DNA from: an uncultured Methanoregulaceae archaeon
Lineage (GTDB): Archaea > Halobacteriota > Methanomicrobia > Methanomicrobiales > Methanospirillaceae
Direction: 5' to 3'
NCBI GenBank assembly: GCA_963705255.1
Contig: OY970061.1
Location: forward strand, 1,984,001-2,048,000
DNA: 64,000 nucleotides
Notes under the pieces: generated by a model
Seen by the model: the letters and a program-made list of their open reading frames with translations, nothing else
Database searches by the model: none
What the model was told of the DNA's origin: nothing
Position numbers and translations under genes: made by a program
Shown: one piece after another, positions 1 to 64,000 of the stretch
Numbering within the stretch: position 1 is the stretch's first letter
Layout of the letters: every line of letters begins with the position of its first letter

Positions 1-1
1 G

Positions 2-682
2 GGAACCTTTCTTGAGCGGCTCAATACGGCAGAGTTCGCTGCACTGGCAGACAAACTGACGAAACAGGTATATGATCTCATCAAAGCCGGGGGTCCTCCC
101 CTCTGCATACTTGGTGTCAACTCCTCACCCACATGTGGAGTTACCACAACTTATTATGGAAGTGAAGGAGATACGCCCGCGAAAAGAACCGGCCGGGGTG
201 TCTTCTTTTCGCGGTTTCCTGAAGTCGCCGCGATGGATGTCGCAACATTTTGCCGTTACCGGATCTATCTTGCTGCGCCGCTGTTCTCGGAAGCCGAACG
301 ATCCTACAATGCATCCATCGCTGCGCTCCTAGAAAAAAACCTGTTTGAGGTGTACCAGCCTCAGGAGAAAGGCGATGATTCTGATACAAGGGATGCAGAC
401 GAACAGGAACGACTGTTTGTGCAGAACAGGGCAGCGCTCGAAAAATCCGATATTGTTGTCGCCATCATCGATGGGGCCGATGCCGACTCCGGAACAGCCT
501 GGGAGATGGGTTATGCATTTGCCCGGAAAAAGCCGGTCATTGCCCTGAGAACCGATTTCAGGCGGGTGGGCAATCACGAGCAGGTCAACCTGATGCTTGA
601 GCAGTCTTCGGTCGTGGTCACGGATACCAGCCAGCTTCTTGGTGCGGTCAATTCTCCGGTTAACCGGAAAACCGATGCATAG
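2..682 (+). CDS. 5'-truncated fusion: DUF523/TudS-like domain (C-terminal part) + nucleoside 2-deoxyribosyltransferase
   Basis: The frame of ORF 233..682 is open back to base 2 (GTFLERLN...ILGVNSSPTCGV...RTGRGVFF), a DUF523-like SPxCG...GxGxF pattern. It is followed by NDT motifs IYLAAPLFSEAER, DSGTAWEMGYA and NLML. Confidence 0.75.
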   Translation, partial: GTFLERLNTAEFAALADKLTKQVYDLIKAGGPPLCILGVNSSPTCGVTTTYYGSEGDTPAKRTGRGVFFSRFPEVAAMDVATFCRYRIYLAAPLFSEAERSYNASIAALLEKNLFEVYQPQEKGDDSDTRDADEQERLFVQNRAALEKSDIVVAIIDGADADSGTAWEMGYAFARKKPVIALRTDFRRVGNHEQVNLMLEQSSVVVTDTSQLLGAVNSPVNRKTDA

Positions 683-883
683 GTTTGCCTTATAAGACAT
701 GCCGTGTCGAAGGTATTTGAAGTGCATTCTTTCCTGTTGTTGATATGTTTTTGTCAGGGATGGGGAGACTGGTGGCAGAAGAAGGGGACAGCCAAAGGTA
801 TCTTGGAAATATTCATTGGCAGCGGATCATCGGAAAACGACAGATATGCAATAATCTATATCAGAAGATTTACGAAATAGTAA

Positions 884-2419
884 ATGATTGCAATGGCAAA
901 GAAACGCGGGGATCGTACACAAGCAAAGAGAGCAGCTTCGGATTTTGACGGTAATCTGGACAGGGATTACCGCTCCCCGATCCAAACGTTTCACGATCTC
1001 AGCTGGGATAATGTCAGATCAGTTCTGCTTGGAAGCCGCTACATGCAAATCCTCCTGGCTCTGACCTTCATCGGATGTTTCCTCCGGTTTTACGATTTGG
1101 GATTCAATTCATTATGGCTCGATGAAGCTTCGACCTATACGCTCTCCATTGGTTCAATCCCTCAGATCTGGCAGGAGACAATGGCCGGTGAATTCAACCC
1201 CCCTCTGTTTTACTGGCTAGAGCACCTGATGCTGACAATTGGGAATAACGAATTTATTCTCAGATTCATTCCCGCGTTACTCGGTGTCCTGACCATTCCT
1301 CTGGCATATCTCGTGGGCAGGGAGTTTATCGATCGGAATGTCGGCATTATTGCCGCAGCCGCATTCGCAGTTTCCCCGTTCCTCATTTATTATTCGCAGG
1401 AAGCACGGGCATACTCCATGATGCTCTTTTTTGTCGCATTCGCAATGGTGTTCTATCTCAGGGCTCTCAAAACGAACAATACCCGGAACTGGGCACTTTT
1501 TGGCGTACTCTCTGCACTGGCTTTCTGGTCCCACTTCTATGCGTTTGTTATCATCGCATCGCTGGTCTTGTACGCGCTTGCTCTGAGGATCAAGGATCTC
1601 CGGAATAACATCAGGAATTTTTTGCCGATTGCGGCAGGATTAATTTTTTTTATCGTCCTGTGCCTTCCACTGATAGTTATTACGATTCAGCTCTTTGCAA
1701 CAAGGACTGCATCTGCTCCCACGTTCGGTGTCCAGGGACTTGATGTAATCTCTACGACATTCCAGCAGGTAGCAGGGTTTTCTGATGTCGCCACGTATCT
1801 GCTCCTGATCTTCTTTGTCCTCGGAGTCATTCAGGCATTCCGTATTGAAAGGAACAAGGGCCTTCTGCTCGTGACACTCACTGTTCTCACGTTCGTTATC
1901 AGTTTTATCCTCTCTTATAAGATGCCCATGGAACCCCGTTACCTTATCTTCTTCTCCCTAATCTTCTTTATCGGGGTTGCAGTCTCATACCGGTTGTTCT
2001 ACTCTCTCATCAATAACCGCGGGATCGTTGTATGCTTCATCGCATTCTTCATCATCCTGAATGCACCGACAATTGCTAATTATTATTCAGGATACACCAA
2101 GGATGACTGGAGAGGCTTTTCTGGGCAGCTTCAGCAACTGACCAAACCGGGTGATATTGTCGTGGCTGTACCGGCATACGTCGACCAGCCGCTTGATTAT
2201 TATTATTCAAACATCTCGGATACTACATTCCTGGAGCACGCGTCAACGGCTCGTGAACTCGCTGCCCTGAACACTCAGAAAAACAACCGCACGATCTATT
2301 ATGTAGTCACTCAGGATATCAGTTCAGCGGATCCCAGCGGTGATGCCATCGCATGGCTGAAGACGAATGCGACATTTCTGAAGCAGGATACCGGCATTTA
2401 TCTCTTCTCTTCAGAGTAA
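884..2419 (+). CDS. Glycosyltransferase family 39 / PMT-like (GT-C) membrane protein
   Basis: SLWLDEA, NPPLFY, SPFLIYYSQEARAYS motifs; many TM helices. Confidence 0.85.
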   Translation: MIAMAKKRGDRTQAKRAASDFDGNLDRDYRSPIQTFHDLSWDNVRSVLLGSRYMQILLALTFIGCFLRFYDLGFNSLWLDEASTYTLSIGSIPQIWQETMAGEFNPPLFYWLEHLMLTIGNNEFILRFIPALLGVLTIPLAYLVGREFIDRNVGIIAAAAFAVSPFLIYYSQEARAYSMMLFFVAFAMVFYLRALKTNNTRNWALFGVLSALAFWSHFYAFVIIASLVLYALALRIKDLRNNIRNFLPIAAGLIFFIVLCLPLIVITIQLFATRTASAPTFGVQGLDVISTTFQQVAGFSDVATYLLLIFFVLGVIQAFRIERNKGLLLVTLTVLTFVISFILSYKMPMEPRYLIFFSLIFFIGVAVSYRLFYSLINNRGIVVCFIAFFIILNAPTIANYYSGYTKDDWRGFSGQLQQLTKPGDIVVAVPAYVDQPLDYYYSNISDTTFLEHASTARELAALNTQKNNRTIYYVVTQDISSADPSGDAIAWLKTNATFLKQDTGIYLFSSE

Positions 2420-2439
2420 CCATCCGGATCTCGACAACC

Positions 2440-3550
2440 ATGTACGACCTTACGGTTATCATTCCCACCTACAACGAAGAAGCTTAATATCCGGGATATT
2501 GTTAGCGAAGTGGATAACGTATTCCGGGATAATGCACTCAACGGGGAGATCTTGGTAGTGGATGACAATTCCCCCGATGCCACTATTGCGATTGTTAATG
2601 AGATGAAAAAGGCAAAACCTAATCTCAATATTCTCGTCCGCAGTGACGATCGCGACCTCTCCCAGTCGGTAGCCGAAGGATTTGCTCACGCCTCTTCCGA
2701 GATCTTTGTGGTCATCGACGCGGATTTTTCCCATCCCCCGTCATTGATCCCCGCCATGTATAGCGAAATCAGGTCGGGGAACGAGGTTGTTATCGGAAGC
2801 AGGTACATGGAGGGGGGGGAAATAAAAAAATGGCCTATCAAACGGCGGATCATCTCTATTGGGGCAACATTTCTCGGGCGGCTCCTTTTTCCGGATATTA
2901 CAGATCCTGTGAGCGGATTTTTTGCGGTCAGAAAGGAAGTAGTTACCAATGCGCCACTAAAACCGAGAGGTTATAAAATACTGCTGGAGGTGCTGGGAAA
3001 GGGGACTTGGGAAAAGGACAGGGAAATTCCCTTTGAATTTGTCGACCGTGACGTCGGTTCGAGTAAGCTAAAACTGAAAACGATTGTCGAATATGCAGAG
3101 CAGGTTATGGACATCACACTTTATTCCTTCTCCCATCACCAGAGTGCTGCATGGAGAGAATGGAAAAAAGTGCTCAAATTCGGGATAGTAGGGATAATCG
3201 GGATCCTCATAAATATGGGGGTATTGTATTGTCTTACAAATTATGTCGGGTTATTTTATCTGGTATCCAGTTTGTTTGCAATCGAATTATCCGTCCTGAA
3301 TAATTTTCTCTGGAATGATCTTTGGACGTTCCGGTCCTACCAGCAACACCGATTATCCAGTCGCTGGCATCGCTTGATTGCATTTCACGGGGTTTCTGTC
3401 GGGGGACTCGTCATAAATATGGGAATATTATATCTCCTGACCAGTTTCTTCGGTATCTACTATCTGGTTTCGAACCTTCTTGGGATTCTTGTTGCCTTTG
3501 CATGGAATTTCTGGGTGAACCGGCGGGTGACGTGGAAAACAGAAAAATGA
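2440..3550 (+). CDS. Dolichol-phosphate mannosyltransferase (GT2) fused to GtrA domain; one-base indel near 2485
   Basis: ATG at 2440 gives MYDLTVIIPTYNEEA, then a frameshift into the ORF with VVDDNSPD, DADFSHPP, DPVSGFF, GYKILLE; C-terminal GtrA (KFGIVG...NNFLWND..TF). Confidence 0.85.
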
Positions 3551-4212
3551 GAGATAACTCCTCAAAATCTGTATCGCGATCGACTTATCCGGATTTACCA
3601 GTTCCTATGCCAGTCACTGCTATTCCTGAAAACCACGATCTCTGTCGATACTGATCGGCAGATCATCACCCGTCTGAAGATATCTCAACATGTCCATGAT
3701 ATCCCTCACACCGAAACACTCTTGGAACAGTGCTAGAGGTCAGACATTCTGATCTTTATGCCCTGGATAAAAGATACGATTCTGAAGAGATTCACCGGCT
3801 GATTCGGTATACCTGAACGCCTGCTCGTTCATCCCTGTTTGAGATAGAAAACGGAAAAAATCTCCGGGTATGATCGAATAAGAATCGCTCTATCATTCGA
3901 TCGGGAGAAATATGATCAGGGAAATAAGGTGGAAACGATATTCTTCGTCCTGAAAAGAGAATCCGGGGAATCCCCCAAGGCTCGAAAATCCCAACTTCAG
4001 ATTAGGGAGATCAAAATCAAGGAGATCTTCTATAACCTTTCAAGATTGAGGATATTTTTTGCTATTCTGATTATTGTTGAGGAATTCTACCGAGCCTGAA
4101 AAAATATATCAGATCCTGTTCTTAAGAGTATACAATGAGAATCTGATGGTGCTCGTTCGGTCTGTATCTTTACGGATATTTTTCGGCATCAGATATCCAA
4201 TAAAAAACATCG

Positions 4213-6522
4213 ATGGTATTGGTGGATCAGATGAGTCTTGACTGGATAAAAAACAGCAATATTTCTGTAAAAGAGGTTTGTTACCTCATTTTGCCTTTAG
4301 TACTCTTATTAGTGGCGTTCCCTTCGATCATTCAACCGGATCAAGGGTTCATTTCAAGTAAATATGATACGCTTCTTGGTATTAACACCGAACTCTCTGT
4401 TGCTAATGATCCACTTGCATTATGGAATCCGAATTGGTTAACGGGCATGCCGGAATATGCACTCCCTCTGTCAGAAAAATTCTACCCGACTTATATTCCC
4501 AGTCTTCTCCTTTCACAGGATATTTATTTAATAAACTGGTTTATCATCATCAGTCTGTTTTTGGCGTATCTGTTTTTTTTCAAAATGTCGGGATTAATGA
4601 CCAGAAATCCTGAAATTCGGATGATATTTTCCACGGCATACCTTTTTTCAGGAATTCTTCTGTCGCGAGTCGATGCAGGTCACCTTTCCATCATATACGC
4701 ATTGACCTGGATACCTTTGATGTATTATGCATTTTTTAAGATTATCTGGGATAATGACACATCCGTAGTGAATATTGTCATTTTTTCGATCTCCTTCGCA
4801 TTGATTTTCTTTACTGGCGCTGTGTACTATCTCTTTTATAGTTGTGCAATTCTTGCAATTTTTTTTATATATTATCTTTTAAGGAAAATGCTGAGCAAGC
4901 GTACTATTACCGCAGTCTTTTTTTCTGCATTTATTGGTACCCTATTACTTTCCATTGAACTCATCCCCGTTATGATCAGTTCAACTGCTTTAGGTCGAAT
5001 TGATATCATCAATGTTTTGGGGGACGGGGGCTCGCTTGAAAATAATATCGCATCATTTATTGTTGGGACTCCCATTGATCATGCGTTCAGTGGCTATGAG
5101 AGCATCGCATTGATTGGGATTTTTCCGATTTTATTTTTGATTATTGCCTTTGTCTTCGGCAGGGACGACTGGACAATTCCTGCTTTTTTTGCGATATTGT
5201 TCTCGTTTATCTGGGCCGATGGAGGAAGAACCCTTTTATCCTTCATTCACCTTCTTCCCGGTGTTAATAATTTCCGCGTTGCAGGTCGCATGTTAGGTGC
5301 TATCCTTCCCATAATCCTCCTTTTCTCCTTGTATGGTCTTGATCTTCTGTTAACACGCCTTAAAAATGGAGAATTTTTTGCAATATCTTCACAACAGAAA
5401 AAAAATGTCATCTATGGCATAAGTGCCCTTTTCATATTAAAAATGTTAGAATTGCCATTTCAGATTGATGCATCAGTTGATGCATGGATTTCACTGATTA
5501 TTATCGCAGTTTTCATAGCGTTGTTGTATTTTAACCGGGTAACATTGAAGATCTTGATTATTTTTTTTACCGGATCATTGTTCATTGATGCATACTTTAT
5601 TTTCCAAAATTTTCCTGGAATAGATATCGGTATTGGAATAAAATCAATCATTATCGTGGGAATTGTCAGCGCCGCGATAATCTTTTTTAATCGGAATCTT
5701 ATTCAACTCCGGGCCACTCAATCCAACCTTCTTTGTGGTTTGTTGATGGTAAGTATCTGTATTGTAGTTATGGGAAATCTCAGTTATCTTTCAGTTTCCA
5801 ATCCAAACTTGGGGAGCAGTCCTGCTCTTCCGATTATTGAGAAGATCAAATCTGTCAATACGGCAGAATCGCAGATCTGGGTACTTGAAACTGGCTGGCC
5901 GTTCTATCACGAAGATTTTACCTATTGGTTTATTAAAAATGGCATTCACCCAATCAGGGCGTATTATCCCAATTACCTCACCACGACTCTTGCTGATACC
6001 TATAATATCGGGAATGCCTCGTATTTCACAGCGGATTATGTCGTGGATGATCAGTATCTTGAGAATGGCGATCAGAATATCGATAATGTGACATTCAAGG
6101 TTCAGAATATATCAATCTACCAGCCGGATCATGTCCTTCCAAATGTGTTCGTAATCCGAAAGAATGAAGTCATTCCTGTCAATATTGAAAAATTTGGATC
6201 AGATGAAGTAACGGTATCTGGGCAGTTTACTCCCGGAGATATTGCCGTACTAAAAACCTCATATTACCCTGGATGGAAAGTTAATGGTCAGGATGCGATG
6301 AATGGCGGAAATATGGTCGCCGCTCAGGTCACATCGGAAACCACGTCACTCAGCTTCAAATTTGATCCCAACGACGTAAAAATCGGATATGTATTAACCG
6401 GAATTGGTATAATTATACTTGTAATTCTGATTATTAAACGCAGTGAAATCGAACAATATTTTGAAAATATGGATCTTATTAAAAAAGAACAAGTATCAAG
6501 CCACAAAAAGAAGAAGCGGTGA
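4213..6522 (+). CDS. Large polytopic membrane protein, YfhO/GT-C-like
   Basis: 769 aa; LWNPNWLTGMP, FRVAGR, C-terminal SYYPGWKVNG + TM + basic tail; AT-rich. Confidence 0.6.
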   Translation: MVLVDQMSLDWIKNSNISVKEVCYLILPLVLLLVAFPSIIQPDQGFISSKYDTLLGINTELSVANDPLALWNPNWLTGMPEYALPLSEKFYPTYIPSLLLSQDIYLINWFIIISLFLAYLFFFKMSGLMTRNPEIRMIFSTAYLFSGILLSRVDAGHLSIIYALTWIPLMYYAFFKIIWDNDTSVVNIVIFSISFALIFFTGAVYYLFYSCAILAIFFIYYLLRKMLSKRTITAVFFSAFIGTLLLSIELIPVMISSTALGRIDIINVLGDGGSLENNIASFIVGTPIDHAFSGYESIALIGIFPILFLIIAFVFGRDDWTIPAFFAILFSFIWADGGRTLLSFIHLLPGVNNFRVAGRMLGAILPIILLFSLYGLDLLLTRLKNGEFFAISSQQKKNVIYGISALFILKMLELPFQIDASVDAWISLIIIAVFIALLYFNRVTLKILIIFFTGSLFIDAYFIFQNFPGIDIGIGIKSIIIVGIVSAAIIFFNRNLIQLRATQSNLLCGLLMVSICIVVMGNLSYLSVSNPNLGSSPALPIIEKIKSVNTAESQIWVLETGWPFYHEDFTYWFIKNGIHPIRAYYPNYLTTTLADTYNIGNASYFTADYVVDDQYLENGDQNIDNVTFKVQNISIYQPDHVLPNVFVIRKNEVIPVNIEKFGSDEVTVSGQFTPGDIAVLKTSYYPGWKVNGQDAMNGGNMVAAQVTSETTSLSFKFDPNDVKIGYVLTGIGIIILVILIIKRSEIEQYFENMDLIKKEQVSSHKKKKR

Positions 6523-6646
6523 GTACTTGAGCAATCTTTTCAATTCTTTTCTTGGGTGTCATCCTCACAATGTTTCGTCTTTTTCTTCAATTTTTCCAGT
6601 CTGTTAAAAAATCCTCATATCCTTAGCCGACCAACTACCTACCATC

Positions 6647-7618
6647 ATGTCCAACCTCACGGTCGCAATCATCGCCCCGCCCGATTATTCAAAGGATCTG
6701 GGAAAGAAGGGGACGGCAAGCGACATCACATTCTATAACCTGAAGAAAGGTGACGCAACGGTCACCTTCATCGAACCGACACGGTATCCGGAAAAACTCT
6801 CCTCGCTCTTTTATTCAATATCCCTCGCGGACCGCGTGATACTTGTTGTCGATGAGATTAACGCCTCGTTTGGCGAATGCGTGCTGATGCTCCAGTGCGC
6901 CGGGAAATCTGCCGGGTATCTTATTCTCAAGAACTATATCTTTCCTGACCAGATTGCGCCGCTTATCAAAGGCACCGTCCTCGAACATTACGAATTGATG
7001 GAGGCGGACATGGTCGGAATACGTGAAAAGCTCCTCGATATTGCAGTGAAAAAGACCCACCACCAGAAAGAGAAGACAAGCGGGGGCAACGGTGTCGTTC
7101 CCATCGACCACCATTTCAATGTGAAAGGTGTGGGGGTTGTTGCACTTGCCTGTGTGGCACAAGGTACCATAAAAAAGCATGACCTCCTTAAAGTCCTGCC
7201 AACGGAGAAGACTGCACAGGTGCGGTCTATCCAGAAACATGATGATGATGCTGATACCGCTGTTGCCGGTGACCGTGTCGGTCTCGCCCTGAAAAACATT
7301 GAATCTGAAGACCTTGACCGTGGTTACGTTCTGACAAACGACCCGTCAATAAAATATTCCAATAACGTTACCGGCAAAGCCCAACTCGTAAAGTACTGGC
7401 CGGCCCCGCTCAAAGAGGGCATGGTGCTGTATGCCGGTCACTGGATGCAGTTCCTCCCCACCCGGCTGGAGAGCGTTACCGTGGAGGGCGACTGGCGGAT
7501 GCCCACCCTGACCCTCTCTCTGGAAAAGGCACTTGTGTACCCCCCGGGTGCCCGCATGACGCTCCACTATCTCGAGGGCGGCAAACTCCGTGTGGTGGGA
7601 TCCCTCATCCTTCCATAG
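6647..7618 (+). CDS. Archaeal EF-Tu/SelB-like protein (degenerate G domain + EF-Tu domain 2)
   Basis: IDHHFNVKGVGVVAL, VRSIQKHD, GDRVGLALKN, DLDRG. Confidence 0.8.
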   Translation: MSNLTVAIIAPPDYSKDLGKKGTASDITFYNLKKGDATVTFIEPTRYPEKLSSLFYSISLADRVILVVDEINASFGECVLMLQCAGKSAGYLILKNYIFPDQIAPLIKGTVLEHYELMEADMVGIREKLLDIAVKKTHHQKEKTSGGNGVVPIDHHFNVKGVGVVALACVAQGTIKKHDLLKVLPTEKTAQVRSIQKHDDDADTAVAGDRVGLALKNIESEDLDRGYVLTNDPSIKYSNNVTGKAQLVKYWPAPLKEGMVLYAGHWMQFLPTRLESVTVEGDWRMPTLTLSLEKALVYPPGARMTLHYLEGGKLRVVGSLILP

Positions 7619-7684
7619 TTATTCCGATATCTTTTTTCCGAATTGTCTTATCTTGAGAAACGGTCCTCAGTACTCTGAGTAACC

Positions 7685-8254
7685 ATGCTGGAAGATTACA
7701 TTGGATGGATAATCCTTGGCATCATTGCCCTCATGATCGTTGCCCTGGTCCTCCGGACCATGGGCATTTACAACCGGTTCTACACCCTGAAAAACGCATC
7801 TGAAGCCACGCTGGGCCAGATCCGCGTCGCCATGAAAAAGCGACTGGACATGATCGACCAGCTCCTCGGCGCAGTCAGGAGTTATGCAAAGTTCGAGAAA
7901 GAGACCCTCGAAAAAGTGACTGCCATGAGGGCAAGTGTGGGGACAGCACGTCCCGGGGACCTGAACAAGGTAGAAACCGAGTCCCGCGCCATCTTCGGCA
8001 GCCTGCTCGCAGTGGCAGAAAATTACCCGGATCTCAAGACCTCAACAACCGTTACAAACCTTATGGATTCTGTCAAAGGCCTTGAGGATGAGATTGCGCG
8101 GCAGCGCAACACCTACAACAACATCTCGAGGGAGTTCAACACGATGATGGATACCATCTCGTCGAATTTTGTTGGGCGGTTGACAGAATTTCTGAGACTT
8201 GAGTACCTGCAGTTCGAGAAAGCGATCGCAACTCCGCCGAAAATAGAGTTCTGA
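7685..8254 (+). CDS. lemA: LemA family protein
   Basis: N-terminal TM, YNR..L.N, AVAENYPDLK, RNTYN. Confidence 0.9.
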   Translation: MLEDYIGWIILGIIALMIVALVLRTMGIYNRFYTLKNASEATLGQIRVAMKKRLDMIDQLLGAVRSYAKFEKETLEKVTAMRASVGTARPGDLNKVETESRAIFGSLLAVAENYPDLKTSTTVTNLMDSVKGLEDEIARQRNTYNNISREFNTMMDTISSNFVGRLTEFLRLEYLQFEKAIATPPKIEF

Positions 8255-8266
8255 AAGGTCATAGTC

Positions 8267-8480
8267 GTGGGAGAAACCACACAGCACGTCGCCCTAGCCG
8301 TCCGGGAAAATGTGGAACGGGCGATCAGATCGCTCAATATTCATGTCGCCGAAACCGGCATTCCCGTTGGAGTCACAAAGGATGTACGCGTTTCTCCCGC
8401 TCCTCTATTTCACCCCACCATGTCATGGTGGTTTCTGCAGTATGGGCGGGTTCGGCGGTGGAGGCGCCGGCGGGAGATAA
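8267..8480 (+). pseudogene. Internally deleted remnant of a DUF2207-like membrane protein gene
   Basis: Directly follows lemA; only ~210 nt, ending in another frame with GGFGGGGAGGR-stop (8478-8480), the Gly-rich tail typical of DUF2207, the usual lemA partner. Confidence 0.55.
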
Positions 8481-8618
8481 TAATGGAGATTCCCCCGAAT
8501 TCAAGGAACCGGAGGTCATTTCCTGCCCATTCTATCCATGAAAACGGTATCCTGCGTTTGTCATAGAAGATATAAACCCGCGAAAACCATATGAATACCA
8601 GAAAGGGTATCTGATTAT

Positions 8619-9204
8619 ATGCAATATACGGAAGGTCAGCTCGGCAGGGTCTTTGTCGTGAGGATCGATGACGGTGAGGATATGTTGGTTTCCCTGCACC
8701 AGTTCATCGGAGACAAAGGTATCCTGGCGGGCTCGATCCTCTTCCTTGGCGCCCTGATGAACGGGAGGATGGTGACCGGACCTGAGGAACCGGTCATTCC
8801 CCCGGTTCCTCATTTCGTTATGTTTGAGGGTGGGCTGGGAAGTGTTTGGTGTAGGCACTATTTACCCGGGGGAAGGTGGTCCCCACATCCATTACCATGC
8901 ATCGGTCGGCAGGGCCGGCCACGCCCTGACCGGCTGTCTGCGGGAAAAAGCCACGGCGTACCTCATTGTTGAAGTGGTTATCCTTGAATTTACCGGGCTT
9001 TCTGCCCGCCGGGAATTTGATGAAAAATCCCAGATTCACATGCCGGTGCTTCAGAGCAGCGAAGGCGAAACGTCAAAATCCGGAGAGGAAACCGATGAAA
9101 CACAAGAGACCGCTCCCCGCACCGATAAAAAAGACGAGACCAGCGAACTGCCGGGAGGGCTTGCAGAAATTATCCGGGACCTTACCCGGCGCCCGTCAAC
9201 ATAA
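8619..9204 (+). CDS. PPC/DUF296 domain protein; indel near 8833
   Basis: GRVFVVRIDDGED...FLGAL in one frame, continuing WEVFGVGTI...PHIHYHASVG...GCL...EVVI in the next. Confidence 0.85.
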
Positions 9205-9252
9205 CCTCATATCCCGTTTCCGGGATATGAAACGCACACATCGTCTCACTCT

Positions 9253-11039
9253 ATGATCCCACAGCCCGCGTTTCTCCCGATGTCCCTGAAAGAAGGCAGG
9301 AAACTCGGCATAGAACGATTCGATGTCATTCTCGTGAGCGGAGATGCTTACGTCGACCACCCATCATTTGGAACTGCGATCATCGGGCGGGTCCTCTGGG
9401 ATGCCGGATTCTCTGTAGGGATTATTGCCCAGCCGGACTGGAAGAATACAACGGATTTTCTGGCACTGGGAGAACCCCGCCTCTTCTTTGGCGTCTCATC
9501 GGGAAATGTCGACTCCATGGTGAACAATCTCACGCCCGGCCTGAAGCGGCGGAGCGATGATGTCTACTCTCCCGGGGGTATCCCGAAACGCCCCGACCGG
9601 GCGACAATCGTGTATACCAGCAAAATACATGAACTGTTTCCCGGTGTACCGATCATTCTCGGTGGTGTCGAAGCAAGCCTCCGGCGCTTCGCCCATTATG
9701 ATTACTGGCAGGACAAGGTCCGGCAATCGATCCTCGCGGATGCGCCCGCCGATCTTCTCGTTTTCGGTATGGGTGAACGGCAGGTAGTGGAGATTGCCCA
9801 GCGATTGAGCGCCGGTGAACCTGCGGGGCTGCTACGGGACATTCACGGGACTGCCTTTACCATGGAGGTAGCACAATGGCGATGCAACCGTCCGCAGAGC
9901 ATTATTGAAATCCCAAGCTTTGGGGAGGTCTCACAGGACAAGAGAGCATATGCCCGGGCATTTGCCCTGCATTACCATGAGCAGGACCCGGTCGAGGGCG
10001 CTCCGGTTGGACAGCCCCACCCGAAGACCGTAGTCATCCAGAACCCCCCGGCGCATCCCCTGAAAACCCCGGAACTCGACCATATCTACGAGCTGCCGTT
10101 CTCCCGGGAGGCCCACCCGTCCTATTCCCGGACGGTACCGGCACTGGACCCGGTACGGTTCTCGGTGACAAGTCACCGCGGTTGTTTTGGGGGGTGTTCA
10201 TTCTGCGCCCTCACCCACCACCAGGGCAGGATCATCCAGAACCGGAGCATCGGATCCATCATCAGGGAAGTCACCCGCATGACAAAAATGGCCGGTTTCA
10301 AAGGCATTGTACAGGATGTCGGCGGACCAACGGCAAACATGTACGGTCTCATATGCGACCGCTGGGAGGGATCCGGGGCGTGCAGGGATAGGCGCTGCAG
10401 CACGTCCTGCCGGACCCTCCATACGAGCCACAGATTCCAGTGCGAGCTTCTTCAGGCGCTGCAGCAGGTCCCCGGCGTCAGGAAGGTCTTTATCTGTTCG
10501 GGTATTCGCTACGACCTTGTACTTGCCGATGATTCGGGGTACCTTGACCTTATCTGTGAGCACCATATCTCCGGGCACCTCAAGGTCGCCCCTGAACATG
10601 TGACAAAAAACGTGACCGACCTTATGAACAAGCCCGGCAGGGAAGTCTTCGACAGGTTCCGCGAACAGTTTGCAGAGCAGCAGAGAAAAAGAGCCGGCAG
10701 TACCTGCTCCCCTACTTCATGTCCGGACATCCCGGCTGCACGGTTGCAGACATGGTGGAGCTTGCGCTCTATATCCAGAAAACCCGGATGTATACCGAGC
10801 AGGTTCAGGACTTCACACCGACTCCCATGAGCGTCTCGACCTGCATGTACTATACCGGCCTCAACCCGTTCACCCTGGAACCAATCCATATACCAAAAGG
10901 ACACGAGAAGAAGATTCAGCGTGCCCTGATGCACTATCGTGAACCGAAGAACCACCGTCTGGTTGCCGAAGGTCTCAGGATGGCGGGAAGGATGGATCTC
11001 ATCGGGCCCGGTCCGCGAACTTTCGTGCTGCATGATTAG
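9253..11039 (+). CDS. YgiQ/UPF0313 radical SAM protein; indel near 10685
   Basis: GDAYVDHPSFG, HRGCFGGCSFC, DVGGPTANMY, LKVAPEH; continues YLLPYFMSGHPG...EQVQDFTPTP in a shifted frame. Confidence 0.9.
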
Positions 11040-11217
11040 CAGGGGGGTCCATTATCCCCGGCGAAACCTCCGGGAGCAAAGAAATAATCAGATTTTTTTA
11101 TTTTGTGTCAACGAACCAACTGCAGATCCTGTCGTGGACTTTTCTTTTCTGAAGGAACGTAATTGTTCGTATTCCGTTCTGTACTATGGCAGAAATAATC
11201 AAATACCAACTGCCGCG

Positions 11218-12567
11218 TCAGATCCGCCCGTACTCGTCCTCGAAGCGCACGATATCGTCCTCTTCGAGATACTCACCGAGCTGTACTTCGATGACGTCGA
11301 GAGGGATGAGACCCGGGTTCTTCAACCGGTGCACCGTGCCGCTGCGGATAAAAGTACCTCTCTCCTTTCCGGAGCAGCCGGGATTCCCCGTCAAGCTCGA
11401 CTTCTGCAGTTCCGCGCACAACCACCCAGTGCTCGCTCCGGTGGTGGTGGAGCTGCAGGGAGAGCTCTCTCCTGGCTTTACCGTTACCCGCTTGATCTTA
11501 TAAATGGCGGTGTCTTCCAGAACCGTGTAGGAACCCCACGGGCGGTGGACCTGCCGGTGGAATTTGGTGACCGGGTTATTGCCGGTATTATAGCGGCTGA
11601 CCAGCTGTTTTACCTGTTCGGTCTGCTGGTTATTACAGATGAGCAGGGCATCCGCTGTATCCACAACGATAAGGTCATTGACACCGATGAGCCCTACATG
11701 TTTTCCCGGGGCGTGGACAAAATTGTTCCTTGCCGCAATATACTCGGCAGTCCCAACGTTGCCATCCCCGTCATGGGCCTCTGCATCGTAAAGTGCCTTG
11801 AATGTGCCAAGATCGCTCCATTCCGCATCGAGAGGGACGACTGCGACCCGTTTCGAATGTTCCAGCAGACCGTAATCAATTGAGACTGCGTCAAGACTGG
11901 CGTAATCAGGTATATTGTCTCCGATGGATTCACTATACAATGCGGGCCGGTATTTTTTCAGTTCCTTAAAAAAACAACCGGTGGATAGGAGGAAGATCCC
12001 GCTGTTCCAGAGGTAGCCCAATTTCACGTACTCCCGGGCGGTCTTCTCATCAGGTTTTTCCCTGAACTCATCAGCGATGTTTCCGACATCCAGCTTCCTG
12101 CCCGGCCTGATATATCCGTAGCCGGTATGGGGTGATGTAGGCTTTACCCCAAACGTGACGAGATAATTTTTTGCGAGCGGCTCGGCAGCGCGTATCTGGT
12201 CGAGAGCAGCATCTCCCAGCAGGTGATCACTCGGAAAGACGACTGCCACGTCATGGGGGTTGACGGACCTGACCTGCCGCATCGCCCACATGATTGCGGG
12301 AAGGGTGTTTTTCCCCTCGGGTTCAATAAGGATCTGTGATTCCCTGAGCGGGGATCCCATCTCCTCGATCTGGTTGCGCACGAGATACTGGTGGATCGCA
12401 TTGGTCACCACAATCACCCCGTCAGCTCCCGAGAGGAGGACTGCACGCTGGAATGTCTTCTGGAAGAGCGACTGACCGTCAAGCTGGATGAATTGTTTAG
12501 GGTAGTATTCCCGCGACAGCGGCCAGAGCCGTGTCCCAACGCCTCCGGCAAGAATGATAGATTTCAT
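11218..12567 (-). CDS. manC: Mannose-1-phosphate guanylyltransferase / mannose-6-phosphate isomerase; two compensating indels in the cupin domain
   Basis: ILAGGVGTRLWPLSR..PKQF, WNSGIF, WSDLG, RPWGSY; the cupin LSLQLHHHRSEHWVVVRG is in an alternate frame between ~11465 and ~11355. Confidence 0.9.
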   Translation of the reverse strand: MKSIILAGGVGTRLWPLSREYYPKQFIQLDGQSLFQKTFQRAVLLSGADGVIVVTNAIHQYLVRNQIEEMGSPLRESQILIEPEGKNTLPAIMWAMRQVRSVNPHDVAVVFPSDHLLGDAALDQIRAAEPLAKNYLVTFGVKPTSPHTGYGYIRPGRKLDVGNIADEFREKPDEKTAREYVKLGYLWNSGIFLLSTGCFFKELKKYRPALYSESIGDNIPDYASLDAVSIDYGLLEHSKRVAVVPLDAEWSDLGTFKALYDAEAHDGDGNVGTAEYIAARNNFVHAPGKHVGLIGVNDLIVVDTADALLICNNQQTEQVKQLVSRYNTGNNPVTKFHRQVHRPWGSYTVLEDTAIYKIKRVTVKPGESSPCSSTTTGASTGWLCAELQKSSLTGNPGCSGKERGTFIRSGTVHRLKNPGLIPLDVIEVQLGEYLEEDDIVRFEDEYGRI

Positions 12568-12708
12568 GGTCTGCTCAAAATCTCCGGAAACGCAGGAATA
12601 TCCCTTCATCCGAAGATCATCATATAAATCTGTCTGGATAGACCATTTATATGATTCGATCCTGTACGACCCAATTTCACCGGGTCACCATGAGACGAGC
12701 ACGCCGGA

Positions 12709-14545
12709 TCAGGTACCAGCCGGAAGCCTGCCCCGCATATCGAAGAACATTCTCAGCCACAACTCAGCACACACGATCCTCCATACTTCCTGAGAATAGG
12801 CTGTTTTTCCTTCAAGGAAAGCGAGATAATCCTTCACCACCGCATCCGCATGCCAGTAGGGACGGGAGTGGAAACTGTCCGAGCTGAGTACTTCCAGCAT
12901 GAACGGACGGAGAGCTTCTTTCATCCACAGTTCTTCGGGCGTGACAAAACCCATCTTGTCCATCCGGCAGCGGACGGACTCGGGAATCAACCCCTTTATT
13001 GCGTTCCTGAGAGTAGTCTTTGTTACGCCGTGGCGGATCTTTTGACTAAGAGGAAGAGATGCAATATATTCCACCAACCGGACGTCCAGGAACGGGACCC
13101 TCGATTCTATGGAGAATGCCATGGAGTTCCGGTCTTCGTAATGGAGGAGCCCCGGGAGGTTGGTAGCCATGAGTTCCCGGCTGAGAACTTCGTTCAGGCT
13201 GCCCGCGTACCGATCGACTGCGGGGGCAACTGATTTCAGGAGTGTCCGGCGTCCCCGGCGGACGAGGACCTGGCGGAATGCGGAACCGAAAAACCCCCGG
13301 TGATGGCGGAAGCTGCCGGCAACTTCCTGCAGGGCGGTCCACCAGTGAAAGGAACGGATCAGTCCGCGGACATAACTTCCCTGGTACGCAAGGTAGCCTG
13401 CAAGGAGCTCATCAGCTCCCTGTCCGTCGAGCACTACTTTTACCGTTTCCTTTGCCAGACGCATGACGCAGTACTGGGCATAGATTGAGAGCGAACCGAA
13501 TGGCTCGTCCTGAGCCCAGACAAGCCGGTCAATGTCATCCCAGAGCTGTTCGGGTGTGGGTTCAACGCGGTGTGCGTCAACCCCGGTTGCTGCAACGATC
13601 TCATCGATATACCGGCTCTCGTCAAACCGCTTGTCGGTAAAGACCGCGGAGAAGGTCTTCTCCCGGGAACCGACACTCGCAGGTGCCTCATCCCGGATGA
13701 GATTATTGATGAGTACCGTGACTGTCGATGAGTCAATTCCGCCCGAGAGGCAGGTCCCCACCGGTACATCGCTTCTCAGGTGGATTCGGGTCGCGCTCAA
13801 CAGTGCTTTCAGAAGTCCGGATGCCGCCTCACGGTCAGAAATTTTTTGTTGTAGGGACGGACTGACCGTAATGTCCCAGTACCGGGACGGCTCCTGCGGC
13901 CCCTCAGCGGTCACCCTCATCCAGTGGGCGGGTTTCAGCTGGAAGATGCCGTCAAACATCGTCTTTCCCGAATGGTCGAATACACCCCAGGCAAGATAGG
14001 TACCAAGAGTCCCATCTTCAGGGCGTTTCCCGACATCAGGATGTGCCAGGAGCGCCTTGATCTCGGAAGCGAAGAGGAACGAACCGTTCACCTGAACATA
14101 ATAGAAGGGTTTGATGCCGAACCGGTCACGGGCGCAGAAGAGATGTTTCCGGCGGTCGTCCCAGATAGCGAATGCCCACATCCCGTTGAACTGCCGGAGG
14201 CAGTCAGCCCCCCATTCTTCGTAGGAGTGCAGGATTACTTCTGAGTCGGATTTTGAATGGAAACGGTGACCGTTCCGGACCAGTATCTCCCGGAGTTCAA
14301 CGTAATTGTAAATTTCACCGTTGAAGACCAGCCAGAGTGTCCCGTCCTCGTTTGTCATCGGCTGGAGGCCATCATCCGTAAGATCGATGATGGCAAGTCT
14401 GCGATGGACCAGCCCCGTACTCTTACAGGTCCAACTCCCCTCCCCGTCAGGACCACGGTGAGAGAGGCGCCGTGACATTTCAGCAAGGAGCTCCCTGTCA
14501 GGTTCCTTACCGGTAAAACAGGTACTGCCCTGCGATCCCGCACAT
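12709..14545 (-). CDS. asnB: Asparagine synthase (glutamine-hydrolysing) family amidotransferase; indel near 14521
   Basis: MCGIAG at 14545 (shifted frame), HRGPD, HRRLAIID, NGEIYN, LSGGIDSS, DGQGADE, ESRVPFLD. Confidence 0.9.
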
Positions 14546-14782
14546 TGTGTAAACGTGGGTGGTATGGGATAAAAAATATGCCCGCAGTGAACCATTGGTC
14601 AATTACGGGATACCTGCTGAACAAGGAATGGGTAAATTATCGGGGACCACCTTTTCATGAAAAATTTCCCGTTACAGGAAAGCGATACAGAGCCGTTGAT
14701 TTTAACCATCGGCTGTCACATCGTCGCTGCAAAATGGTTCCGGGACGATCCTGCCCCGTGAAAAGTGATTGCAAAAAATTTG

Positions 14783-15091
14783 TCAGAGATAATTATTCCG
14801 CCGGAGCCACTCCACCTGCGGACCGGTATACCGATAGATAATATCGCATTTCTCGTCCTGGAAATTCCACGGGATGACAATAAGGATGTCACCCTCGCGG
14901 ATCCATACTTTCTTTTTTATCTTTCCCTTGATCCTGCCCATCCGTGTCACACCGTCGAAACAGCGGACCCGGATATGGTTGGCACCCATCATCAGTTCGG
15001 CACACCCGAACATTTCCCGGTTGCGCTTCTGGGGCAGTTTCACCCTAATGATCTCATCGCCCGGTGGCGCTCCCGGTTTCTTGTCAGTCAG
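14783..15091 (-). CDS. eif1a: Translation initiation factor aIF-1A (probable CTG start at 15091)
   Basis: IIRVKLP...MMGANHIRVRCFDG..RMGRIKGKIKKKVWIREGD...W..QDEKCDIIYRY. Confidence 0.92.
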   Translation of the reverse strand: MTDKKPGAPPGDEIIRVKLPQKRNREMFGCAELMMGANHIRVRCFDGVTRMGRIKGKIKKKVWIREGDILIVIPWNFQDEKCDIIYRYTGPQVEWLRRNNYL

Positions 15092-15288
15092 TACAACCTC
15101 TCCTGTGTCCCGGATATTTCATGAATTTTTCGTGCTTAATTGTTGGCGTAAGAGAAAATATATTTATTCCTTCTGTTAAATTCCGGCGAGAAGGGATCCG
15201 GTAGACCTATTCATGATAGTACATACTTCCGGGTAGTTTCATCCGGTTCAATTCCGGTTCGGGCGTTATGACTGAGTGTAAACCGGGA

Positions 15289-15927
15289 TCAGGGTAGAGA
15301 GATGACACGGCCGGCGATGAGCAGGATGAGCATCCCGGCACCGAAGAAGACGATCAGCAGCCCCGAGATGCGGTTGATCAGCTTCAGATTCTCTCTGCCG
15401 ATACTGGAGCGGACGGAACCTATTGAGCCGCACAGGACGATCCACCAGATCGTTGAACCGATGAAGACTCCGGCAACAAATTCCGCAGCAGCGATAACCG
15501 ACGTACCCTGGAATATGTACCCGAACCCCGGCAGGATAGCGATGAAGAAGACAAGGGTCAGCGGGTTTGCGATCGCGATGGCAACCATCGAGAGGTAATC
15601 TTTCAGGTAGGGCTCGTGCTCCGAATCAGTGCTGACACTTGCAGGTTCTGAAAAGAAAACCCGGAGGCCGACCAGGACAAGAACGAGCCCCGCGAGGGAC
15701 CGGAAGACCGACTGGTATCCAAGGATTAGGCCGGACACGACGGTCAGGCCAAGGAACGAGACAGCCGCGTAGACGGAATCCGCAGTAGCCACACCGATGC
15801 CGGAGAAGATCCCGTGGAGGCGGCCGTCAGCAACGGTGCGGTGGATGCAGAGCAGGGAGATCGGTCCGACGGGTACTGCAAGGGTAAGACCGATCACGAT
15901 TCCCTGCATGACAAGGCTGAGGTCCAC
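15289..15927 (-). CDS. LysE family translocator
   Basis: AVPVGP, G..SGIGVATAD, IANPLT, GSTIWW. Confidence 0.85.
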   Translation of the reverse strand: MDLSLVMQGIVIGLTLAVPVGPISLLCIHRTVADGRLHGIFSGIGVATADSVYAAVSFLGLTVVSGLILGYQSVFRSLAGLVLVLVGLRVFFSEPASVSTDSEHEPYLKDYLSMVAIAIANPLTLVFFIAILPGFGYIFQGTSVIAAAEFVAGVFIGSTIWWIVLCGSIGSVRSSIGRENLKLINRISGLLIVFFGAGMLILLIAGRVISLP

Positions 15928-16132
15928 GAAACACCCGGGAGTTTGTTGTTAACCTGTTGACCGTTCCCTGACATCAATGTTCCATAATTGACCGGAAGTG
16001 ATTTCCTGGACCGGAGTGCGAAACCACCTCCCTCTTTGGTAGGGGATGTTCGGAAAACGCGACGATAAGGACGCGTCGGCATATCCCATGAAATAAACGG
16101 ATTTTACCAATGATTTTGTATACATGAAACGA

Positions 16133-16182
16133 TGCGGGGAGCCGGATTTGGACGGACGAACTCCTTCGAGGATCCACCGTAA
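16133..16182 (-). other. Decayed tRNA-Leu 3' half (tRNA pseudogene or old att scar)
   Basis: Minus strand ...CTCGAAGGAGTTCGTCCGTCCAAATCCGGCTCCCCGCA (variable arm, broken T arm, acceptor + discriminator A); 34/50 ungapped matches by hand to 55041-55090. Confidence 0.55.
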
Positions 16183-16471
16183 CTTCGAGTCGATATTACG
16201 GGCAAGAAGCGTCGCTCCAGCGAACAATTCCCCCCTGCCAAAATGAATCTCGGGAAAATGCAGAAGGAATACCGACTAACCTGTCTGTAATCCGGTTATC
16301 TGACGATCACTCATCGGCAGCTTACTGACTGATTACCGGCAAAGGAACGGTGTTCCGGATAACATCTTTCTATTTCTGGAAATGAGATCTTTCCATCCGG
16401 TTCATCCGAAAAATGTGACGGAAGAAATTCACTGGTGACATGAATGCAGAAAATCAATCCGGTTCGTTGTT

Positions 16472-18490
16472 CTACCCCACGCCGACCCCCTCCATCATCT
16501 TCATGACCTCCTCCTTATCCCGGTAATACTGCTGGACCATCTGGGTCACGGTATGGTAATCCCTGATGTGGGTCTTCTGCATCCAGTTGATGAACCGGGT
16601 CCTGTCTTCCAGTTCCTGCTGGAGCTTTTCTTTGCTGACACCATGGGTATCCCGGATCTTGTCGAACAAAAAGCTGCGCCCCTGCCACTTGAACTCATCA
16701 ACCTCAGGCACCCACTTAAATACCGTATTGGTGATGAGGTCCCCCTTATCCCTGTCGAGTTCAAGGATCTCTACGATATTGGATATCCTTCTCATGCTCC
16801 GCTCGCCTTTCTTGATGTGCATCGGAAAGATGACGAGATCGAGGTTCGAGAGGAGGCTCCTTGGCACATTCATCGGGTTGGATTCCACACGGGCGAGCAG
16901 TTCATCCATGGATCCGGCATGGATTGTTCCAAGCGCCGCGTGACCGACGGCGATTGCCTGGAAGAGCGTGAAGGCTTCTCCGCCCCGTACCTCACCAACG
17001 ATGATAAACTCGGGCCGCTGCCGCAGGGCCGCGACCAGGAGATCGTAGAGCGAGATGTCGCCAGGCGATTTTGAGGAACCCCCGCCGAGACCAGAGATAC
17101 CGCTTGAGCCCCCACTGGATTCAGAGGTTCCGAACCCTGAACGGGTGATTGACTGGATCCAGTTGGGATGCATAAGGTTCAATTCAGCGGTATCTTCGAT
17201 GGAGACGATCTTGTATTCCGGGGGGATGAAACTGCAGAGAACGTTGAGGAACGTGGTCTTACCGGTTGCGGTTCCGCCCGATACGAGAATCGAGCGCTTG
17301 TATTCCATGAGGATCCACGTGTAGGCAAGCTGTTGCGCGTCGATTGACCCGTAATCCATGAGTTCGATCGAGGAGATCGGGTTGGCCCTGAATTTACGGA
17401 TTGTAAAAGTTGAGCCTCTCTTGGTCACTTCACCGCCGAGCGTGATATTGGCACGGCTGCCATCCGGGAGAGTAAGATCGCGGATCGGCTGGAGGAGAGA
17501 GACGTGACGGCCGCTTACCTGTGCGAGTTTCAGGACAAAGTTGTTCAGTTCGACTTCCGCAAACTGGACATTGGTCCTGATAGACCCGTACGTGCGGTGC
17601 TGGACATAGATATTCATGTTCGAGCCGTTGCAGCTGATATCTTCGATGTACTTATCCTTCATCAGGGTGTCAATCCGCCCGTACCCGAGGTAGTTTTTCT
17701 TAAGGTGAAAAAACATCCTTTGTTTCTGGGTATCGGAGAGTTTGAGCCCGAAGATGTGCATCAGCGAATAGAAACGGTCGTGGAGGTAAATCTCCCGTTG
17801 GGCGGCGTCGATAAGCTCGACGTTCGTACTCACCAGCTTTTCGAATGCGTTCTCGATAATCCTGAGTGCACTGGCCTCCTCATCGCTCAGTGCCGGCTCG
17901 GCAACGCTGTAGACGAGTGCCCCTTCCTGCCGGATGAATTCGATATGGACGAACTGGTAAGGCTCCTCGACGATATACGTGATATTGACGTCCCTGAGCG
18001 CACCTTCGAGCGAAGGAATGGATGTCTCCCCGGGATCGAAGGTCACGGTATCGATCTCCCGTTCCGCAGGCCTGGAAAAGACTGAGAGCAGTTTCTGCAG
18101 TCCTCCCAATGGCGTACTGGCAATCCGGCTCCCGTCTCGAACGTTCACCGAAGAATCCGAACCCTGCATCTGAACAGCTGGTGGAGCAACGGTTGCAGCA
18201 CCGGTAGCGGCAGGGTCGGTTTCCAGTTTCTGCGCAGAAAATTCCTCTTCGTAAGGTTCCTCTTCCACCATTAATGACCGGAGTTTCCGGAACCCGGAAA
18301 GCCCGCCGGCATTGCGCCTGCCTAAAGGCTTTGCACGGGGATTTTCTCTGTCAGCTTCGTGGGGTGTCTCAATTCTTCCAGCCCCCTCAGGAGGGGAACC
18401 GGCCGGCATCAGGTCCTGATCATCAGGGTCGGTATCGAGAGCCCATGACCGGAGTTTTCCCGTAAAGGAGCTGGTATTGGAGTCTGTCAT
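16472..18490 (-). CDS. Type IV pilus / type II-IV secretion ATPase (FlaI/VirB11/PilB family)
   Basis: IEDISCNG, TFTIRKF, Walker A GGTATGKTT, VSIEDTAE, LRQRPEFIIVGEVRG, TIHA. Confidence 0.93.
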   Translation of the reverse strand: MTDSNTSSFTGKLRSWALDTDPDDQDLMPAGSPPEGAGRIETPHEADRENPRAKPLGRRNAGGLSGFRKLRSLMVEEEPYEEEFSAQKLETDPAATGAATVAPPAVQMQGSDSSVNVRDGSRIASTPLGGLQKLLSVFSRPAEREIDTVTFDPGETSIPSLEGALRDVNITYIVEEPYQFVHIEFIRQEGALVYSVAEPALSDEEASALRIIENAFEKLVSTNVELIDAAQREIYLHDRFYSLMHIFGLKLSDTQKQRMFFHLKKNYLGYGRIDTLMKDKYIEDISCNGSNMNIYVQHRTYGSIRTNVQFAEVELNNFVLKLAQVSGRHVSLLQPIRDLTLPDGSRANITLGGEVTKRGSTFTIRKFRANPISSIELMDYGSIDAQQLAYTWILMEYKRSILVSGGTATGKTTFLNVLCSFIPPEYKIVSIEDTAELNLMHPNWIQSITRSGFGTSESSGGSSGISGLGGGSSKSPGDISLYDLLVAALRQRPEFIIVGEVRGGEAFTLFQAIAVGHAALGTIHAGSMDELLARVESNPMNVPRSLLSNLDLVIFPMHIKKGERSMRRISNIVEILELDRDKGDLITNTVFKWVPEVDEFKWQGRSFLFDKIRDTHGVSKEKLQQELEDRTRFINWMQKTHIRDYHTVTQMVQQYYRDKEEVMKMMEGVGVG

Positions 18491-19209
18491 TGATCTCTCC
18501 GGTCGATCCTAGTGCTTGAGGAATCCCGCGTATTTCTGCCGCTCCGGTCACCGATTTTCCGGTGATAAAAGTGTTCGGCCTTACCTGAACGGTCAGGAAG
18601 AGAAACTAAGCCCCTTCGTGTCATCATCCGATCAACGATTGTTCCATGGTTGAACGGCGATCAATATATAATTTTTCAATTGAGTATATAGTTTTCACAA
18701 TATGAATATATCCCGGTTTTCTCTGCTGGACAAAAATGGTATCAAAACCCGATAATGTCAGGTTGTCTTCAAGATGACAAGGTATCATGGGTGTGATGAC
18801 CTGCCTGGACCATCAGACAATGAATAGAAGGTTGCTGCATAATCAGGCACCATTTCGTTTGTAACTGGTACCAGGCGAAAAATGACAGCCGAACGTGCCT
18901 AAAGCGATTCCAAGTGCAATATCGAAATCAGGGTTATCGAAATACGCAATCGGAGCTCCTGTCATTGCTCCATGCATAACAACCCAAAGTTCGTACCGGA
19001 CCTTGCCGCAATAGACCCGGTAGTTTACATTATCTGTTACAATTTTTAAAATTCATGTTCATACAAAGCATTCATCGATGAAAAAAATCCGGGAGGTATT
19101 CGCTCATTCATACTCTTTCCTCCTTGCCTGCGGGCGCTTATCCGCTTCTATTCCCGGCGAAGACGAATAAATACGTGGAAGTGTTGGAGTGAACCGTCAG
19201 AAACGGTGG

Positions 19210-20008
19210 TCATGTAACCGTTACAGCCGCACTCCGGTTCACCCATGCCATGCCTGCCGTACTGGTTATCCTGAACTTCACATCGTACGTACCAGGTAGT
19301 ATATACTGGTGGGTACTATTCCGGAAACTGCTGGTCATACCATCCCCGAAGTCCCAGTACCATGCGGAGGGTTGCGGGTACCCGGTGCCGGCATCGGTAA
19401 AGGCGACCGTAAGGGGATGAGGGCCCTGATTGGGAACTGCCAAAAATCCAGGTGAATACACGGAGATATTTGTGGTGAAATCGCTCGATCCGGCCGCATT
19501 TGTTGCAGTGAACACGACCATATACTGCCCTCCGGAATAAAACGTGTAGCCGGGGTTCTGCAAAGTCGAGGATCCTCCATCACCAAAGTCTCCAGGACCA
19601 GACAGTTGGCATGTTCTGCGAGGAATCCGTGAACTGAACCGCAAGCGGTGCAAACCCCAGAGTGACGTTCGAAGTAAATTGTGCAACCGGAATCGATATG
19701 CTGCCGATAGTGGTGCTGGAATTCGTTGCATTGCCGGTAATATTTGTCGCGTTGATCGTGGTATATTGTGCCGGCGATATCAAAGGAATATCTTCCGTGA
19801 GGTTCGGGGTCACGGTACTACTGCCCGATCCGGCCCCTGGCGTTCCGACCGGCGATGCGACATACTGGTCCGGGAGCGTCGGTGTTTCCACCGGAGTATT
19901 CAGGGAGTTCTCGCCTGACTGCGGAATGGTTGCCGGATTTGTGAAGCAACCGGCTGATATCATTCCGGCCGCGAGAAGCAGCAGGACAATTACTCCCTGA
20001 GATTTCAT
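19210..20008 (-). CDS. PKD-domain lipoprotein; indel near 19590
   Basis: Lipobox ISAGC, Thr/Pro linker, GFAPLAVQFTDSS..WSW/DFGDG, second PKD WYWDFGDG. Confidence 0.8.
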
Positions 20009-20167
20009 AGATAAGATTAAGTTACTATAGTCTTAAACCATTTCCTATATTTTTCAGGATGAGTGCATAAAATAATATCGGAACCAGATTTTTCTTGCAA
20101 TCATATACCATTTTTACGACTGATGGAAGGGAAAGATTGATGAAACTTCCGACCCTATAGTTATTCG

Positions 20168-20800
20168 ATGACGTATAGATATCTCCAAATCGTCGCTCTT
20201 TTCCTGCTTGTTCCTGCACTTTTTTTCTCAGGGTGCACCTCAGTGAGGCTGGCAGATACCCATGATATTACTCTTGCCGTGAAGAGCTATGACACATGGG
20301 TGGATGCCCAGAAAACCTATGACCGGCAGGTGCGCACGTCGCTTGACCAAATAGGGCAACATATCACCATCTATAACAACGAGCTTGCGAAAAGCCAGCC
20401 GGATATAAAGGTCCTCCGTGCCGATACTGCATCCGATCAGCAGGCTCTTCGGGCTTGGGAAGCGCAGAGCAGCGCGCTTGATGCTGCGACTGATCGGTTT
20501 AATGCCGAGACATCGGCTCTCAATTTTTCAGCATCGCCCGATGCCAGACAGGCAGTGGATGTGGTTGCGCAGGATATGAAGATCTATTCCATTACAATGA
20601 ACAATGCAGAGCAGCATCTCGTAGATTACACGAACGCAATGAACGCTTATCTGACTCCGGATGATCCTGATTACTGGAACGATGCGTTCCGCGTTGCTGC
20701 CATGGATGCGAACAGCAAAGCGGTAAAGACCATCACGGACGGTGACGATGCACTTGCGGCACTCTCATCGGCTGCAAAGAAGCTGGAAGCGTACCAGTAA
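20168..20800 (+). CDS. Helical lipoprotein of unknown function
   Basis: Signal with FFSGC lipobox; Ala/Asp-rich helical body. Confidence 0.7.
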   Translation: MTYRYLQIVALFLLVPALFFSGCTSVRLADTHDITLAVKSYDTWVDAQKTYDRQVRTSLDQIGQHITIYNNELAKSQPDIKVLRADTASDQQALRAWEAQSSALDAATDRFNAETSALNFSASPDARQAVDVVAQDMKIYSITMNNAEQHLVDYTNAMNAYLTPDDPDYWNDAFRVAAMDANSKAVKTITDGDDALAALSSAAKKLEAYQ

Positions 20801-21085
20801 AAGATCTTTTTTCAATAGAGTGGGCGTTGCGTGAAATACATGCCAGCATATTCCTACCCGGGCTTCCCAGCGGGAAAAACGGGGAAAACGTCACTTTCGG
20901 CAGCTCGCATTTTATCCTATCGGACGGGGCAATGGAATGCTGTACAAAATTCCCCCTCTCTTATTCCGAGGGAACCATCGCGCCGGCTATCCTTAACAGG
21001 GAGGGGATTTTTTGATCGCATCCAATTGTGCAGGTTCAACCCGGAATGTTGCAGGGTGAGTATACACGCGATATTCTCTTTTCTT

Positions 21086-23083
21086 TCACTGTACGTACCA
21101 GTCGTGAATGGTCTGGTTCGCCGCGCCGTCGATCATGGTCGAGTTGTCCGATGAGATAAGGCTCAGGCTCCCCTGCCCGTTCATGCCGAGGCTGTTGATC
21201 TGGATCCAAGCGTTGTCAAGGTCGTTGAGGATCGGCGAACCGTCGACGATGAATAATGTCCGCGCCGATGCAGGAGGGAAATAGTAGGTCAGGGCGGTGT
21301 TGAAATCACTCATATACGGGATGTAGATGCTGTCAATCTTCCCCTCCGATATGAGGTCGCCGTCGATATAGAGAGCCATATCCGGGAAACTGAACTTGAG
21401 GATTTTTCCGGAGTCGATGTGGATATCGCCGGACTGATCCTTCTGCGCCACGATACGGACGACAGCCCCTTTCGGGATCTCGCGGAACCCGCCGTTCATA
21501 CCGATCGTTGCCGGGGAATTGCTGATTACAAACTGGACGTTGGAGTCCTTGCGGATGATACCCTGTTTCCCGGTCTTCACAACGATATCCTGCAGGGGGA
21601 GCATGTAGGGGGCCGTCACCGTAACGTACCCGGTCTTGAACGCATCGCTGCTGGCGTAGACGGTGCCTATGGAAAGCCAGACCGGGTAGACCCCGGGCTG
21701 GTCGTACTCAACAACCGGGTTCGGGTCGTTCGAATAGATCGGGGTGGCATTGGGCCCGAAACTCCAGTTCCACCACCATGGCGAGCCCGACGAGAGATCC
21801 TGGAACCTGACCTTGAGCGGTGCAGCTCCCGTTAACGGGGTGCCATTGAAATCGGCGACCAGTTGCGGCGAGTCTACAATGACCGCATTCTCCCGGATAC
21901 GGGAGTCGGTCTGGTCGCCGCTGTGTACCGTGAGATTGATGGAATAGGAGCCGGGGTCCTGGTACTGGTGGACCGGATCTCTCTCCGATGACGTGCTCCC
22001 ATCCCCGAAGTCCCACGACCACGCGGTCTCATTCTCCCGGATACCCACCGACTTGTCCCGGAACGAGACATTGAACGGTGCCAGGCCTTCATCCGGCGGG
22101 CCGGAGGAGAAATCTGCGATGAGGGCGGGCGAGAGGGAGATCGAGTCCGCTTTCCCTTCGTAGAAGGCAGGAAAGCCGACGAGCGTAAGATCACTGCGGA
22201 TATCGGCAGTATCGAGGGATAGATCGATCTGCGAATTTTCTTCTCCTGACAGGTTCTCCTCTCCGTCGATGACGAGCTGGCGAATATCCCCTTCTGTCGG
22301 AATAATCCCAAACGACAGGTTCGCCCGGGCACTCGCAGGGCCCGCGACATCACAGTCCCCGGATACGCCGGTGGCAGCCTGTGAACCGTTGACAAAGAGC
22401 GTCGCGTCATCAGCACTAAACGCAAGCAGGTTGCCGTACCGTATGGTCACATTTCCGGGGGAATCGATATCTGTCCTGAGCTTCACCACCGAGCCGTTGG
22501 GGATGGTTATGTGCTGCCCGGCTATGGTGACCGAAGTGTCGTTGCGATCCGACACGAAGACAAAATATGACCCTTTCTTCAGCACGCCCTGCCGGAGCGT
22601 ATCGAGAAGGACCGTGTGCTCCTGACGGATCCCGTCGCCGACCGCCGTATTCTGGGTAATGGTCTGGGGTGCCCCGTCACCCCGGGTAACCGTAAGCGTA
22701 ACATTGTAGCTCCCGGGCGACGCGTACTGGTGGACGGGGAAACGGCTGTCGCTCGTACTGTTGTCGCCAAAGTCCCAGTACCAGGTCACGGGATCACCCC
22801 GGCTCAGATCGAGAAACTTCATGGTCAGCGGAGTGTACAGATCCGAACGCGACCCGGAGAAATCTGCAATGAGGGGTTTTTGAAGCGGCGTTGAAAGAGA
22901 GGTTGCCATCCCCCCAATCGGCGTCGTCGGGGACGCCGAGGCCCTGGGCTCGAACACCTGGGCCAGGACAGCCGGGCCGGGGAGCAGGTGGAAAAAAGAT
23001 GCTGCACCGGCAAGAAGGAGAACCATGAAGAGGATGCCGGCGATGAGCACGCGTTTTTTTATACGGGGAAATGAACGCTTCAT
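21086..23083 (-). CDS. Membrane-anchored PKD-repeat surface protein
   Basis: Start MKRSFP at 23083; N-terminal TM; three PKD domains (WYWDFGD, WSWDFGDG, WNWSFG) and two copies of another domain. Confidence 0.85.
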   Translation of the reverse strand: MKRSFPRIKKRVLIAGILFMVLLLAGAASFFHLLPGPAVLAQVFEPRASASPTTPIGGMATSLSTPLQKPLIADFSGSRSDLYTPLTMKFLDLSRGDPVTWYWDFGDNSTSDSRFPVHQYASPGSYNVTLTVTRGDGAPQTITQNTAVGDGIRQEHTVLLDTLRQGVLKKGSYFVFVSDRNDTSVTIAGQHITIPNGSVVKLRTDIDSPGNVTIRYGNLLAFSADDATLFVNGSQAATGVSGDCDVAGPASARANLSFGIIPTEGDIRQLVIDGEENLSGEENSQIDLSLDTADIRSDLTLVGFPAFYEGKADSISLSPALIADFSSGPPDEGLAPFNVSFRDKSVGIRENETAWSWDFGDGSTSSERDPVHQYQDPGSYSINLTVHSGDQTDSRIRENAVIVDSPQLVADFNGTPLTGAAPLKVRFQDLSSGSPWWWNWSFGPNATPIYSNDPNPVVEYDQPGVYPVWLSIGTVYASSDAFKTGYVTVTAPYMLPLQDIVVKTGKQGIIRKDSNVQFVISNSPATIGMNGGFREIPKGAVVRIVAQKDQSGDIHIDSGKILKFSFPDMALYIDGDLISEGKIDSIYIPYMSDFNTALTYYFPPASARTLFIVDGSPILNDLDNAWIQINSLGMNGQGSLSLISSDNSTMIDGAANQTIHDWYVQ

Positions 23084-23322
23084 ATATCGGTTCCGGGTAT
23101 CGAAGAGTCTGAGGAAGAAGGTCGCCGATGGAGGATGATGGTTCGTGTGCACTGGCTGGATCCGGAGGGTATTCCGCACCGGGTTTTATGACTACTGTAC
23201 TCTTCCGGGTTTTTTTGAAATATATCTTTTGAGTAGAGAATATAGAGTGATATAATGTCCCCATATGTTTTTCAAAAGTTCAGTCTCTGCAGCTATTCCC
23301 GTGCGACAGTGTGCGCTGTGGT

Positions 23323-25818
23323 TCAACCGAGACACCACCGGGTTGCGCTGTGCCCGTTGAACGCAACCTGCATGTACGTATTCTTCAGGTCGTTAACCGC
23401 CGCGTCCGGGACTTCGTAAATGAGGTAGCCGTCAATCGCCTGACTGGGCCCGGGTTTGAGGTTGTAATTCAGGTAATCCATATCGGTTACACTGTTCTCC
23501 TGCCATCCCGAAATACCAGTGCTGGCAGGCGCCGGTGTCGGAGTTGCGGGTGTCGCCGTCGTATTGTTAAGAAGGCCCTGATCTTCAAAGATATTGTACC
23601 CCATCAGGAAGGCGTAGTCCCGCTTGTCCTGCCCGAGCTCCCGGATCCACTCGTAAGGGATATTGGGAAAGACAGCGCTGTAATCGTTGATATTCTGCTG
23701 GTCGGCTAACGACAGGTCGAAATAGGGACTGTGACCATAGCTGACGCCATTGTAGGTTACATTGAACTGGTCTGCAGAGGGAATGATGGCGCTCATCTTC
23801 CCGGTGTTCTCAATCCTGATGAAGACGACGAGGTACGAGTCCCCGGTTGCGGGGACCTGCTGCACAAACCGGTTCCAGTCTGCCCACCACCAGAAGTAGA
23901 ACGGTAGCACCTTCACGTCATATATGGTGGCGCGGATCGCGTGGGACGGATCGCCGTACTGGTAATTCTCGCGGAGGGAGAGCGCGTCCCGGACCGGCAC
24001 TCCCCCGACAGAGGTCGCTGGTGCGGGTCCGGAGGCGGACCTGGAGGTTTCCGACGGAGTTACCGGGTTCGTTGTCGTGGGACCTTCACCGTTCAACCCC
24101 TCGGATGCGAGCAATGCTGCGAGACGGGCGCTCCGGTCGGCGGCAGACAAAGATGCCGAGGATGATGACGCTGATGCGGGGGTATTGCCGGTATTGAAGA
24201 GCCCCGACCCGGCCGAAGAGAGCACGCATGCGACCGCGAGGACGAGGCAGAATCCGGCTGCCACGCCGGCAGCGCCGGCCTTCCGGTTCTTCGCCCTGAA
24301 GGCCCCGCCCCGTTTTGCAACGAACAGTCCGAAGACGAGGCCGGCTACGGCAACGATGAGGGTGAGGGAGGTGGAGAAGAGGGCGGCAAGCGACGGGCTC
24401 GCCGGGCCGAGCGCATGGTTGAGCGGAGGTATACCGGCAAGGATTGCGATGAGGATAAGAATGACCAGCGGGATGGTGAATGGGAGGAGGGCGCGGATGA
24501 AGGGGCGGATTGAACGTCTTGAACTTCCATGATCCGCCGGTTGTACATTAATTGCTCCTTCGGGATGATCCTTCTTACCGGGTACTGGAATACGCATCTT
24601 CTGGCGGAACGTACGGAACCATTGCCTGATGCTGGTGCCGTCTGAATAGATTTTTTCCCCTGGATGCGATAGTTTCGGGGGGTTTGTGGCAGAGTGAACG
24701 ACCGGGATTGTATCGGCATCAGGTGAAAATTGCGGACCCGGCATCGGCTCTGCCGGTGTTCCGCCGTGGCGGACCACTTCCGGCTCGGAAAACAAACCCG
24801 CTGGTACCGGGGGGGCAGTCTCCTCGTCGGTACGCAAGATCAGATCTTTTGGTTTTTTCCTGCGGAAAGACTTTGATAGAGATCTGAAAAGTGAAGACAG
24901 GCGGTTATCCTGATGCCCCTGTGCCTTTGCCGTGGCATAGGAGAGAATTCCCTTTGCCGAGATGTTTATGAGCATCACCATCATGATGAGGATAAACCCG
25001 GCAGCAAATATTGACGACACGGGAAAGACATTGGAATTTTCATAGGAGGTATAGAGGAATACCGGTAGTGACCCGACCAGATTATTGAGTGGATAAATCT
25101 TTATGCCAAGAAGAAACTGCGGGTTCAGTGCGATCCTGAATTCCGGCATGTTCTGGGAATACCCCGCGGTAAGGATGACGACTGCCGACTCTTCTGCAGC
25201 CCTGCCGAATCCCAGGATAGCCCCGACGATGATGCCGGAGAATGCAGAGGGGACGATGATATTCCGGATTGTCAGCCATTTTGTTGCACCGAGTGCGTAG
25301 CTGCCCTCTTCAAGTTCCTTGGATACGCGTGCAATTGCGTCCTCAGTTGCGCGCTCAATCACCGGGAGTATCAGGATGGCAAGTGCCACGGTTCCTGCAA
25401 AGAGGGACTCTCCCCCGGTAATTGGCCTGAGATAGACGACCAGTACGAGGACGCCGAATATCCCCAGTACTATCGAGGGAGTGCCCGAGAGCACTTCGAT
25501 CATCAGCCGTAAAAACCGGGTGAGATGGTTGTCGGGCGCGTATTTCTTGAGATAGATTGCCGTTCCGATTGCGAACGGGATCGCAAGGATAGTAGACGTG
25601 ATGGCCAGAAGAATAGTACCGACAATGGCATTTGCGATCCCGGTCCCGAGACCCATCCCTGAATTGATTTCTGTGAAGAGAATAAAATGCGGCGTCAGGG
25701 ATGCAATGCCTTTAAGGAAGATAATCACGAGAATGAGCAGGAGCATTCCTGCGGCAGAGAGCGCGGCAGCTCCGCAGATCCCCATCATGATCGTCCCTTT
25801 GAGCTTCCGGAGGTTCAT
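23323..25818 (-). CDS. pstA: Phosphate ABC permease PstA with long C-terminal extension (extra TMs + extracellular beta domain, DUF4352-like)
   Basis: IVGT, LSGTPSIVLG, EEGSYALGATKW, GRAAEESA in the first ~295 aa; then linker, 3 TMs and YLVVFIRIENTG...NLKPG...GYLIYEVP; one uninterrupted 831-aa ORF. Confidence 0.88.
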   Translation of the reverse strand: MNLRKLKGTIMMGICGAAALSAAGMLLLILVIIFLKGIASLTPHFILFTEINSGMGLGTGIANAIVGTILLAITSTILAIPFAIGTAIYLKKYAPDNHLTRFLRLMIEVLSGTPSIVLGIFGVLVLVVYLRPITGGESLFAGTVALAILILPVIERATEDAIARVSKELEEGSYALGATKWLTIRNIIVPSAFSGIIVGAILGFGRAAEESAVVILTAGYSQNMPEFRIALNPQFLLGIKIYPLNNLVGSLPVFLYTSYENSNVFPVSSIFAAGFILIMMVMLINISAKGILSYATAKAQGHQDNRLSSLFRSLSKSFRRKKPKDLILRTDEETAPPVPAGLFSEPEVVRHGGTPAEPMPGPQFSPDADTIPVVHSATNPPKLSHPGEKIYSDGTSIRQWFRTFRQKMRIPVPGKKDHPEGAINVQPADHGSSRRSIRPFIRALLPFTIPLVILILIAILAGIPPLNHALGPASPSLAALFSTSLTLIVAVAGLVFGLFVAKRGGAFRAKNRKAGAAGVAAGFCLVLAVACVLSSAGSGLFNTGNTPASASSSSASLSAADRSARLAALLASEGLNGEGPTTTNPVTPSETSRSASGPAPATSVGGVPVRDALSLRENYQYGDPSHAIRATIYDVKVLPFYFWWWADWNRFVQQVPATGDSYLVVFIRIENTGKMSAIIPSADQFNVTYNGVSYGHSPYFDLSLADQQNINDYSAVFPNIPYEWIRELGQDKRDYAFLMGYNIFEDQGLLNNTTATPATPTPAPASTGISGWQENSVTDMDYLNYNLKPGPSQAIDGYLIYEVPDAAVNDLKNTYMQVAFNGHSATRWCLG

Positions 25819-26735
25819 GTGGCGCCCTCCACCCGTTTTTTCAGCCGGTTACTGATGATATGGATCGCAGCAACGAACCCTATCTCCATGACCATGAGCA
25901 CGGCACCGATGGCAAAAAGCGCGCTCCGCCCTTCGGGCTCCACTACATAGTACCCGATATCCAGGAGAATTTTGGCGGTCATCGGCATGCCCAGATCGAG
26001 AAACGACGCCGGAGTACTTCCTACATTTCCTACAAGCATCACGACCGCCATCGTCTCGCCCATCGCCCGCATAATTCCCAGGATCAGGCCGGTGACGATG
26101 CCGGAGAGGGACGCAGGGAGTACGAGGTGCTGGATGGTTTCCCATTTTGTTGCCCCGAGCGCAGTCGATCCCTCCCGCAGGTCTGCAGGTACCCCCCGCA
26201 TCGACTCCCGCGAGAGGGCGACAACGGTCGGAAGGATCATGATAGCAAGGACGGTAGCTGCCAGCGGGATGCCGAGCCCGCTATCATTACCCGACCGGAA
26301 TAAGGGAATAAATCCCAGAGTCTTCCCAATGAACGGATTGATATAATCGGTGAAATAGCTCCGCAGGACAAAAAAGCCGAAGATACCGTACACGACTGAC
26401 GGTATCCCCACCAGCAGTTCGATGAGTGTGCTGAGAAGGTGATCGAGCCATGGAGGTGCAAACTCCGAGAGGAATACCGCGGTCGCAAGGCCCAGCGGGA
26501 CCGCGATTGCGACGGTAACGACGGTCACCATCAGGGTTGCGACAATGAATGGCCAGATACCGAACTGGTGGGTTGCATAATCCCACGTAGATCCGAAGAC
26601 AAAACCGAGCCCCTCGCGCCCCAGCACCGGGGCAGCGGCGAAGAGAATATACCCGATGATTATGATGACACTCAGGGCGGTTACAATAGAACAGGAGAGA
26701 AAGAGAAACTTGTGGATATCGGGTTTTCCGTTCAT
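25815..26735 (-). CDS. pstC: Phosphate ABC permease PstC
   Basis: [35 protein letters not shown]; ATGA overlap with pstA. Confidence 0.93.
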   Translation of the reverse strand: MNGKPDIHKFLFLSCSIVTALSVIIIIGYILFAAAPVLGREGLGFVFGSTWDYATHQFGIWPFIVATLMVTVVTVAIAVPLGLATAVFLSEFAPPWLDHLLSTLIELLVGIPSVVYGIFGFFVLRSYFTDYINPFIGKTLGFIPLFRSGNDSGLGIPLAATVLAIMILPTVVALSRESMRGVPADLREGSTALGATKWETIQHLVLPASLSGIVTGLILGIMRAMGETMAVVMLVGNVGSTPASFLDLGMPMTAKILLDIGYYVVEPEGRSALFAIGAVLMVMEIGFVAAIHIISNRLKKRVEGAT

Positions 26736-26738
26736 TGG

Positions 26739-26752
26739 AAAAAAGAAAAAAA
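26739..26752 (-). terminator. Oligo-T tract between pstS and pstC (possible partial terminator)
   Basis: TTTTTTTCTTTTTT on the minus strand just after the pstS stop; a similar tract follows the second pstS at 47815-47827. Confidence 0.4.
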
Positions 26753-26765
26753 TTATGGTTCAACT

Positions 26766-27902
26766 TCAGACGAAGTCGTAGAGCGAGTACATACCGGCGT
26801 TGTTGTACGCGGTTGCTTCGGTCGGTGACTTTGCGAAGTTAATCAGGTTGGTAACAACCGAGCTTGCTGAGCTGGTGCCCGGGGTCGTGACGATACCGTT
26901 GGTTGATGCAGTGGGTGCAGTTCCCTTGGTGATCCAGTAGAGACCGCCAACAAGGCCCTGGGGGTAGTTCTTTGCGGATCCGCCAGTGTTGTCCTGTGCA
27001 TGCTGGTAATACCAGTCCTTGAGGGAGTTCTTGATGTTAGCGTGGGACGGGACGTACGTTACGGGTGATCCAGAGGAACTGTCGGTGACGTTCAGAATGA
27101 TGATTCCCGATGCGGGAGTTGTGCTGGCAACTCCACCGGTAATCGCGTATCCTGCGTCAACGTAGCCGAGAGCGGACGGGGTGGTCTGAACTAAGGAGAG
27201 TTCTGCTGCATTGCCGTTGTTGGTTCCGGCGTTTGCAATCGGCATTGAGGTGCCAAGGTAGCTGTTGACCGTGTTTTCGGTGCCGGAGCCGGACTCGCGC
27301 TGTTCAACTACTGTATTTATGAGAACGTCGCCACCAGTAGAGGCTGCAGTTGTCTTGCCATTTAAGACATTAGCATTGGTGAATGCAAATACGAGATCTG
27401 CCGTGTGAACGCCACCGGTTTGTGCCGCTGGTGATACCGCGGGTGTCGCCTTGTTGGTGATGAATACGACACCGCGGCCACCGATCTGCGTGTAGTAGAG
27501 GTTCTGGTAGTTCGGGTCGCTCGGGTTGTTTGTCTGGGCGGTTAGGATGTTGGATGCAGACGATGCTGCACCGATGTCGCTGATGCCCATCGCTACGGAT
27601 GAGACACCGGCGCCGGAGCCGCCACCCTGGACATTCAGCTGGTAGCCGGGGTTTGCCTTCTGGAAGTCAGACTGGAGGTTGAGCTCTGCGGGAAGGAGCG
27701 TGGTCGATCCAGCGATGAGGATCTCGGTCTGGGATGCAGACGACGCCTGCGAGGCGGACGCCTGTTTCGATACATCGGTCGAGAAGGTACCCATGATGGT
27801 ACCGACAGCGACCGCACCGATGACTGCGACGACGATAAGAACGAGGGTCGCAACGATCGGCGAGACTGCCATTTCATTGTTCATGTGTTTCAGATTTGCC
27901 AT
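26766..27902 (-). CDS. pstS: PstS-family phosphate-binding protein with N-terminal archaeal type IV pilin (class III signal) domain
   Basis: ATG at 27902 with SD AGGTGA at 27910-27915; MANLKHMNNEMA/VSPIVATLVLIVVAVIGAVAVG; PBP motifs IAGSTT, GGGSGAG, RESGSGT, LGYV. Confidence 0.88.
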   Translation of the reverse strand: MANLKHMNNEMAVSPIVATLVLIVVAVIGAVAVGTIMGTFSTDVSKQASASQASSASQTEILIAGSTTLLPAELNLQSDFQKANPGYQLNVQGGGSGAGVSSVAMGISDIGAASSASNILTAQTNNPSDPNYQNLYYTQIGGRGVVFITNKATPAVSPAAQTGGVHTADLVFAFTNANVLNGKTTAASTGGDVLINTVVEQRESGSGTENTVNSYLGTSMPIANAGTNNGNAAELSLVQTTPSALGYVDAGYAITGGVASTTPASGIIILNVTDSSSGSPVTYVPSHANIKNSLKDWYYQHAQDNTGGSAKNYPQGLVGGLYWITKGTAPTASTNGIVTTPGTSSASSVVTNLINFAKSPTEATAYNNAGMYSLYDFV

Positions 27903-28213
27903 TGGGATTTCACCTGGGTTTTGTGGATGGAGGAGGCGATAAAAAATTACTAGGGTTTTGGAGTTCTTGCTGATTGATTCCTGGATGTGTGCTCTGCTAC
28001 GGTTTCTTGCGGTGAAGTCATTCATCCCCCACAGATGTCATATCACCGATCAGATAATCGACTGCAAGATATATATTTTTTGCGATCTTAATATAGATTT
28101 TAAAGTAACTAATATAGAGTTAACAATAGACTTTGAAAACCTGGCGTACCGCCGATCTTCAGGGACCCGGGGATTCCGGGACCGTGCGGCATTCCCGAAA
28201 AAAGGATTGGCGA

Positions 28214-28465
28214 TCATGGATCTTCCCCACGCCAGGAAACCATGATCAGGGTGAATGTGATTAACACCGCCAATATCAGTATGGGCAACGTAAAATCGAC
28301 CCGGAACGAGTACAGGGATATACTCGCCATTGTCATAAGAACGAGACAGGCAGCGGAGACGAATCCAAGTACTTTTTTGTTGCCCGAAAAATTTCCTGGA
28401 TAACTGAAGATGTCCGGATTGTGATCGCTGCTCAACAGGATGTCCCCCACTGTCTGTATGATCAC
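28214..28465 (-). CDS. Small two-TM membrane protein
   Basis: 83 aa with two hydrophobic segments; GAGGAG upstream. Confidence 0.5.
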   Translation of the reverse strand: MIIQTVGDILLSSDHNPDIFSYPGNFSGNKKVLGFVSAACLVLMTMASISLYSFRVDFTLPILILAVLITFTLIMVSWRGEDP

Positions 28466-29059
28466 TCCTCAGTCTTTGAGGGATATATGTTTTCGCAATT
28501 TAATCTATAGTTGTATCTGTTGGATATAGTGAGATTGCAACCCCTCTCCCGCGATACCGCTGTTGAGTTTTGGAGGGGAGGCGCGTATCCGGATCGGGCT
28601 CATCAATCCCTTCACCAGGTATCGGACTATAACAGTTGCCGGTATCCGGCTCTGCAGAACAGGTGCATCGTGTTCCGCCTGCGGCAAGCCATGCGGGGCA
28701 TTCGCCACTCCTACCGGTCCTGATCTTATGGGAGATCTTCCCACCGGGGTTTGGCAAAATACCAGGCTTTATGCGCTTTCCGATCCGGAAGATTCCCGCG
28801 AACCCGGGACCGGCGACCGGGTGCGATGGGGCGGAGTCGGGGATTCCTGTCCTGATACAGAGGGAAAGGTATCAGATTCCCAACCATTCCCGCCTCCCTG
28901 TTCTTTCGGTCGGAGTTCCCGCCCCTCCGTTTTTCCTTTGTCTGTCACAAACCTGACGTCCATAAAAAAAAATAGATCAATAGAGAAGCAAGCGATGGAT
29001 CTCACGTATGACAATTTCACAACATTAATGAGATCAGGTGGAGATTCCATGGTATCCTT

Positions 29060-29263
29060 ATGCTGGAAACTTCTGGTCCGGTTCCGGAAAATACCGGGAA
29101 ATGCTGTCCCTGTTGCAGCAGTGTTCAGGATGTCATCCCGATTGTTTATGCAATACCGACACCGCATCTCCGCACAGCGCAACGGAAGGGAAAGGTCATC
29201 ATATCCGCTCCCCCCTGCGGCCCGCATACGTGGTATTGCAAGAACTGCGGCACCCAGTGGTGA
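29060..29263 (+). CDS. Small Zn-finger-like protein
   Basis: CPCC...VIPIVY.IP...GKV...WYCKNCG. Confidence 0.6.
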   Translation: MLETSGPVPENTGKCCPCCSSVQDVIPIVYAIPTPHLRTAQRKGKVIISAPPCGPHTWYCKNCGTQW

Positions 29264-29454
29264 TCTGAGGGGGCCGCTGGAGGCTGTTCCCTCAAGGGGC
29301 AGCGGCTTACTGCCGTGTCACGCTCTTGGCTCATATAAGATAAGTCACACGGTACTTCAGGAACCAACGATAGGGTTGTGCCCGGACCTGTCGGGGCACC
29401 TTACAGATGTGTGCAGAATCTTTTCCAGTTCCCGGTTTTATAGTACATCGTTTC

Positions 29455-29673
29455 CTATCTCCGGAATAATTCGATGAAACTCGCACAGATATATGAAAGG
29501 ATGAAACCCGCAATAAACCCTTCAGCAAATACGATAATCATCTTCACCGGACCGCCGGTGTAAAACCCATAAACGCCTCCCGCTATCGCAAAAAATACTG
29601 CTGCCCACCCGACATGGATTATTGTGATCGCTTTTTGTCCGGATTGATTTTTGTGTTGAGATTTAGTGCTCAT
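29455..29673 (-). CDS. Small two-TM membrane protein
   Basis: 72 aa, two hydrophobic helices. Confidence 0.5.
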   Translation of the reverse strand: MSTKSQHKNQSGQKAITIIHVGWAAVFFAIAGGVYGFYTGGPVKMIIVFAEGFIAGFILSYICASFIELFRR

Positions 29674-29864
29674 ATTGTATTGTTATATTAATTCGCAATA
29701 ATCGTGTTGTTTTGTTATCTCGGGGATTGGTAAAATATCGTCTGGAATCAGGTGTTCCGGTCGTAATGCGGCAAACGTTCCCAATAACTATAGTCATCTA
29801 TTGATTTTTTGGACAAAAATATATAAATACCATCTGTGAAAAGAGATCATCCTGAGAAGTCTTA

Positions 29865-30212
29865 ATGAAAACCTGTTATGGGTGGGTTGAGATCGATGGC
29901 ATCCGGTACGACCATGACGTAATCGTCCACCGGAACCGCTCAGTCGAAAAACGATCCAAGAAAAAATCCCGGAAATGCCGGGGTTTCTTCCGGCATACAC
30001 CACTCGCCGACAGTGAGCTCGTCTTTCTTGACAAAGAGAAACCTGAGATCGTGTATATCGGGACCGGACAATTCAATGACCTTCCCATCACACTGGAAGC
30101 CCTCAGGATCCTGGCGAAGTTCACGACAATTATCCGTCCAACTCCGGAGATCATGAATTTCCTCACCGAAGAATATCGTCCATTTGCCGCGGTACTCCAC
30201 GTGAAATGCTGA
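29865..30212 (+). CDS. Mth938-like domain protein
   Basis: YGWVEIDG.RYDHDV, PEIVYIGTGQ, LHVKC. Confidence 0.8.
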   Translation: MKTCYGWVEIDGIRYDHDVIVHRNRSVEKRSKKKSRKCRGFFRHTPLADSELVFLDKEKPEIVYIGTGQFNDLPITLEALRILAKFTTIIRPTPEIMNFLTEEYRPFAAVLHVKC

Positions 30213-30301
30213 AAGCTTTCACGAACCTCTTCCGGATACGGACTCCCGATATCTTGATAATGGAATGGCGGTACTGATAAGATCGGAAGGAGGTTAACCG
30301 G

Positions 30302-30799
30302 ATGGATCTCTTCATTCTCAGACATGGAAAAGCAGGACAACCTTCAGAAGAACCGGATGACAGTGAGCGGGCGCTCACGGCACCAGGGAGAGAAGAAATT
30401 CGGGATATCGCCCGCTGGATGCGGAGAGAGAAATTCCGGTTCGGTGTCATCGCGTCGAGTCCGCTGATCCGCGCCAGCGAGACCGCCGGCATCGTTGCCC
30501 GGATACTGGACCGGAAGGACAGACTGGTCATCTGGGATGAACTTGCACCGGGAGGCGATCCGGACACCGTCTGTTACCGTGCCGCGCAATCCGGTAAGGA
30601 AACAGCCGTCCTTATCGTTGGCCACGAACCGGATTTATCCGGTCTGGCCGGCAGGATCATCTCCCAAAGCGGCGGACCGGCTTCTCTTGTCATTGCGAAA
30701 GGGGGGCTTGCAAAGATCAGGAATTTTTCGTTCGACAGCCGGCCTTCAGGTAATCTCCAGTGGCTCCTCACCCCGAAACAGATGCTGGCGATGCGATGA
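30302..30799 (+). CDS. sixA: Phosphohistidine phosphatase SixA
   Basis: LRHGKA, SSPLIRASETA, VGHEP. Confidence 0.92.
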   Translation: MDLFILRHGKAGQPSEEPDDSERALTAPGREEIRDIARWMRREKFRFGVIASSPLIRASETAGIVARILDRKDRLVIWDELAPGGDPDTVCYRAAQSGKETAVLIVGHEPDLSGLAGRIISQSGGPASLVIAKGGLAKIRNFSFDSRPSGNLQWLLTPKQMLAMR

Positions 30800-30923
30800 G
30801 ATCCCGGTGAGGCCGGAACCGGGAGACGAGATCCACGCCCAACCCGGCACCATCCCCGCGGGGGACGCGAGCCCGGGCCCCGGTTGTTCCCGTTCCGGAA
30901 GGCCCAAACCGCAGGGATGCGAT

Positions 30924-31427
30924 TTACTTCAGCGCCGGTACACCTTCCGCCCACGCCTCGATCCGGGTACGGATCGCGTCGTCGCGGTAGGACGAGAGCG
31001 TCACCCGGTGGCGGGCAAGGTTCAGGAAGAACAGCTCGCCGCCGGGGTCATGACACTTCAGCGATACCGCATAGGAGTCCCCTTCCGGGTTCCTGCTGAC
31101 CGCGCCACCGTGCGCGGCGGTATTCGCGAGATGGGAGACAACCGCGGCGATGCCGGCGTGGAAGCCATCGATGGAGTTATAAATTTCTGAGCCGGCGCCC
31201 ACGCGTTTTCCTTTACTGTCCTTATACACGAATTTCGCGGTGTACATCTCGCGGACCTTCTCTACCGGCGGGTGGTTGACGCCGGCAGTCCGGTAGGAGA
31301 CGCACCCGAACGGGTTGTTCTGGATGACATCCCGGACGATCGCATGGAATGCGTCCACATCAGCGATGGGGCTCGCAAGTTTCCTGACGGCACTTTTCTG
31401 TTGGGTATTCTGCTGGAAAGCTGCCAT
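30924..31427 (-). CDS. Hypothetical protein
   Basis: 167-aa ORF with natural composition (SAVRKLASPIAD...NNPFGC...LKCHDPGGELF); GAGG upstream. Confidence 0.7.
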   Translation of the reverse strand: MAAFQQNTQQKSAVRKLASPIADVDAFHAIVRDVIQNNPFGCVSYRTAGVNHPPVEKVREMYTAKFVYKDSKGKRVGAGSEIYNSIDGFHAGIAAVVSHLANTAAHGGAVSRNPEGDSYAVSLKCHDPGGELFFLNLARHRVTLSSYRDDAIRTRIEAWAEGVPALK

Positions 31428-32178
31428 TTCAAAGTCCTCATCAAAGGAATCCCCTGCTCACGTCCTCAACCGCTCTCCCGGGAATCATCCGGAAATCTCT
31501 CAAGGTAAACGGGTCTTTACCCGCTCGATGCGTTGAGAGTTCGGGCAAATACGGGGTATCTCTTCGGGAGCATGTGCCGGGATTCTTATTTATTTATAAT
31601 ACTCATAAAATGATTCTAAAAAATATATACCCTGCGGTTGAATGGAGGCACCAAGGGTCATCAGGGTCATACAGGATCATAAGGTGACCCCCCCTCAAGA
31701 ATTACATGCTCTTCCCGCGGAGTAAAACCACATCTTGCCTTTAGCCTTCAGCGGAAAAGATGCACAGGGCAATTCCCAGGGTGGGTCAGGGGGTCGTCCC
31801 TTTTCATGCCGGACCTTAAAGGAGGATCCTTCATATTTGACATCTGACCCTCCCTCTGACTCCTGCCATCAGAACCCGTTTCGTCATCCTCCTGGCCGGG
31901 GTTACCCGTGTGGACAGCCTTAAACCTATGACGTAAGAAATCGGAATCTCTCGATCGGCTGTTGAACGCGGGGGTCCGGTGGGGTCAGGGGGTCGGGTAC
32001 CGGATTGAAGTGACCCCTCTGAGAGATAGAGGGGTCGCCTTGGTACAAATGGGGACCCCCAGGATGGGATCAGTCAATCCGGCGCTGCAACCCGGGAGAG
32101 AGGAAACCAGATCATTGTACGATAAGGATGATCTCAATAACCGGATTCCGGTGCTTCGCGTTTTTGGGGGGAAACGTT

Positions 32179-32629
32179 TCAGGAATCTGTGGCAGGTTTC
32201 TCATGCAGCAGGGAGAACCCGAACAGAATGAATGCGATCACGACAGACAGGAGTGAGAGGACGAACACGCCGTTGGAGTAGAAAGCGTTCCGGAAGAGCC
32301 AGGAGAGCCCCCCGAAGACGTGCGTGATACTCAGCGTGAGGATGAGCAGGACCCCAAACCGGTAGTAAACAGAGTCGTGGAGGATCCTGAGCACCGCGTA
32401 CCGAAGCTCCGTAGTAGAAGAGGACGATGGCTATGAGATAGGGTGCCATCAGCTGGTTGATAACCGCGAACCGGACGAATGGGCTCGCTTCCCAGGTGGT
32501 GATCATCGAAGTATCACCTGCCAGATAAAATGTCAGCGCATAATCGATGATTACCGCTATTGCGGGCAATAAGGCAATGATTTTATAATTGCCATAAAAT
32601 TTTTCGATGATTTCCGATTTCACCTGCAT
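32179..32629 (-). CDS. Four-TM membrane protein, DUF5658-like; indel at ~32401
   Basis: IDYALT...WEASP pattern; FYYGAS/YAVLRILH joins across one extra base. Confidence 0.6.
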
Positions 32630-32890
32630 TTTTATCCCCGATCCTTATTTCTCTCTGTTATTGCAGATTTTCCTGCACATTCTTCTATGATGTCCCAATA
32701 TTATATATATTTTAGGTGACCTGCTGCCGGATTGGGAAAGAATTGCCGATATTTTTTCTTTTAGCCCTCGTGAGCGCGGTACACTCCCGGGTCTTGCGGC
32801 CGGCGTGAGGAGCCGGCGAATCCCATCCCGCTTACCGGATATATAGAGAAGCGAATGCATTATCATAGATCGGGAAGATAATACTTCAGC

Positions 32891-33502
32891 ATGGCAATGG
32901 CAAACGGGCTGGAGATCGTCCCCGATAACAGCGTTTTGTGCATTGAAGAGAATTCCGGCAATATCAAATCGATCTATGCACTCTATGCTGCTTCAGAGAA
33001 GGCTGCTGAGGGTGCCGTTGTCATCTACCTGACCCTCCAGACAAAAGATGAACTTCTCGGACAGATGAAACGGTTCGGGATCCCGGTCCGGGATTCCCTT
33101 CGGATTGTCGAGATCTCCCCGGCCCATGCGAAGCTCGACGTCCTCTCGCAGATCGATTCCATCGAAGGCCCGCTCCTCATCATCGATCCCTTTGCCGTTT
33201 TCTTCGTTGACGATTCGACAAAAGATCTTACGGCATTCATGTTCGATCTTATGAAAAAGAGCCGGAAGGGGACCACCGTGCTCCTCCTCATCGATATCGG
33301 CGTCCTTCCCGAACGTTCGGAACAGCTCGTCCGGGCGATGTCCGACGGCATCATCCAGTTTGTCATCGTACCCGAGGGAGACAAGCTGAATAAGTACATC
33401 AATATCCCGAAGATGCGGGGGTCGTTTCCCAGGGACAAGATGCTGCCGTTCACGCTCAACGAAGAGGGGCTGATGATCGATACCCGGGAGAGGCACGGGT
33501 AA
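32891..33502 (+). CDS. RecA/KaiC-superfamily (FlaH/RAD55-like) single-domain ATPase-like protein
   Basis: Degenerate Walker A EENSGNIKS, VIYLT, LLIIDP, SDGIIQF, IPKMRG, PFTL..EGL. Confidence 0.8.
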   Translation: MAMANGLEIVPDNSVLCIEENSGNIKSIYALYAASEKAAEGAVVIYLTLQTKDELLGQMKRFGIPVRDSLRIVEISPAHAKLDVLSQIDSIEGPLLIIDPFAVFFVDDSTKDLTAFMFDLMKKSRKGTTVLLLIDIGVLPERSEQLVRAMSDGIIQFVIVPEGDKLNKYINIPKMRGSFPRDKMLPFTLNEEGLMIDTRERHG

Positions 33503-33664
33503 TTTTTTATTTTTGTCGGGCTGCCGGGATCCCGGATATATCTGCTATTTCCCTCATCAATCCCGCCCCGCCCAATTCTTTGGAACCTGGAGAATCCTGG
33601 TGAATTCTCCTCTTCTGGGTCTGATGACTTCCTGGAAATCGACGAGATGCTTCTTACTTCCCGG

Positions 33665-34426
33665 TTATGGCGACCGCAGGATCCCCAGCTTTCGGCCGGC
33701 CTTCACAAGTCGTGTGACGCTATGGATCGCAGGGTGAGTGTGGTTGTAGTGGACCGATGCATCCGGCAACACCTTCATGAGCCCTTTCGGATCTGAGAAG
33801 GGTTCGATGCTGACATATGTCCTGCCCAATTCGAGTGAGGTATGTGCATCGGATCCAGCAGATACCGGTTTCCTCCGCCGGCCTGCATAGCCACGCGCCA
33901 GCGCGTTCTCCCCCTCGTCAAGTACCCGGCTGTTGAACCCCTCTATGATGTCGAGACGGTCGATGATCCTTTCCATGATATCATGCCTGAGGGCGCTCCT
34001 CCTGTAGGAGCAGAACGGGTGGGGGACGATCGAAAGTGCTCCCTGTTCATGGATCTCGTCGAGGGTCTCCTCGGCTGACTGGTACGGCGTGATGTGTTCC
34101 TGAAGGAAGAGTCCGATGATCTCGCCGTCAGAAGTCATGATCTCCTCAGCCAGTATACGCGGAAGATCAGGATCGTTCCTGCAGAGAACGTCGTAAACCC
34201 GCTCAGATCCGGCGATACTGTTGTGGTCGCAGATGAGTGGCAGGATGCCGGTGCGCCGGTAGCATCTTGCGATGGTTTTCACCGGGATCGAGGAGTCCGA
34301 CGAGTAACAGGAATGGAGGTGCATGTCGAACCGGACGCACTCTCCATTGCCCTTGCCATGGGACGGAGGATCTTCCAGCAGGTTTATTGTTTGTGACATT
34401 TTCGCGTTTCCTGATGTACCCGACAT
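33665..34426 (-). CDS. PHP domain phosphoesterase
   Basis: DMHLHSCYSSDS, ICDHN, AEE, PHPF, EGFNSR, AGSDAH. Confidence 0.9.
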   Translation of the reverse strand: MSGTSGNAKMSQTINLLEDPPSHGKGNGECVRFDMHLHSCYSSDSSIPVKTIARCYRRTGILPLICDHNSIAGSERVYDVLCRNDPDLPRILAEEIMTSDGEIIGLFLQEHITPYQSAEETLDEIHEQGALSIVPHPFCSYRRSALRHDIMERIIDRLDIIEGFNSRVLDEGENALARGYAGRRRKPVSAGSDAHTSLELGRTYVSIEPFSDPKGLMKVLPDASVHYNHTHPAIHSVTRLVKAGRKLGILRSP

Positions 34427-34444
34427 TCAGGAGAATTCTTTTAC

Positions 34445-35251
34445 TTACCAATTCAGCGTCCAGATCTTCCATTCCCCATGCTGGTAATACAAGGCAAATT
34501 TATATTGGATAGGAATTTCCGTACCCGGGATGTTTTGCTGGTTTGCCGGCTGGTGGAAGAATATCTGGGCAATTATTTCGGCATACGTTGCATTCTGTTG
34601 TTTATCAATCACGTTATAATTTATAAAATAGTTGCCCGGTTGGAGAAACGTATTATTCCGGTTGTCCTCTTTAAACTGGGCCAGGGTCCTCTGCTCTTTT
34701 ATCTCATCCGGAGCAAGGTCGTATACGCGATCGATATCTCCTTCGTTAACAGCTTCAATCCACATCTGAATACCGGTTTCCGGATCCATCCATGTTTTCC
34801 ATTCCCCATGCTCGTTATAAAGATCAAATTTATAATAGAGGGGGACTTCCAGGCTCAGGGTTTTCTGAGTTTCCGGCTGCTGTAAGAATACCTGGGCAAC
34901 TATCTGGGCATATGTCCCGTTCTGTTTTTTATCAGTCACGCTGTAATTGATAAAACTGTACTCTGGCTGGAGGAACGTATTATTCTGGTTGTCCTCTTTA
35001 AACTGGGCCAGGGTCCTCTGCTCTTTTATCTCATCCGGAGCAAGGTCGTATACGCGGTCAATATTTCTCTGGTTCATTGCTTCAATCCACATCTGGACAC
35101 CGGTTTCCGGATCCGTTGAAGGAACAGAATGTTTCCCCGGGAGATTTTTGCTGTCCAGTACATAAACGCTTCCAACAATAAACGTGATGAGGAATAATCC
35201 CGCCACGAACCATTTTATATGTTGTAACCTTTTTTCTTCCATCATAATCAC
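34445..35251 (-). CDS. Membrane-anchored protein with two tandem NTF2/DUF4878-like domains
   Basis: N-terminal TM, then two ~109-aa copies DPETG.QMWIEA.N...IDRVYDLAPDEIKEQRTLAQFKEDN...GEWK. Confidence 0.75.
   Translation of the reverse strand: MIMMEEKRLQHIKWFVAGLFLITFIVGSVYVLDSKNLPGKHSVPSTDPETGVQMWIEAMNQRNIDRVYDLAPDEIKEQRTLAQFKEDNQNNTFLQPEYSFINYSVTDKKQNGTYAQIVAQVFLQQPETQKTLSLEVPLYYKFDLYNEHGEWKTWMDPETGIQMWIEAVNEGDIDRVYDLAPDEIKEQRTLAQFKEDNRNNTFLQPGNYFINYNVIDKQQNATYAEIIAQIFFHQPANQQNIPGTEIPIQYKFALYYQHGEWKIWTLNW
34660..35056. repeat. Intragenic direct repeat; identical 70-nt cores at 34660-34729 and 34987-35056
   Basis: GGTTGTCCTCTTTAAACTGGGCCAGG...GGTCGTATACGCG occurs twice, 327 nt apart. Confidence 0.9.
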
Positions 35252-35259
35252 GACCCGGT

Positions 35260-36633
35260 CTATGAATTGGAATTCGCTATGATGTTCGCTTTGCCGGTAT
35301 TGCCACCCGCTTTTGCAAATACGATGTAATTACCCGGGGTGGAACCAAGGATGGCCCGGACACTCACAATCCCGTTCTTGTCAGATGTATCTGAAGTCGG
35401 CGTTACATTTCCATCAGGAATGATGCTGAACTGGACTACCGTGCTATTCACCGGATTTCCAGACGGATCGGTGAGCTGGAACTGAATCGGATCTTTGAGA
35501 GGAAGTCCAGACCACACCCTGGTAGATATCAGGAGATACCGGAGTGATATTAAACGCCTGTGCCGGAGGTACAGCCGGCGGAGGAAGTATAAACAACGCA
35601 CACGCGATGTAGCCCGCAGCCATCAGCACGACCGCATGTTTGAGCCCGTACCGGGCATCGCCTTCGCTGATTTTCCCGATGATGAGACCGCCGAAGAACG
35701 AGTTGATCATGATCATGTGGAAGAAGCCCCGGGAAAAATCGAGCCCGACAAGCCCGTTGGCCTTCCCTAAGATATTTGTAGAGCCGAGCTGCTCGACAAA
35801 GGGGAGCAGGCTCGTCGAAAGGGTGTATATTATAAAGACAATGATGCCCTGCGCAAAATAGAAGATCATCACGTACTGCGAGAGATTGCCTTCCTTCTCC
35901 CGTTCGATCGCGATGATGTTCCTCATGTCCTCGGACGCCTTGAGGATCAGGTCCGCAACGGCACCGCCGGAGTAGGATGCCTGGACGACAAGGGCCGTGT
36001 ACCGGGTGATCATCTCCGAATGAAGGGACTTTGCCATCGCCTTCATCGATTCCTCGAATGACTTCCCGTAGGTCATCGAGGTTGCCGCGATGCGGACATG
36101 CGGCGTGAGCAGGCCGAGGTCGGTCTTCGAGAGCTCCTTGACCGACTTGATGGGATCGAGGCCGCCCCGCATCAGCTCGGAGAGCTTGAAGAGGAACTCC
36201 GTATAGATCTCCTCTTCCGCCGGATATTCCGTTTCTGGAGGGTAATATCGATGGCATAGGGCGTAATCGCGATGAGCACGGCAATGACCAGAACCTCGTC
36301 CAGTCCCATTTTCGATGCGGGTGCCTGTGCAGGGGCCTGCGCGGTCTCGCTTCCTGGGGTCGCATTCCCTCCACTGCCTTGGTTGAGCTGGGCGGTGAGC
36401 TCCTGCAACTGCTTGAGCCGTGTATCGTCAGTGGTACCGGTAGCTTTTTGCGTCCCCTGGAAGGCGGACCCGGTCAGGAATGCACCGAGCAGGACCATCA
36501 GGGCGATCGCCACCGGCACTCCGATGGTGAAGATCTCCCGCGGCGGGTTGTAGAGGATACTGATCCGCTCTGCTATATCGTGCATCTTCTGGATGTTCTC
36601 TTTGAAAAAATCCGGTTTCGGAGAGGGGCTCAT
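35260..36633 (-). CDS. Type IV pilus platform protein (T2SS-F/TadC-like) with C-terminal Ig-like (Big_1-like) domain; indels at ~36214 and ~35512
   Basis: Reconstructed LQKRNIRR/EEIYTEFLFKLSELMRGG...GLIIGKISEG..YGLKH...DIYQGV/SGLPLKDPIQFQLTDPSGNPV...TSDKNG. Confidence 0.75.
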
Positions 36634-36638
36634 GGCAA

Positions 36639-37541
36639 TCAGGGGTTGGTCGAATATTTTACGGAGAGCATCTGGAGGAAGACGATGTTGATGACCGGGA
36701 TCAGGACATAGACGAGGACGTTGAACATGTCCGCAGGCTTGAAAGGCCCGAACTCGATGCCGAGCGCTCCCGAGATCACGATCCCGAGCACCGCGAGAGT
36801 GATCGTCATTACGACCCCGCCGAGGTACCCTTCGCCGAAGACCGCAAGCGATTCAACAAACTCCTTGTAGGTCTGCCTGCGGATGGCCATCAGTTCCTTG
36901 GATTTGGTCTCGAGGTAGGATTTCAGCCCGCCACCCCCGTAGATGATGTTGGTCATGTCTACGCAGATGTCCCGGAAGAGGTCCGACGGCGTGTTCTGGG
37001 TGAGGCCGTTCATCGCGGTCACCACGTCTTCTCCGAGGATGTCGACGCGGAAGAGCACCTTCCGGAACTCGTTGGAGATCTGCCCGTACTCCTCGCGGGA
37101 TATGCGGCGGATGATATCCAGCGGGGTCGCTCCCGAACTTGCGAGGATCGACATGAACGCGAGTGCATAGGGGATCTGCTTGTCGATATCCCGTTTCTTG
37201 TTCTCGATCTCGTTCTGGAGATAGAAGGGAAAGCCTATGCCCGCTGCCCCCGCACCGATCAGCGTCATGAGAAGGATGTACACTGCCGGTGTTGCCGACT
37301 TGACCGGGCTCTCCGGGAGGATAAATATGATCGATGAGACGATCAGCATTGCCACACCGGCAAGTGCCGTCGTCACGAACCAGAGTGAAGTGAACATCCC
37401 CGGTGTCATCTCGAGATCTGCCTGGTAGATGAGCTTCGTGATGTCCCTGCTGGGATTACGGTCGTATTTTTGGCCGAAAATATAGCAAAACCGCTTGTAA
37501 GACTCCAATAAATTCACGGTACTCAATGCATTCTGGTTCAT
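36639..37541 (-). CDS. Type IV pilus platform protein (T2SS-F/TadB/FlaJ-like)
   Basis: IDKQIPYALAFMSILASSG, YGQISNEF, GEDVVTAM, TPS. Confidence 0.9.
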   Translation of the reverse strand: MNQNALSTVNLLESYKRFCYIFGQKYDRNPSRDITKLIYQADLEMTPGMFTSLWFVTTALAGVAMLIVSSIIFILPESPVKSATPAVYILLMTLIGAGAAGIGFPFYLQNEIENKKRDIDKQIPYALAFMSILASSGATPLDIIRRISREEYGQISNEFRKVLFRVDILGEDVVTAMNGLTQNTPSDLFRDICVDMTNIIYGGGGLKSYLETKSKELMAIRRQTYKEFVESLAVFGEGYLGGVVMTITLAVLGIVISGALGIEFGPFKPADMFNVLVYVLIPVINIVFLQMLSVKYSTNP

Positions 37542-37689
37542 GGTTCAGGCAAACGTATATATATTGTCAGATGCAAAAATATAGAGTATCAGGAAGTATC
37601 TTCTCCTGATAAATGTTTCAGATTTGCTTACGGCAAATCCCCCACAGACTCAATTTTTTCTTCTTCCGGATCTCGCCACAGGGACTCCG

Positions 37690-37881
37690 TCACCCGATTA
37701 TCCCGAAGTAGACTGGTTTTTCCCGGTATGTCTTCCCAATCCCTTTCTCGTGGAAACGCTTTGCGGTAATCCATGAAAGAAGCGCGGCAAAGTCATCCGG
37801 ATGCATCGGGACTTTCTCGGAAGCCCTTCCTGTGCATTTTGTCCCCTCCAATGTCTCCTTGGTTGCAGACAGGTTTTCCAT
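37690..37881 (-). CDS. Small hypothetical protein
   Basis: 63-aa ORF preceded by GGAGG, co-oriented behind 37896..38264. Confidence 0.4.
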   Translation of the reverse strand: MENLSATKETLEGTKCTGRASEKVPMHPDDFAALLSWITAKRFHEKGIGKTYREKPVYFGIIG

Positions 37882-37895
37882 CGTTTTTCCTCCGC

Positions 37896-38264
37896 TTATT
37901 TAACGCTGAAACGCTCCAGCTCGCAGGTGTTGATTGCGATGTAATGCACGCCGTTGATGTCATCCCTGTAAACCGGAGCAGGTACACCGGTCAGCTGGAA
38001 GCCGAGATCCTCTGCCAGTGACTCCACGGTCGAGAGCGCGGCTATCAGTGATCTGATATTTCTGAGTTTCCTGTCATCTTCGCCGCTGTCGTCGCAGAGT
38101 GAATCGATGGTGAATGAAAGGATACGGATCAGGTTCCTGCACTCCGCCATGAAATTCGTCTCGTTGCCCAATGTGGGCGGACTGTGGGGTACGGTAATCG
38201 CATCGGGTGAAGTTAGCATAGGTTTGTCCATGAGAGATTTCCTGCAGCCGGAAGCCTCCCGCAA
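37896..38264 (-). CDS. Hypothetical protein (true start probably 38231 or 38219)
   Basis: Helical, protein-like composition. Confidence 0.5.
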   Translation of the reverse strand: MREASGCRKSLMDKPMLTSPDAITVPHSPPTLGNETNFMAECRNLIRILSFTIDSLCDDSGEDDRKLRNIRSLIAALSTVESLAEDLGFQLTGVPAPVYRDDINGVHYIAINTCELERFSVK

Positions 38265-38598
38265 TCCCCGGATTTGATTCCTCCAGGCTCCATATTTTAT
38301 TAATGCAGTATATACTTAAAAAAATTTCTATAGAGATACAAATCCCGGCTACCTTCCGTGGTCTCCTGCGGACCGATTGCGCTGTAAAATTGGTGAGATC
38401 AGACTCCTTGCGCCATACCCATTTCATGCTTCCCTGTCGCTCAGTATGGCATCCTTTGAATCCGGGTGCAATTTGACTATAGATTCTCAATAGCCCTATG
38501 TTACGAAGATTTTTATCGCGAAGAGGCGCTATTTTATCCGGGACATCTTTCGGAAGGGATGCACTCCGACACTTCAACGCACGACGGTAACCTGCACC

Positions 38599-39282
38599 AT
38601 GAACCTGTTCATCCTGAAATACTGTCTCCTGATCGGGGGAATCCTCACCAGCACGGCCCTTGTTGCGGGGCCGCTGAACCCTCAGATAATCCTGTCGAAC
38701 CAAAATCCGACGGTAGGCCTGAGCGCAGATTCGATCTACCAGTTCGGATCCGATGTCTTCTACAAGGAGCTGAACAAAACGGGGAACGAATATATGAAAA
38801 GTGCCGTGGCCGGATATGCTACCAACCTCGTCCAGACGGACAACCAGACACAGCAGTACGATGACCTGTGGGCGCAGGGCGTGTCCGCGTTCAAGTCGGG
38901 ATACAACGGGTGCATCATTGCCTATCTCGATCTTGCCGGAGTACCGGAATTGCACTCGGCAAAACAGAAGGATGCAGTCTGCGATGAATTCAGGCTCGCA
39001 AATGACGATCTGAAGCAGTCCGAGGATTACTTCACCAGCGCAAAGGCAAGCAGTACCGCCTCTTCGGTGCAGGGATTCGAGGTCGGGATGGTTCTTGCAC
39101 GGGTAGTACCGATACAACAGCATGCAGAGGATGCAGAGATTGGGTGCATGAAAGCAGTACTCGCCGACCAGGAAGGAAATACCAGTGAATTCGAAAATAA
39201 CCTCCGCGCCAGCGGTGCTGATATAGCCGAGATGAAACGGATCTACCCGGAACTCGGGGTGCTGAGCAATGACTTCAGCTGA
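38599..39282 (+). CDS. Secreted or membrane-anchored helical protein
   Basis: N-terminal hydrophobic signal; 227 aa helical body with several Cys. Confidence 0.7.
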   Translation: MNLFILKYCLLIGGILTSTALVAGPLNPQIILSNQNPTVGLSADSIYQFGSDVFYKELNKTGNEYMKSAVAGYATNLVQTDNQTQQYDDLWAQGVSAFKSGYNGCIIAYLDLAGVPELHSAKQKDAVCDEFRLANDDLKQSEDYFTSAKASSTASSVQGFEVGMVLARVVPIQQHAEDAEIGCMKAVLADQEGNTSEFENNLRASGADIAEMKRIYPELGVLSNDFS

Positions 39283-39379
39283 AAAAATGGACGTGAATAC
39301 CGGGTCCCTGTTCATTCACCAGGGCAACCGGCTTGAGAGACCATGATACCCGCGCAACCGGGATGCAGGTCGTGATCGT

Positions 39380-39739
39380 ATGAAAATTCCTGATAAAAAA
39401 TCGCTGAAAACACTAATCTGTTCCAGTTCAACGAACCTCTTTATCGAAGACAGCTGTCAGACCGATAACCTGTTCGAGAAGCGGAACCTGCTGACGATCC
39501 TGTCGTCCGCAATCTTCATGATCGCCGGACCGCTCTTCATCTACTTCGGGTTTTACCTGCTGACATCCCCCTTCACGGTGAAATGGGGAGCGCTCTCCAT
39601 CGCCATCGGCATGTTCGTGATGATGTTCGGGTTCAGTCTCTGGCAGGACCGCCAGATCCAGATCCAGTGGCGTCTGATAAAAAAAGAGAACGAAGAGATG
39701 AAGGCCATGCTGCGGGAACTTCTCGGTAAAATGAATTAG
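39380..39739 (+). CDS. Two-TM membrane protein with coiled tail
   Basis: Two hydrophobic segments, charged helical C-terminus. Confidence 0.6.
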   Translation: MKIPDKKSLKTLICSSSTNLFIEDSCQTDNLFEKRNLLTILSSAIFMIAGPLFIYFGFYLLTSPFTVKWGALSIAIGMFVMMFGFSLWQDRQIQIQWRLIKKENEEMKAMLRELLGKMN

Positions 39740-39909
39740 CATATATCCGGCAGTATAAGATCCGGTTTTGCCAAAGTATTCTTCCGAGAACTTCCTCCCT
39801 GATTCCGGTGGAGCCGCAGATCGCGTATCCCAGCTTCTCAAGTCGTTATGCCAGTACTCTGGCAAAAAAGGGTCATCCTACAAAGAAGATCCCTGCCTTA
39901 CGGTCTGTC

Positions 39910-41187
39910 TCATATATCAGGTGCCCGGTACAATCCTTCGGGAACGAAGATCTCGAACCTGGCTCCTGATCCCGGGACGCCCGTTTCACGTATCGTGATC
40001 CCGGTAATGGCGAGGATCTCTCTGATGAGATACAGCCCATAGCCGGTATTTTTTCCCACACCGAGATCGAATATCCGTTCTTTCTCCTCTGCGGCAACTC
40101 CGGAACCATCGTCCTCGCAGAGTATCGCAAGGCCTCTGGCCGAGATACGGCAGCTGAACCGGATCTGTTTTATTTTCTCTCCGTGCCTGATGGCGTTGTC
40201 GATGAGGTTATAGAATACCTTCCCGAGAAGCGGGTCTGCCATTATTACGACATCCGGCACAGAGATCACAATCAGGACAGGACTTGTCTCAAATCTCCTG
40301 GCAGAATTCCGGATTACGTCAGCGAGATCCTGCCACTGAGGGGAGTGCATCCCGATCTCCTGGTATTCACGGGTGAACATTACCTGTTCCCGGATCGCAA
40401 GGCCGGCAGCCCGGATATCCTTCAGGAGATCCCTGCATTTCCCCCCGGCATCGGTCTCGCCCGCCATATCCACGCACCCGAGCAGCCCGGCGACGGAATT
40501 GAGTATGTCATGACGGGTGATGGTGTTCATGAGGGTGAGTTTCTTGTTGATATCCGTAAGGCGCACCTCGGTTTTCCTCAGATCTGTGACATCGCTCGAG
40601 ATGACTGTTACTGCTACTATCGATCCGGAAGCCGGATCCCTGACTGGTGAGAATTTCCGGTGATAGTATCTTCCGTTGTGCTCGGATTCGTCCTCCACGG
40701 ATTGCCCGATCTGGAATACGGTGCTGGCGAGTGCAGTGAACCGGCTGGTTTCGGCGGCTGTGTGGAATTCAGCGTACAATCGCCCGAGGAGGCTCCGGTC
40801 TTCCGATCCCCGGCGGGCATTATATTTCGGGTTTATCAGAAGATACCGGAGGTCCCGGTCTATCGTGTAGATCGACTCCTCTGCAGATTCTACGTAGGAA
40901 CGGTAACGGGCTTCTACTGTGCGAAGGTTCTTCTCAGTATCTCTCAGTTGTCCGTACAGCGTACGGATCTCCCCCTGTTCAGTGAGCGAGGATCTAAGCG
41001 GGAGGTACACAAGAATTACGGCGACGATGCTGGTGAAAAATATCGTGATGATATGCGACTCCCACAGCGTTACTGAAGGGACGACGATCTGTTTTACAAC
41101 TTCAAAGACCGTCATCAGGACGATCATCGAGAAGAAGACAATCACCAGCGAACGGGAGAGCACTGATGTTCCGGAATTCTTCTCCAC
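39910..41187 (-). CDS. PAS-domain sensor histidine kinase
   Basis: 2 TM, PAS, H-box TRHDILN, N-box NLIDNAIRH, DDGSG, GYGL. Confidence 0.92.
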   Translation of the reverse strand: MEKNSGTSVLSRSLVIVFFSMIVLMTVFEVVKQIVVPSVTLWESHIITIFFTSIVAVILVYLPLRSSLTEQGEIRTLYGQLRDTEKNLRTVEARYRSYVESAEESIYTIDRDLRYLLINPKYNARRGSEDRSLLGRLYAEFHTAAETSRFTALASTVFQIGQSVEDESEHNGRYYHRKFSPVRDPASGSIVAVTVISSDVTDLRKTEVRLTDINKKLTLMNTITRHDILNSVAGLLGCVDMAGETDAGGKCRDLLKDIRAAGLAIREQVMFTREYQEIGMHSPQWQDLADVIRNSARRFETSPVLIVISVPDVVIMADPLLGKVFYNLIDNAIRHGEKIKQIRFSCRISARGLAILCEDDGSGVAAEEKERIFDLGVGKNTGYGLYLIREILAITGITIRETGVPGSGARFEIFVPEGLYRAPDI

Positions 41188-41557
41188 GGTAGTCCCTCAC
41201 TGTCAGACTCAGGGGGCTGCCCCGGTTTTGCCAAACCGGCAAAGGTCCCGTCATCGGTGTTATCACGTTTTGGTCATGAAATGAGATATACTTTGTCGAA
41301 ATATACTCTATTATTGAAATTTTGCTCTATATTGCTATAGATACTCGGCGAAATGGCCTGAATCGCTGGGCCCGGACATGGCGGAGGGTCCGACTGTTGC
41401 GTGTAACCCGGAAAGGCGGTTTTTCAGGAAGGACGCCGGCACGACCTGTTTTGATCGGATCGGGTTCCGGTTATCCGTGCCCATCACTCCATAGTTTTTA
41501 ATTTTTTTGTTCTGGCAGCGGATGAACTGCTGCGGCAAAAACTTCACGGTAAGGCAA

Positions 41558-42094
41558 TCAATCCCTTCCGGTAACCGTCCTTACCGAATAGATATAGGCA
41601 CCGAACGCCGAGAGGATGCCACCTGTGAAGACAAGAACAATCAGCAATCCTACCACAAGGAAGACACTTTCATAGCCTGAGGTCAGTGCGGAGTTCGCGT
41701 ATCCGGTATGGACTACGAGGCTGACGATATCGGAGAACCACATAACCTCGAGGATGATACTGGTTGTTACACCGGCAATCATCCCGGTAAGGAAGGAATC
41801 TTTCGGGCCTTCGGTCTGTCGGCGACACAGCCGGCCCGCGAAGATTCCCCCCATCTCAAAAACGATGATAACGAGAAGCGGGTATGCAACGTTCCAGATA
41901 ACAATGAGAGGAATCCCGGCGGATGCAGTCCCGGTTCCGGAATAATTTCTGATGAGGATGATGTTTATGAGTACTATCAATACCATGATCTCGCCGCTGA
42001 TCGCACCGGCGATCAACCCGCATCGGGTAACCGGCGTCATCATATCTTTCCGCCATACCTGCATAAAGGACAGTCCTCTCTGGCCCCGGATCAC
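41558..42094 (-). CDS. Four-TM membrane protein
   Basis: Gly-rich TM segments (GLIAGAISG, GMIAG, GGILSAFG). Confidence 0.65.
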   Translation of the reverse strand: MIRGQRGLSFMQVWRKDMMTPVTRCGLIAGAISGEIMVLIVLINIILIRNYSGTGTASAGIPLIVIWNVAYPLLVIIVFEMGGIFAGRLCRRQTEGPKDSFLTGMIAGVTTSIILEVMWFSDIVSLVVHTGYANSALTSGYESVFLVVGLLIVLVFTGGILSAFGAYIYSVRTVTGRD

Positions 42095-42181
42095 CGGGAA
42101 ACGGATCCGGTAGGCTCCTGAATATAGTTCAACCGGGTAATTTATATATTTTTTTAAAAACTATAGAGCACATCTGAAGAT

Positions 42182-42352
42182 CTACTCTGAAGCAAGGGAG
42201 ATCGCGGCAAGGGCGACAAGAATACCTGCGACGAGGAACAGCAGGTACGAGATCTGGGAGAAACCGGGTGCGCTGATGATGATCACGCAACCGATGATCG
42301 CGAGGAGAAATCCCATAAACAACTGGATGAGTGGGCCGTCGAGGTTTATCAT
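42182..42352 (-). CDS. Small two-TM protein
   Basis: MINLDGPLIQLFMGFLLAIIG...; the upstream part of the called ORF looks non-coding. Confidence 0.5.
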   Translation of the reverse strand: MINLDGPLIQLFMGFLLAIIGCVIIISAPGFSQISYLLFLVAGILVALAAISLASE

Positions 42353-42518
42353 ATTCGAAGAACCGTATCCCGTGCATATCACCTGCTCATCTTTGTTGCC
42401 GTCAGGAGAGACCGGTTGCCACGGTTTCCCAAAAGACTTCTGACAATATCTTCTGTCCCGGAGAGATCCGATGAGCCACCCGGGACACCGGAAAACCATG
42501 GAAGCAGGCGGAGGGCGT

Positions 42519-43711
42519 TCAACGGCTTCCCCTGACCGCAACGTCGATGGGCGCGAAATTCCCGGATATCACTTTCACGGTGCCGCTTCCTGAGGTCACG
42601 TTCGAGCTGTTCATCCCGTTCCCATCGGTTATCCCCTCATAGTTGTCGAGAGACAGGTTTCCGAACTGGTTGGTATCGATGATATAGTTCACGACCGCAT
42701 CGGGCACGGGTCTGCCGCTGATGTCCTTTATCGTGACATTGATGAAGTAAGACGGAGGATTCGGGTTGAACTGTACCCAGAAGTTCGCCGGTGGGACAAA
42801 CTGGTTATTGGAGGGAATTACCACATAATCTGAGCTCCTTCTCATCCCGCTGTTGTCCTGCACGGTCAGGTATACACAGAACGGGCCCGGTAGGTCTGGC
42901 TGGAAGTGAGCAATCTTCCCCTCTAAATAGTTCGGGGTAGTGAGGTTTTGCGTATCCGTGCAGTTTCCCTGTTGGTCGGGTGCACCATCTGTTATCGTCC
43001 CGGATGCGTCCTGGACCGACCAGTTCCAGTCAACGATCGTATTATTGTTCGCTGCAAAGGATTGCGTCCCGTCCAGCACGAGGGCCTCCCGCTGGATGGA
43101 ACCGAGGTTCTGCGTCACGGTATTCGACTGGATCACCGGGTTCGGGGGTTGGAACGATTTCCCAAACGTATTGTACAGGGTGGTCATTACCTGGATCGTT
43201 ACCTGATCGTTCGGCCCGATGCGGGGAGGCGGCGAGAAAAAATCCGTCGTGAAATTGATCCGGATCTTTTCACTGGCACTCGCTGGCACCGTAAGAGAAG
43301 ATGAAGGGTCCTGGCTTGAGAAATTATAGGGGATATATACGGGCTGAGAGGAAGAGGAGACCACCGTGAAGTTATGTGCATACATGTCATTGACCGATAT
43401 GCCGATCACGCTTGAATCTTCGTTATTCAGGTTGGTGAGGGAGAACGTCACCGCATTATAGCTCCGGTTGAGATACCGTTTGGCGGCCAGAAAGCCTGAT
43501 CCCACGCAGCCGGGACGGATTCAAAAGTTACACCGGTGATCAGGATCTGTTCATTCTGCACTGCAGAAATGTGGGCCTGCCGGTTCATCGCATCTTTCTG
43601 CATCTGGGAGATCATGATCGCGAGGCCGGCGGCGGCGGTCACTGTGATGAGGATGAGGAGGAGCGTCCCGACGATCACCGAAACGCCGTCATCACCTGTC
43701 CTTGCGATCAT
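42519..43711 (-). CDS. Large archaeal type IV pilin-like protein / adhesin with PKD-like and Ig-like domains; indel near 43475
   Basis: Class III signal MIARTGDDG/VSVIVGTLLLILITVTAAAGLA; the downstream frame has LDGTQS..IVDWNW...VYLTVQDNSG and VTIKDISGRPV...TDGNG. Confidence 0.75.
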
Positions 43712-43862
43712 GGAATTCCTGGGAGAAATTGGTTGTCCGAAGATATATCTTTTATCGATTAAGTCTATACTAAACTATAGTTTTATCAGAAAATACAATA
43801 GTAACGTTCGAAGATTCCAGCGGAAATTATTGTCACAGCACGTACCAGTATCATCGGCAGCA

Positions 43863-44396
43863 TCAGCGGACTGACCGATTGGACGCGGGATCCTGATAGA
43901 CGACCGGTTTTTCCGGAGAATTCCCCTGACTCACCGGATCAGTACATCCCGGGGGACCCATAACGGGTGTTCCTGACGGGCAATCGGGAAATATCTCCGT
44001 AATCCACGCCCCGATGTCGTTCCGCAGTTTCCGGTAATCCGCAATGATCTCATCTTTGTTCTTCCGGATTTCGGACGGGCTGACAAATCCCCGGTGGCAG
44101 ACCCGGTTGCCTTTCGGAATTATACTGGAGGCAGCGCGGGCAACCTGGTCGCAGAGAGTAATCACATAGTCGAACTTTCTCTGCGAAAAGATGGCAACCG
44201 ATTTCGATCGCTGCCGGGAGATATCGATGCCGGCTTCCTTCATGACCTGTACGGCATAGGGATTCAACCCTGCCGGTGCGAGGTCTCCGGAGCAGACGGA
44301 GTACCGGCCTCCGCACCGGTGGCGCAGCAGCCCCTCTGCTATCTGGGATCTGACTGAATTGAACGAACAGACAAATAGTACCGTCTTCTTTTCCAT
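43863..44396 (-). CDS. arsC: LMW-PTP fold arsenate reductase-like protein (divergent)
   Basis: VLFVCSFNSVRSQIAEG, GIDISRQRSK, DYVITLCD. Confidence 0.75.
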   Translation of the reverse strand: MEKKTVLFVCSFNSVRSQIAEGLLRHRCGGRYSVCSGDLAPAGLNPYAVQVMKEAGIDISRQRSKSVAIFSQRKFDYVITLCDQVARAASSIIPKGNRVCHRGFVSPSEIRKNKDEIIADYRKLRNDIGAWITEIFPDCPSGTPVMGPPGCTDPVSQGNSPEKPVVYQDPASNRSVR

Positions 44397-44419
44397 GAAC
44401 CCTCCCGCGATCACAACGT

Positions 44420-45070
44420 TTAGTGAATCTCGATCCTCTCACCAGTCTGCATATAATGGACATTTTCTGCGATTTTGCAGGCATGGTCGGCACAGCGTTC
44501 GAGGTAACGGGCGACGAGGATGTAGTAGGTGCAGCGGGTGATGGTCTTGGGGTCTTCCATCATGTAGGTGATCCCCTCGCGGAAGATCGAGTGCCTGAGC
44601 GCATCGATCGTATCGTCCCGGGCAGAGAAATCTGCTATCAGCGCAACCGAATCGGTATCATATGCTTTGATTGCATCGTCGATCATATCCATGGTAAGTT
44701 CCGCCATGTGGGGGATACTCATCAGGCGGGCGATGTGGGGCCTGTCGGAAATATCCTTGACGATGTTGGCTATCACCTTGCCGTATCGTCCAATCCGCAT
44801 GGATGCATTGATCACCTTGAGCGTGCAGGCAATGACCCGCATGTCCTTTGCCATCGGCTGGCCGGTGGCGATGAGCTGGTAACAGTGCTCCTCAAGCTTC
44901 ACTTCCATCTCGTGCAGTGCATCTTTCTTGGCTACGACCGTGGCAGCAAGTTCCTTGTCCTGCCGTATCAGTGCATCCACAGCGTCCCTGAGCATCCCGC
45001 GGCCGAAGAGCGCCATTGCCACGGTCTCTTTTTTCGTGGTTTTGAGTTCCGTATGGAATTTTTCTGCCAT
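44420..45070 (-). CDS. phoU: Phosphate signalling protein PhoU
   Basis: QPMAKDMR, RDDTID, RYLERCADHACKIAE; follows pstB. Confidence 0.93.
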   Translation of the reverse strand: MAEKFHTELKTTKKETVAMALFGRGMLRDAVDALIRQDKELAATVVAKKDALHEMEVKLEEHCYQLIATGQPMAKDMRVIACTLKVINASMRIGRYGKVIANIVKDISDRPHIARLMSIPHMAELTMDMIDDAIKAYDTDSVALIADFSARDDTIDALRHSIFREGITYMMEDPKTITRCTYYILVARYLERCADHACKIAENVHYMQTGERIEIH

Positions 45071-45079
45071 TCCTTTCTC

Positions 45080-45841
45080 CTAACCGAACCGGCCGGTGAT
45101 GTAATTCTCCGTGAGTTCCTCTCTGGGGTGCTCGAAGATATCCACGGTCTTCCCGCACTCGATGAGCTTTCCCAGATACATGAATCCCGTATAATCGCTG
45201 ACCCGCGCTGCCTGCTGCATGTTGTGGGTGACGATGATGACCGTGTACTCCTGCTTGAGCATATCGATCAGGTTCTCGATCTTCGCGGTCGCAATCGGGT
45301 CAAGCGCCGAACAGGGCTCGTCCATCAGGATCACCTCAGGCCCGACAGCGAGGGTGCGGGCGATGCAGAGCCGCTGCTGCTGGCCACCGGAGAGACCGAG
45401 GGCGGAATCGTTCAGCCGGTCTTTTACTTCGTCCCAGATGGCGGCATGACGGAGGCTCTGCTCCACATCCCTGTCAAGTTCGCTCCTGTCCTTCACGCCA
45501 TGGACCTTCGGGCCGTACGCGATGTTCTCGTAGATGGATTTCGGGAACGGGTTGGGCTTCTGGAAGACCATACCGACCTTCTTCCGCAGGGAGACGACAT
45601 CCGTTTCCTGGGCATGGATATTCTCATTATCGAGCATGATCTCACCGGTGATCTTCACGTGGTCGATGAGATCGTTCAACCGGTTGAAGCAGCGCAGCAG
45701 GGTCGATTTCCCGCATCCCGAAGGACCGATCAGGGCAGTCACCCTGTTCTTGGGGATCTTCATGGTGATCGACTGGAGCGCATGCTTCTCGTTATACCAG
45801 AGGTTCAGATTGTTTGTGGAAATGATACTGTTGTCAGACAT
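45080..45841 (-). CDS. pstB: Phosphate ABC ATPase PstB
   Basis: [44 protein letters not shown]. Confidence 0.97.
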
Positions 45842-45842
45842 A

Positions 45843-47798
45843 TTATCCCCGTGATTTGTTCTGGAAATGGGTTCTCACAAGAATCGCTGCCAAATAAAAT
45901 CCAACCACAAGCGTCAGCAGGACCAGGGCCGTGCCGTACCTGTTGGTAGAGGAATTCGAGACATTGGTTGCAAGGTAGAACAGCTGGAACGGCAGCGCCA
46001 TGACAGGATCAAAGATTGACGAAGGCAGGTACCGCTGCGAAACGACAACTGCCGTAAACATGATGGGCGCTGTCTCACCGGCAGCCCTCCCTATGGAGAG
46101 GATCACGCCGGTTACAATGCCGGGAACTGCAGGGGGAAGGACCACTTTACTGATGGTCTGCCACCTGGTGGCCCCGAGTGCAAGGCTCCCCTCCCGCAGG
46201 GAATGGGGGATATTCTTCAAGGATTCTTCGGTTGTCCTGATTATGGTGGGCAGAACCATCATCGCCAGCGCGATCTGCCCTGCAATCATCGAGATCCCGA
46301 CATTGAGGTACAGGACAACGAAGGCAAACCCGAAGAGGCCGAATACGATCGACGGAGTACCGTTGAGGAGATCGGCGCCGGTCCGGATCAACCGGGTGAC
46401 CCTCCCCTCCCGGGTGTATTCCACCAGGTAAATCGCTGCCCCGACACCCAGGGGCAGTGCGATGGCGATCGCGCCGATCACCAAGTACATCGTCCCGACG
46501 ATCGCCGGAAAAATTCCTCCTGATCTGCCTGCATCCTTAGGTGACTGGGTCAGGAAATCCCACGAGAGTGCCGGGAGACCGTGGACGATGATGTCCTGGA
46601 GGATGATGACAAGAATTGCCAGGACGATGAGGGTAGCTCCTGTGATCAGTGCGAAGGAGCATTTCTGGATCGTTGCCTGTGAGAGCCGGTTCCTGCCGAA
46701 ATACCATGCGCCACCCGCGAGCAGGACAAGGGCCGCCAGCCACCAGGATGCGGCTGCGAACAGAACTATAAAGAGGATAGCCGCAAAGAGGATTTTTGAT
46801 ATCCTCACGATCGAGTCCATTGCAGAGGTGCTGATGAAGGGTTTCCGGCCGGGACGGGTCGTGCGCCCTTCGTGAAGGTAGCGGAGGATGGCGACCGCAG
46901 AAAGGTTGATGACGAGCGTGATGAGCAGCAGCACGACGGCCACGGCAAACAGTGCATGGTAATGATCGCTGCCGACGGAGACCTCCCCCATCTCAATACC
47001 AAGCGTCGCGGTCAGGGTTTCCACCGTGGAAAAGATGTTCCAGATCGGGTTGGGGATGATCGCGGTATTACCGGCCACCATCAGGACCGCCATAGTCTCC
47101 CCGACCGCCCTGCCGATACCGAGAATGATGGCAGCAGCGATGCCCGAGAGGGCTGCCGGCACGATCACCCGGCTGATCGTCTGCCACCGGGTTGCACCGA
47201 TGGCAAGCGAGCCTTCGCGGAATTCGTGGGGGACGGAGCTGATCGCATCCTCGGACACGCTGACGATCGTGGGAAGGGCCATGATCCCCAGAAGGATGGA
47301 TGCGGCAAGCCATGAGTTTCCCGTCGGGACATCAAATACAATTCGTATGAAGTTCGTGAGAACGACGAGACCGAAGAACCCGTAGACCACCGAGGGGATC
47401 CCTGCCAGCAGTTCGATTGCCGGTTTGAGGATCGTTTTCACCCGGGGGGATGCAAGTTCGGCGATGTAGATTGCACAGCCGAGGGAAAGCGGGATAGCGA
47501 TGACCATGGCACCGATGGTGACGAGAAGTGTCCCGACAATAAGGGGGAGGATCCCGTACAGCGGCACCGCTGCAGTTGGTTGCCATGACAACCCAAGGAG
47601 AAAATCAGGCAGGCTGACCTGCTCGAGGATTGGGTACGCATCCCGTACCAGGAAGAGGATGATGAATGCAATGACAATAACGGCAAAGAAGGCTGTGAAG
47701 AAGAAGAGGGTCTTGATCGATCGCTCCCTGAGCCGGGAGCTGCGGGCACTGCCCGGTGAGGCGGTTCTGAATCCGATTGTGGTTCCGGCAAGTTTCAC
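45843..47798 (-). CDS. pstC: Fused PstC-PstA phosphate permease
   Basis: [13 protein letters not shown]...[10 protein letters not shown], then [10 protein letters not shown]...GRAAGETAP, in one 651-aa ORF. Confidence 0.92.
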
Positions 47799-47852
47799 GA
47801 TCTTCGCCCCATGGAAAAGAAAAAGAATTGATGTTCATCCGGACCGATCATC

Positions 47853-48845
47853 TCAGCTCAGGGGGACATATCCCTGATCGGCGACGATCTTCTGCCCATC
47901 TGGGCTGAGGATGTAGTTGATGAAGTCGCCCGCAAGTCCGGTTGGCTTGCCGTTGGTGATGAGATAGAGATCGCGGGACATCGGATAGGTCAGGTCCTTC
48001 ACGGTGGCAACAGAGGGAACAGACACTACACCATTCGTTCCCATGATGGGGACCGCTTTGACACTGCTGCTCAGGAACCCGATTGAAACGTAGCCGATGG
48101 CCAATGGGGTCTGTGCAACGTTCTGGCTGACCGCGCCATTGGAGTTCAGCTCCTGCATCGAGGCGATCGGGTTCGTATTTCCCGGCAGAACGCTCTGTTC
48201 GAAATACACCCGGGTTCCTGATGCGCTGTCACGCCCGATAACGACGACCTGGTTATTGGTGCCGGAAACACCTGCTCCGGTAATCTGGGACCATTTGGTG
48301 ATCTTGCCAAGATAAATCTGCTTGATCTGATCGAAGGTGATAGTCTGGATCGTGTTGGCCGGGTTGACAATGACGGCAATGCCATCCTGCGCAATTGGCG
48401 TAATGACGAAGGCGGGATACTTGGTCATCTCGGCGCTGGTCACTTCACGGGAGGTCATGCCGATATCAACGGTCTTGGCACCAATCGCCTGGATGCCGAC
48501 ACCGGATCCGCCACCCGAGATCTGGATATCTGCGTCCGGGTGGGTTGCCATATAGGCGTCAGCTGCTGCCTGGGCAATCGGGAGGACGGTAGTCGATCCG
48601 CTGATCTTGAGGGTCTGTTTCTGGCCTGTTGAAACCGGCGCACTCGTGGTTACCGGTACTGCGGTCGTTGCCTGGGCAGCGGGAGAGTTAGTGGGGGTGG
48701 TCGATATTGCAGTTGCTGCACCCGGTGCCTGCGTGGAAGCCGTATTCGTTGATCCGTTGCCTGTACACCCTGCAGCAATCGCGAGCATGAACACTGCGAC
48801 GAGGCTGAGGGTAATAATCAGATAAGAACTCCGTTTCGCATTCAT
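47853..48845 (-). CDS. pstS: Phosphate-binding lipoprotein PstS
   Basis: Lipobox IAAGC, Thr/Ala linker, ISGSTTV, GGGSGVG, DIGMTSR, RDSASGT, YPMSR. Confidence 0.95.
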   Translation of the reverse strand: MNAKRSSYLIITLSLVAVFMLAIAAGCTGNGSTNTASTQAPGAATAISTTPTNSPAAQATTAVPVTTSAPVSTGQKQTLKISGSTTVLPIAQAAADAYMATHPDADIQISGGGSGVGIQAIGAKTVDIGMTSREVTSAEMTKYPAFVITPIAQDGIAVIVNPANTIQTITFDQIKQIYLGKITKWSQITGAGVSGTNNQVVVIGRDSASGTRVYFEQSVLPGNTNPIASMQELNSNGAVSQNVAQTPLAIGYVSIGFLSSSVKAVPIMGTNGVVSVPSVATVKDLTYPMSRDLYLITNGKPTGLAGDFINYILSPDGQKIVADQGYVPLS

Positions 48846-48968
48846 GGTGTTCGATTATCCATTCAACCCGGCCTATTAAACGTCTTTTCGCCATAAACTA
48901 TACGAGTATATATACAGGAAATAGACAAATAGAGTAACATAGGGAAATCAGAATTCTATTGTAATCCG
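48846..48968. promoter_or_regulatory. Divergent promoter region between pstS and the phosphate regulator
   Basis: TATATATA near 48907-48914 and tandem ATAG units (AAATAGAC 48919, AAATAGAG 48927, ACATAGGG 48937). Confidence 0.55.
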
Positions 48969-50012
48969 GTGATGAAGATGGAGATACGGCGGGTGCAGAT
49001 GACCGGGGGTGCCTCCTTTGTGGTGACACTTCCCAAGGACTGGGCGGAACAGCAGAAGATCAAAAAGAATGATCCGGTCGGTATCATGATCCAGCCGGAC
49101 GGGACGCTCGTTGTGACCAAGAAGATCACGGAAGAACCGGATCAACGGACCAAGGAGATCAATTGCAGTACTATTACGGATCCTGCATTCCTGTTCCGGA
49201 TGCTGATCGGTGCATACATTACGGGATTCAATGTGATCCGTCTCACCACCAAGCAGCGGTTCTCCCCCTTTGTGCGGACGGGGGTCCGGGACTTTACCCA
49301 GATGACGATTGGCCAGGAGATCGTGGAAGAAACTGATACCGTTATCACGATAAAAGACCTTCTGAACCCGGCAGAGATGCCCTTTGACAACACCATCAAG
49401 CGCATGTTTGTTATCGTCAAGAATATGCATGAGGATGCCATTGCTGCGCTTGAAACCCATAATAAGGAACTCGCACAGGATGTGATCGTCCGGGACATGG
49501 ATGCCGATCGGCTCAACTGGCTGATTGCCCGCCAGACGAACATGATCATGCAGAACGCCTCGCTCTCCCGGAAGATGGAAATCTCCCAGAGCCTGGCAAT
49601 GCATTACTACATGCTCAGCCGGATCATCGAACGCGTTGGCGACCACGCGGTGAGGATCGCTGAGCATACTTTACCGATAGTCGGGGCCGACATCGACAAG
49701 AAGATCCTTACTGCGATCAAGAAATCCAGTACCCTCTCCCTTGAGATCTTTGACCGGAGCATCGTCTCATTCTTTAATACGGACATGAAGGAAGCGAACC
49801 GGAATATCGAGTCCATCAGCGCCCTTGAGAACATCTGCGGGGATATCAATAACATGGTGATCAGGCAGGACACGATGATCGCGATCAATATCGGGTACAT
49901 AGCAGAGAGTATCCGGAGGTCCGGTGAATATGCAGGGGATATCTCGGAGACGGTCATCAACCTCCTTATTGAGAACGAACAGGGGCCCCATAAGAGAAAA
50001 ACCAGCAAATAA
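48969..50012 (+). CDS. Archaeal phosphate uptake regulator (AbrB/SpoVT DNA-binding domain + PhoU domains)
   Basis: RRVQMTGGASFVVTLPKDW, LIGAYITG, IERVGDHA, SIRRSGEYAGDISE. Confidence 0.9.
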   Translation: MMKMEIRRVQMTGGASFVVTLPKDWAEQQKIKKNDPVGIMIQPDGTLVVTKKITEEPDQRTKEINCSTITDPAFLFRMLIGAYITGFNVIRLTTKQRFSPFVRTGVRDFTQMTIGQEIVEETDTVITIKDLLNPAEMPFDNTIKRMFVIVKNMHEDAIAALETHNKELAQDVIVRDMDADRLNWLIARQTNMIMQNASLSRKMEISQSLAMHYYMLSRIIERVGDHAVRIAEHTLPIVGADIDKKILTAIKKSSTLSLEIFDRSIVSFFNTDMKEANRNIESISALENICGDINNMVIRQDTMIAINIGYIAESIRRSGEYAGDISETVINLLIENEQGPHKRKTSK

Positions 50013-50367
50013 CAACTTTGTTGTACCGGTCATCCTGGATCCATAATTTTGCCGGACATCCGTTTTCCCGGAACGGTGTGGAGTGCCCTCCAGATCCTGT
50101 CAGGGGAATATAGTTTTAAAAAATTTTATATAGAGAACTGACAGACTCTATTGTGTCGCATTTGGAAAAACCCGCTGGGACAAGCAAGCCGATAGCAGCC
50201 GGGCGCTTCACTTCGCCTTTACCATTTCACCTGCTCCGGACGGGAAGTTTCACGGTACTTCTTGTCAACCCGCTTGTTTTCCAGAGAAAGCCCTGCACAA
50301 ATTTGAATTGCCATGTCCCGGCCGGAAATGGTGACGGGACCGGAACCTGCTCTGGCTCCCGGAGTGG

Positions 50368-51111
50368 ATGGCTATGAAAGTCGATTTTCATGTACATACC
50401 CGGCGATCTGTTGACGCGGTTCACAGCCCGCGGGAGATGGTAAAGAAGGCACGGGATGCCGGCATCAATGCCATTGCAATAACCGATCACAGCCGCCTCT
50501 TCTCTAAGTCCGAAGCACAAAGGCTCAGCCGGGAGTTCGGTCTTGTGGTGATACCTGGCATTGAAGGAGGAAATATCGCGGTCCAGAGACACTGGATCGC
50601 CCTGGGCATAGACCGTCAGATAACGGATACGCGGATAGACCTGGTCCTTGAATCCATCCGACAGGACAGCGGCGTGTCCGTCGCTCCCCATCCACACTCA
50701 CGGCTGGGCTACGGGAATTATGCGGGGCTCGGGTTTGATGCCGTAGAATCCCTCAACGGGAGCGAGCCCGGATCCAACAAGCAGGTCAGGAATATCCGCA
50801 GGATTCCCGAGGTTGCCGGCAGCGATTCGCACGCGCTTTCGATGCTGGGATTCTGCTGGACAGAGGTTGATGCCGATGAGACCATAGAGAGCATCCTCGA
50901 ATCAGTCCGGCGGGGTTTATGCAGGCCTGAGGGATCCACCATCCCGTTCCTTGATCTCTTCTGCTTCTATCCCCTCTACATCCGGGACCGTATTCTCCGG
51001 CAACCGGTAACTGCCCTGTCTGCTGCCCGTCAGGTCATCCGGGATGTCCGCAGGGTAAGGGAATACGAATCCTCCTGCCGGAATTGTCGAATATACCTGG
51101 GACCAGGGTGA
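50368..51111 (+). CDS. PHP domain phosphoesterase
   Basis: DFHVHTRRSVD, AITDH, PGIE, PHP, ESLNG, AGSDSH. Confidence 0.9.
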   Translation: MAMKVDFHVHTRRSVDAVHSPREMVKKARDAGINAIAITDHSRLFSKSEAQRLSREFGLVVIPGIEGGNIAVQRHWIALGIDRQITDTRIDLVLESIRQDSGVSVAPHPHSRLGYGNYAGLGFDAVESLNGSEPGSNKQVRNIRRIPEVAGSDSHALSMLGFCWTEVDADETIESILESVRRGLCRPEGSTIPFLDLFCFYPLYIRDRILRQPVTALSAARQVIRDVRRVREYESSCRNCRIYLGPG

Positions 51112-51863
51112 TCAGATTTCATAGAAATACGTTCCTGCAAACCCGCTGGATAGGAGTTGACCTGAATACCACCGGCCATGCAGTGGTCGCTGCTGATCTC
51201 GTAAGCGGGAAAGTCATGAAACTTGGAAAGAGGCTGCACTATGCAAGGACTTCGTCGACACAGAACTGCACGAAACTGTACCGGGAGAGAAAACTCTGGA
51301 AACTCAAAAAGGTCAAGAGCCGCGAGAAGAAGGAGTTCAAGGCTGCTCTCCACAAGATTGCCCGGCAGATCGTCGGATTTGCCGAATCCTTCTGCGCCGG
51401 AATCAAGTTTGAAAGACTTTTTTCGGTCCGTTACCTCTGTAAGCGGGAAGTGGAGGATGCATACGAGTTCTCTTTCGACAATGGATCATTTGCCACTCTG
51501 CTACACCTCGTGGAAAAACGGGCGCTCAACCGCGGCATACCGGTCCTTTATGTCAACCCGTCCAACACTTCCAAGCGATGCAGCAGGTGCGGGGGGTTTG
51601 GGAGACGTGTTCGCAAGCGTTTTGAGTGCCCGCAGTGCGGCAGGGTTATTCATGCCGATGTGAATGCCGCGTTCAACATCGCGGCAACATCCTGCACTTC
51701 CGACAAGGCTGAGATTCACCTGCTACGGGCCTCGCGCAAAATGATGCGGAAACGTGCGAGGGCAGATCAGGCCGTTCCGGAGGGAGGAGTCCTCGCAGGT
51801 CCCGACCTTTCCTGTCACCAGGAGATGCTCTCCCGATGGGAGGATATACAGGGGATATCCTGA
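51108..51863 (+). CDS. tnpB: N-terminally truncated TnpB-like (IS200/IS605 OrfB) RuvC/Zn-ribbon protein
   Basis: RuvC-I IGVDLNTTG, LHKIARQIV, RuvC-II FERL, VNPSNTSKRCSRCG..FECPQCG, RuvC-III HADVNAAFNIA; GTG at 51108 overlaps the PHP stop (GTGA). Confidence 0.85.
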   Translation: MIRFHRNTFLQTRWIGVDLNTTGHAVVAADLVSGKVMKLGKRLHYARTSSTQNCTKLYRERKLWKLKKVKSREKKEFKAALHKIARQIVGFAESFCAGIKFERLFSVRYLCKREVEDAYEFSFDNGSFATLLHLVEKRALNRGIPVLYVNPSNTSKRCSRCGGFGRRVRKRFECPQCGRVIHADVNAAFNIAATSCTSDKAEIHLLRASRKMMRKRARADQAVPEGGVLAGPDLSCHQEMLSRWEDIQGIS

Positions 51864-51912
51864 AGGACTTGATGATAGCTGCGGAACGCAGATGTCCGAT
51901 TACCCGGGGTGA

Positions 51913-52149
51913 ATGATGATAACGTCCGTAATAACCGTAGAGGTCAGATGTCCGAAATGTGGGATCTCATATGCAGACCGGTATATTCCTGCGTTTGCCA
52001 TCCCGGAAGTCACCGGTAGAGGGGATGATTATACGGATGATTGCGTAGTGGCCACCTGTCCATCCTGCGATCACATGGTGAGCGTAGTTGTGCGGATGAG
52101 TAGTGCAGAAAAGAGAGAATGCATGGCAGGAGGGAATCCTGATGTTTGA
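51913..52149 (+). CDS. Small Zn-ribbon protein
   Basis: CPKCG...ATCPSCDH. Confidence 0.65.
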   Translation: MMITSVITVEVRCPKCGISYADRYIPAFAIPEVTGRGDDYTDDCVVATCPSCDHMVSVVVRMSSAEKRECMAGGNPDV

Positions 52150-52423
52150 AAAAGATCGGGAACCATCACCGCCATCTTTTCCGGAGACCTATGAGCCTGA
52201 TCGGGACAGCCCGTTTGAGATCGTAATTCCGGGCGGGGACCAATTCCATTCTGCTTGTACCGGGTAGACGCTCTTAATCGTTCCCGGAAAAACGGGTGAT
52301 GAAGATACCGGGCCTTCGCTGGGATTATATCATAACCCCCAATAAAACACTATAGTCATATTGGATTTATGGCGAGAGATATGATATGCTATTCCGGAGA
52401 AACAGTATCCCAGAGTTTCCCGC

Positions 52424-54239
52424 ATGAAGATACGAACCCGCACCCGACTGATTCTGGTAACCACATTGATCATTTTCCTGATTGTTTTGAGTTTCATCAC
52501 CCAGGCAATCATCCTCCAGTCGTTCGGAATTATTGAGAAGCAGGAGACCACATCCCATGTCCAGCGTTTTATTTCCCAGCTCAACAACGAGATAGAAACC
52601 GTGGCAGCCACCTGCCATGACTGGGCAGACCGCGATGAAACCGCGGCGATTTTTACAAACCCGGACGGGGAGCAGGATTCCTCGCGGCTCTTCCAGTCGG
52701 TCTCGATGAAAGACCTCGGAATCGATTACATCATCGTCTACAATGCCAGCGGGAACCGTGTTTTCTCCGAAACCATTTCCAGGAACGGAAATACTGTCGA
52801 GGATGCTCCTCTCGAACTTGACACCATCGTCCATGATAGTATACTACCCGAGGGATTTTCCGGGGGTGTCTCCGGACGGAGGGGGATCTCCTCCATCAAT
52901 AATGATCCCGTCATCCTTGTCGGTTATCCTGTCCTGTACGGTAACCCGTCTAATTCCACGGCGGGGACTCTCGTCATGGCCCGTCTCCTCGATTCTGAAA
53001 GGATCAGCGACATTGATACGATGCTTCAGCTGGACGCCACGCTCCTCCCCTACAACCCAAAAACTGCTGATGGAGTACTGTCAGCAGACGAATGGACGAA
53101 AGCAAAAGGGGGGGCGATCATTATCCGTCAGGCGGATGAAAACCATCTGGACGGATTTGCGATCATTACGGGAATAGAGAACGAGCCTTCGTTCTTCCTC
53201 CTGAAAATTGAGACCAACCGCCCGGTCTACCAGGAGGTCCAGAGATCAATCCTGATCGTTGCAACCGCCATCATCTTCCTCAGCATCGCGTTTTTAGTTG
53301 CGATCCAGCTCCTCCTCCAGGGGTTCGTCCTTGCCCCCCTGAATGAATTGGACAACGGTATGAAATCCATAGGAAGGTCCGGTGACCTTACCCTGCGGAT
53401 ACCCGAGAAAGGTGATGAGGAGATCGTCTCCCTCACCCACTCTCTCAACCAGATGCTCGGCCAGATCCAGCAGCAACAGGACGAACTGCATGACCTTCTG
53501 GAAGAGATCGAACAGCAGCGGGATGATCTCAGGGATGCAAGGGAGGTCCTCGCAGAACGAAACCGGGATCTTGAAGAGCTGAACAGGAAGGCAAACCTCT
53601 ACCTCGATATCTACCTCGATGCGATTACGTATGAAATCCTGAACGCGATCATGGGTCTTCGTGGGTATGCCGAACTGTTCCGCCACACGGCGCAGGATTC
53701 AGAGAGAATATTTGCAGATAAAATTATCGCGCTTGCCAAAAAGAGCGACGATGTCATCCGTAATATCGAGACGATCAGCCGCATCTACAAGAATCCCTCC
53801 GAAATAAAAGCGGTGGATCTTGCACCGATTATCAAAAAGGAGATGCAGTCCCGCCCAGGCATCCGCCTCATTATGGAAAACTGCAACCGGACGGTGCTTG
53901 CAAACGACATGCTGGGCGTAGTATTTGACAACCTCTTCTCAAACAGTCTTAAATTCGGAGGAATGGATACCGAGATTACGGTCACAGCCCGTGAGGTTCC
54001 TGAAGGATTATTGGAAATATCCGTCAGTGACACCGGGCCGGGCATTCCCGAGGCTATGAAACCGCTGGTGTTCGACCGGTTTATGCAGGATTCCCGCAAG
54101 CGGAGCAGTTACGGGCTCGGGCTCCATATCGTCAAGATGTTAATAGAGGGCTATGGTGGAAAGGTATGGGCCGATGACAGGATCCCGGGTGACCAGCAGT
54201 CAGGGTACTGCGATACGGTTTACGTTGCGGCTCGCCTGA
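52424..54239 (+). CDS. CHASE4-HAMP sensor kinase (H-box His absent); indel near 54203
   Basis: TM, CHASE4-like DWADRDE...GTLVMAR, HAMP, NLFSNSLKF, DTGPG, GLGL; the natural end GTAIRFTLRLA-stop (54237-54239) is in a shifted frame. Confidence 0.85.
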
Positions 54240-54487
54240 ACGGGCCGGTTACAATCCTGACGGGGTGTGCAGATTGCATTCCCCTCCGATGCAACGCTGG
54301 AACCGGTAGCGGAATGCCAGGGAGGTGACAGGAAGATAGCGACTGATGAGGGACACAGCTGCCAGCGGTTCTGATAAATTGAGGTTGGCAGGAAATTGTA
54401 ATGAAGTGAAAAACCGGTCACCAACCACTCCTTATCTGAACCCGCAGATGCACCAGAACCTTTTTCCCCACCCGGCAGGATCGTTAC

Positions 54488-54973
54488 ATGAGAATTACCA
54501 TGACAATCAGGGTAGTCTATTACTCGTGGAAAGGGCACACGGAGAAGGTCGCAACTGCCCTCGCAAAGCTGCTGGATGCAGAGCTGGTACGGATAGAGCC
54601 GGTCCGTGACCGTGGCGTTGCAGGAAAAGCGATGAAGGCGTTCTTTGGGATGAAATCGCCAATCAAAACGACGAAGACCGATCTCACCGGTATTGACACT
54701 CTCGTCATCGCGAGCCCGGTCTGGGCCGGGAAAGTACCTGCGTACGTCAATACGTACCTCGATTCGGTTACGGGCGGCAGCGGAAAACCGTTCCACGTGC
54801 TCGTTGAGATGGGTGGCCGCGGCGACCAGTCCGCCATCACTGTCGTGAGAAAGGCGCTTGAGCAGAAGGGAATGACGTTTGTCTCGTCCGTATCGACCAT
54901 CGAAAAGGATATCGACAGCGGATCGTTCGCAGGGACTCTGGAAAAATTCGCAACCGGCATCCGGAAACAGTAA
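54488..54973 (+). CDS. Flavodoxin-like protein
   Basis: VYYSWKGHTEKVA, IASPVWAG. Confidence 0.85.
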   Translation: MRITMTIRVVYYSWKGHTEKVATALAKLLDAELVRIEPVRDRGVAGKAMKAFFGMKSPIKTTKTDLTGIDTLVIASPVWAGKVPAYVNTYLDSVTGGSGKPFHVLVEMGGRGDQSAITVVRKALEQKGMTFVSSVSTIEKDIDSGSFAGTLEKFATGIRKQ

Positions 54974-55040
54974 CCCGGGAGATGCCGCACCGCCGGATTC
55001 TGGATTATTCACATAATCCAGTTCAGGAGTTTACAGGTAA

Positions 55041-55123
55041 TGCGAGAAGCAGGAGTTGAACCTGCGAACGCCTGCGCGAATCGATCTTGAGTCGATCACC
55101 GTTGACCACTTGGTTATTCTCGC
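55041..55123 (-). tRNA. tRNA-Leu (CAA)
   Basis: GCGAGAA acceptor / TTCTCGC-A, D arm with TGG, anticodon arm ATCGA-CTCAAGA-TCGAT, long variable arm, GCAGG-TTCAACT-CCTGC; BRE/TATA-like AAAAGCTTATA about 25-35 nt upstream. Confidence 0.95.
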
Positions 55124-55277
55124 TCAGATTGTATTTGGTGCGGAGCAGTATAAGCTTTTGAGTAGATGTATATTTTTCCAAAATTGTTGGTAAAACCCTG
55201 TCTCAATCACTGGTGGCCGGGCCTGGTTATCCCAGCGCCTGTGCAGGGTCGGCAAGGGAAAAGCCTGCGGTCACCGA

Positions 55278-58200
55278 TCACATAAAATCCGCAAGCCCGA
55301 GCTGCTGCTGTTTCTCCTCTCCGAACGTGGAGGTGATCGCAAGGTCAAGCACCTCGACCCGCTGCTTGGTATACTCGGAGACCTTGTATTTCCGGCAGAT
55401 CTCCCGGGACATTTCGAGGTATTTCTTCACCGAGCCTTCATGCACGGTGGGGATGATGTTGCCGTTGCAGATCCCTTTCCCCCTGAACTTCGTACATTTC
55501 CCGGCAAGCGGCATCCGCCGGTAGCTCGTGTTGCATTTCGTGCACCGGAACTTCTGCTTGGAGAACGCCGAGAGGTTGCCCATGAGGTCGCGGATGAAAT
55601 GCGTGGTGAGGACCCGTTCCGCCACGTCGTCCGCGTCAACGGCCCGGATCTTCTCGGCAAGTACCAGTTCGGCCCCGAGTTTGTCTGTCATGGTCTTGAG
55701 CTGGGTATACATGGACTCCAGCGGGCCGGCGGAGATATCGGAAGTATCGTGGGTGAACTGGAACCCCTCGACCTGCGCCGGCGTACCGACCCGTTTTTCC
55801 ACCCGGTCGATCAGTGCCGCAATGGTCTTGGGATCGGCGTAGGCGAGCGCACTGGTATAGAGTTCCAGAGGGTAATGATCGCAGACGTCTACGTTCAGGG
55901 CTTCCTTGTCGATCTCGGCGGGGTCGATCCTGCTCGTCAGCACCAGGGGAGCGTCCATCGACCCGCCCCGGTTCTGCGGCAGGAACGAACGCGAGAAGTT
56001 GATGAGCCCGTCGAGGAGGAGCATGATGCAGTCCTCGTCGCCATCGCACTGGCCGGTGAAGATGCCGTTGGCAACAAGGGTGTGGTCGTCCGCGACCGTC
56101 ATGCAGTAGACCCGTTCGTCCGGCGCCGGCACGGCATCAGCGGCAACGATGCGGTCGGCAAGAACGCACGATCCTTCGAAGACGGGTACCGCATCACCTG
56201 CTTTGAGCTCCACCGCCCTGATCTTCCTCAGGTAACCGGTGTCCCAGACAAGCATCGCGTGATCGGGGGTCACAACGAGCTCTTTTCCCCGTGAGGTCGT
56301 GAACCGGATCAGCGAGGCGGGGGAGCGGTGGATGGACACCGACGTGATCCTGCGGAGATGGATCTGGCCGCCGGTATCCACGGTCCGGGTGAGGAAAGGG
56401 AGGGCCGGGTCCGAATAATAGGTTCCGAGTCGGTCTAGGCCGGGGCGGGTCAGGTCGAAGTTCTCCAGCACGAACTTCCGTATCTGGCATTTCGTCCAGC
56501 TCTTCCCGTCGTAGACCTCGACCGTGGTATCGCCATAGAAGCAGTTGCGGCGCTTTGCAGCATGGAAGAACGGGTGGGCATATCCTACATTCGCACGCGT
56601 GAATCCGACGATCCGGGCGAGGACCCCGGCGCTCGTGTGCGGGGCGAGCCCGATGACGAGGTGCCCGACGAGATCGGCTGGCTCTTTCACATTGTAGAAC
56701 GGCTCAAGCCCGTAACACTTGACGAGCAGGTCGTCCATGAACTGCGCCACGCTGACCATGTACTCGGCGCAGGAGTCGGAGACAAGGATGTCCTGCGGGT
56801 GGATCTCCACGACCTGCGAACCGTTCTGGAGGTCATATCCCCGCGTATCCCTGACATAGCCGAGCGAGCGGAGTTTTGATACGGAGACCCGCACTTCGTC
56901 CGGGCGGATGTGGGTGAGGGGCAGATCGATCATATCGAACCTTGTTGTGCCGTCCTTGAAGACAAAGATATTGCGGGCAGCCCGGAGGATCCCTTTTTCC
57001 ATAGCCTCCACGGTCTTTTCCCGTGAGATCACCCCTTTCACCCCTTTCACGAGCGCGACGCTGTCTACCTTAAGGCCCAGCCGTTCCATCACCTTTGCGT
57101 ATTCCGCCTTCATATTCAGGGTGACCCGCTGGCTGCAGCTGGTGGGGACGTTGCACGCCGGGCAGCGGTCAACCGTTGTCTCCCTCCCGCACTTGGGGCA
57201 GGTGGTGATGGGAACGGTGTGGGCGCCGCACTTCTCGCACCGGTTCAGGTACGTGATCTCCTGGCACCCGCTGCACCGCCGTCTCCCGACTTCTATCTCG
57301 ATGATCCCGCCCTCTTTCTGGAAGTCGAGGTCGGTGTTGTTCGCGTCCACCTCCGCCGTATGGGCAGATGCAGACTGGAACGAGCGGCGGTTGCCACCGG
57401 AGTCCCCGAGCGGGAAGAGTACGTGCGGCGGCGGATTCATCTTGCGGGGCTTGGATTTCCCGGGCCTGCCCATGCGCCCGCCGATCCGGGTCCCGGACCG
57501 GGACCTGAGCCGGAACCCGGACAGGTGGGTGACGAGGTCCAGGGGTTTTTCCGGCAGCGGTTCGTTCCAGACCGCCTGTTTCTTCAGGTTCCCGTCAAGG
57601 CCCAGGCAGGCGATAAGCGAGCGGTAGTTCCTGATCTTCACGACTCCTTCCCACACTTCATGGGGGATGAGGAGCTCTTCGAGAATAATCTTTATTTCCG
57701 GTTCCTGCGGGAGGTGGAGGCAGTTGTCCTGCACCGTACCGCTGCCGGATACGGCCCCGGCGAGGGACGCGATCTGCCCGGCCGTGATATCGTCCCAGAA
57801 CCAGGTGTACGCGGGGTGGAGGTAACCCCCTGCCCGGGCGAGGGCGAGCGCCTCATTCTCGTCGGCCGGCGGTTTTGTGCCAGGTCCGGTGTCAAGCAGC
57901 CACCACTCCTCGCAGTACCCGGCAGGGACGAGCGGGTGGTTGTTCTCGAGGAACTCGCCAAACGATATGAGGATCTCCCCGACATCGAGGATCCTCTCGA
58001 CCGAGGGGGAAAGTGTCTTAGCGGTGACCTCGTCATCGATGCGGAGCACCGTGCCCCCGGTGAGGCGGACGGTTGGCCCCTCGATCGAATCGACCGGCAC
58101 CACGCCGCACGCCTTGCCCGGGCGCTCGGTCTTCATCTGCGTGCCGACCGCAAGAAATTCCCCGAGGATGTGCAGGGTCGCCGGGTGGAGCCCGGCAGCG

Positions 58201-59189
58201 GCAAACCCCGTGTTCCGCGATCTCCCGTACCGGAGCCGGAACCCGCCTTTGCGCATCGGGTACGCAAAGACGGGGCGGCCGCCGATAAGGTCGCGGAGGT
58301 ACTTGTCGAGAGGTCTGATACCGGCCGTCTTCTCGCTCTCGCCGGATTTTGCCCCGGCAATGAGCTTGTCCAGCCAGTCCCAGCCCCCCATCTTCATCTT
58401 CTCGACCCGGCTCTTGAGCTTGCGTGCCTTGCCGGCGATGCCTTCCCCGATCACGAGGGCCATGCCGCCCCGCACGACATTCGTCTCCACCCTCTCGAGG
58501 TTCCGGTGCCCCGAAACCTCCTCCTGCTCGGTCGCTTCGCCATCGATGCAGACCGGGCAGTTCTCGATGATGAGCCGGATCTCCGCCTCGCTCGGCAGGT
58601 ACTGGAGGTTCATGATGGAGTTGTACTGCCGGATCTCCTCGATGTAGCGCTCAACCTCCTCCTGCCGGGGGATGTACCGCCCGATCCCGAGCTTCTGGCG
58701 GACGTAGTCCCCTACGAGCACCGACAGTGCCTGGGCAGTACCGCCGGCACTCCGGATCGGTCCTGCGTAATAGATCATCAGGTACCGGGTCCCGTCATCG
58801 TTCCTGCCGAGCCCGATCTTCGCGATCCCTTCCGTCGGTGCTGCCACGACACCTTCGGTCAGGAGTGCCATGGCGGTGCGGATGGAATGGTCGAGGATCT
58901 CGTCAGTGTTCTTTTCGCCGAACTTTCTCGCGACAAAATCATCGCCGATGCGGAGTGCGACCTCCTCGCGGGACATCTGCTGCTCGAGCTCGCGGATACG
59001 TACCGCAACTCCTTTGATCCCGAGAAGGGCTTCCACACGGTCGGCGAGATCGCTTGCGATGGGGATCTCGACATCCGTTGTCGGGTCGAGGTCGCGGGAA
59101 CGCGCCTCCTTGGCTATCGCAATTGCGCGGAGGAGCTCGTCCATCAGGGACTTTTCGTACGCCTCCATCGCGGGCGAGAGCACAAGCAT
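55278..59189 (-). CDS. polC: DNA polymerase D (Pol II) large subunit DP2, intein-containing
   Basis: [41 protein letters not shown]...[15 protein letters not shown]-terminal Zn finger and LADFM. Confidence 0.97.
56049..56543 (-). mobile_element. Mini-intein (165 aa, Cys start, Gly-Gln end, +1 Cys) in polC
   Basis: Splits KRRN|CDGDED; block A CFYGDT, block B VTPDH, block F VYCMTV, end NGIFTGQ; no homing endonuclease. Confidence 0.93.
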
Positions 59190-59699
59190 ACCGGTACGAT
59201 GGGTGGGAGGAGATTTATGGGTTCGGTTTCGGGACCGCTCGTACGACCGTGGTTCAGTTCTTAAAAAAGTTTGGGAATGATCAATAATCAGCCCCGAATG
59301 CGGCGACAACTTCATATTTTTTAGTCTGTAAAAATCCATTTTCGTGTATTATGATTCCCCCCCTCTTGCGCCACCAGAGTCGCAGAGCCACAGGCTCTTC
59401 TCCAGCCTGCTCTTTCAAAGAGCAGCCTTCCCCCGATGGGGGATGATGAGGGTCTTCAGACCCGAAGCAGGAGAAGAACGGGAACCGTTCTTCGACCCGG
59501 GGCGCATTGGGATGACACCAGAATAGGTAATACGGCACTATCGCAATTGGGGGGTGCCCGAGCGGCGGGGGCGTAGCCCCCGAGAGCGGATTTCTTATGA
59601 TTTTGACTTCAATTGATTGGGTATTTGCTTTTCTCATTACCAATTTGGGGGCAGATGTTTTAAAATTACCAAAAGTTTTTAGAGATACTGCTCCCGCAG

Positions 59700-60239
59700 T
59701 CACTCTTTGTCCTGTATGCTCTCCACTATCGACGGCAGCCCCGTCTCGCCCATCTGCCAGAGGGTCAGCGTTGCGCAGGACCTCATGACTCCATCAGCAT
59801 CTGCAAGCCGGCGCGTGAGGGGTTCAACCGCGGGCTTTCCGATCCTGCACAAGGCAAGCGAGAGGACTCCCCTCAGCTCCCGGTCGTCGCTTCCCATCGC
59901 ATCGATCAGGGGCTCGACTGCAGGCCCTCCCATTCCGCCCAGTGCTGCCGCCGCATAGCGCCGGAACTCCTTATCCGTGTTCTCTTTCATGGCCGTAATA
60001 ACCGGGATTACCGCCGGCCCGCCGATTTTTGAAAGTGTCACTGCCACATACCAGCGCTGATCGTTATCCTCTGCTTCCGCAAGGAACCGGATCAGGGCTG
60101 CCACCGCAGGCTCCCCGCAGGCTGCAAGACCTGCTACCGCATTGTGCCGCTCATCGATGGACGGGTCACCAAATGCAGCGATAAGCCGCCTGATCTCTGT
60201 TGCGGGGGGTTTCCTCGTTTTCTTGCTTTTCGGGTTCAT
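59700..60239 (-). CDS. HEAT/PBS-lyase repeat protein
   Basis: Repeated A..L..IG.PAV.PL units. Confidence 0.85.
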   Translation of the reverse strand: MNPKSKKTRKPPATEIRRLIAAFGDPSIDERHNAVAGLAACGEPAVAALIRFLAEAEDNDQRWYVAVTLSKIGGPAVIPVITAMKENTDKEFRRYAAAALGGMGGPAVEPLIDAMGSDDRELRGVLSLALCRIGKPAVEPLTRRLADADGVMRSCATLTLWQMGETGLPSIVESIQDKE

Positions 60240-60313
60240 ACAACGACGCTCGGCTATCGTTATTCTCTGTGTTGTTCCTCCTTATAGAAGAAGTGTGGGG
60301 AACTGGTCGTATC

Positions 60314-61442
60314 TCAGGCAAAACCCAGGATCGCCGGAACAAACAGGATACCAAAAACGAGGACCATCAGGGCAAGTCCGATCGGGATACCGGTCCTTGC
60401 CCATTCTGCGCTCGTGATCTCCAGTTTACCTGCAGCAATAATATTCGGAATGTTCCCCGGGATCAGCATTCCTCCCGCTATCATGAGTCCCATGAGGGCG
60501 CCCACAACCTGCTGGAGCGAGAGGGCGGGACTTATCTCAGCAGCGGCAAGCGTCGCATTGTCGAGGACGGCCGAGATGATATTGATCCAGTACAGGCCAG
60601 CCCCCGGGATCATGGCGATATATCCCAGGATCAGGGGCCTGAACCCCTCGCCAAGGAATATGAGGGCCATGATGAAGAGGTAGACCTTGCCGGCACGGAC
60701 CACTATGTCAGCCAATTTTTCGCGTTCAATGATACATTCCAGCAGGGTGTCTCCGGTATGGGATCTCCGGAAGAGAACGAGTCCGACGATCCCGAGACCG
60801 AAGACCGAGGGAACAATGTACAGTCCCAGGTTCTGGAGGAGGAACCCGAACCCGGCATGGTACGGTTCGCCGGAAAGTTTGGAGACGACGATGGTCGAGA
60901 GCGGTTCTCCAAGGGGTGTCAGACCGGCACCGAGACCGATAGAGAAACATGCGACAACTGCAAGTTCGATCTTCGACCGCCTCCCGACCGGGAGGGCATT
61001 GACGATCTCGACAAGGATGATGGCCGCAAGGATCGCCGAAATGATGCTCGAGACAAGTCCGAGAATGATGATCACGGAGGGCACGATAACCGTGAGGGGG
61101 ACGGTCTCGATCAGCCGGGTGAATACGTCCTGCAGCTGAGGGTGAAAGAGATAGATCACGATTCCTACGATGAGGACGATCTGGACTATCCCGACGGGAA
61201 TACCTGCTATTGTTGCGATATTGAGCGGGATGGTCAGCGATTCAAGGACGATACGGGCACTCCAGACCGGTGGTCTCGCCGGGAATAACTGCAAACCCGG
61301 AGAGCGTGAGCGCAACGGTCCCGCAGAGAAACAGGAACAATTCCAGGTTCCGTTCAATGATCTTTACTCTGAATGGCAGGACCAGTACAAGGATGAAGAT
61401 GATCAGGAGTCCGGTATTGACAAAAACATCCACCTGTCCCAT
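60314..61442 (-). CDS. DUF1646 family membrane protein; indel near 61266
   Basis: IERNLELFLF, GLGAGLTPLGEPLSTI, LDNATLAAAE, GGMLIPGNIPNII. Confidence 0.85.
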
Positions 61443-61834
61443 CCCCGGTTATTCCGCCCGGTACCTGCCGGTCGCTGGTCTTTAGGTTGTGCGGCCATGA
61501 GATTAATGGATTCCTTTTTCTGCAGCCGGGTGGAAAGAACCGTAAGGGTATGACCTTCGGGTAAGAAAGTATATATCCAACCTCGGGGGAATACACCAAT
61601 TGATCGTTTCTGGAGCGGTAAAAATGACCCGGGACATCACCGCGATCATCGGGACCATGCGGAACAATGCCGTAGGAAGGTGCAGGGAGCGGATCGAGCA
61701 GGCCGCCTGGAAAGCCCGGGAACTTGCTGCGGGCGGACACAAGGCTGATGCGAAGAAGGAGCCGCTGAACAGCGAACCTCAGTGCGGCGTCACGAGCATT
61801 TTGAAGCGAAGGCATGGCTTATAGGGGAGGAACC

Positions 61835-62155
61835 ATGGAAGATGAAAAAACCCTGCTCCAGCAGATACGGGAAAAGGAGCAGGAATTCACCAGGAAGATC
61901 GATATGGTCAGGGCCGAGACCGAGGCTGCAGTCGCTGCCGCAAGGTCGGACGCGGAAGACCTGCTCTGTACTGCGGACAGCGCCGGGAAAACTGCTGCCG
62001 AGCAGCTGTACTGGAAAGAGAAAGGGAAGGCAGAGATTGAGATAGAAGAGCTGAAAAAAACGGCCGCAACCGAGAGCGAGGCAGTATCTGAACGGGGAAA
62101 ACGGAACCTTGCCGCTGCGGTGAAAAGGGTTGTCGGCTATGTGACGTTGGAATAG
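61835..62155 (+). CDS. A/V-type ATPase peripheral stalk subunit (H/G-like)
   Basis: SD GGAGG; charged Ala/Glu/Lys coiled coil directly upstream of subunit I. Confidence 0.75.
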   Translation: MEDEKTLLQQIREKEQEFTRKIDMVRAETEAAVAAARSDAEDLLCTADSAGKTAAEQLYWKEKGKAEIEIEELKKTAATESEAVSERGKRNLAAAVKRVVGYVTLE

Positions 62156-62182
62156 TCCGGAACGATTCCGGAGAGGAGTGGT

Positions 62183-64000
62183 ATGCTCCAGAGGATGAAA
62201 CGAATCCAGGTTATCGGGCCAAGGGAAGATCTCAACCGGGCAGTCGATGTGTTGTACAATGCCGGCACCGTTCATCTCGAAGATGCACCGTCGCTGATCT
62301 CCCCGGATGAAATTCCCCTCACCCCGGTGAAACTGGAGACGGTGAATGATATCTCCGAGGTCCTGGGCAAGATCAACGGGATATTTGGTACATTGCCCAG
62401 GACTGCCGACGATCCGGAAGGCCAGCAGACGGTCCGTGCGTCCTTGGAGAACAAGAGCCACGAAGAGCTCATAGCGAAGGCACGGGACATCATCCGCGAG
62501 CTCGAAACAACTACGCGCGACCTGACGGCAAAAAAAAGCGAACTCACGCTCTCGATCACCGCACTGAACCGGTATGCCCGGGTCCTTGAGATCATCCAGC
62601 CGGTAGAAAAAGAACTGCCGCTGCTCGAAGGGTTCGAGATTACCATCTTACTCATCCAGAAAGAACACAGCGAAGTCCTGGAGATCATACGAAAAGAACT
62701 CAACACGCTTACCCACGACCAGTTCGAGATGACCTCTACCACGGTCGATGCCGATACGCTTGCGGCCATCATGGTCTTCAACCGGCGGTACTCCGAGCAG
62801 GTCCACTCGTTTATTTATTCGGTCAATGTGAACGAAGTGCGGCTGCCACAGGAATATTCGGGAAGGCCTTTTTACGAGATGTTCGCCCTCATCGGGGAGA
62901 GCAAACTACGGGCACAGGAGGATATCAGAAAAATTGATGAACAGCTCCTCGCCCTTGCCTCAGTCTGGTACCAGGAACTGGTAGTGCTGAAAAAGCGCCT
63001 TGAGGACATCAACGGGGAACTGGGAGCATACCGGAACTTCGGGTTGTCCGAGTAACATCTTTGTTATCATGGGCTGGATCCCAAAAAAATACCTGCAGCG
63101 CACCCGGCTGGCGGTCAGGGAAGTCTTTGGCGAGCGGGTCGCCGTCATCGAACTGGACCCGAGCGGAAAAGAGATGGAGAAGGCCCCGGTCTTTTACGAT
63201 AACCCGTGGTGGGTAAAACCCTTCGAGTTTATCATGCAGCTCGTCTCCCCGCCCCGGTACCGGGAGGTGGACCCGTCCCCGATCCTCGCGATCTTTTTCC
63301 CGATCTTTTTTGGTATGATGGTCGGTGATATCGGGTACGGACTTATCATATTCTTCTTTGCCCTGGCTCTTAAAAACCGGTTCAAGAAAATGGATTTTAT
63401 CGTCAGTCTCTCCGGTATCCTCATGATCTCTTCGATCCCCACCATCATCTTCGGGTTCCTGTACGGGGAATTTTTCGGGGATTTCGGGGAATCCCTGGGC
63501 TGGCTCCACCCGGTCACGTTCCTTGGGATAACCTGGAACCGTACAGAGGCGGTGATCCCCATGCTCCTCTTTGCCATTACCGTCGGGGTCATTCATGTTC
63601 TGTTAGGGCTGGTCATCGGGATCCGGAATGCCGTGATCACCAAAAGCAGGAAGCACCTTTGTGAAAAATGCGGCATGCTTTTCATGATCATCGCGATCAT
63701 CGCCCTCATCCTGGTGCTTGGCGGATTTATCCCGCAGGGGGGCATGTACCCGGCGGTACTGTTGATCGTTGTCGCCCTGCCACTCATCATCTACGGCGCC
63801 GGTGTGTTCGGCACCATCGAGATCATGAGTACCGTGGGAAACATCCTCTCGTACGCGCGGCTGATGGCGATCGGCATGGCCTCGGTCATCCTTGCCATGG
63901 TTGCCAACCAGCTCGGCGGGGCGCTCGGGTTCGTGATTATCGGTGTCATCGTGGCGATCCTGCTGCATGCGCTCAACATCGTGCTGGCCATGTTCAGCCC
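62183..64000 (+). CDS. atpI: A/V-type ATPase subunit I (a), runs off the window; indel near 63053
   Basis: MKRIQVIG...GTVHLE; after one extra base YIFVIMGWIP...PRYREVDP...FFGMMVGDIGYG...NILSYARLMA. Confidence 0.9.

Follow-up and report, generated by a model that had tools for sequence, protein, structure and literature searches.

A PstS-like protein with a pilin-type N-terminus in a conserved archaeal gene module with its own putative filament machinery

According to the bindosome idea, archaea carry the binding proteins of their transporters on structures that resemble pili; the idea has so far concerned one genus and sugars. A gene in the 64,000-nucleotide stretch of archaeal DNA analysed here (the window) raises the question of whether phosphate may be collected in a similar way, as it encodes a PstS-like protein, PstS-pil, with a pilin-type N-terminus. 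We consider it probable, at about 65%, that PstS-pil is a phosphate-binding, pilin-like protein of a conserved module that has its own assembly machinery. As predicted from the genes, the module comprises pstS-pil, pstC, pstA, a FlaI-like ATPase, a split FlaJ-like platform, a FlaH/KaiC-like ATPase and a second pilin-like protein, pilin2. The features in the window are (a slash marks a putative cleavage site):

26766..27902, minus strand: pstS-pil (P0001), 378-aa PstS-like phosphate-binding protein with a pilin-type N-terminus
27867..27902, minus strand: leader, residues 1-12, MANLKHMNNEMA, ending in Ala, with a putative class III cleavage site A12/V13
27783..27866, minus strand: residues 13-40, VSPIVATLVLIVVAVIGAVAVGTIMGTF, hydrophobic first half of the long N-terminal helix
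25815..26735, minus strand: pstC2, phosphate ABC permease subunit (TIGR02138, 278.7 vs cut-off 196.45)
23323..25818, minus strand: pstA2 (residues 1 to about 295) plus an extension of about 530 aa (TIGR00974, 234.4 vs 193.45)
16472..18490, minus strand: FlaI/ArlI-like type IV filament ATPase, 672 aa (T2SSE, 113.3 bits)
36639..37541, minus strand: N-terminal half of the platform (T2SSF_a, like the N-terminal half of FlaJ/ArlJ; T2SSF, 58.5 bits)
35260..36633, minus strand: C-terminal half of the platform (T2SSF_b plus a C-terminal Ig-like domain), in three frames in the assembly
32891..33502, plus strand: KaiC/FlaH(ArlH)-like ATPase, 203 aa (Pfam KaiC-type ATPase, 36.2 bits)
42519..43711, minus strand: pilin2, second pilin-like protein, frame-broken in the assembly

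PstS-pil is built in three parts: a short leader, a 42-residue N-terminal helix that starts from VSPIVATL, and a PstS fold. Translation of the minus strand from the ATG at 27902 gives 378 aa, and the open frame extends upstream to an alternative ATG at 28025 (419 aa). We favoured the start at 27902 because homologues begin with MANLK..., MYANK... or MNNEMA, because GGTGA, which we take to be Shine-Dalgarno-like, sits 7 nt upstream, and because TTTTTTAT, presumably TATA-like, sits 37-44 nt upstream. The gene stands first in an operon of the order pstS-pstC-pstA, all on the minus strand, with 30 nt between pstS-pil and pstC and a 4-nt overlap between pstC and pstA. The sequence-only reading of this DNA had placed pstS-pil at the head of such an operon, and both following genes pass their equivalog cut-offs. 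It had also described a PstS that lacks a lipobox; we found no Cys in the N-terminus of PstS-pil and, hence, no lipobox, and the second PstS in the window (47853-48845, minus strand) has one (...LAIAAGC/TGNG).

The PstS fold with GSTT, GSG and RxxxSGT motifs, as earlier read from the translation, was recovered by structure prediction and in conserved alignment columns. The AlphaFold2 model of PstS-pil (pLDDT 87.2, pTM 0.81) has a helix at residues 15-56 followed by a PstS fold, and phosphate-binding proteins lead its Foldseek matches, with the phosphate-bound PstS 4gd5 in first place (E 1e-16, target TM 0.81); 9k3x_E, the PstS in E. coli PstSCAB, matched at E 1.8e-15. The family profile matched PstS structures at E 1e-34. 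The contact motifs are GSTT (65-68), GSG (95-97) and R202-x3-S206-G207-T208, and the ligand columns are well kept among 99 family members (S66 in 94, T67 in 81, S96 in 90, D109 in 89, R202 in 95, S206 in 90, G207 in 92 and T208 in 89); we assume that these residues map to E. coli T10, S38, D56, R135 and S139-T141. PBP_like_2 (PF12849) covered residues 51-266 at 49.7 bits (GA 27) and matched 98/99 family members at E <= 0.01, and the NCBIfam PstS models fell below cut-off for PstS-pil (TIGR02136, 53.6 vs 206.6; TIGR00975, 36.6 vs 205). As judged from its sequence, PstS-pil is a divergent branch of the PstS family.

In the family alignment (n = 99), the leaders of PstS-pil proteins vary and the helix after them is constant. 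Column 12, the -1 position, is A in 78/99 and G in 21/99 members; S14 is invariant, and V13, A18, T19, L20, L22, V25, G29 and A30 are at least 90% conserved. The stretch AVSPIVATLVLIVVAVIGAVAVGTIMGTFS is almost constant among homologues that are 40-60% identical overall, and in relatives with about 40% identity over the globular part the helix region hardly changes. The alignment indicates that the N-terminal module is constrained far more strongly than the rest of the protein. An [AGS]-x-S-x motif was found in 132/150 family representatives (50% clustering), and the 18 others comprise 15 that are truncated or mis-started and 3 with other N-termini. An exhaustive search without a word index gave the same picture, which argues against the N-terminal conservation being an artefact of word-seeded search.

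The leader of PstS-pil itself has 12 aa with K5 and E10, and residues 13-40 are uncharged. A classical class III site wants a charged residue at -2, and the Met at this position in PstS-pil is atypical; in the family the residue there varies, with K (18 of 99 members), M (17), E (15), S (13) and R (10) among those seen, and distant members carry textbook RK-A/VSP and K-G/VSE sites. Over the whole 2.6-Mb genome, a six-frame search for the motif [AGS]VSP[IVL][IVL][AG] gave 12 sites, of which 7 open Pilin_N pilins, 1 is PstS-pil, 3 lie inside a paralogous enzyme and 1 lies elsewhere; the VSP-type motif of PstS-pil thus appears, on these counts, to be more than chance. The genome encodes ten Pilin_N pilins whose leaders, NE-x-[AG]/VSPVVG, resemble that of PstS-pil. 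A candidate class III peptidase is also encoded (G000:C1:1210696-1211910), with DIRDRRVP and GGAD motifs and 90.6 bits for Arc_PepC_II (GA 29.9); PF01478 alone gave a weak match in the genome (18 bits), and the A24-type peptidase was recognised through Arc_PepC_II.

At the level of profiles and structures, the PstS-pil family profile matched the archaeal pilin structures 8fk7_A, 8fj5_A and 8rey_M with E 1.1e-4 to 2.9e-4. These pilin/flagellin-like filament subunits were the only PDB matches other than binding proteins of the PBP type, and they covered profile positions 8-72. When the PstS-pil and pilin2 families were aligned by hhalign (probability 95.6, E 1.3e-8), their leaders, putative cleavage sites and helices fell in register. 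The short leader and archaeal-pilin helix named in the sequence-only reading therefore hold up: they are near-invariant, similar to solved pilins and to pilin2, and preceded by a leader like those of the genome's pilins. The profile check that came with that reading was borne out in part, as PBP_like_2 matched above its GA and the pilin models did not reach theirs: PstS-pil is below the curated cut-offs of Pilin_N (PF07790; 17.9 vs 25.2 bits) and TIGR02537 (15.6 vs 20), and only 16/99 family members matched Pilin_N at E <= 0.01 (best 1e-4).

These sub-threshold scores would fit an unlikely alternative, in which the helix is an uncleaved plain anchor that tethers PstS beside the permease, its conservation stems from packing against PstC2/PstA2, and a separate pilin2 pilus is merely phosphate-co-regulated, for example for attachment under phosphate limitation. 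A search with residues 1-48 points the same way: among the best 120 of 264 matches, 117 have PF12849 and the remaining 3 are homologues of PstS, so the helix occurs there on PstS-like proteins only, which fits co-evolution with one partner. Tethering would also solve the problem of docking on the permease, and pilin2 alone could be the filament subunit. A plain anchor leaves unexplained, however, the small residue at -1 followed by V-S-P behind a short, variable, charged leader, the RK-A/VSP and K-G/VSE forms of distant members, and the specific matches to solved archaeal pilins together with the in-register alignment with pilin2. Moreover, PstS-pil paralogues located away from any pstC/pstA (loci L020, L023 and L040) keep the same N-terminus. 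The comparisons thus support an N-terminus that behaves as a pilin module and not as a plain anchor.

The permease genes of the module raise the question of which ATPase would energise them. The window also contains:

44420..48845, minus strand: canonical pst operon, phoU-pstB-pstCA(fused)-pstS, whose PstS has a lipobox
48969..50012, plus strand: putative regulator of phosphate uptake, with an AbrB/MazE-type DNA-binding domain and a PhoU domain

Both adjoin the module and give it a phosphate-related setting, in favour of the module reading. The canonical operon supplies the genome's sole strong PstB match (45080-45841), and the next-best PstB-like match is 36.6% identical. We examined 80 related loci from Methanomicrobiales, Methanosarcinales, ANME, Methanocella, Thermoplasmata and Nitrososphaerales; PstC and PstA adjoin pstS-pil in 58/80, and pstB was not found in 65/80. 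In the complete genomes checked (n = 5), the single best PstB match of each is remote from the cluster. The regulator (PhoU, 69.7 bits; MazE_antitoxin, 35.5 bits) has the same architecture as a protein that follows pilin2 in a Methanolobus locus (L017), and homologues at E <= 1e-5 occur in 32/80 loci.

The missing pstB genes and the regulator genes in 32 loci, along with the fact that bacterial Pst complexes signal to the Pho regulon, would also suit a phosphate sensor. PstS-pil/PstC2/PstA2 would then mainly report to the pilus machinery or to a PhoU-type regulator and so switch the pilus. We regard this as very unlikely, in that PstC2 and PstA2 pass transporter equivalog cut-offs and PstB is present in every genome checked (5/5). 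In addition, PstC2 and PstA2 keep the loops REGSTALGATKWETI... and LEEGSYALGATKWLTI..., which we take to be EAA-type coupling loops and which would be needless without an ABC ATPase. A transporter that uses PstB in trans is the reading that we carry forward.

The pilus-type genes of the window are spread over 16.5-43.7 kb. Other archaea have an orthologue of the ATPase gene after pstA; the ATPase of the window is 52-97% identical to PstS-linked ATPases vs 35-45% to four paralogues in its own genome. In a phylogenetic tree, the linked ATPases lie on one side of a branch and the four own-genome paralogues on the other (SH-aLRT 98), and inside the linked side the tree follows taxonomy across three phyla. 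Hence, the machinery appears to be dedicated. Platform-a, which aligns with positions 13-243 of 555 of the ArlJ model, behaves alike, with 46-99% identity to linked orthologues vs 26-30% to own paralogues. The KaiC-like ATPase scored 37.8 bits with FlaH and 35.7 bits with ArlH, both below cut-off.

Two of these genes are broken in the assembly. Platform-b is a single 457-aa ORF in locus L001, a relative 95% identical in DNA, and differs from it by two 1-bp indels, which are missing from public contigs (35511 in 2/2 covering runs and 36214 in 4/4). For pilin2, the leader MIARTGDDG/VSVIVGTLLLILITV lies at 43451-43711 and the Ig-like body in another frame at 42519-43505; the base missing at 43473 is present in public contigs of 4/4 runs. 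The Methanolobus pilin2 orthologue (L017:18934-20070) passes TIGR02537 (24.5 vs 20), and its model has a helix at 14-58 plus three beta-sandwich domains, for which Foldseek returned generic Ig-domain stalks only, with low TM scores. A complex prediction for mature PstS-pil and pilin2 (Methanolobus sp. WCC5), from separate alignments and without controls, scored 0.00 and weighs neither for nor against their association.

A survey of homologues for association with pilus genes had been set beforehand as a point on which the pilin reading could fail. We found an ATPase or platform orthologue within 10 kb of pstS-pil in 61/80 loci. The ATPase is present in 59, the platform gene in 50, both in 48, the KaiC-like gene in 52 and pilin2 in 39 of the 80; where both flanks reach 8 kb or more (46 loci), 40 have the ATPase and 35 the ATPase plus the platform. 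The genes of Methanosarcinales run pstS-pstC-pstA-ATPase-platform a-platform b on one strand, almost without gaps. The lipobox PstS is unclean as a linkage control because the canonical operon of Methanoregula lies within 10 kb of filament genes, and the chance baseline was taken from the density of T2SSE genes in the own genome. With 6 such genes over cut-off in 2.6 Mb, chance would put one in about 5% of 20-kb stretches.

Co-occurrence agrees with linkage. We sampled 242 genomes, 121 of Methanomicrobiales and, for Methanosarcinales, 27 with a platform gene and 94 without. In Methanomicrobiales a platform orthologue is present in 10/121 genomes, and a PstS match that includes the N-terminus was found in 7/10 of these vs 0/111 of the others. 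In Methanosarcinales, PstS with the N-terminus is present in 23/27 platform-positive genomes vs 3/94 others, and in 19/23 the platform and this PstS lie on one contig within about 6 kb. PstS-pil and the platform hence go together across the sample, in line with the association predicted from the window. The system is patchy: in the samples, about 8% of the Methanomicrobiales and about 22% of the Methanosarcinales species genomes have it, and it therefore looks like a niche adaptation.

From these genes we infer cleavage, assembly, S-layer geometry, phosphate binding, permease hand-over and use of PstB in trans, in the following order. The PstS-pil pre-protein would insert into the membrane, and the A24-type class III signal peptidase of the genome would cut behind Ala12 and so release the leader of 12 residues. 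The dedicated ATPase and platform may then lift the retained helix into a short pilus- or pseudopilus-like assembly, probably with pilin2, and this assembly would put the PstS domains in or beyond the S-layer space. Captured phosphate would be handed to the PstC2-PstA2 permease, which presumably must borrow the single PstB of the neighbouring canonical pst operon.

The hand-over step counts against the module reading, in that a binding protein held in a filament is not free to dock on a permease; the Sulfolobus bindosome poses the same problem. Further points against it are the sub-threshold pilin scores, the atypical Met at -2, the missing pstB genes and the broken frames of platform-b and pilin2 in the assembly, although public contigs disagree with these breaks. 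The filament might be dynamic, with PstS heads extended through the S-layer and drawn back to the permease ('phosphate fishing'), which differs from the static scaffold imagined for Sulfolobus. Alternatively, the filament ATPase could gate the hand-over of phosphate.

The need to dock on a membrane permease would also be served if PstS-pil were cleaved and never polymerised. The ATPase and platform would then only extract or place subunits one by one, or build a pseudopilus of minimal length like that of type II secretion, and the structure would stay at the membrane and not reach past the S-layer. In keeping with this, none of the 12 fully read sequences among 35 short matches is a small pilin with the exact PstS-pil helix; each of them goes on into PstS sequence, shifts out of frame, or ends inside the helix or shortly behind it. 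Lacking such a small core pilin, a long filament would therefore need the 35-kDa PstS heads themselves or pilin2. In the model, the head, at about residues 58-378, is bulky and sits on a flexible linker (residues 31-50, pLDDT 66-74), which is not packed on the head domain, unlike the second half of a classical pilin helix. Furthermore, to our knowledge the Sulfolobus bindosome itself has never been resolved as a filament. However, a dedicated ATPase, a split platform, a FlaH-like ATPase and pilin2, present in 39-59 of the 80 loci, would be a heavy investment for positioning alone, and we judge this alternative to be quite unlikely. An assembly of the pilus or pseudopilus type built by the module's own machinery remains the reading that we prefer; the data would suit a short one and a long one alike.

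Among known systems, the Sulfolobus bindosome is the closest in its features. It likewise has an ABC binding protein with a pilin-type leader and hydrophobic helix, a binding-protein gene that sits with its own permease genes, and a type IV filament ATPase and platform implicated in surface placement, here as predicted from the genes. The substrate differs, being phosphate (PstS fold) here and sugar there, and the machinery is not orthologous to Bas: BasE scored 197.6 (cut-off 1000) and BasF 25.3 (cut-off 1300) on the window machinery, and both were outscored by the FlaI model (383.5 bits for the ATPase, cut-off 550) and the ArlJ model. The platform here is split, and a FlaH/KaiC-like ATPase and one large Ig-domain pilin replace the three small Bas pilins; no small BasA/B/C-like pilins were found in the cluster, whose only other pilin has 350-480 aa and three Ig-like domains. 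In the module, moreover, the binding protein and permease genes share a cluster or operon with the machinery, whereas in Sulfolobus they lie apart from it, according to a 2026 survey (PMC13705601). We read the PstS-pil system, from these gene comparisons, as a phosphate counterpart of the Sulfolobus bindosome that is served by an assembly machine of its own, unrelated to Bas; it would be bindosome-like in its working and is not a member of the Bas family.

In its main text, the same survey counts 4397 binding-protein candidates that carry class III signals, 'also in several methanobacterial members'. It proposes that type IV filaments have acquired a function in scavenging substrates, and it still terms the bindosome a proposal. 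It finds these binding proteins co-localised with ABC transporters and not with filament clusters, and it states that a tie to a specific filament locus still needs work (PMC13705601); this link is visible here as gene linkage. The words 'phosphate', 'PstS' and 'PBP' are absent from its main text, and its supplementary Pfam list may include PBP_like_2. As far as that text goes, the idea of widespread archaeal class III binding proteins, methanogens included, is already published, and what is new here is the specific conserved phosphate locus. Our literature search found no paper that pairs 'bindosome' with 'PstS', which fits the earlier statement that no phosphate equivalent has been characterised.

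The cluster also resembles the archaellum, in that ArlI, ArlJ and ArlH (FlaI, FlaJ and FlaH) are the best NCBIfam matches of its three machinery genes. The matches are below the equivalog cut-offs, at 383.5 vs 550, 76.5 vs 550 and 35.7 vs 215, and the ArlJ counterpart is split into two genes; in the fully read Methanolobus cluster we found no archaellin, ArlF/G or ArlC/D/E/X genes. With the canonical PstS of PstSCAB (E. coli 1ixh and 9k3x, and Gram-positive and archaeal lipoproteins), PstS-pil shares fold, ligand motifs and partner permease genes; it differs in having a pilin-type N-terminus in place of a Sec signal or lipobox, about 60-100 extra loop residues, and an operon without pstB or phoU. 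PstS-rich extracellular surface appendages are known from Pseudomonas aeruginosa (PLoS Pathog 2008, PMC2242829) and likewise display a phosphate-binding protein outside the cell. In contrast to PstS-pil, that system is bacterial, and the text available to us describes neither a fusion of PstS to a pilin nor a co-encoded dedicated type IV machinery (PMC2242829).

The module travels together in methanogens, methane-oxidising ANME, Thermoplasmata and ammonia-oxidising Nitrososphaerales. A broader view, possible but doubtful, is that it represents a new functional class, an ancient and mostly vertically inherited nutrient-uptake organelle in which an archaellum-type motor core (ArlI-/ArlJ-/ArlH-like) is dedicated to a phosphate-binding pilin and firmly tied to an ABC permease that lacks its own ATPase. 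The gene set is compact, at about 10 kb, and its cultured carriers include Methanolobus species such as M. vulcani, M. profundi and M. bombayensis, Methanoculleus palmolei DSM 4273 and Methanosarcina sp. T3, in which phosphate limitation is the likely physiological trigger to try. The system bears on phosphate scavenging by S-layer-enclosed archaea in peat, sediments and soils.

The stretch between the permease and ATPase genes has two more local features. The pstA2 extension consists of a low-complexity stretch, further hydrophobic segments and a weak DUF4352-like domain (17.3 bits, below GA 25.9), and its tblastn matches (E <= 1e-5) are only in Methanoregula, Methanoregulaceae or Methanomicrobiales loci. 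The other is a separate gene:

21086..23179, minus strand: PKD-domain surface protein between pstA2 and the ATPase (PKD_4, 131.3 bits)

The N-terminus of the PKD protein, MKRSFPRIKKRVLIAGILF..., is an ordinary N-terminal anchor, and its same-strand matches just downstream of pstA are in Methanoregula or Methanoregulaceae loci.

PstS-pil, the PstS-like protein with a pilin-type N-terminus, is encoded by one minus-strand gene that gives, from an ATG at 27902, exactly the 378 residues quoted in the sequence-only reading. The frame stays open upstream as far as an ATG at 28025; we prefer 27902 because homologues start MANLK..., MYANK... or MNNEMA..., and because of the placement of GGTGA 7 nt upstream (which we take to be Shine-Dalgarno-like) and of the T-rich TTTTTTAT 37-44 nt upstream (presumably TATA-like). 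The N-terminus has no cysteine and therefore no lipobox, as had been noted. The proposed pstS-pstC-pstA operon was also confirmed, with both permease genes above their NCBIfam equivalog cut-offs, a 30-nt gap before pstC and a 4-nt overlap between pstC and pstA:

26766-27902, minus strand, pstS-pil, 378 residues
25815-26735, minus strand, pstC (product PstC2), 278.7 against a cut-off of 196.45
23323-25818, minus strand, pstA (product PstA2), 234.4 against a cut-off of 193.45

The C-terminus of PstS-pil agrees with its orthologues and the gene is intact in the assembly; a recorded 352-aa version (P0002) differs solely in a frameshifted tail. PstA2 carries a fused extension of ~530 aa (residues ~300-831), made of a low-complexity stretch, additional hydrophobic segments and a DUF4352-like domain that scores weakly (17.3 bits, under GA), and tblastn matches to it are confined to loci titled Methanoregula, Methanoregulaceae or Methanomicrobiales.

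Under both curated pilin models, PstS-pil alone falls short (Pilin_N, 17.9 against 25.2 bits; TIGR02537, 15.6 against 20), and it passes Pfam PBP_like_2 (49.7 bits against a GA of 27); of the two profile checks earlier suggested, it passes the binding-protein one and falls short on the Pilin_N one. The low pilin scores are compatible with a helix that is a plain anchor beside a merely co-regulated pilus, which we consider unlikely. Four lines of sequence evidence, namely constraint, pilin homology, the genome's own pilins and a partner pilin, say that the N-terminus is a predicted pilin-type module, in agreement with the sequence-only reading.

Residues 12-45 are nearly invariant among homologues of 40-60% overall identity. 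In a 99-member alignment, S14 is invariant and conservation reaches 90% or more at V13, A18, T19, L20, L22, V25, G29 and A30; the leader preceding V13 varies in length and sequence, and the residue ahead of V13 is always small (A in 78/99, G in 21/99). An exhaustive HMMER search of 1.84 billion representatives returned 629 relatives at E ≤ 0.001, and among the best 150 the motif occurs in 132, 15 being truncated or mis-started and 3 having another N-terminus. This search rules out a word-seeding artefact as the source of the conservation. Distant members have textbook sites (...RK-A/VSPVVATL... and ...K-G/VSEVVAVL...).

Searched against all PDB sequences, the family profile gave PstS structures, five weak matches to related binding proteins (DING-type phosphate-binding proteins and molybdate binders) and, as the only others, three archaeal filament subunits, 8fk7_A, 8fj5_A ('Pilin_N domain-containing protein') and 8rey_M, all through profile positions 8-72 at E 1.1e-4 to 2.9e-4. 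Ten open frames of the same genome score above Pilin_N, and leaders of its pilins (...KNEEA/VSPVIG, ...QNESA/VSPVVG, ...QNERA/VSPVVG and ...INENG/VSPVVG) resemble ...NNEMA/VSPIVA of PstS-pil. A six-frame scan of the whole genome has 12 sites with the pattern [AGS]VSP[IVL][IVL][AG]: seven in Pilin_N pilins, one in PstS-pil, three within an enzyme family and one elsewhere. The genome also encodes a candidate class III peptidase (G000:C1:1210696-1211910; Arc_PepC_II, 90.6 bits against a GA of 29.9) with DIRDRRVP and GGAD motifs. Hhalign-type comparison of the PstS-pil family with that of pilin2, the second pilin of the cluster, gave a probability of 95.6 (E 1.3e-8, 40 columns), in register across leader, putative cleavage site and helix.

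The exact helix appears restricted to PstS-like proteins among the matches inspected. Residues 1-48 as query gave 264 mid-length matches, of which the best 120 comprise 117 with PF12849 and three PstS homologues; PF12849 is present in 14 of the 35 shorter matches, and 12 of these 35, read fully, run on as PstS, go out of frame, or end within or just after the helix. No small core pilin sharing the exact helix was found among these short matches.

The head is a PstS fold with phosphate-contact motifs, as had been claimed. Since the protein scores far under the NCBIfam PstS cut-off (53.6 against 206.6), we regard it as a divergent PstS branch. The AlphaFold2 model, computed from an alignment of 99 members of the family (pLDDT 87.2), has a single unbroken helix (15-56), a linker of middling confidence that is unpacked against the head, and a two-lobed binding-protein fold. 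Its top Foldseek matches are phosphate-binding proteins (4gd5, phosphate bound, E 1e-16, TM 0.81 on target), and PstS of the E. coli PstSCAB cryo-EM structure matches at E 1.8e-15. Columns S66, T67, S96, D109, R202, S206, G207 and T208, which we take to correspond to the phosphate-ligand residues of E. coli PstS, are kept in 81-95 of 99 members. Three close Methanoregula paralogues (P0024, P0029 and P0061) retain the pilin N-terminus and have the first ligand motif, AGSTT, replaced by AGTWYGVP, AGTFLPIP or DGSWLGVV; their ligand may be something other than phosphate.

The head also varies locally. Relative to the locus of a Methanoregula MAG (L001), ~490 nt in mid pstS-pil (window 26969-27459) gave no blastn alignment to L001 10444-10907 at E 1e-20, and the flanks are 94.5-95.5% identical. 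This stretch encodes head-domain surface loops (about residues 150-310); the proteins share 71% identity in the best tblastn segment, with residues 1-77 identical and the last ~70 nearly so. The pattern suggests that recombination or diversifying selection may act on the exposed protein.

Pilus machinery lies in the same window, the module being spread across 27 kb in Methanoregula owing to inserted genes; all five genes below are orthologues of genes at a Methanolobus sp. WCC5 locus (L017):

16472-18490, minus strand, FlaI-like ATPase
32891-33502, plus strand, KaiC-like ATPase
35260-36633, minus strand, platform-b (C-terminal half of a FlaJ/ArlJ-like platform)
36639-37541, minus strand, platform-a (N-terminal half)
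42519-43711, minus strand, pilin2, leader MIARTGDDG/VSVIVGTLLLILITV

At L017, where every ORF beyond the 7-kb point was inspected up to the end of the locus, pstS-pil, pstC, pstA, the ATPase and the two platform genes share one strand and are nearly gapless:

9998-10996, pstS-pil
11025-11981, pstC
11978-12871, pstA
12986-15367, T2SSE-type ATPase, 793 aa
15368-16285 and 16255-17655, two T2SSF-type platform genes
18134-18829, strand opposite to the pstS-pil operon, KaiC-like ATPase
18934-20070, pilin2, 378 aa, starting MAGNDIHAFLRDDRG/VSVIFGTLLLILITV
from 20111, AbrB-PhoU regulator

By NCBIfam, the nearest named families are archaellum motor proteins, all scores being under cut-off: FlaI for the ATPase (383.5 bits, cut-off 550; BasE of the Sulfolobus bindosome is second at 197.6), the N- and C-terminal halves of ArlJ for the platform genes, and FlaH/ArlH for the KaiC-like protein (36-38 bits). 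Pilin2 scores 24.5 on the archaellin/pilin N-terminus model, above its cut-off of 20, and its predicted fold (pLDDT 85.6) is a helix at 14-58 followed by three beta-sandwich domains. Between platform-b and a PHP-like gene lies a 268-aa protein (34445-35251, minus strand) with an N-terminal hydrophobic segment, an internal duplication of ~105 aa and no family match.

In this assembly, platform-b is split over three frames and pilin2 over two. The collinear L001 has an intact 457-aa platform-b ORF, from which ours differs by two single-base indels. We compared window 35000-44000 with contigs (not reads) of four public runs, one of which (X1) is possibly the source sample. All four have the base missing after 36214 and after 43473, both covering runs lack the extra base at 35511, and the contigs share additional indels at 38253, 38403 and 42181. 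Since the L001 ORF is intact and the public contigs differ at those bases, the frameshifts are probably assembly errors, not gene decay. Six single-base indels in this region, about one per 1.5-2 kb, may account for the estimated completeness of 89.5% and for the missing clean ORF between 37.9 and 39.3 kb.

The association with pilus genes extends beyond this genome. Species-representative genomes gave 174 matched stretches and 102 confirmed relatives with the PstS-pil N-terminus, and we searched the best 80 loci with the window's proteins:

Genes near pstS-pil among 80 loci (not fully independent: one contig holds the overlapping loci L060, L064 and L074, and several pairs share a genome)
ATPase, 59/80
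at least one platform gene, 50/80
ATPase and platform together, 48/80
any of the three (ATPase, platform-a, platform-b), 61/80
KaiC-like, 52/80
pilin2, 39/80
pstC and pstA, 58/80
pstB, 15/80

Where at least 8 kb flanks each side (46 loci), the ATPase is present in 40 and ATPase plus platform in 35; six T2SSE genes above cut-off in our 2.6-Mb genome put the chance of one per random 20-kb window at ~5%. Thirteen of the 19 loci with neither ATPase nor platform gene are flanked by less than 8 kb on one side or both. The six well-flanked exceptions (L005, L020, L023, L029, L063 and L064) include second, unlinked paralogues with the genome's full cluster elsewhere (L020 beside L017, L023 beside L058).

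PstS-linked ATPases from other orders and phyla share 52-97% identity with the ATPase of the window, whereas its four own-genome paralogues share 35-45%; for platform-a the values are 46-99% and 26-30%. In a maximum-likelihood tree (606 columns, quick method, SH-aLRT support only, long branches flagged, one genome's paralogues as outgroup), 51 linked ATPases and ours are separated from the four paralogues by a branch of support 98. The linked side tracks taxonomy across Thermoplasmatota, Nitrososphaerota, ANME-1, Methanocellaceae, Methanomicrobiales and Methanosarcinales. The PstS-linked machinery is a dedicated lineage. A PstS-pil that is cleaved and stays unpolymerised would suit the negative search for a small core pilin with the same helix; beside such linked machinery, we consider it quite unlikely. 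Bona fide Pilin_N pilins form separate clusters at G000:C1:1530000-1547000, adjoining its own ATPase and platform genes, and 1422000-1426300; the organism therefore has about five type IV filament systems, the PstS-linked machine among them.

Presence and absence agree with this linkage; the counts carry no statistical test because related genomes are not independent. In an even sample of 121 Methanomicrobiales species genomes, we scored platform-a orthologues at E ≤ 1e-30 and PstS matches as N-terminus-including when the query start was at or before residue 8. Ten of these genomes have the platform gene; seven of the ten and 0/111 others have the PstS match, an extra match in G079 starting only at residue 45. 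The three platform-positive genomes without such a PstS match at E ≤ 1e-15 are G086 and G061, fragmented or incomplete, and G029, which is 99% complete and an unexplained exception. Among 121 Methanosarcinales genomes, a relative of platform-a occurs in 27 (identity ≥60% in 20, and 35-38% in seven of a second type) and a PstS match that includes the N-terminus in 26: 23 of the 27, versus 3 of the other 94 (G174, G183 and G206). Both genes lie within ~6 kb on one contig in 19/23, including all seven of the divergent type. The system is patchy in both orders.

PstB is not encoded in the cluster itself. Five complete genomes that carry the cluster each gave a single best PstB match at a distant site (four above the TIGR00972 cut-off, the fifth at 334.8 against 343.2), and the sole strong match here (45080-45841) is inside the canonical pst operon. 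Because PstC2 and PstA2 presumably retain EAA-type coupling loops, a shared PstB is likeliest. A cluster without pstB would also suit a sensor role of PstS-pil, PstC2 and PstA2; with the coupling loops retained, we consider this very unlikely. The canonical phosphate operon, complete within window 44420-50012 and directly adjoining pilin2, encodes a lipobox PstS, a fused 651-aa PstC-PstA, PstB and PhoU. Beside it, 43863-44414 is a gene like those of LMW phosphatases or arsenate reductases, and 48969-50012 encodes the AbrB-PhoU regulator; the region with its adjoining genes is a phosphate island.

Taken together, PstS-pil, its permease and the machinery would form a phosphate 'bindosome-like' type IV filament module, at a probability of about two in three, which supports the earlier proposal of a phosphate-binding pilin on a pilus-like structure. 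Harder to reconcile with this reading are a cluster without pstB, a helix restricted to PstS-like proteins among the matches inspected, the unpacked linker of the model and the hand-over of phosphate. The closest known system, the Sulfolobus bindosome, shares this logic and the puzzle of hand-over from a filament-bound binding protein to a membrane permease, but differs in substrate, machinery lineage, pilin set and gene arrangement. FlaFind work is the origin of the prediction that archaea, including methanogens, have binding proteins with class III signals (cited in PMC3387779). In its main text, a PLoS Genet 2026 paper (PMC13705601) greatly extends this prediction, places such proteins with ABC transporters, not filament clusters, states that a tie to a specific filament locus needs further work, and does not contain 'phosphate', 'PstS' or 'PBP'. 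Makarova et al. 2016 (PMC4858521) report KaiC-family ATPases co-transcribed with ATPase/TadC operons in Methanomicrobia, in a main text that lacks 'ABC', 'transporter', 'permease' and 'PstS'; the supplements of either might list Pst genes. Our full-text search returned no paper joining 'bindosome' with 'PstS', no relevant paper joining 'class III signal peptide' with 'phosphate-binding', and nothing nearer. The interest of the module is that a single binding protein is linked to a single machine, in a gene set that is compact, occurs widely and is open to experiment.

In Thermoplasmata and Nitrososphaerales (L068-L079), pstS-pil is oriented divergently from the ATPase-platform operon, pstC/pstA are usually not adjacent, and the proteins are longer (about 460-480 aa), aligning to the query only over their first ~150 residues. 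One Methanocellaceae contig (L060, L064 and L074) carries three PstS-pil paralogues within ~25 kb around a single ATPase/platform/pilin2 cluster, and in several Methanolobus genomes there is a second paralogue (L020, L023 and L040) that is unlinked and shares ~31% identity with the query. Several binding proteins may hence depend on a single machine, as is proposed for Sulfolobus.
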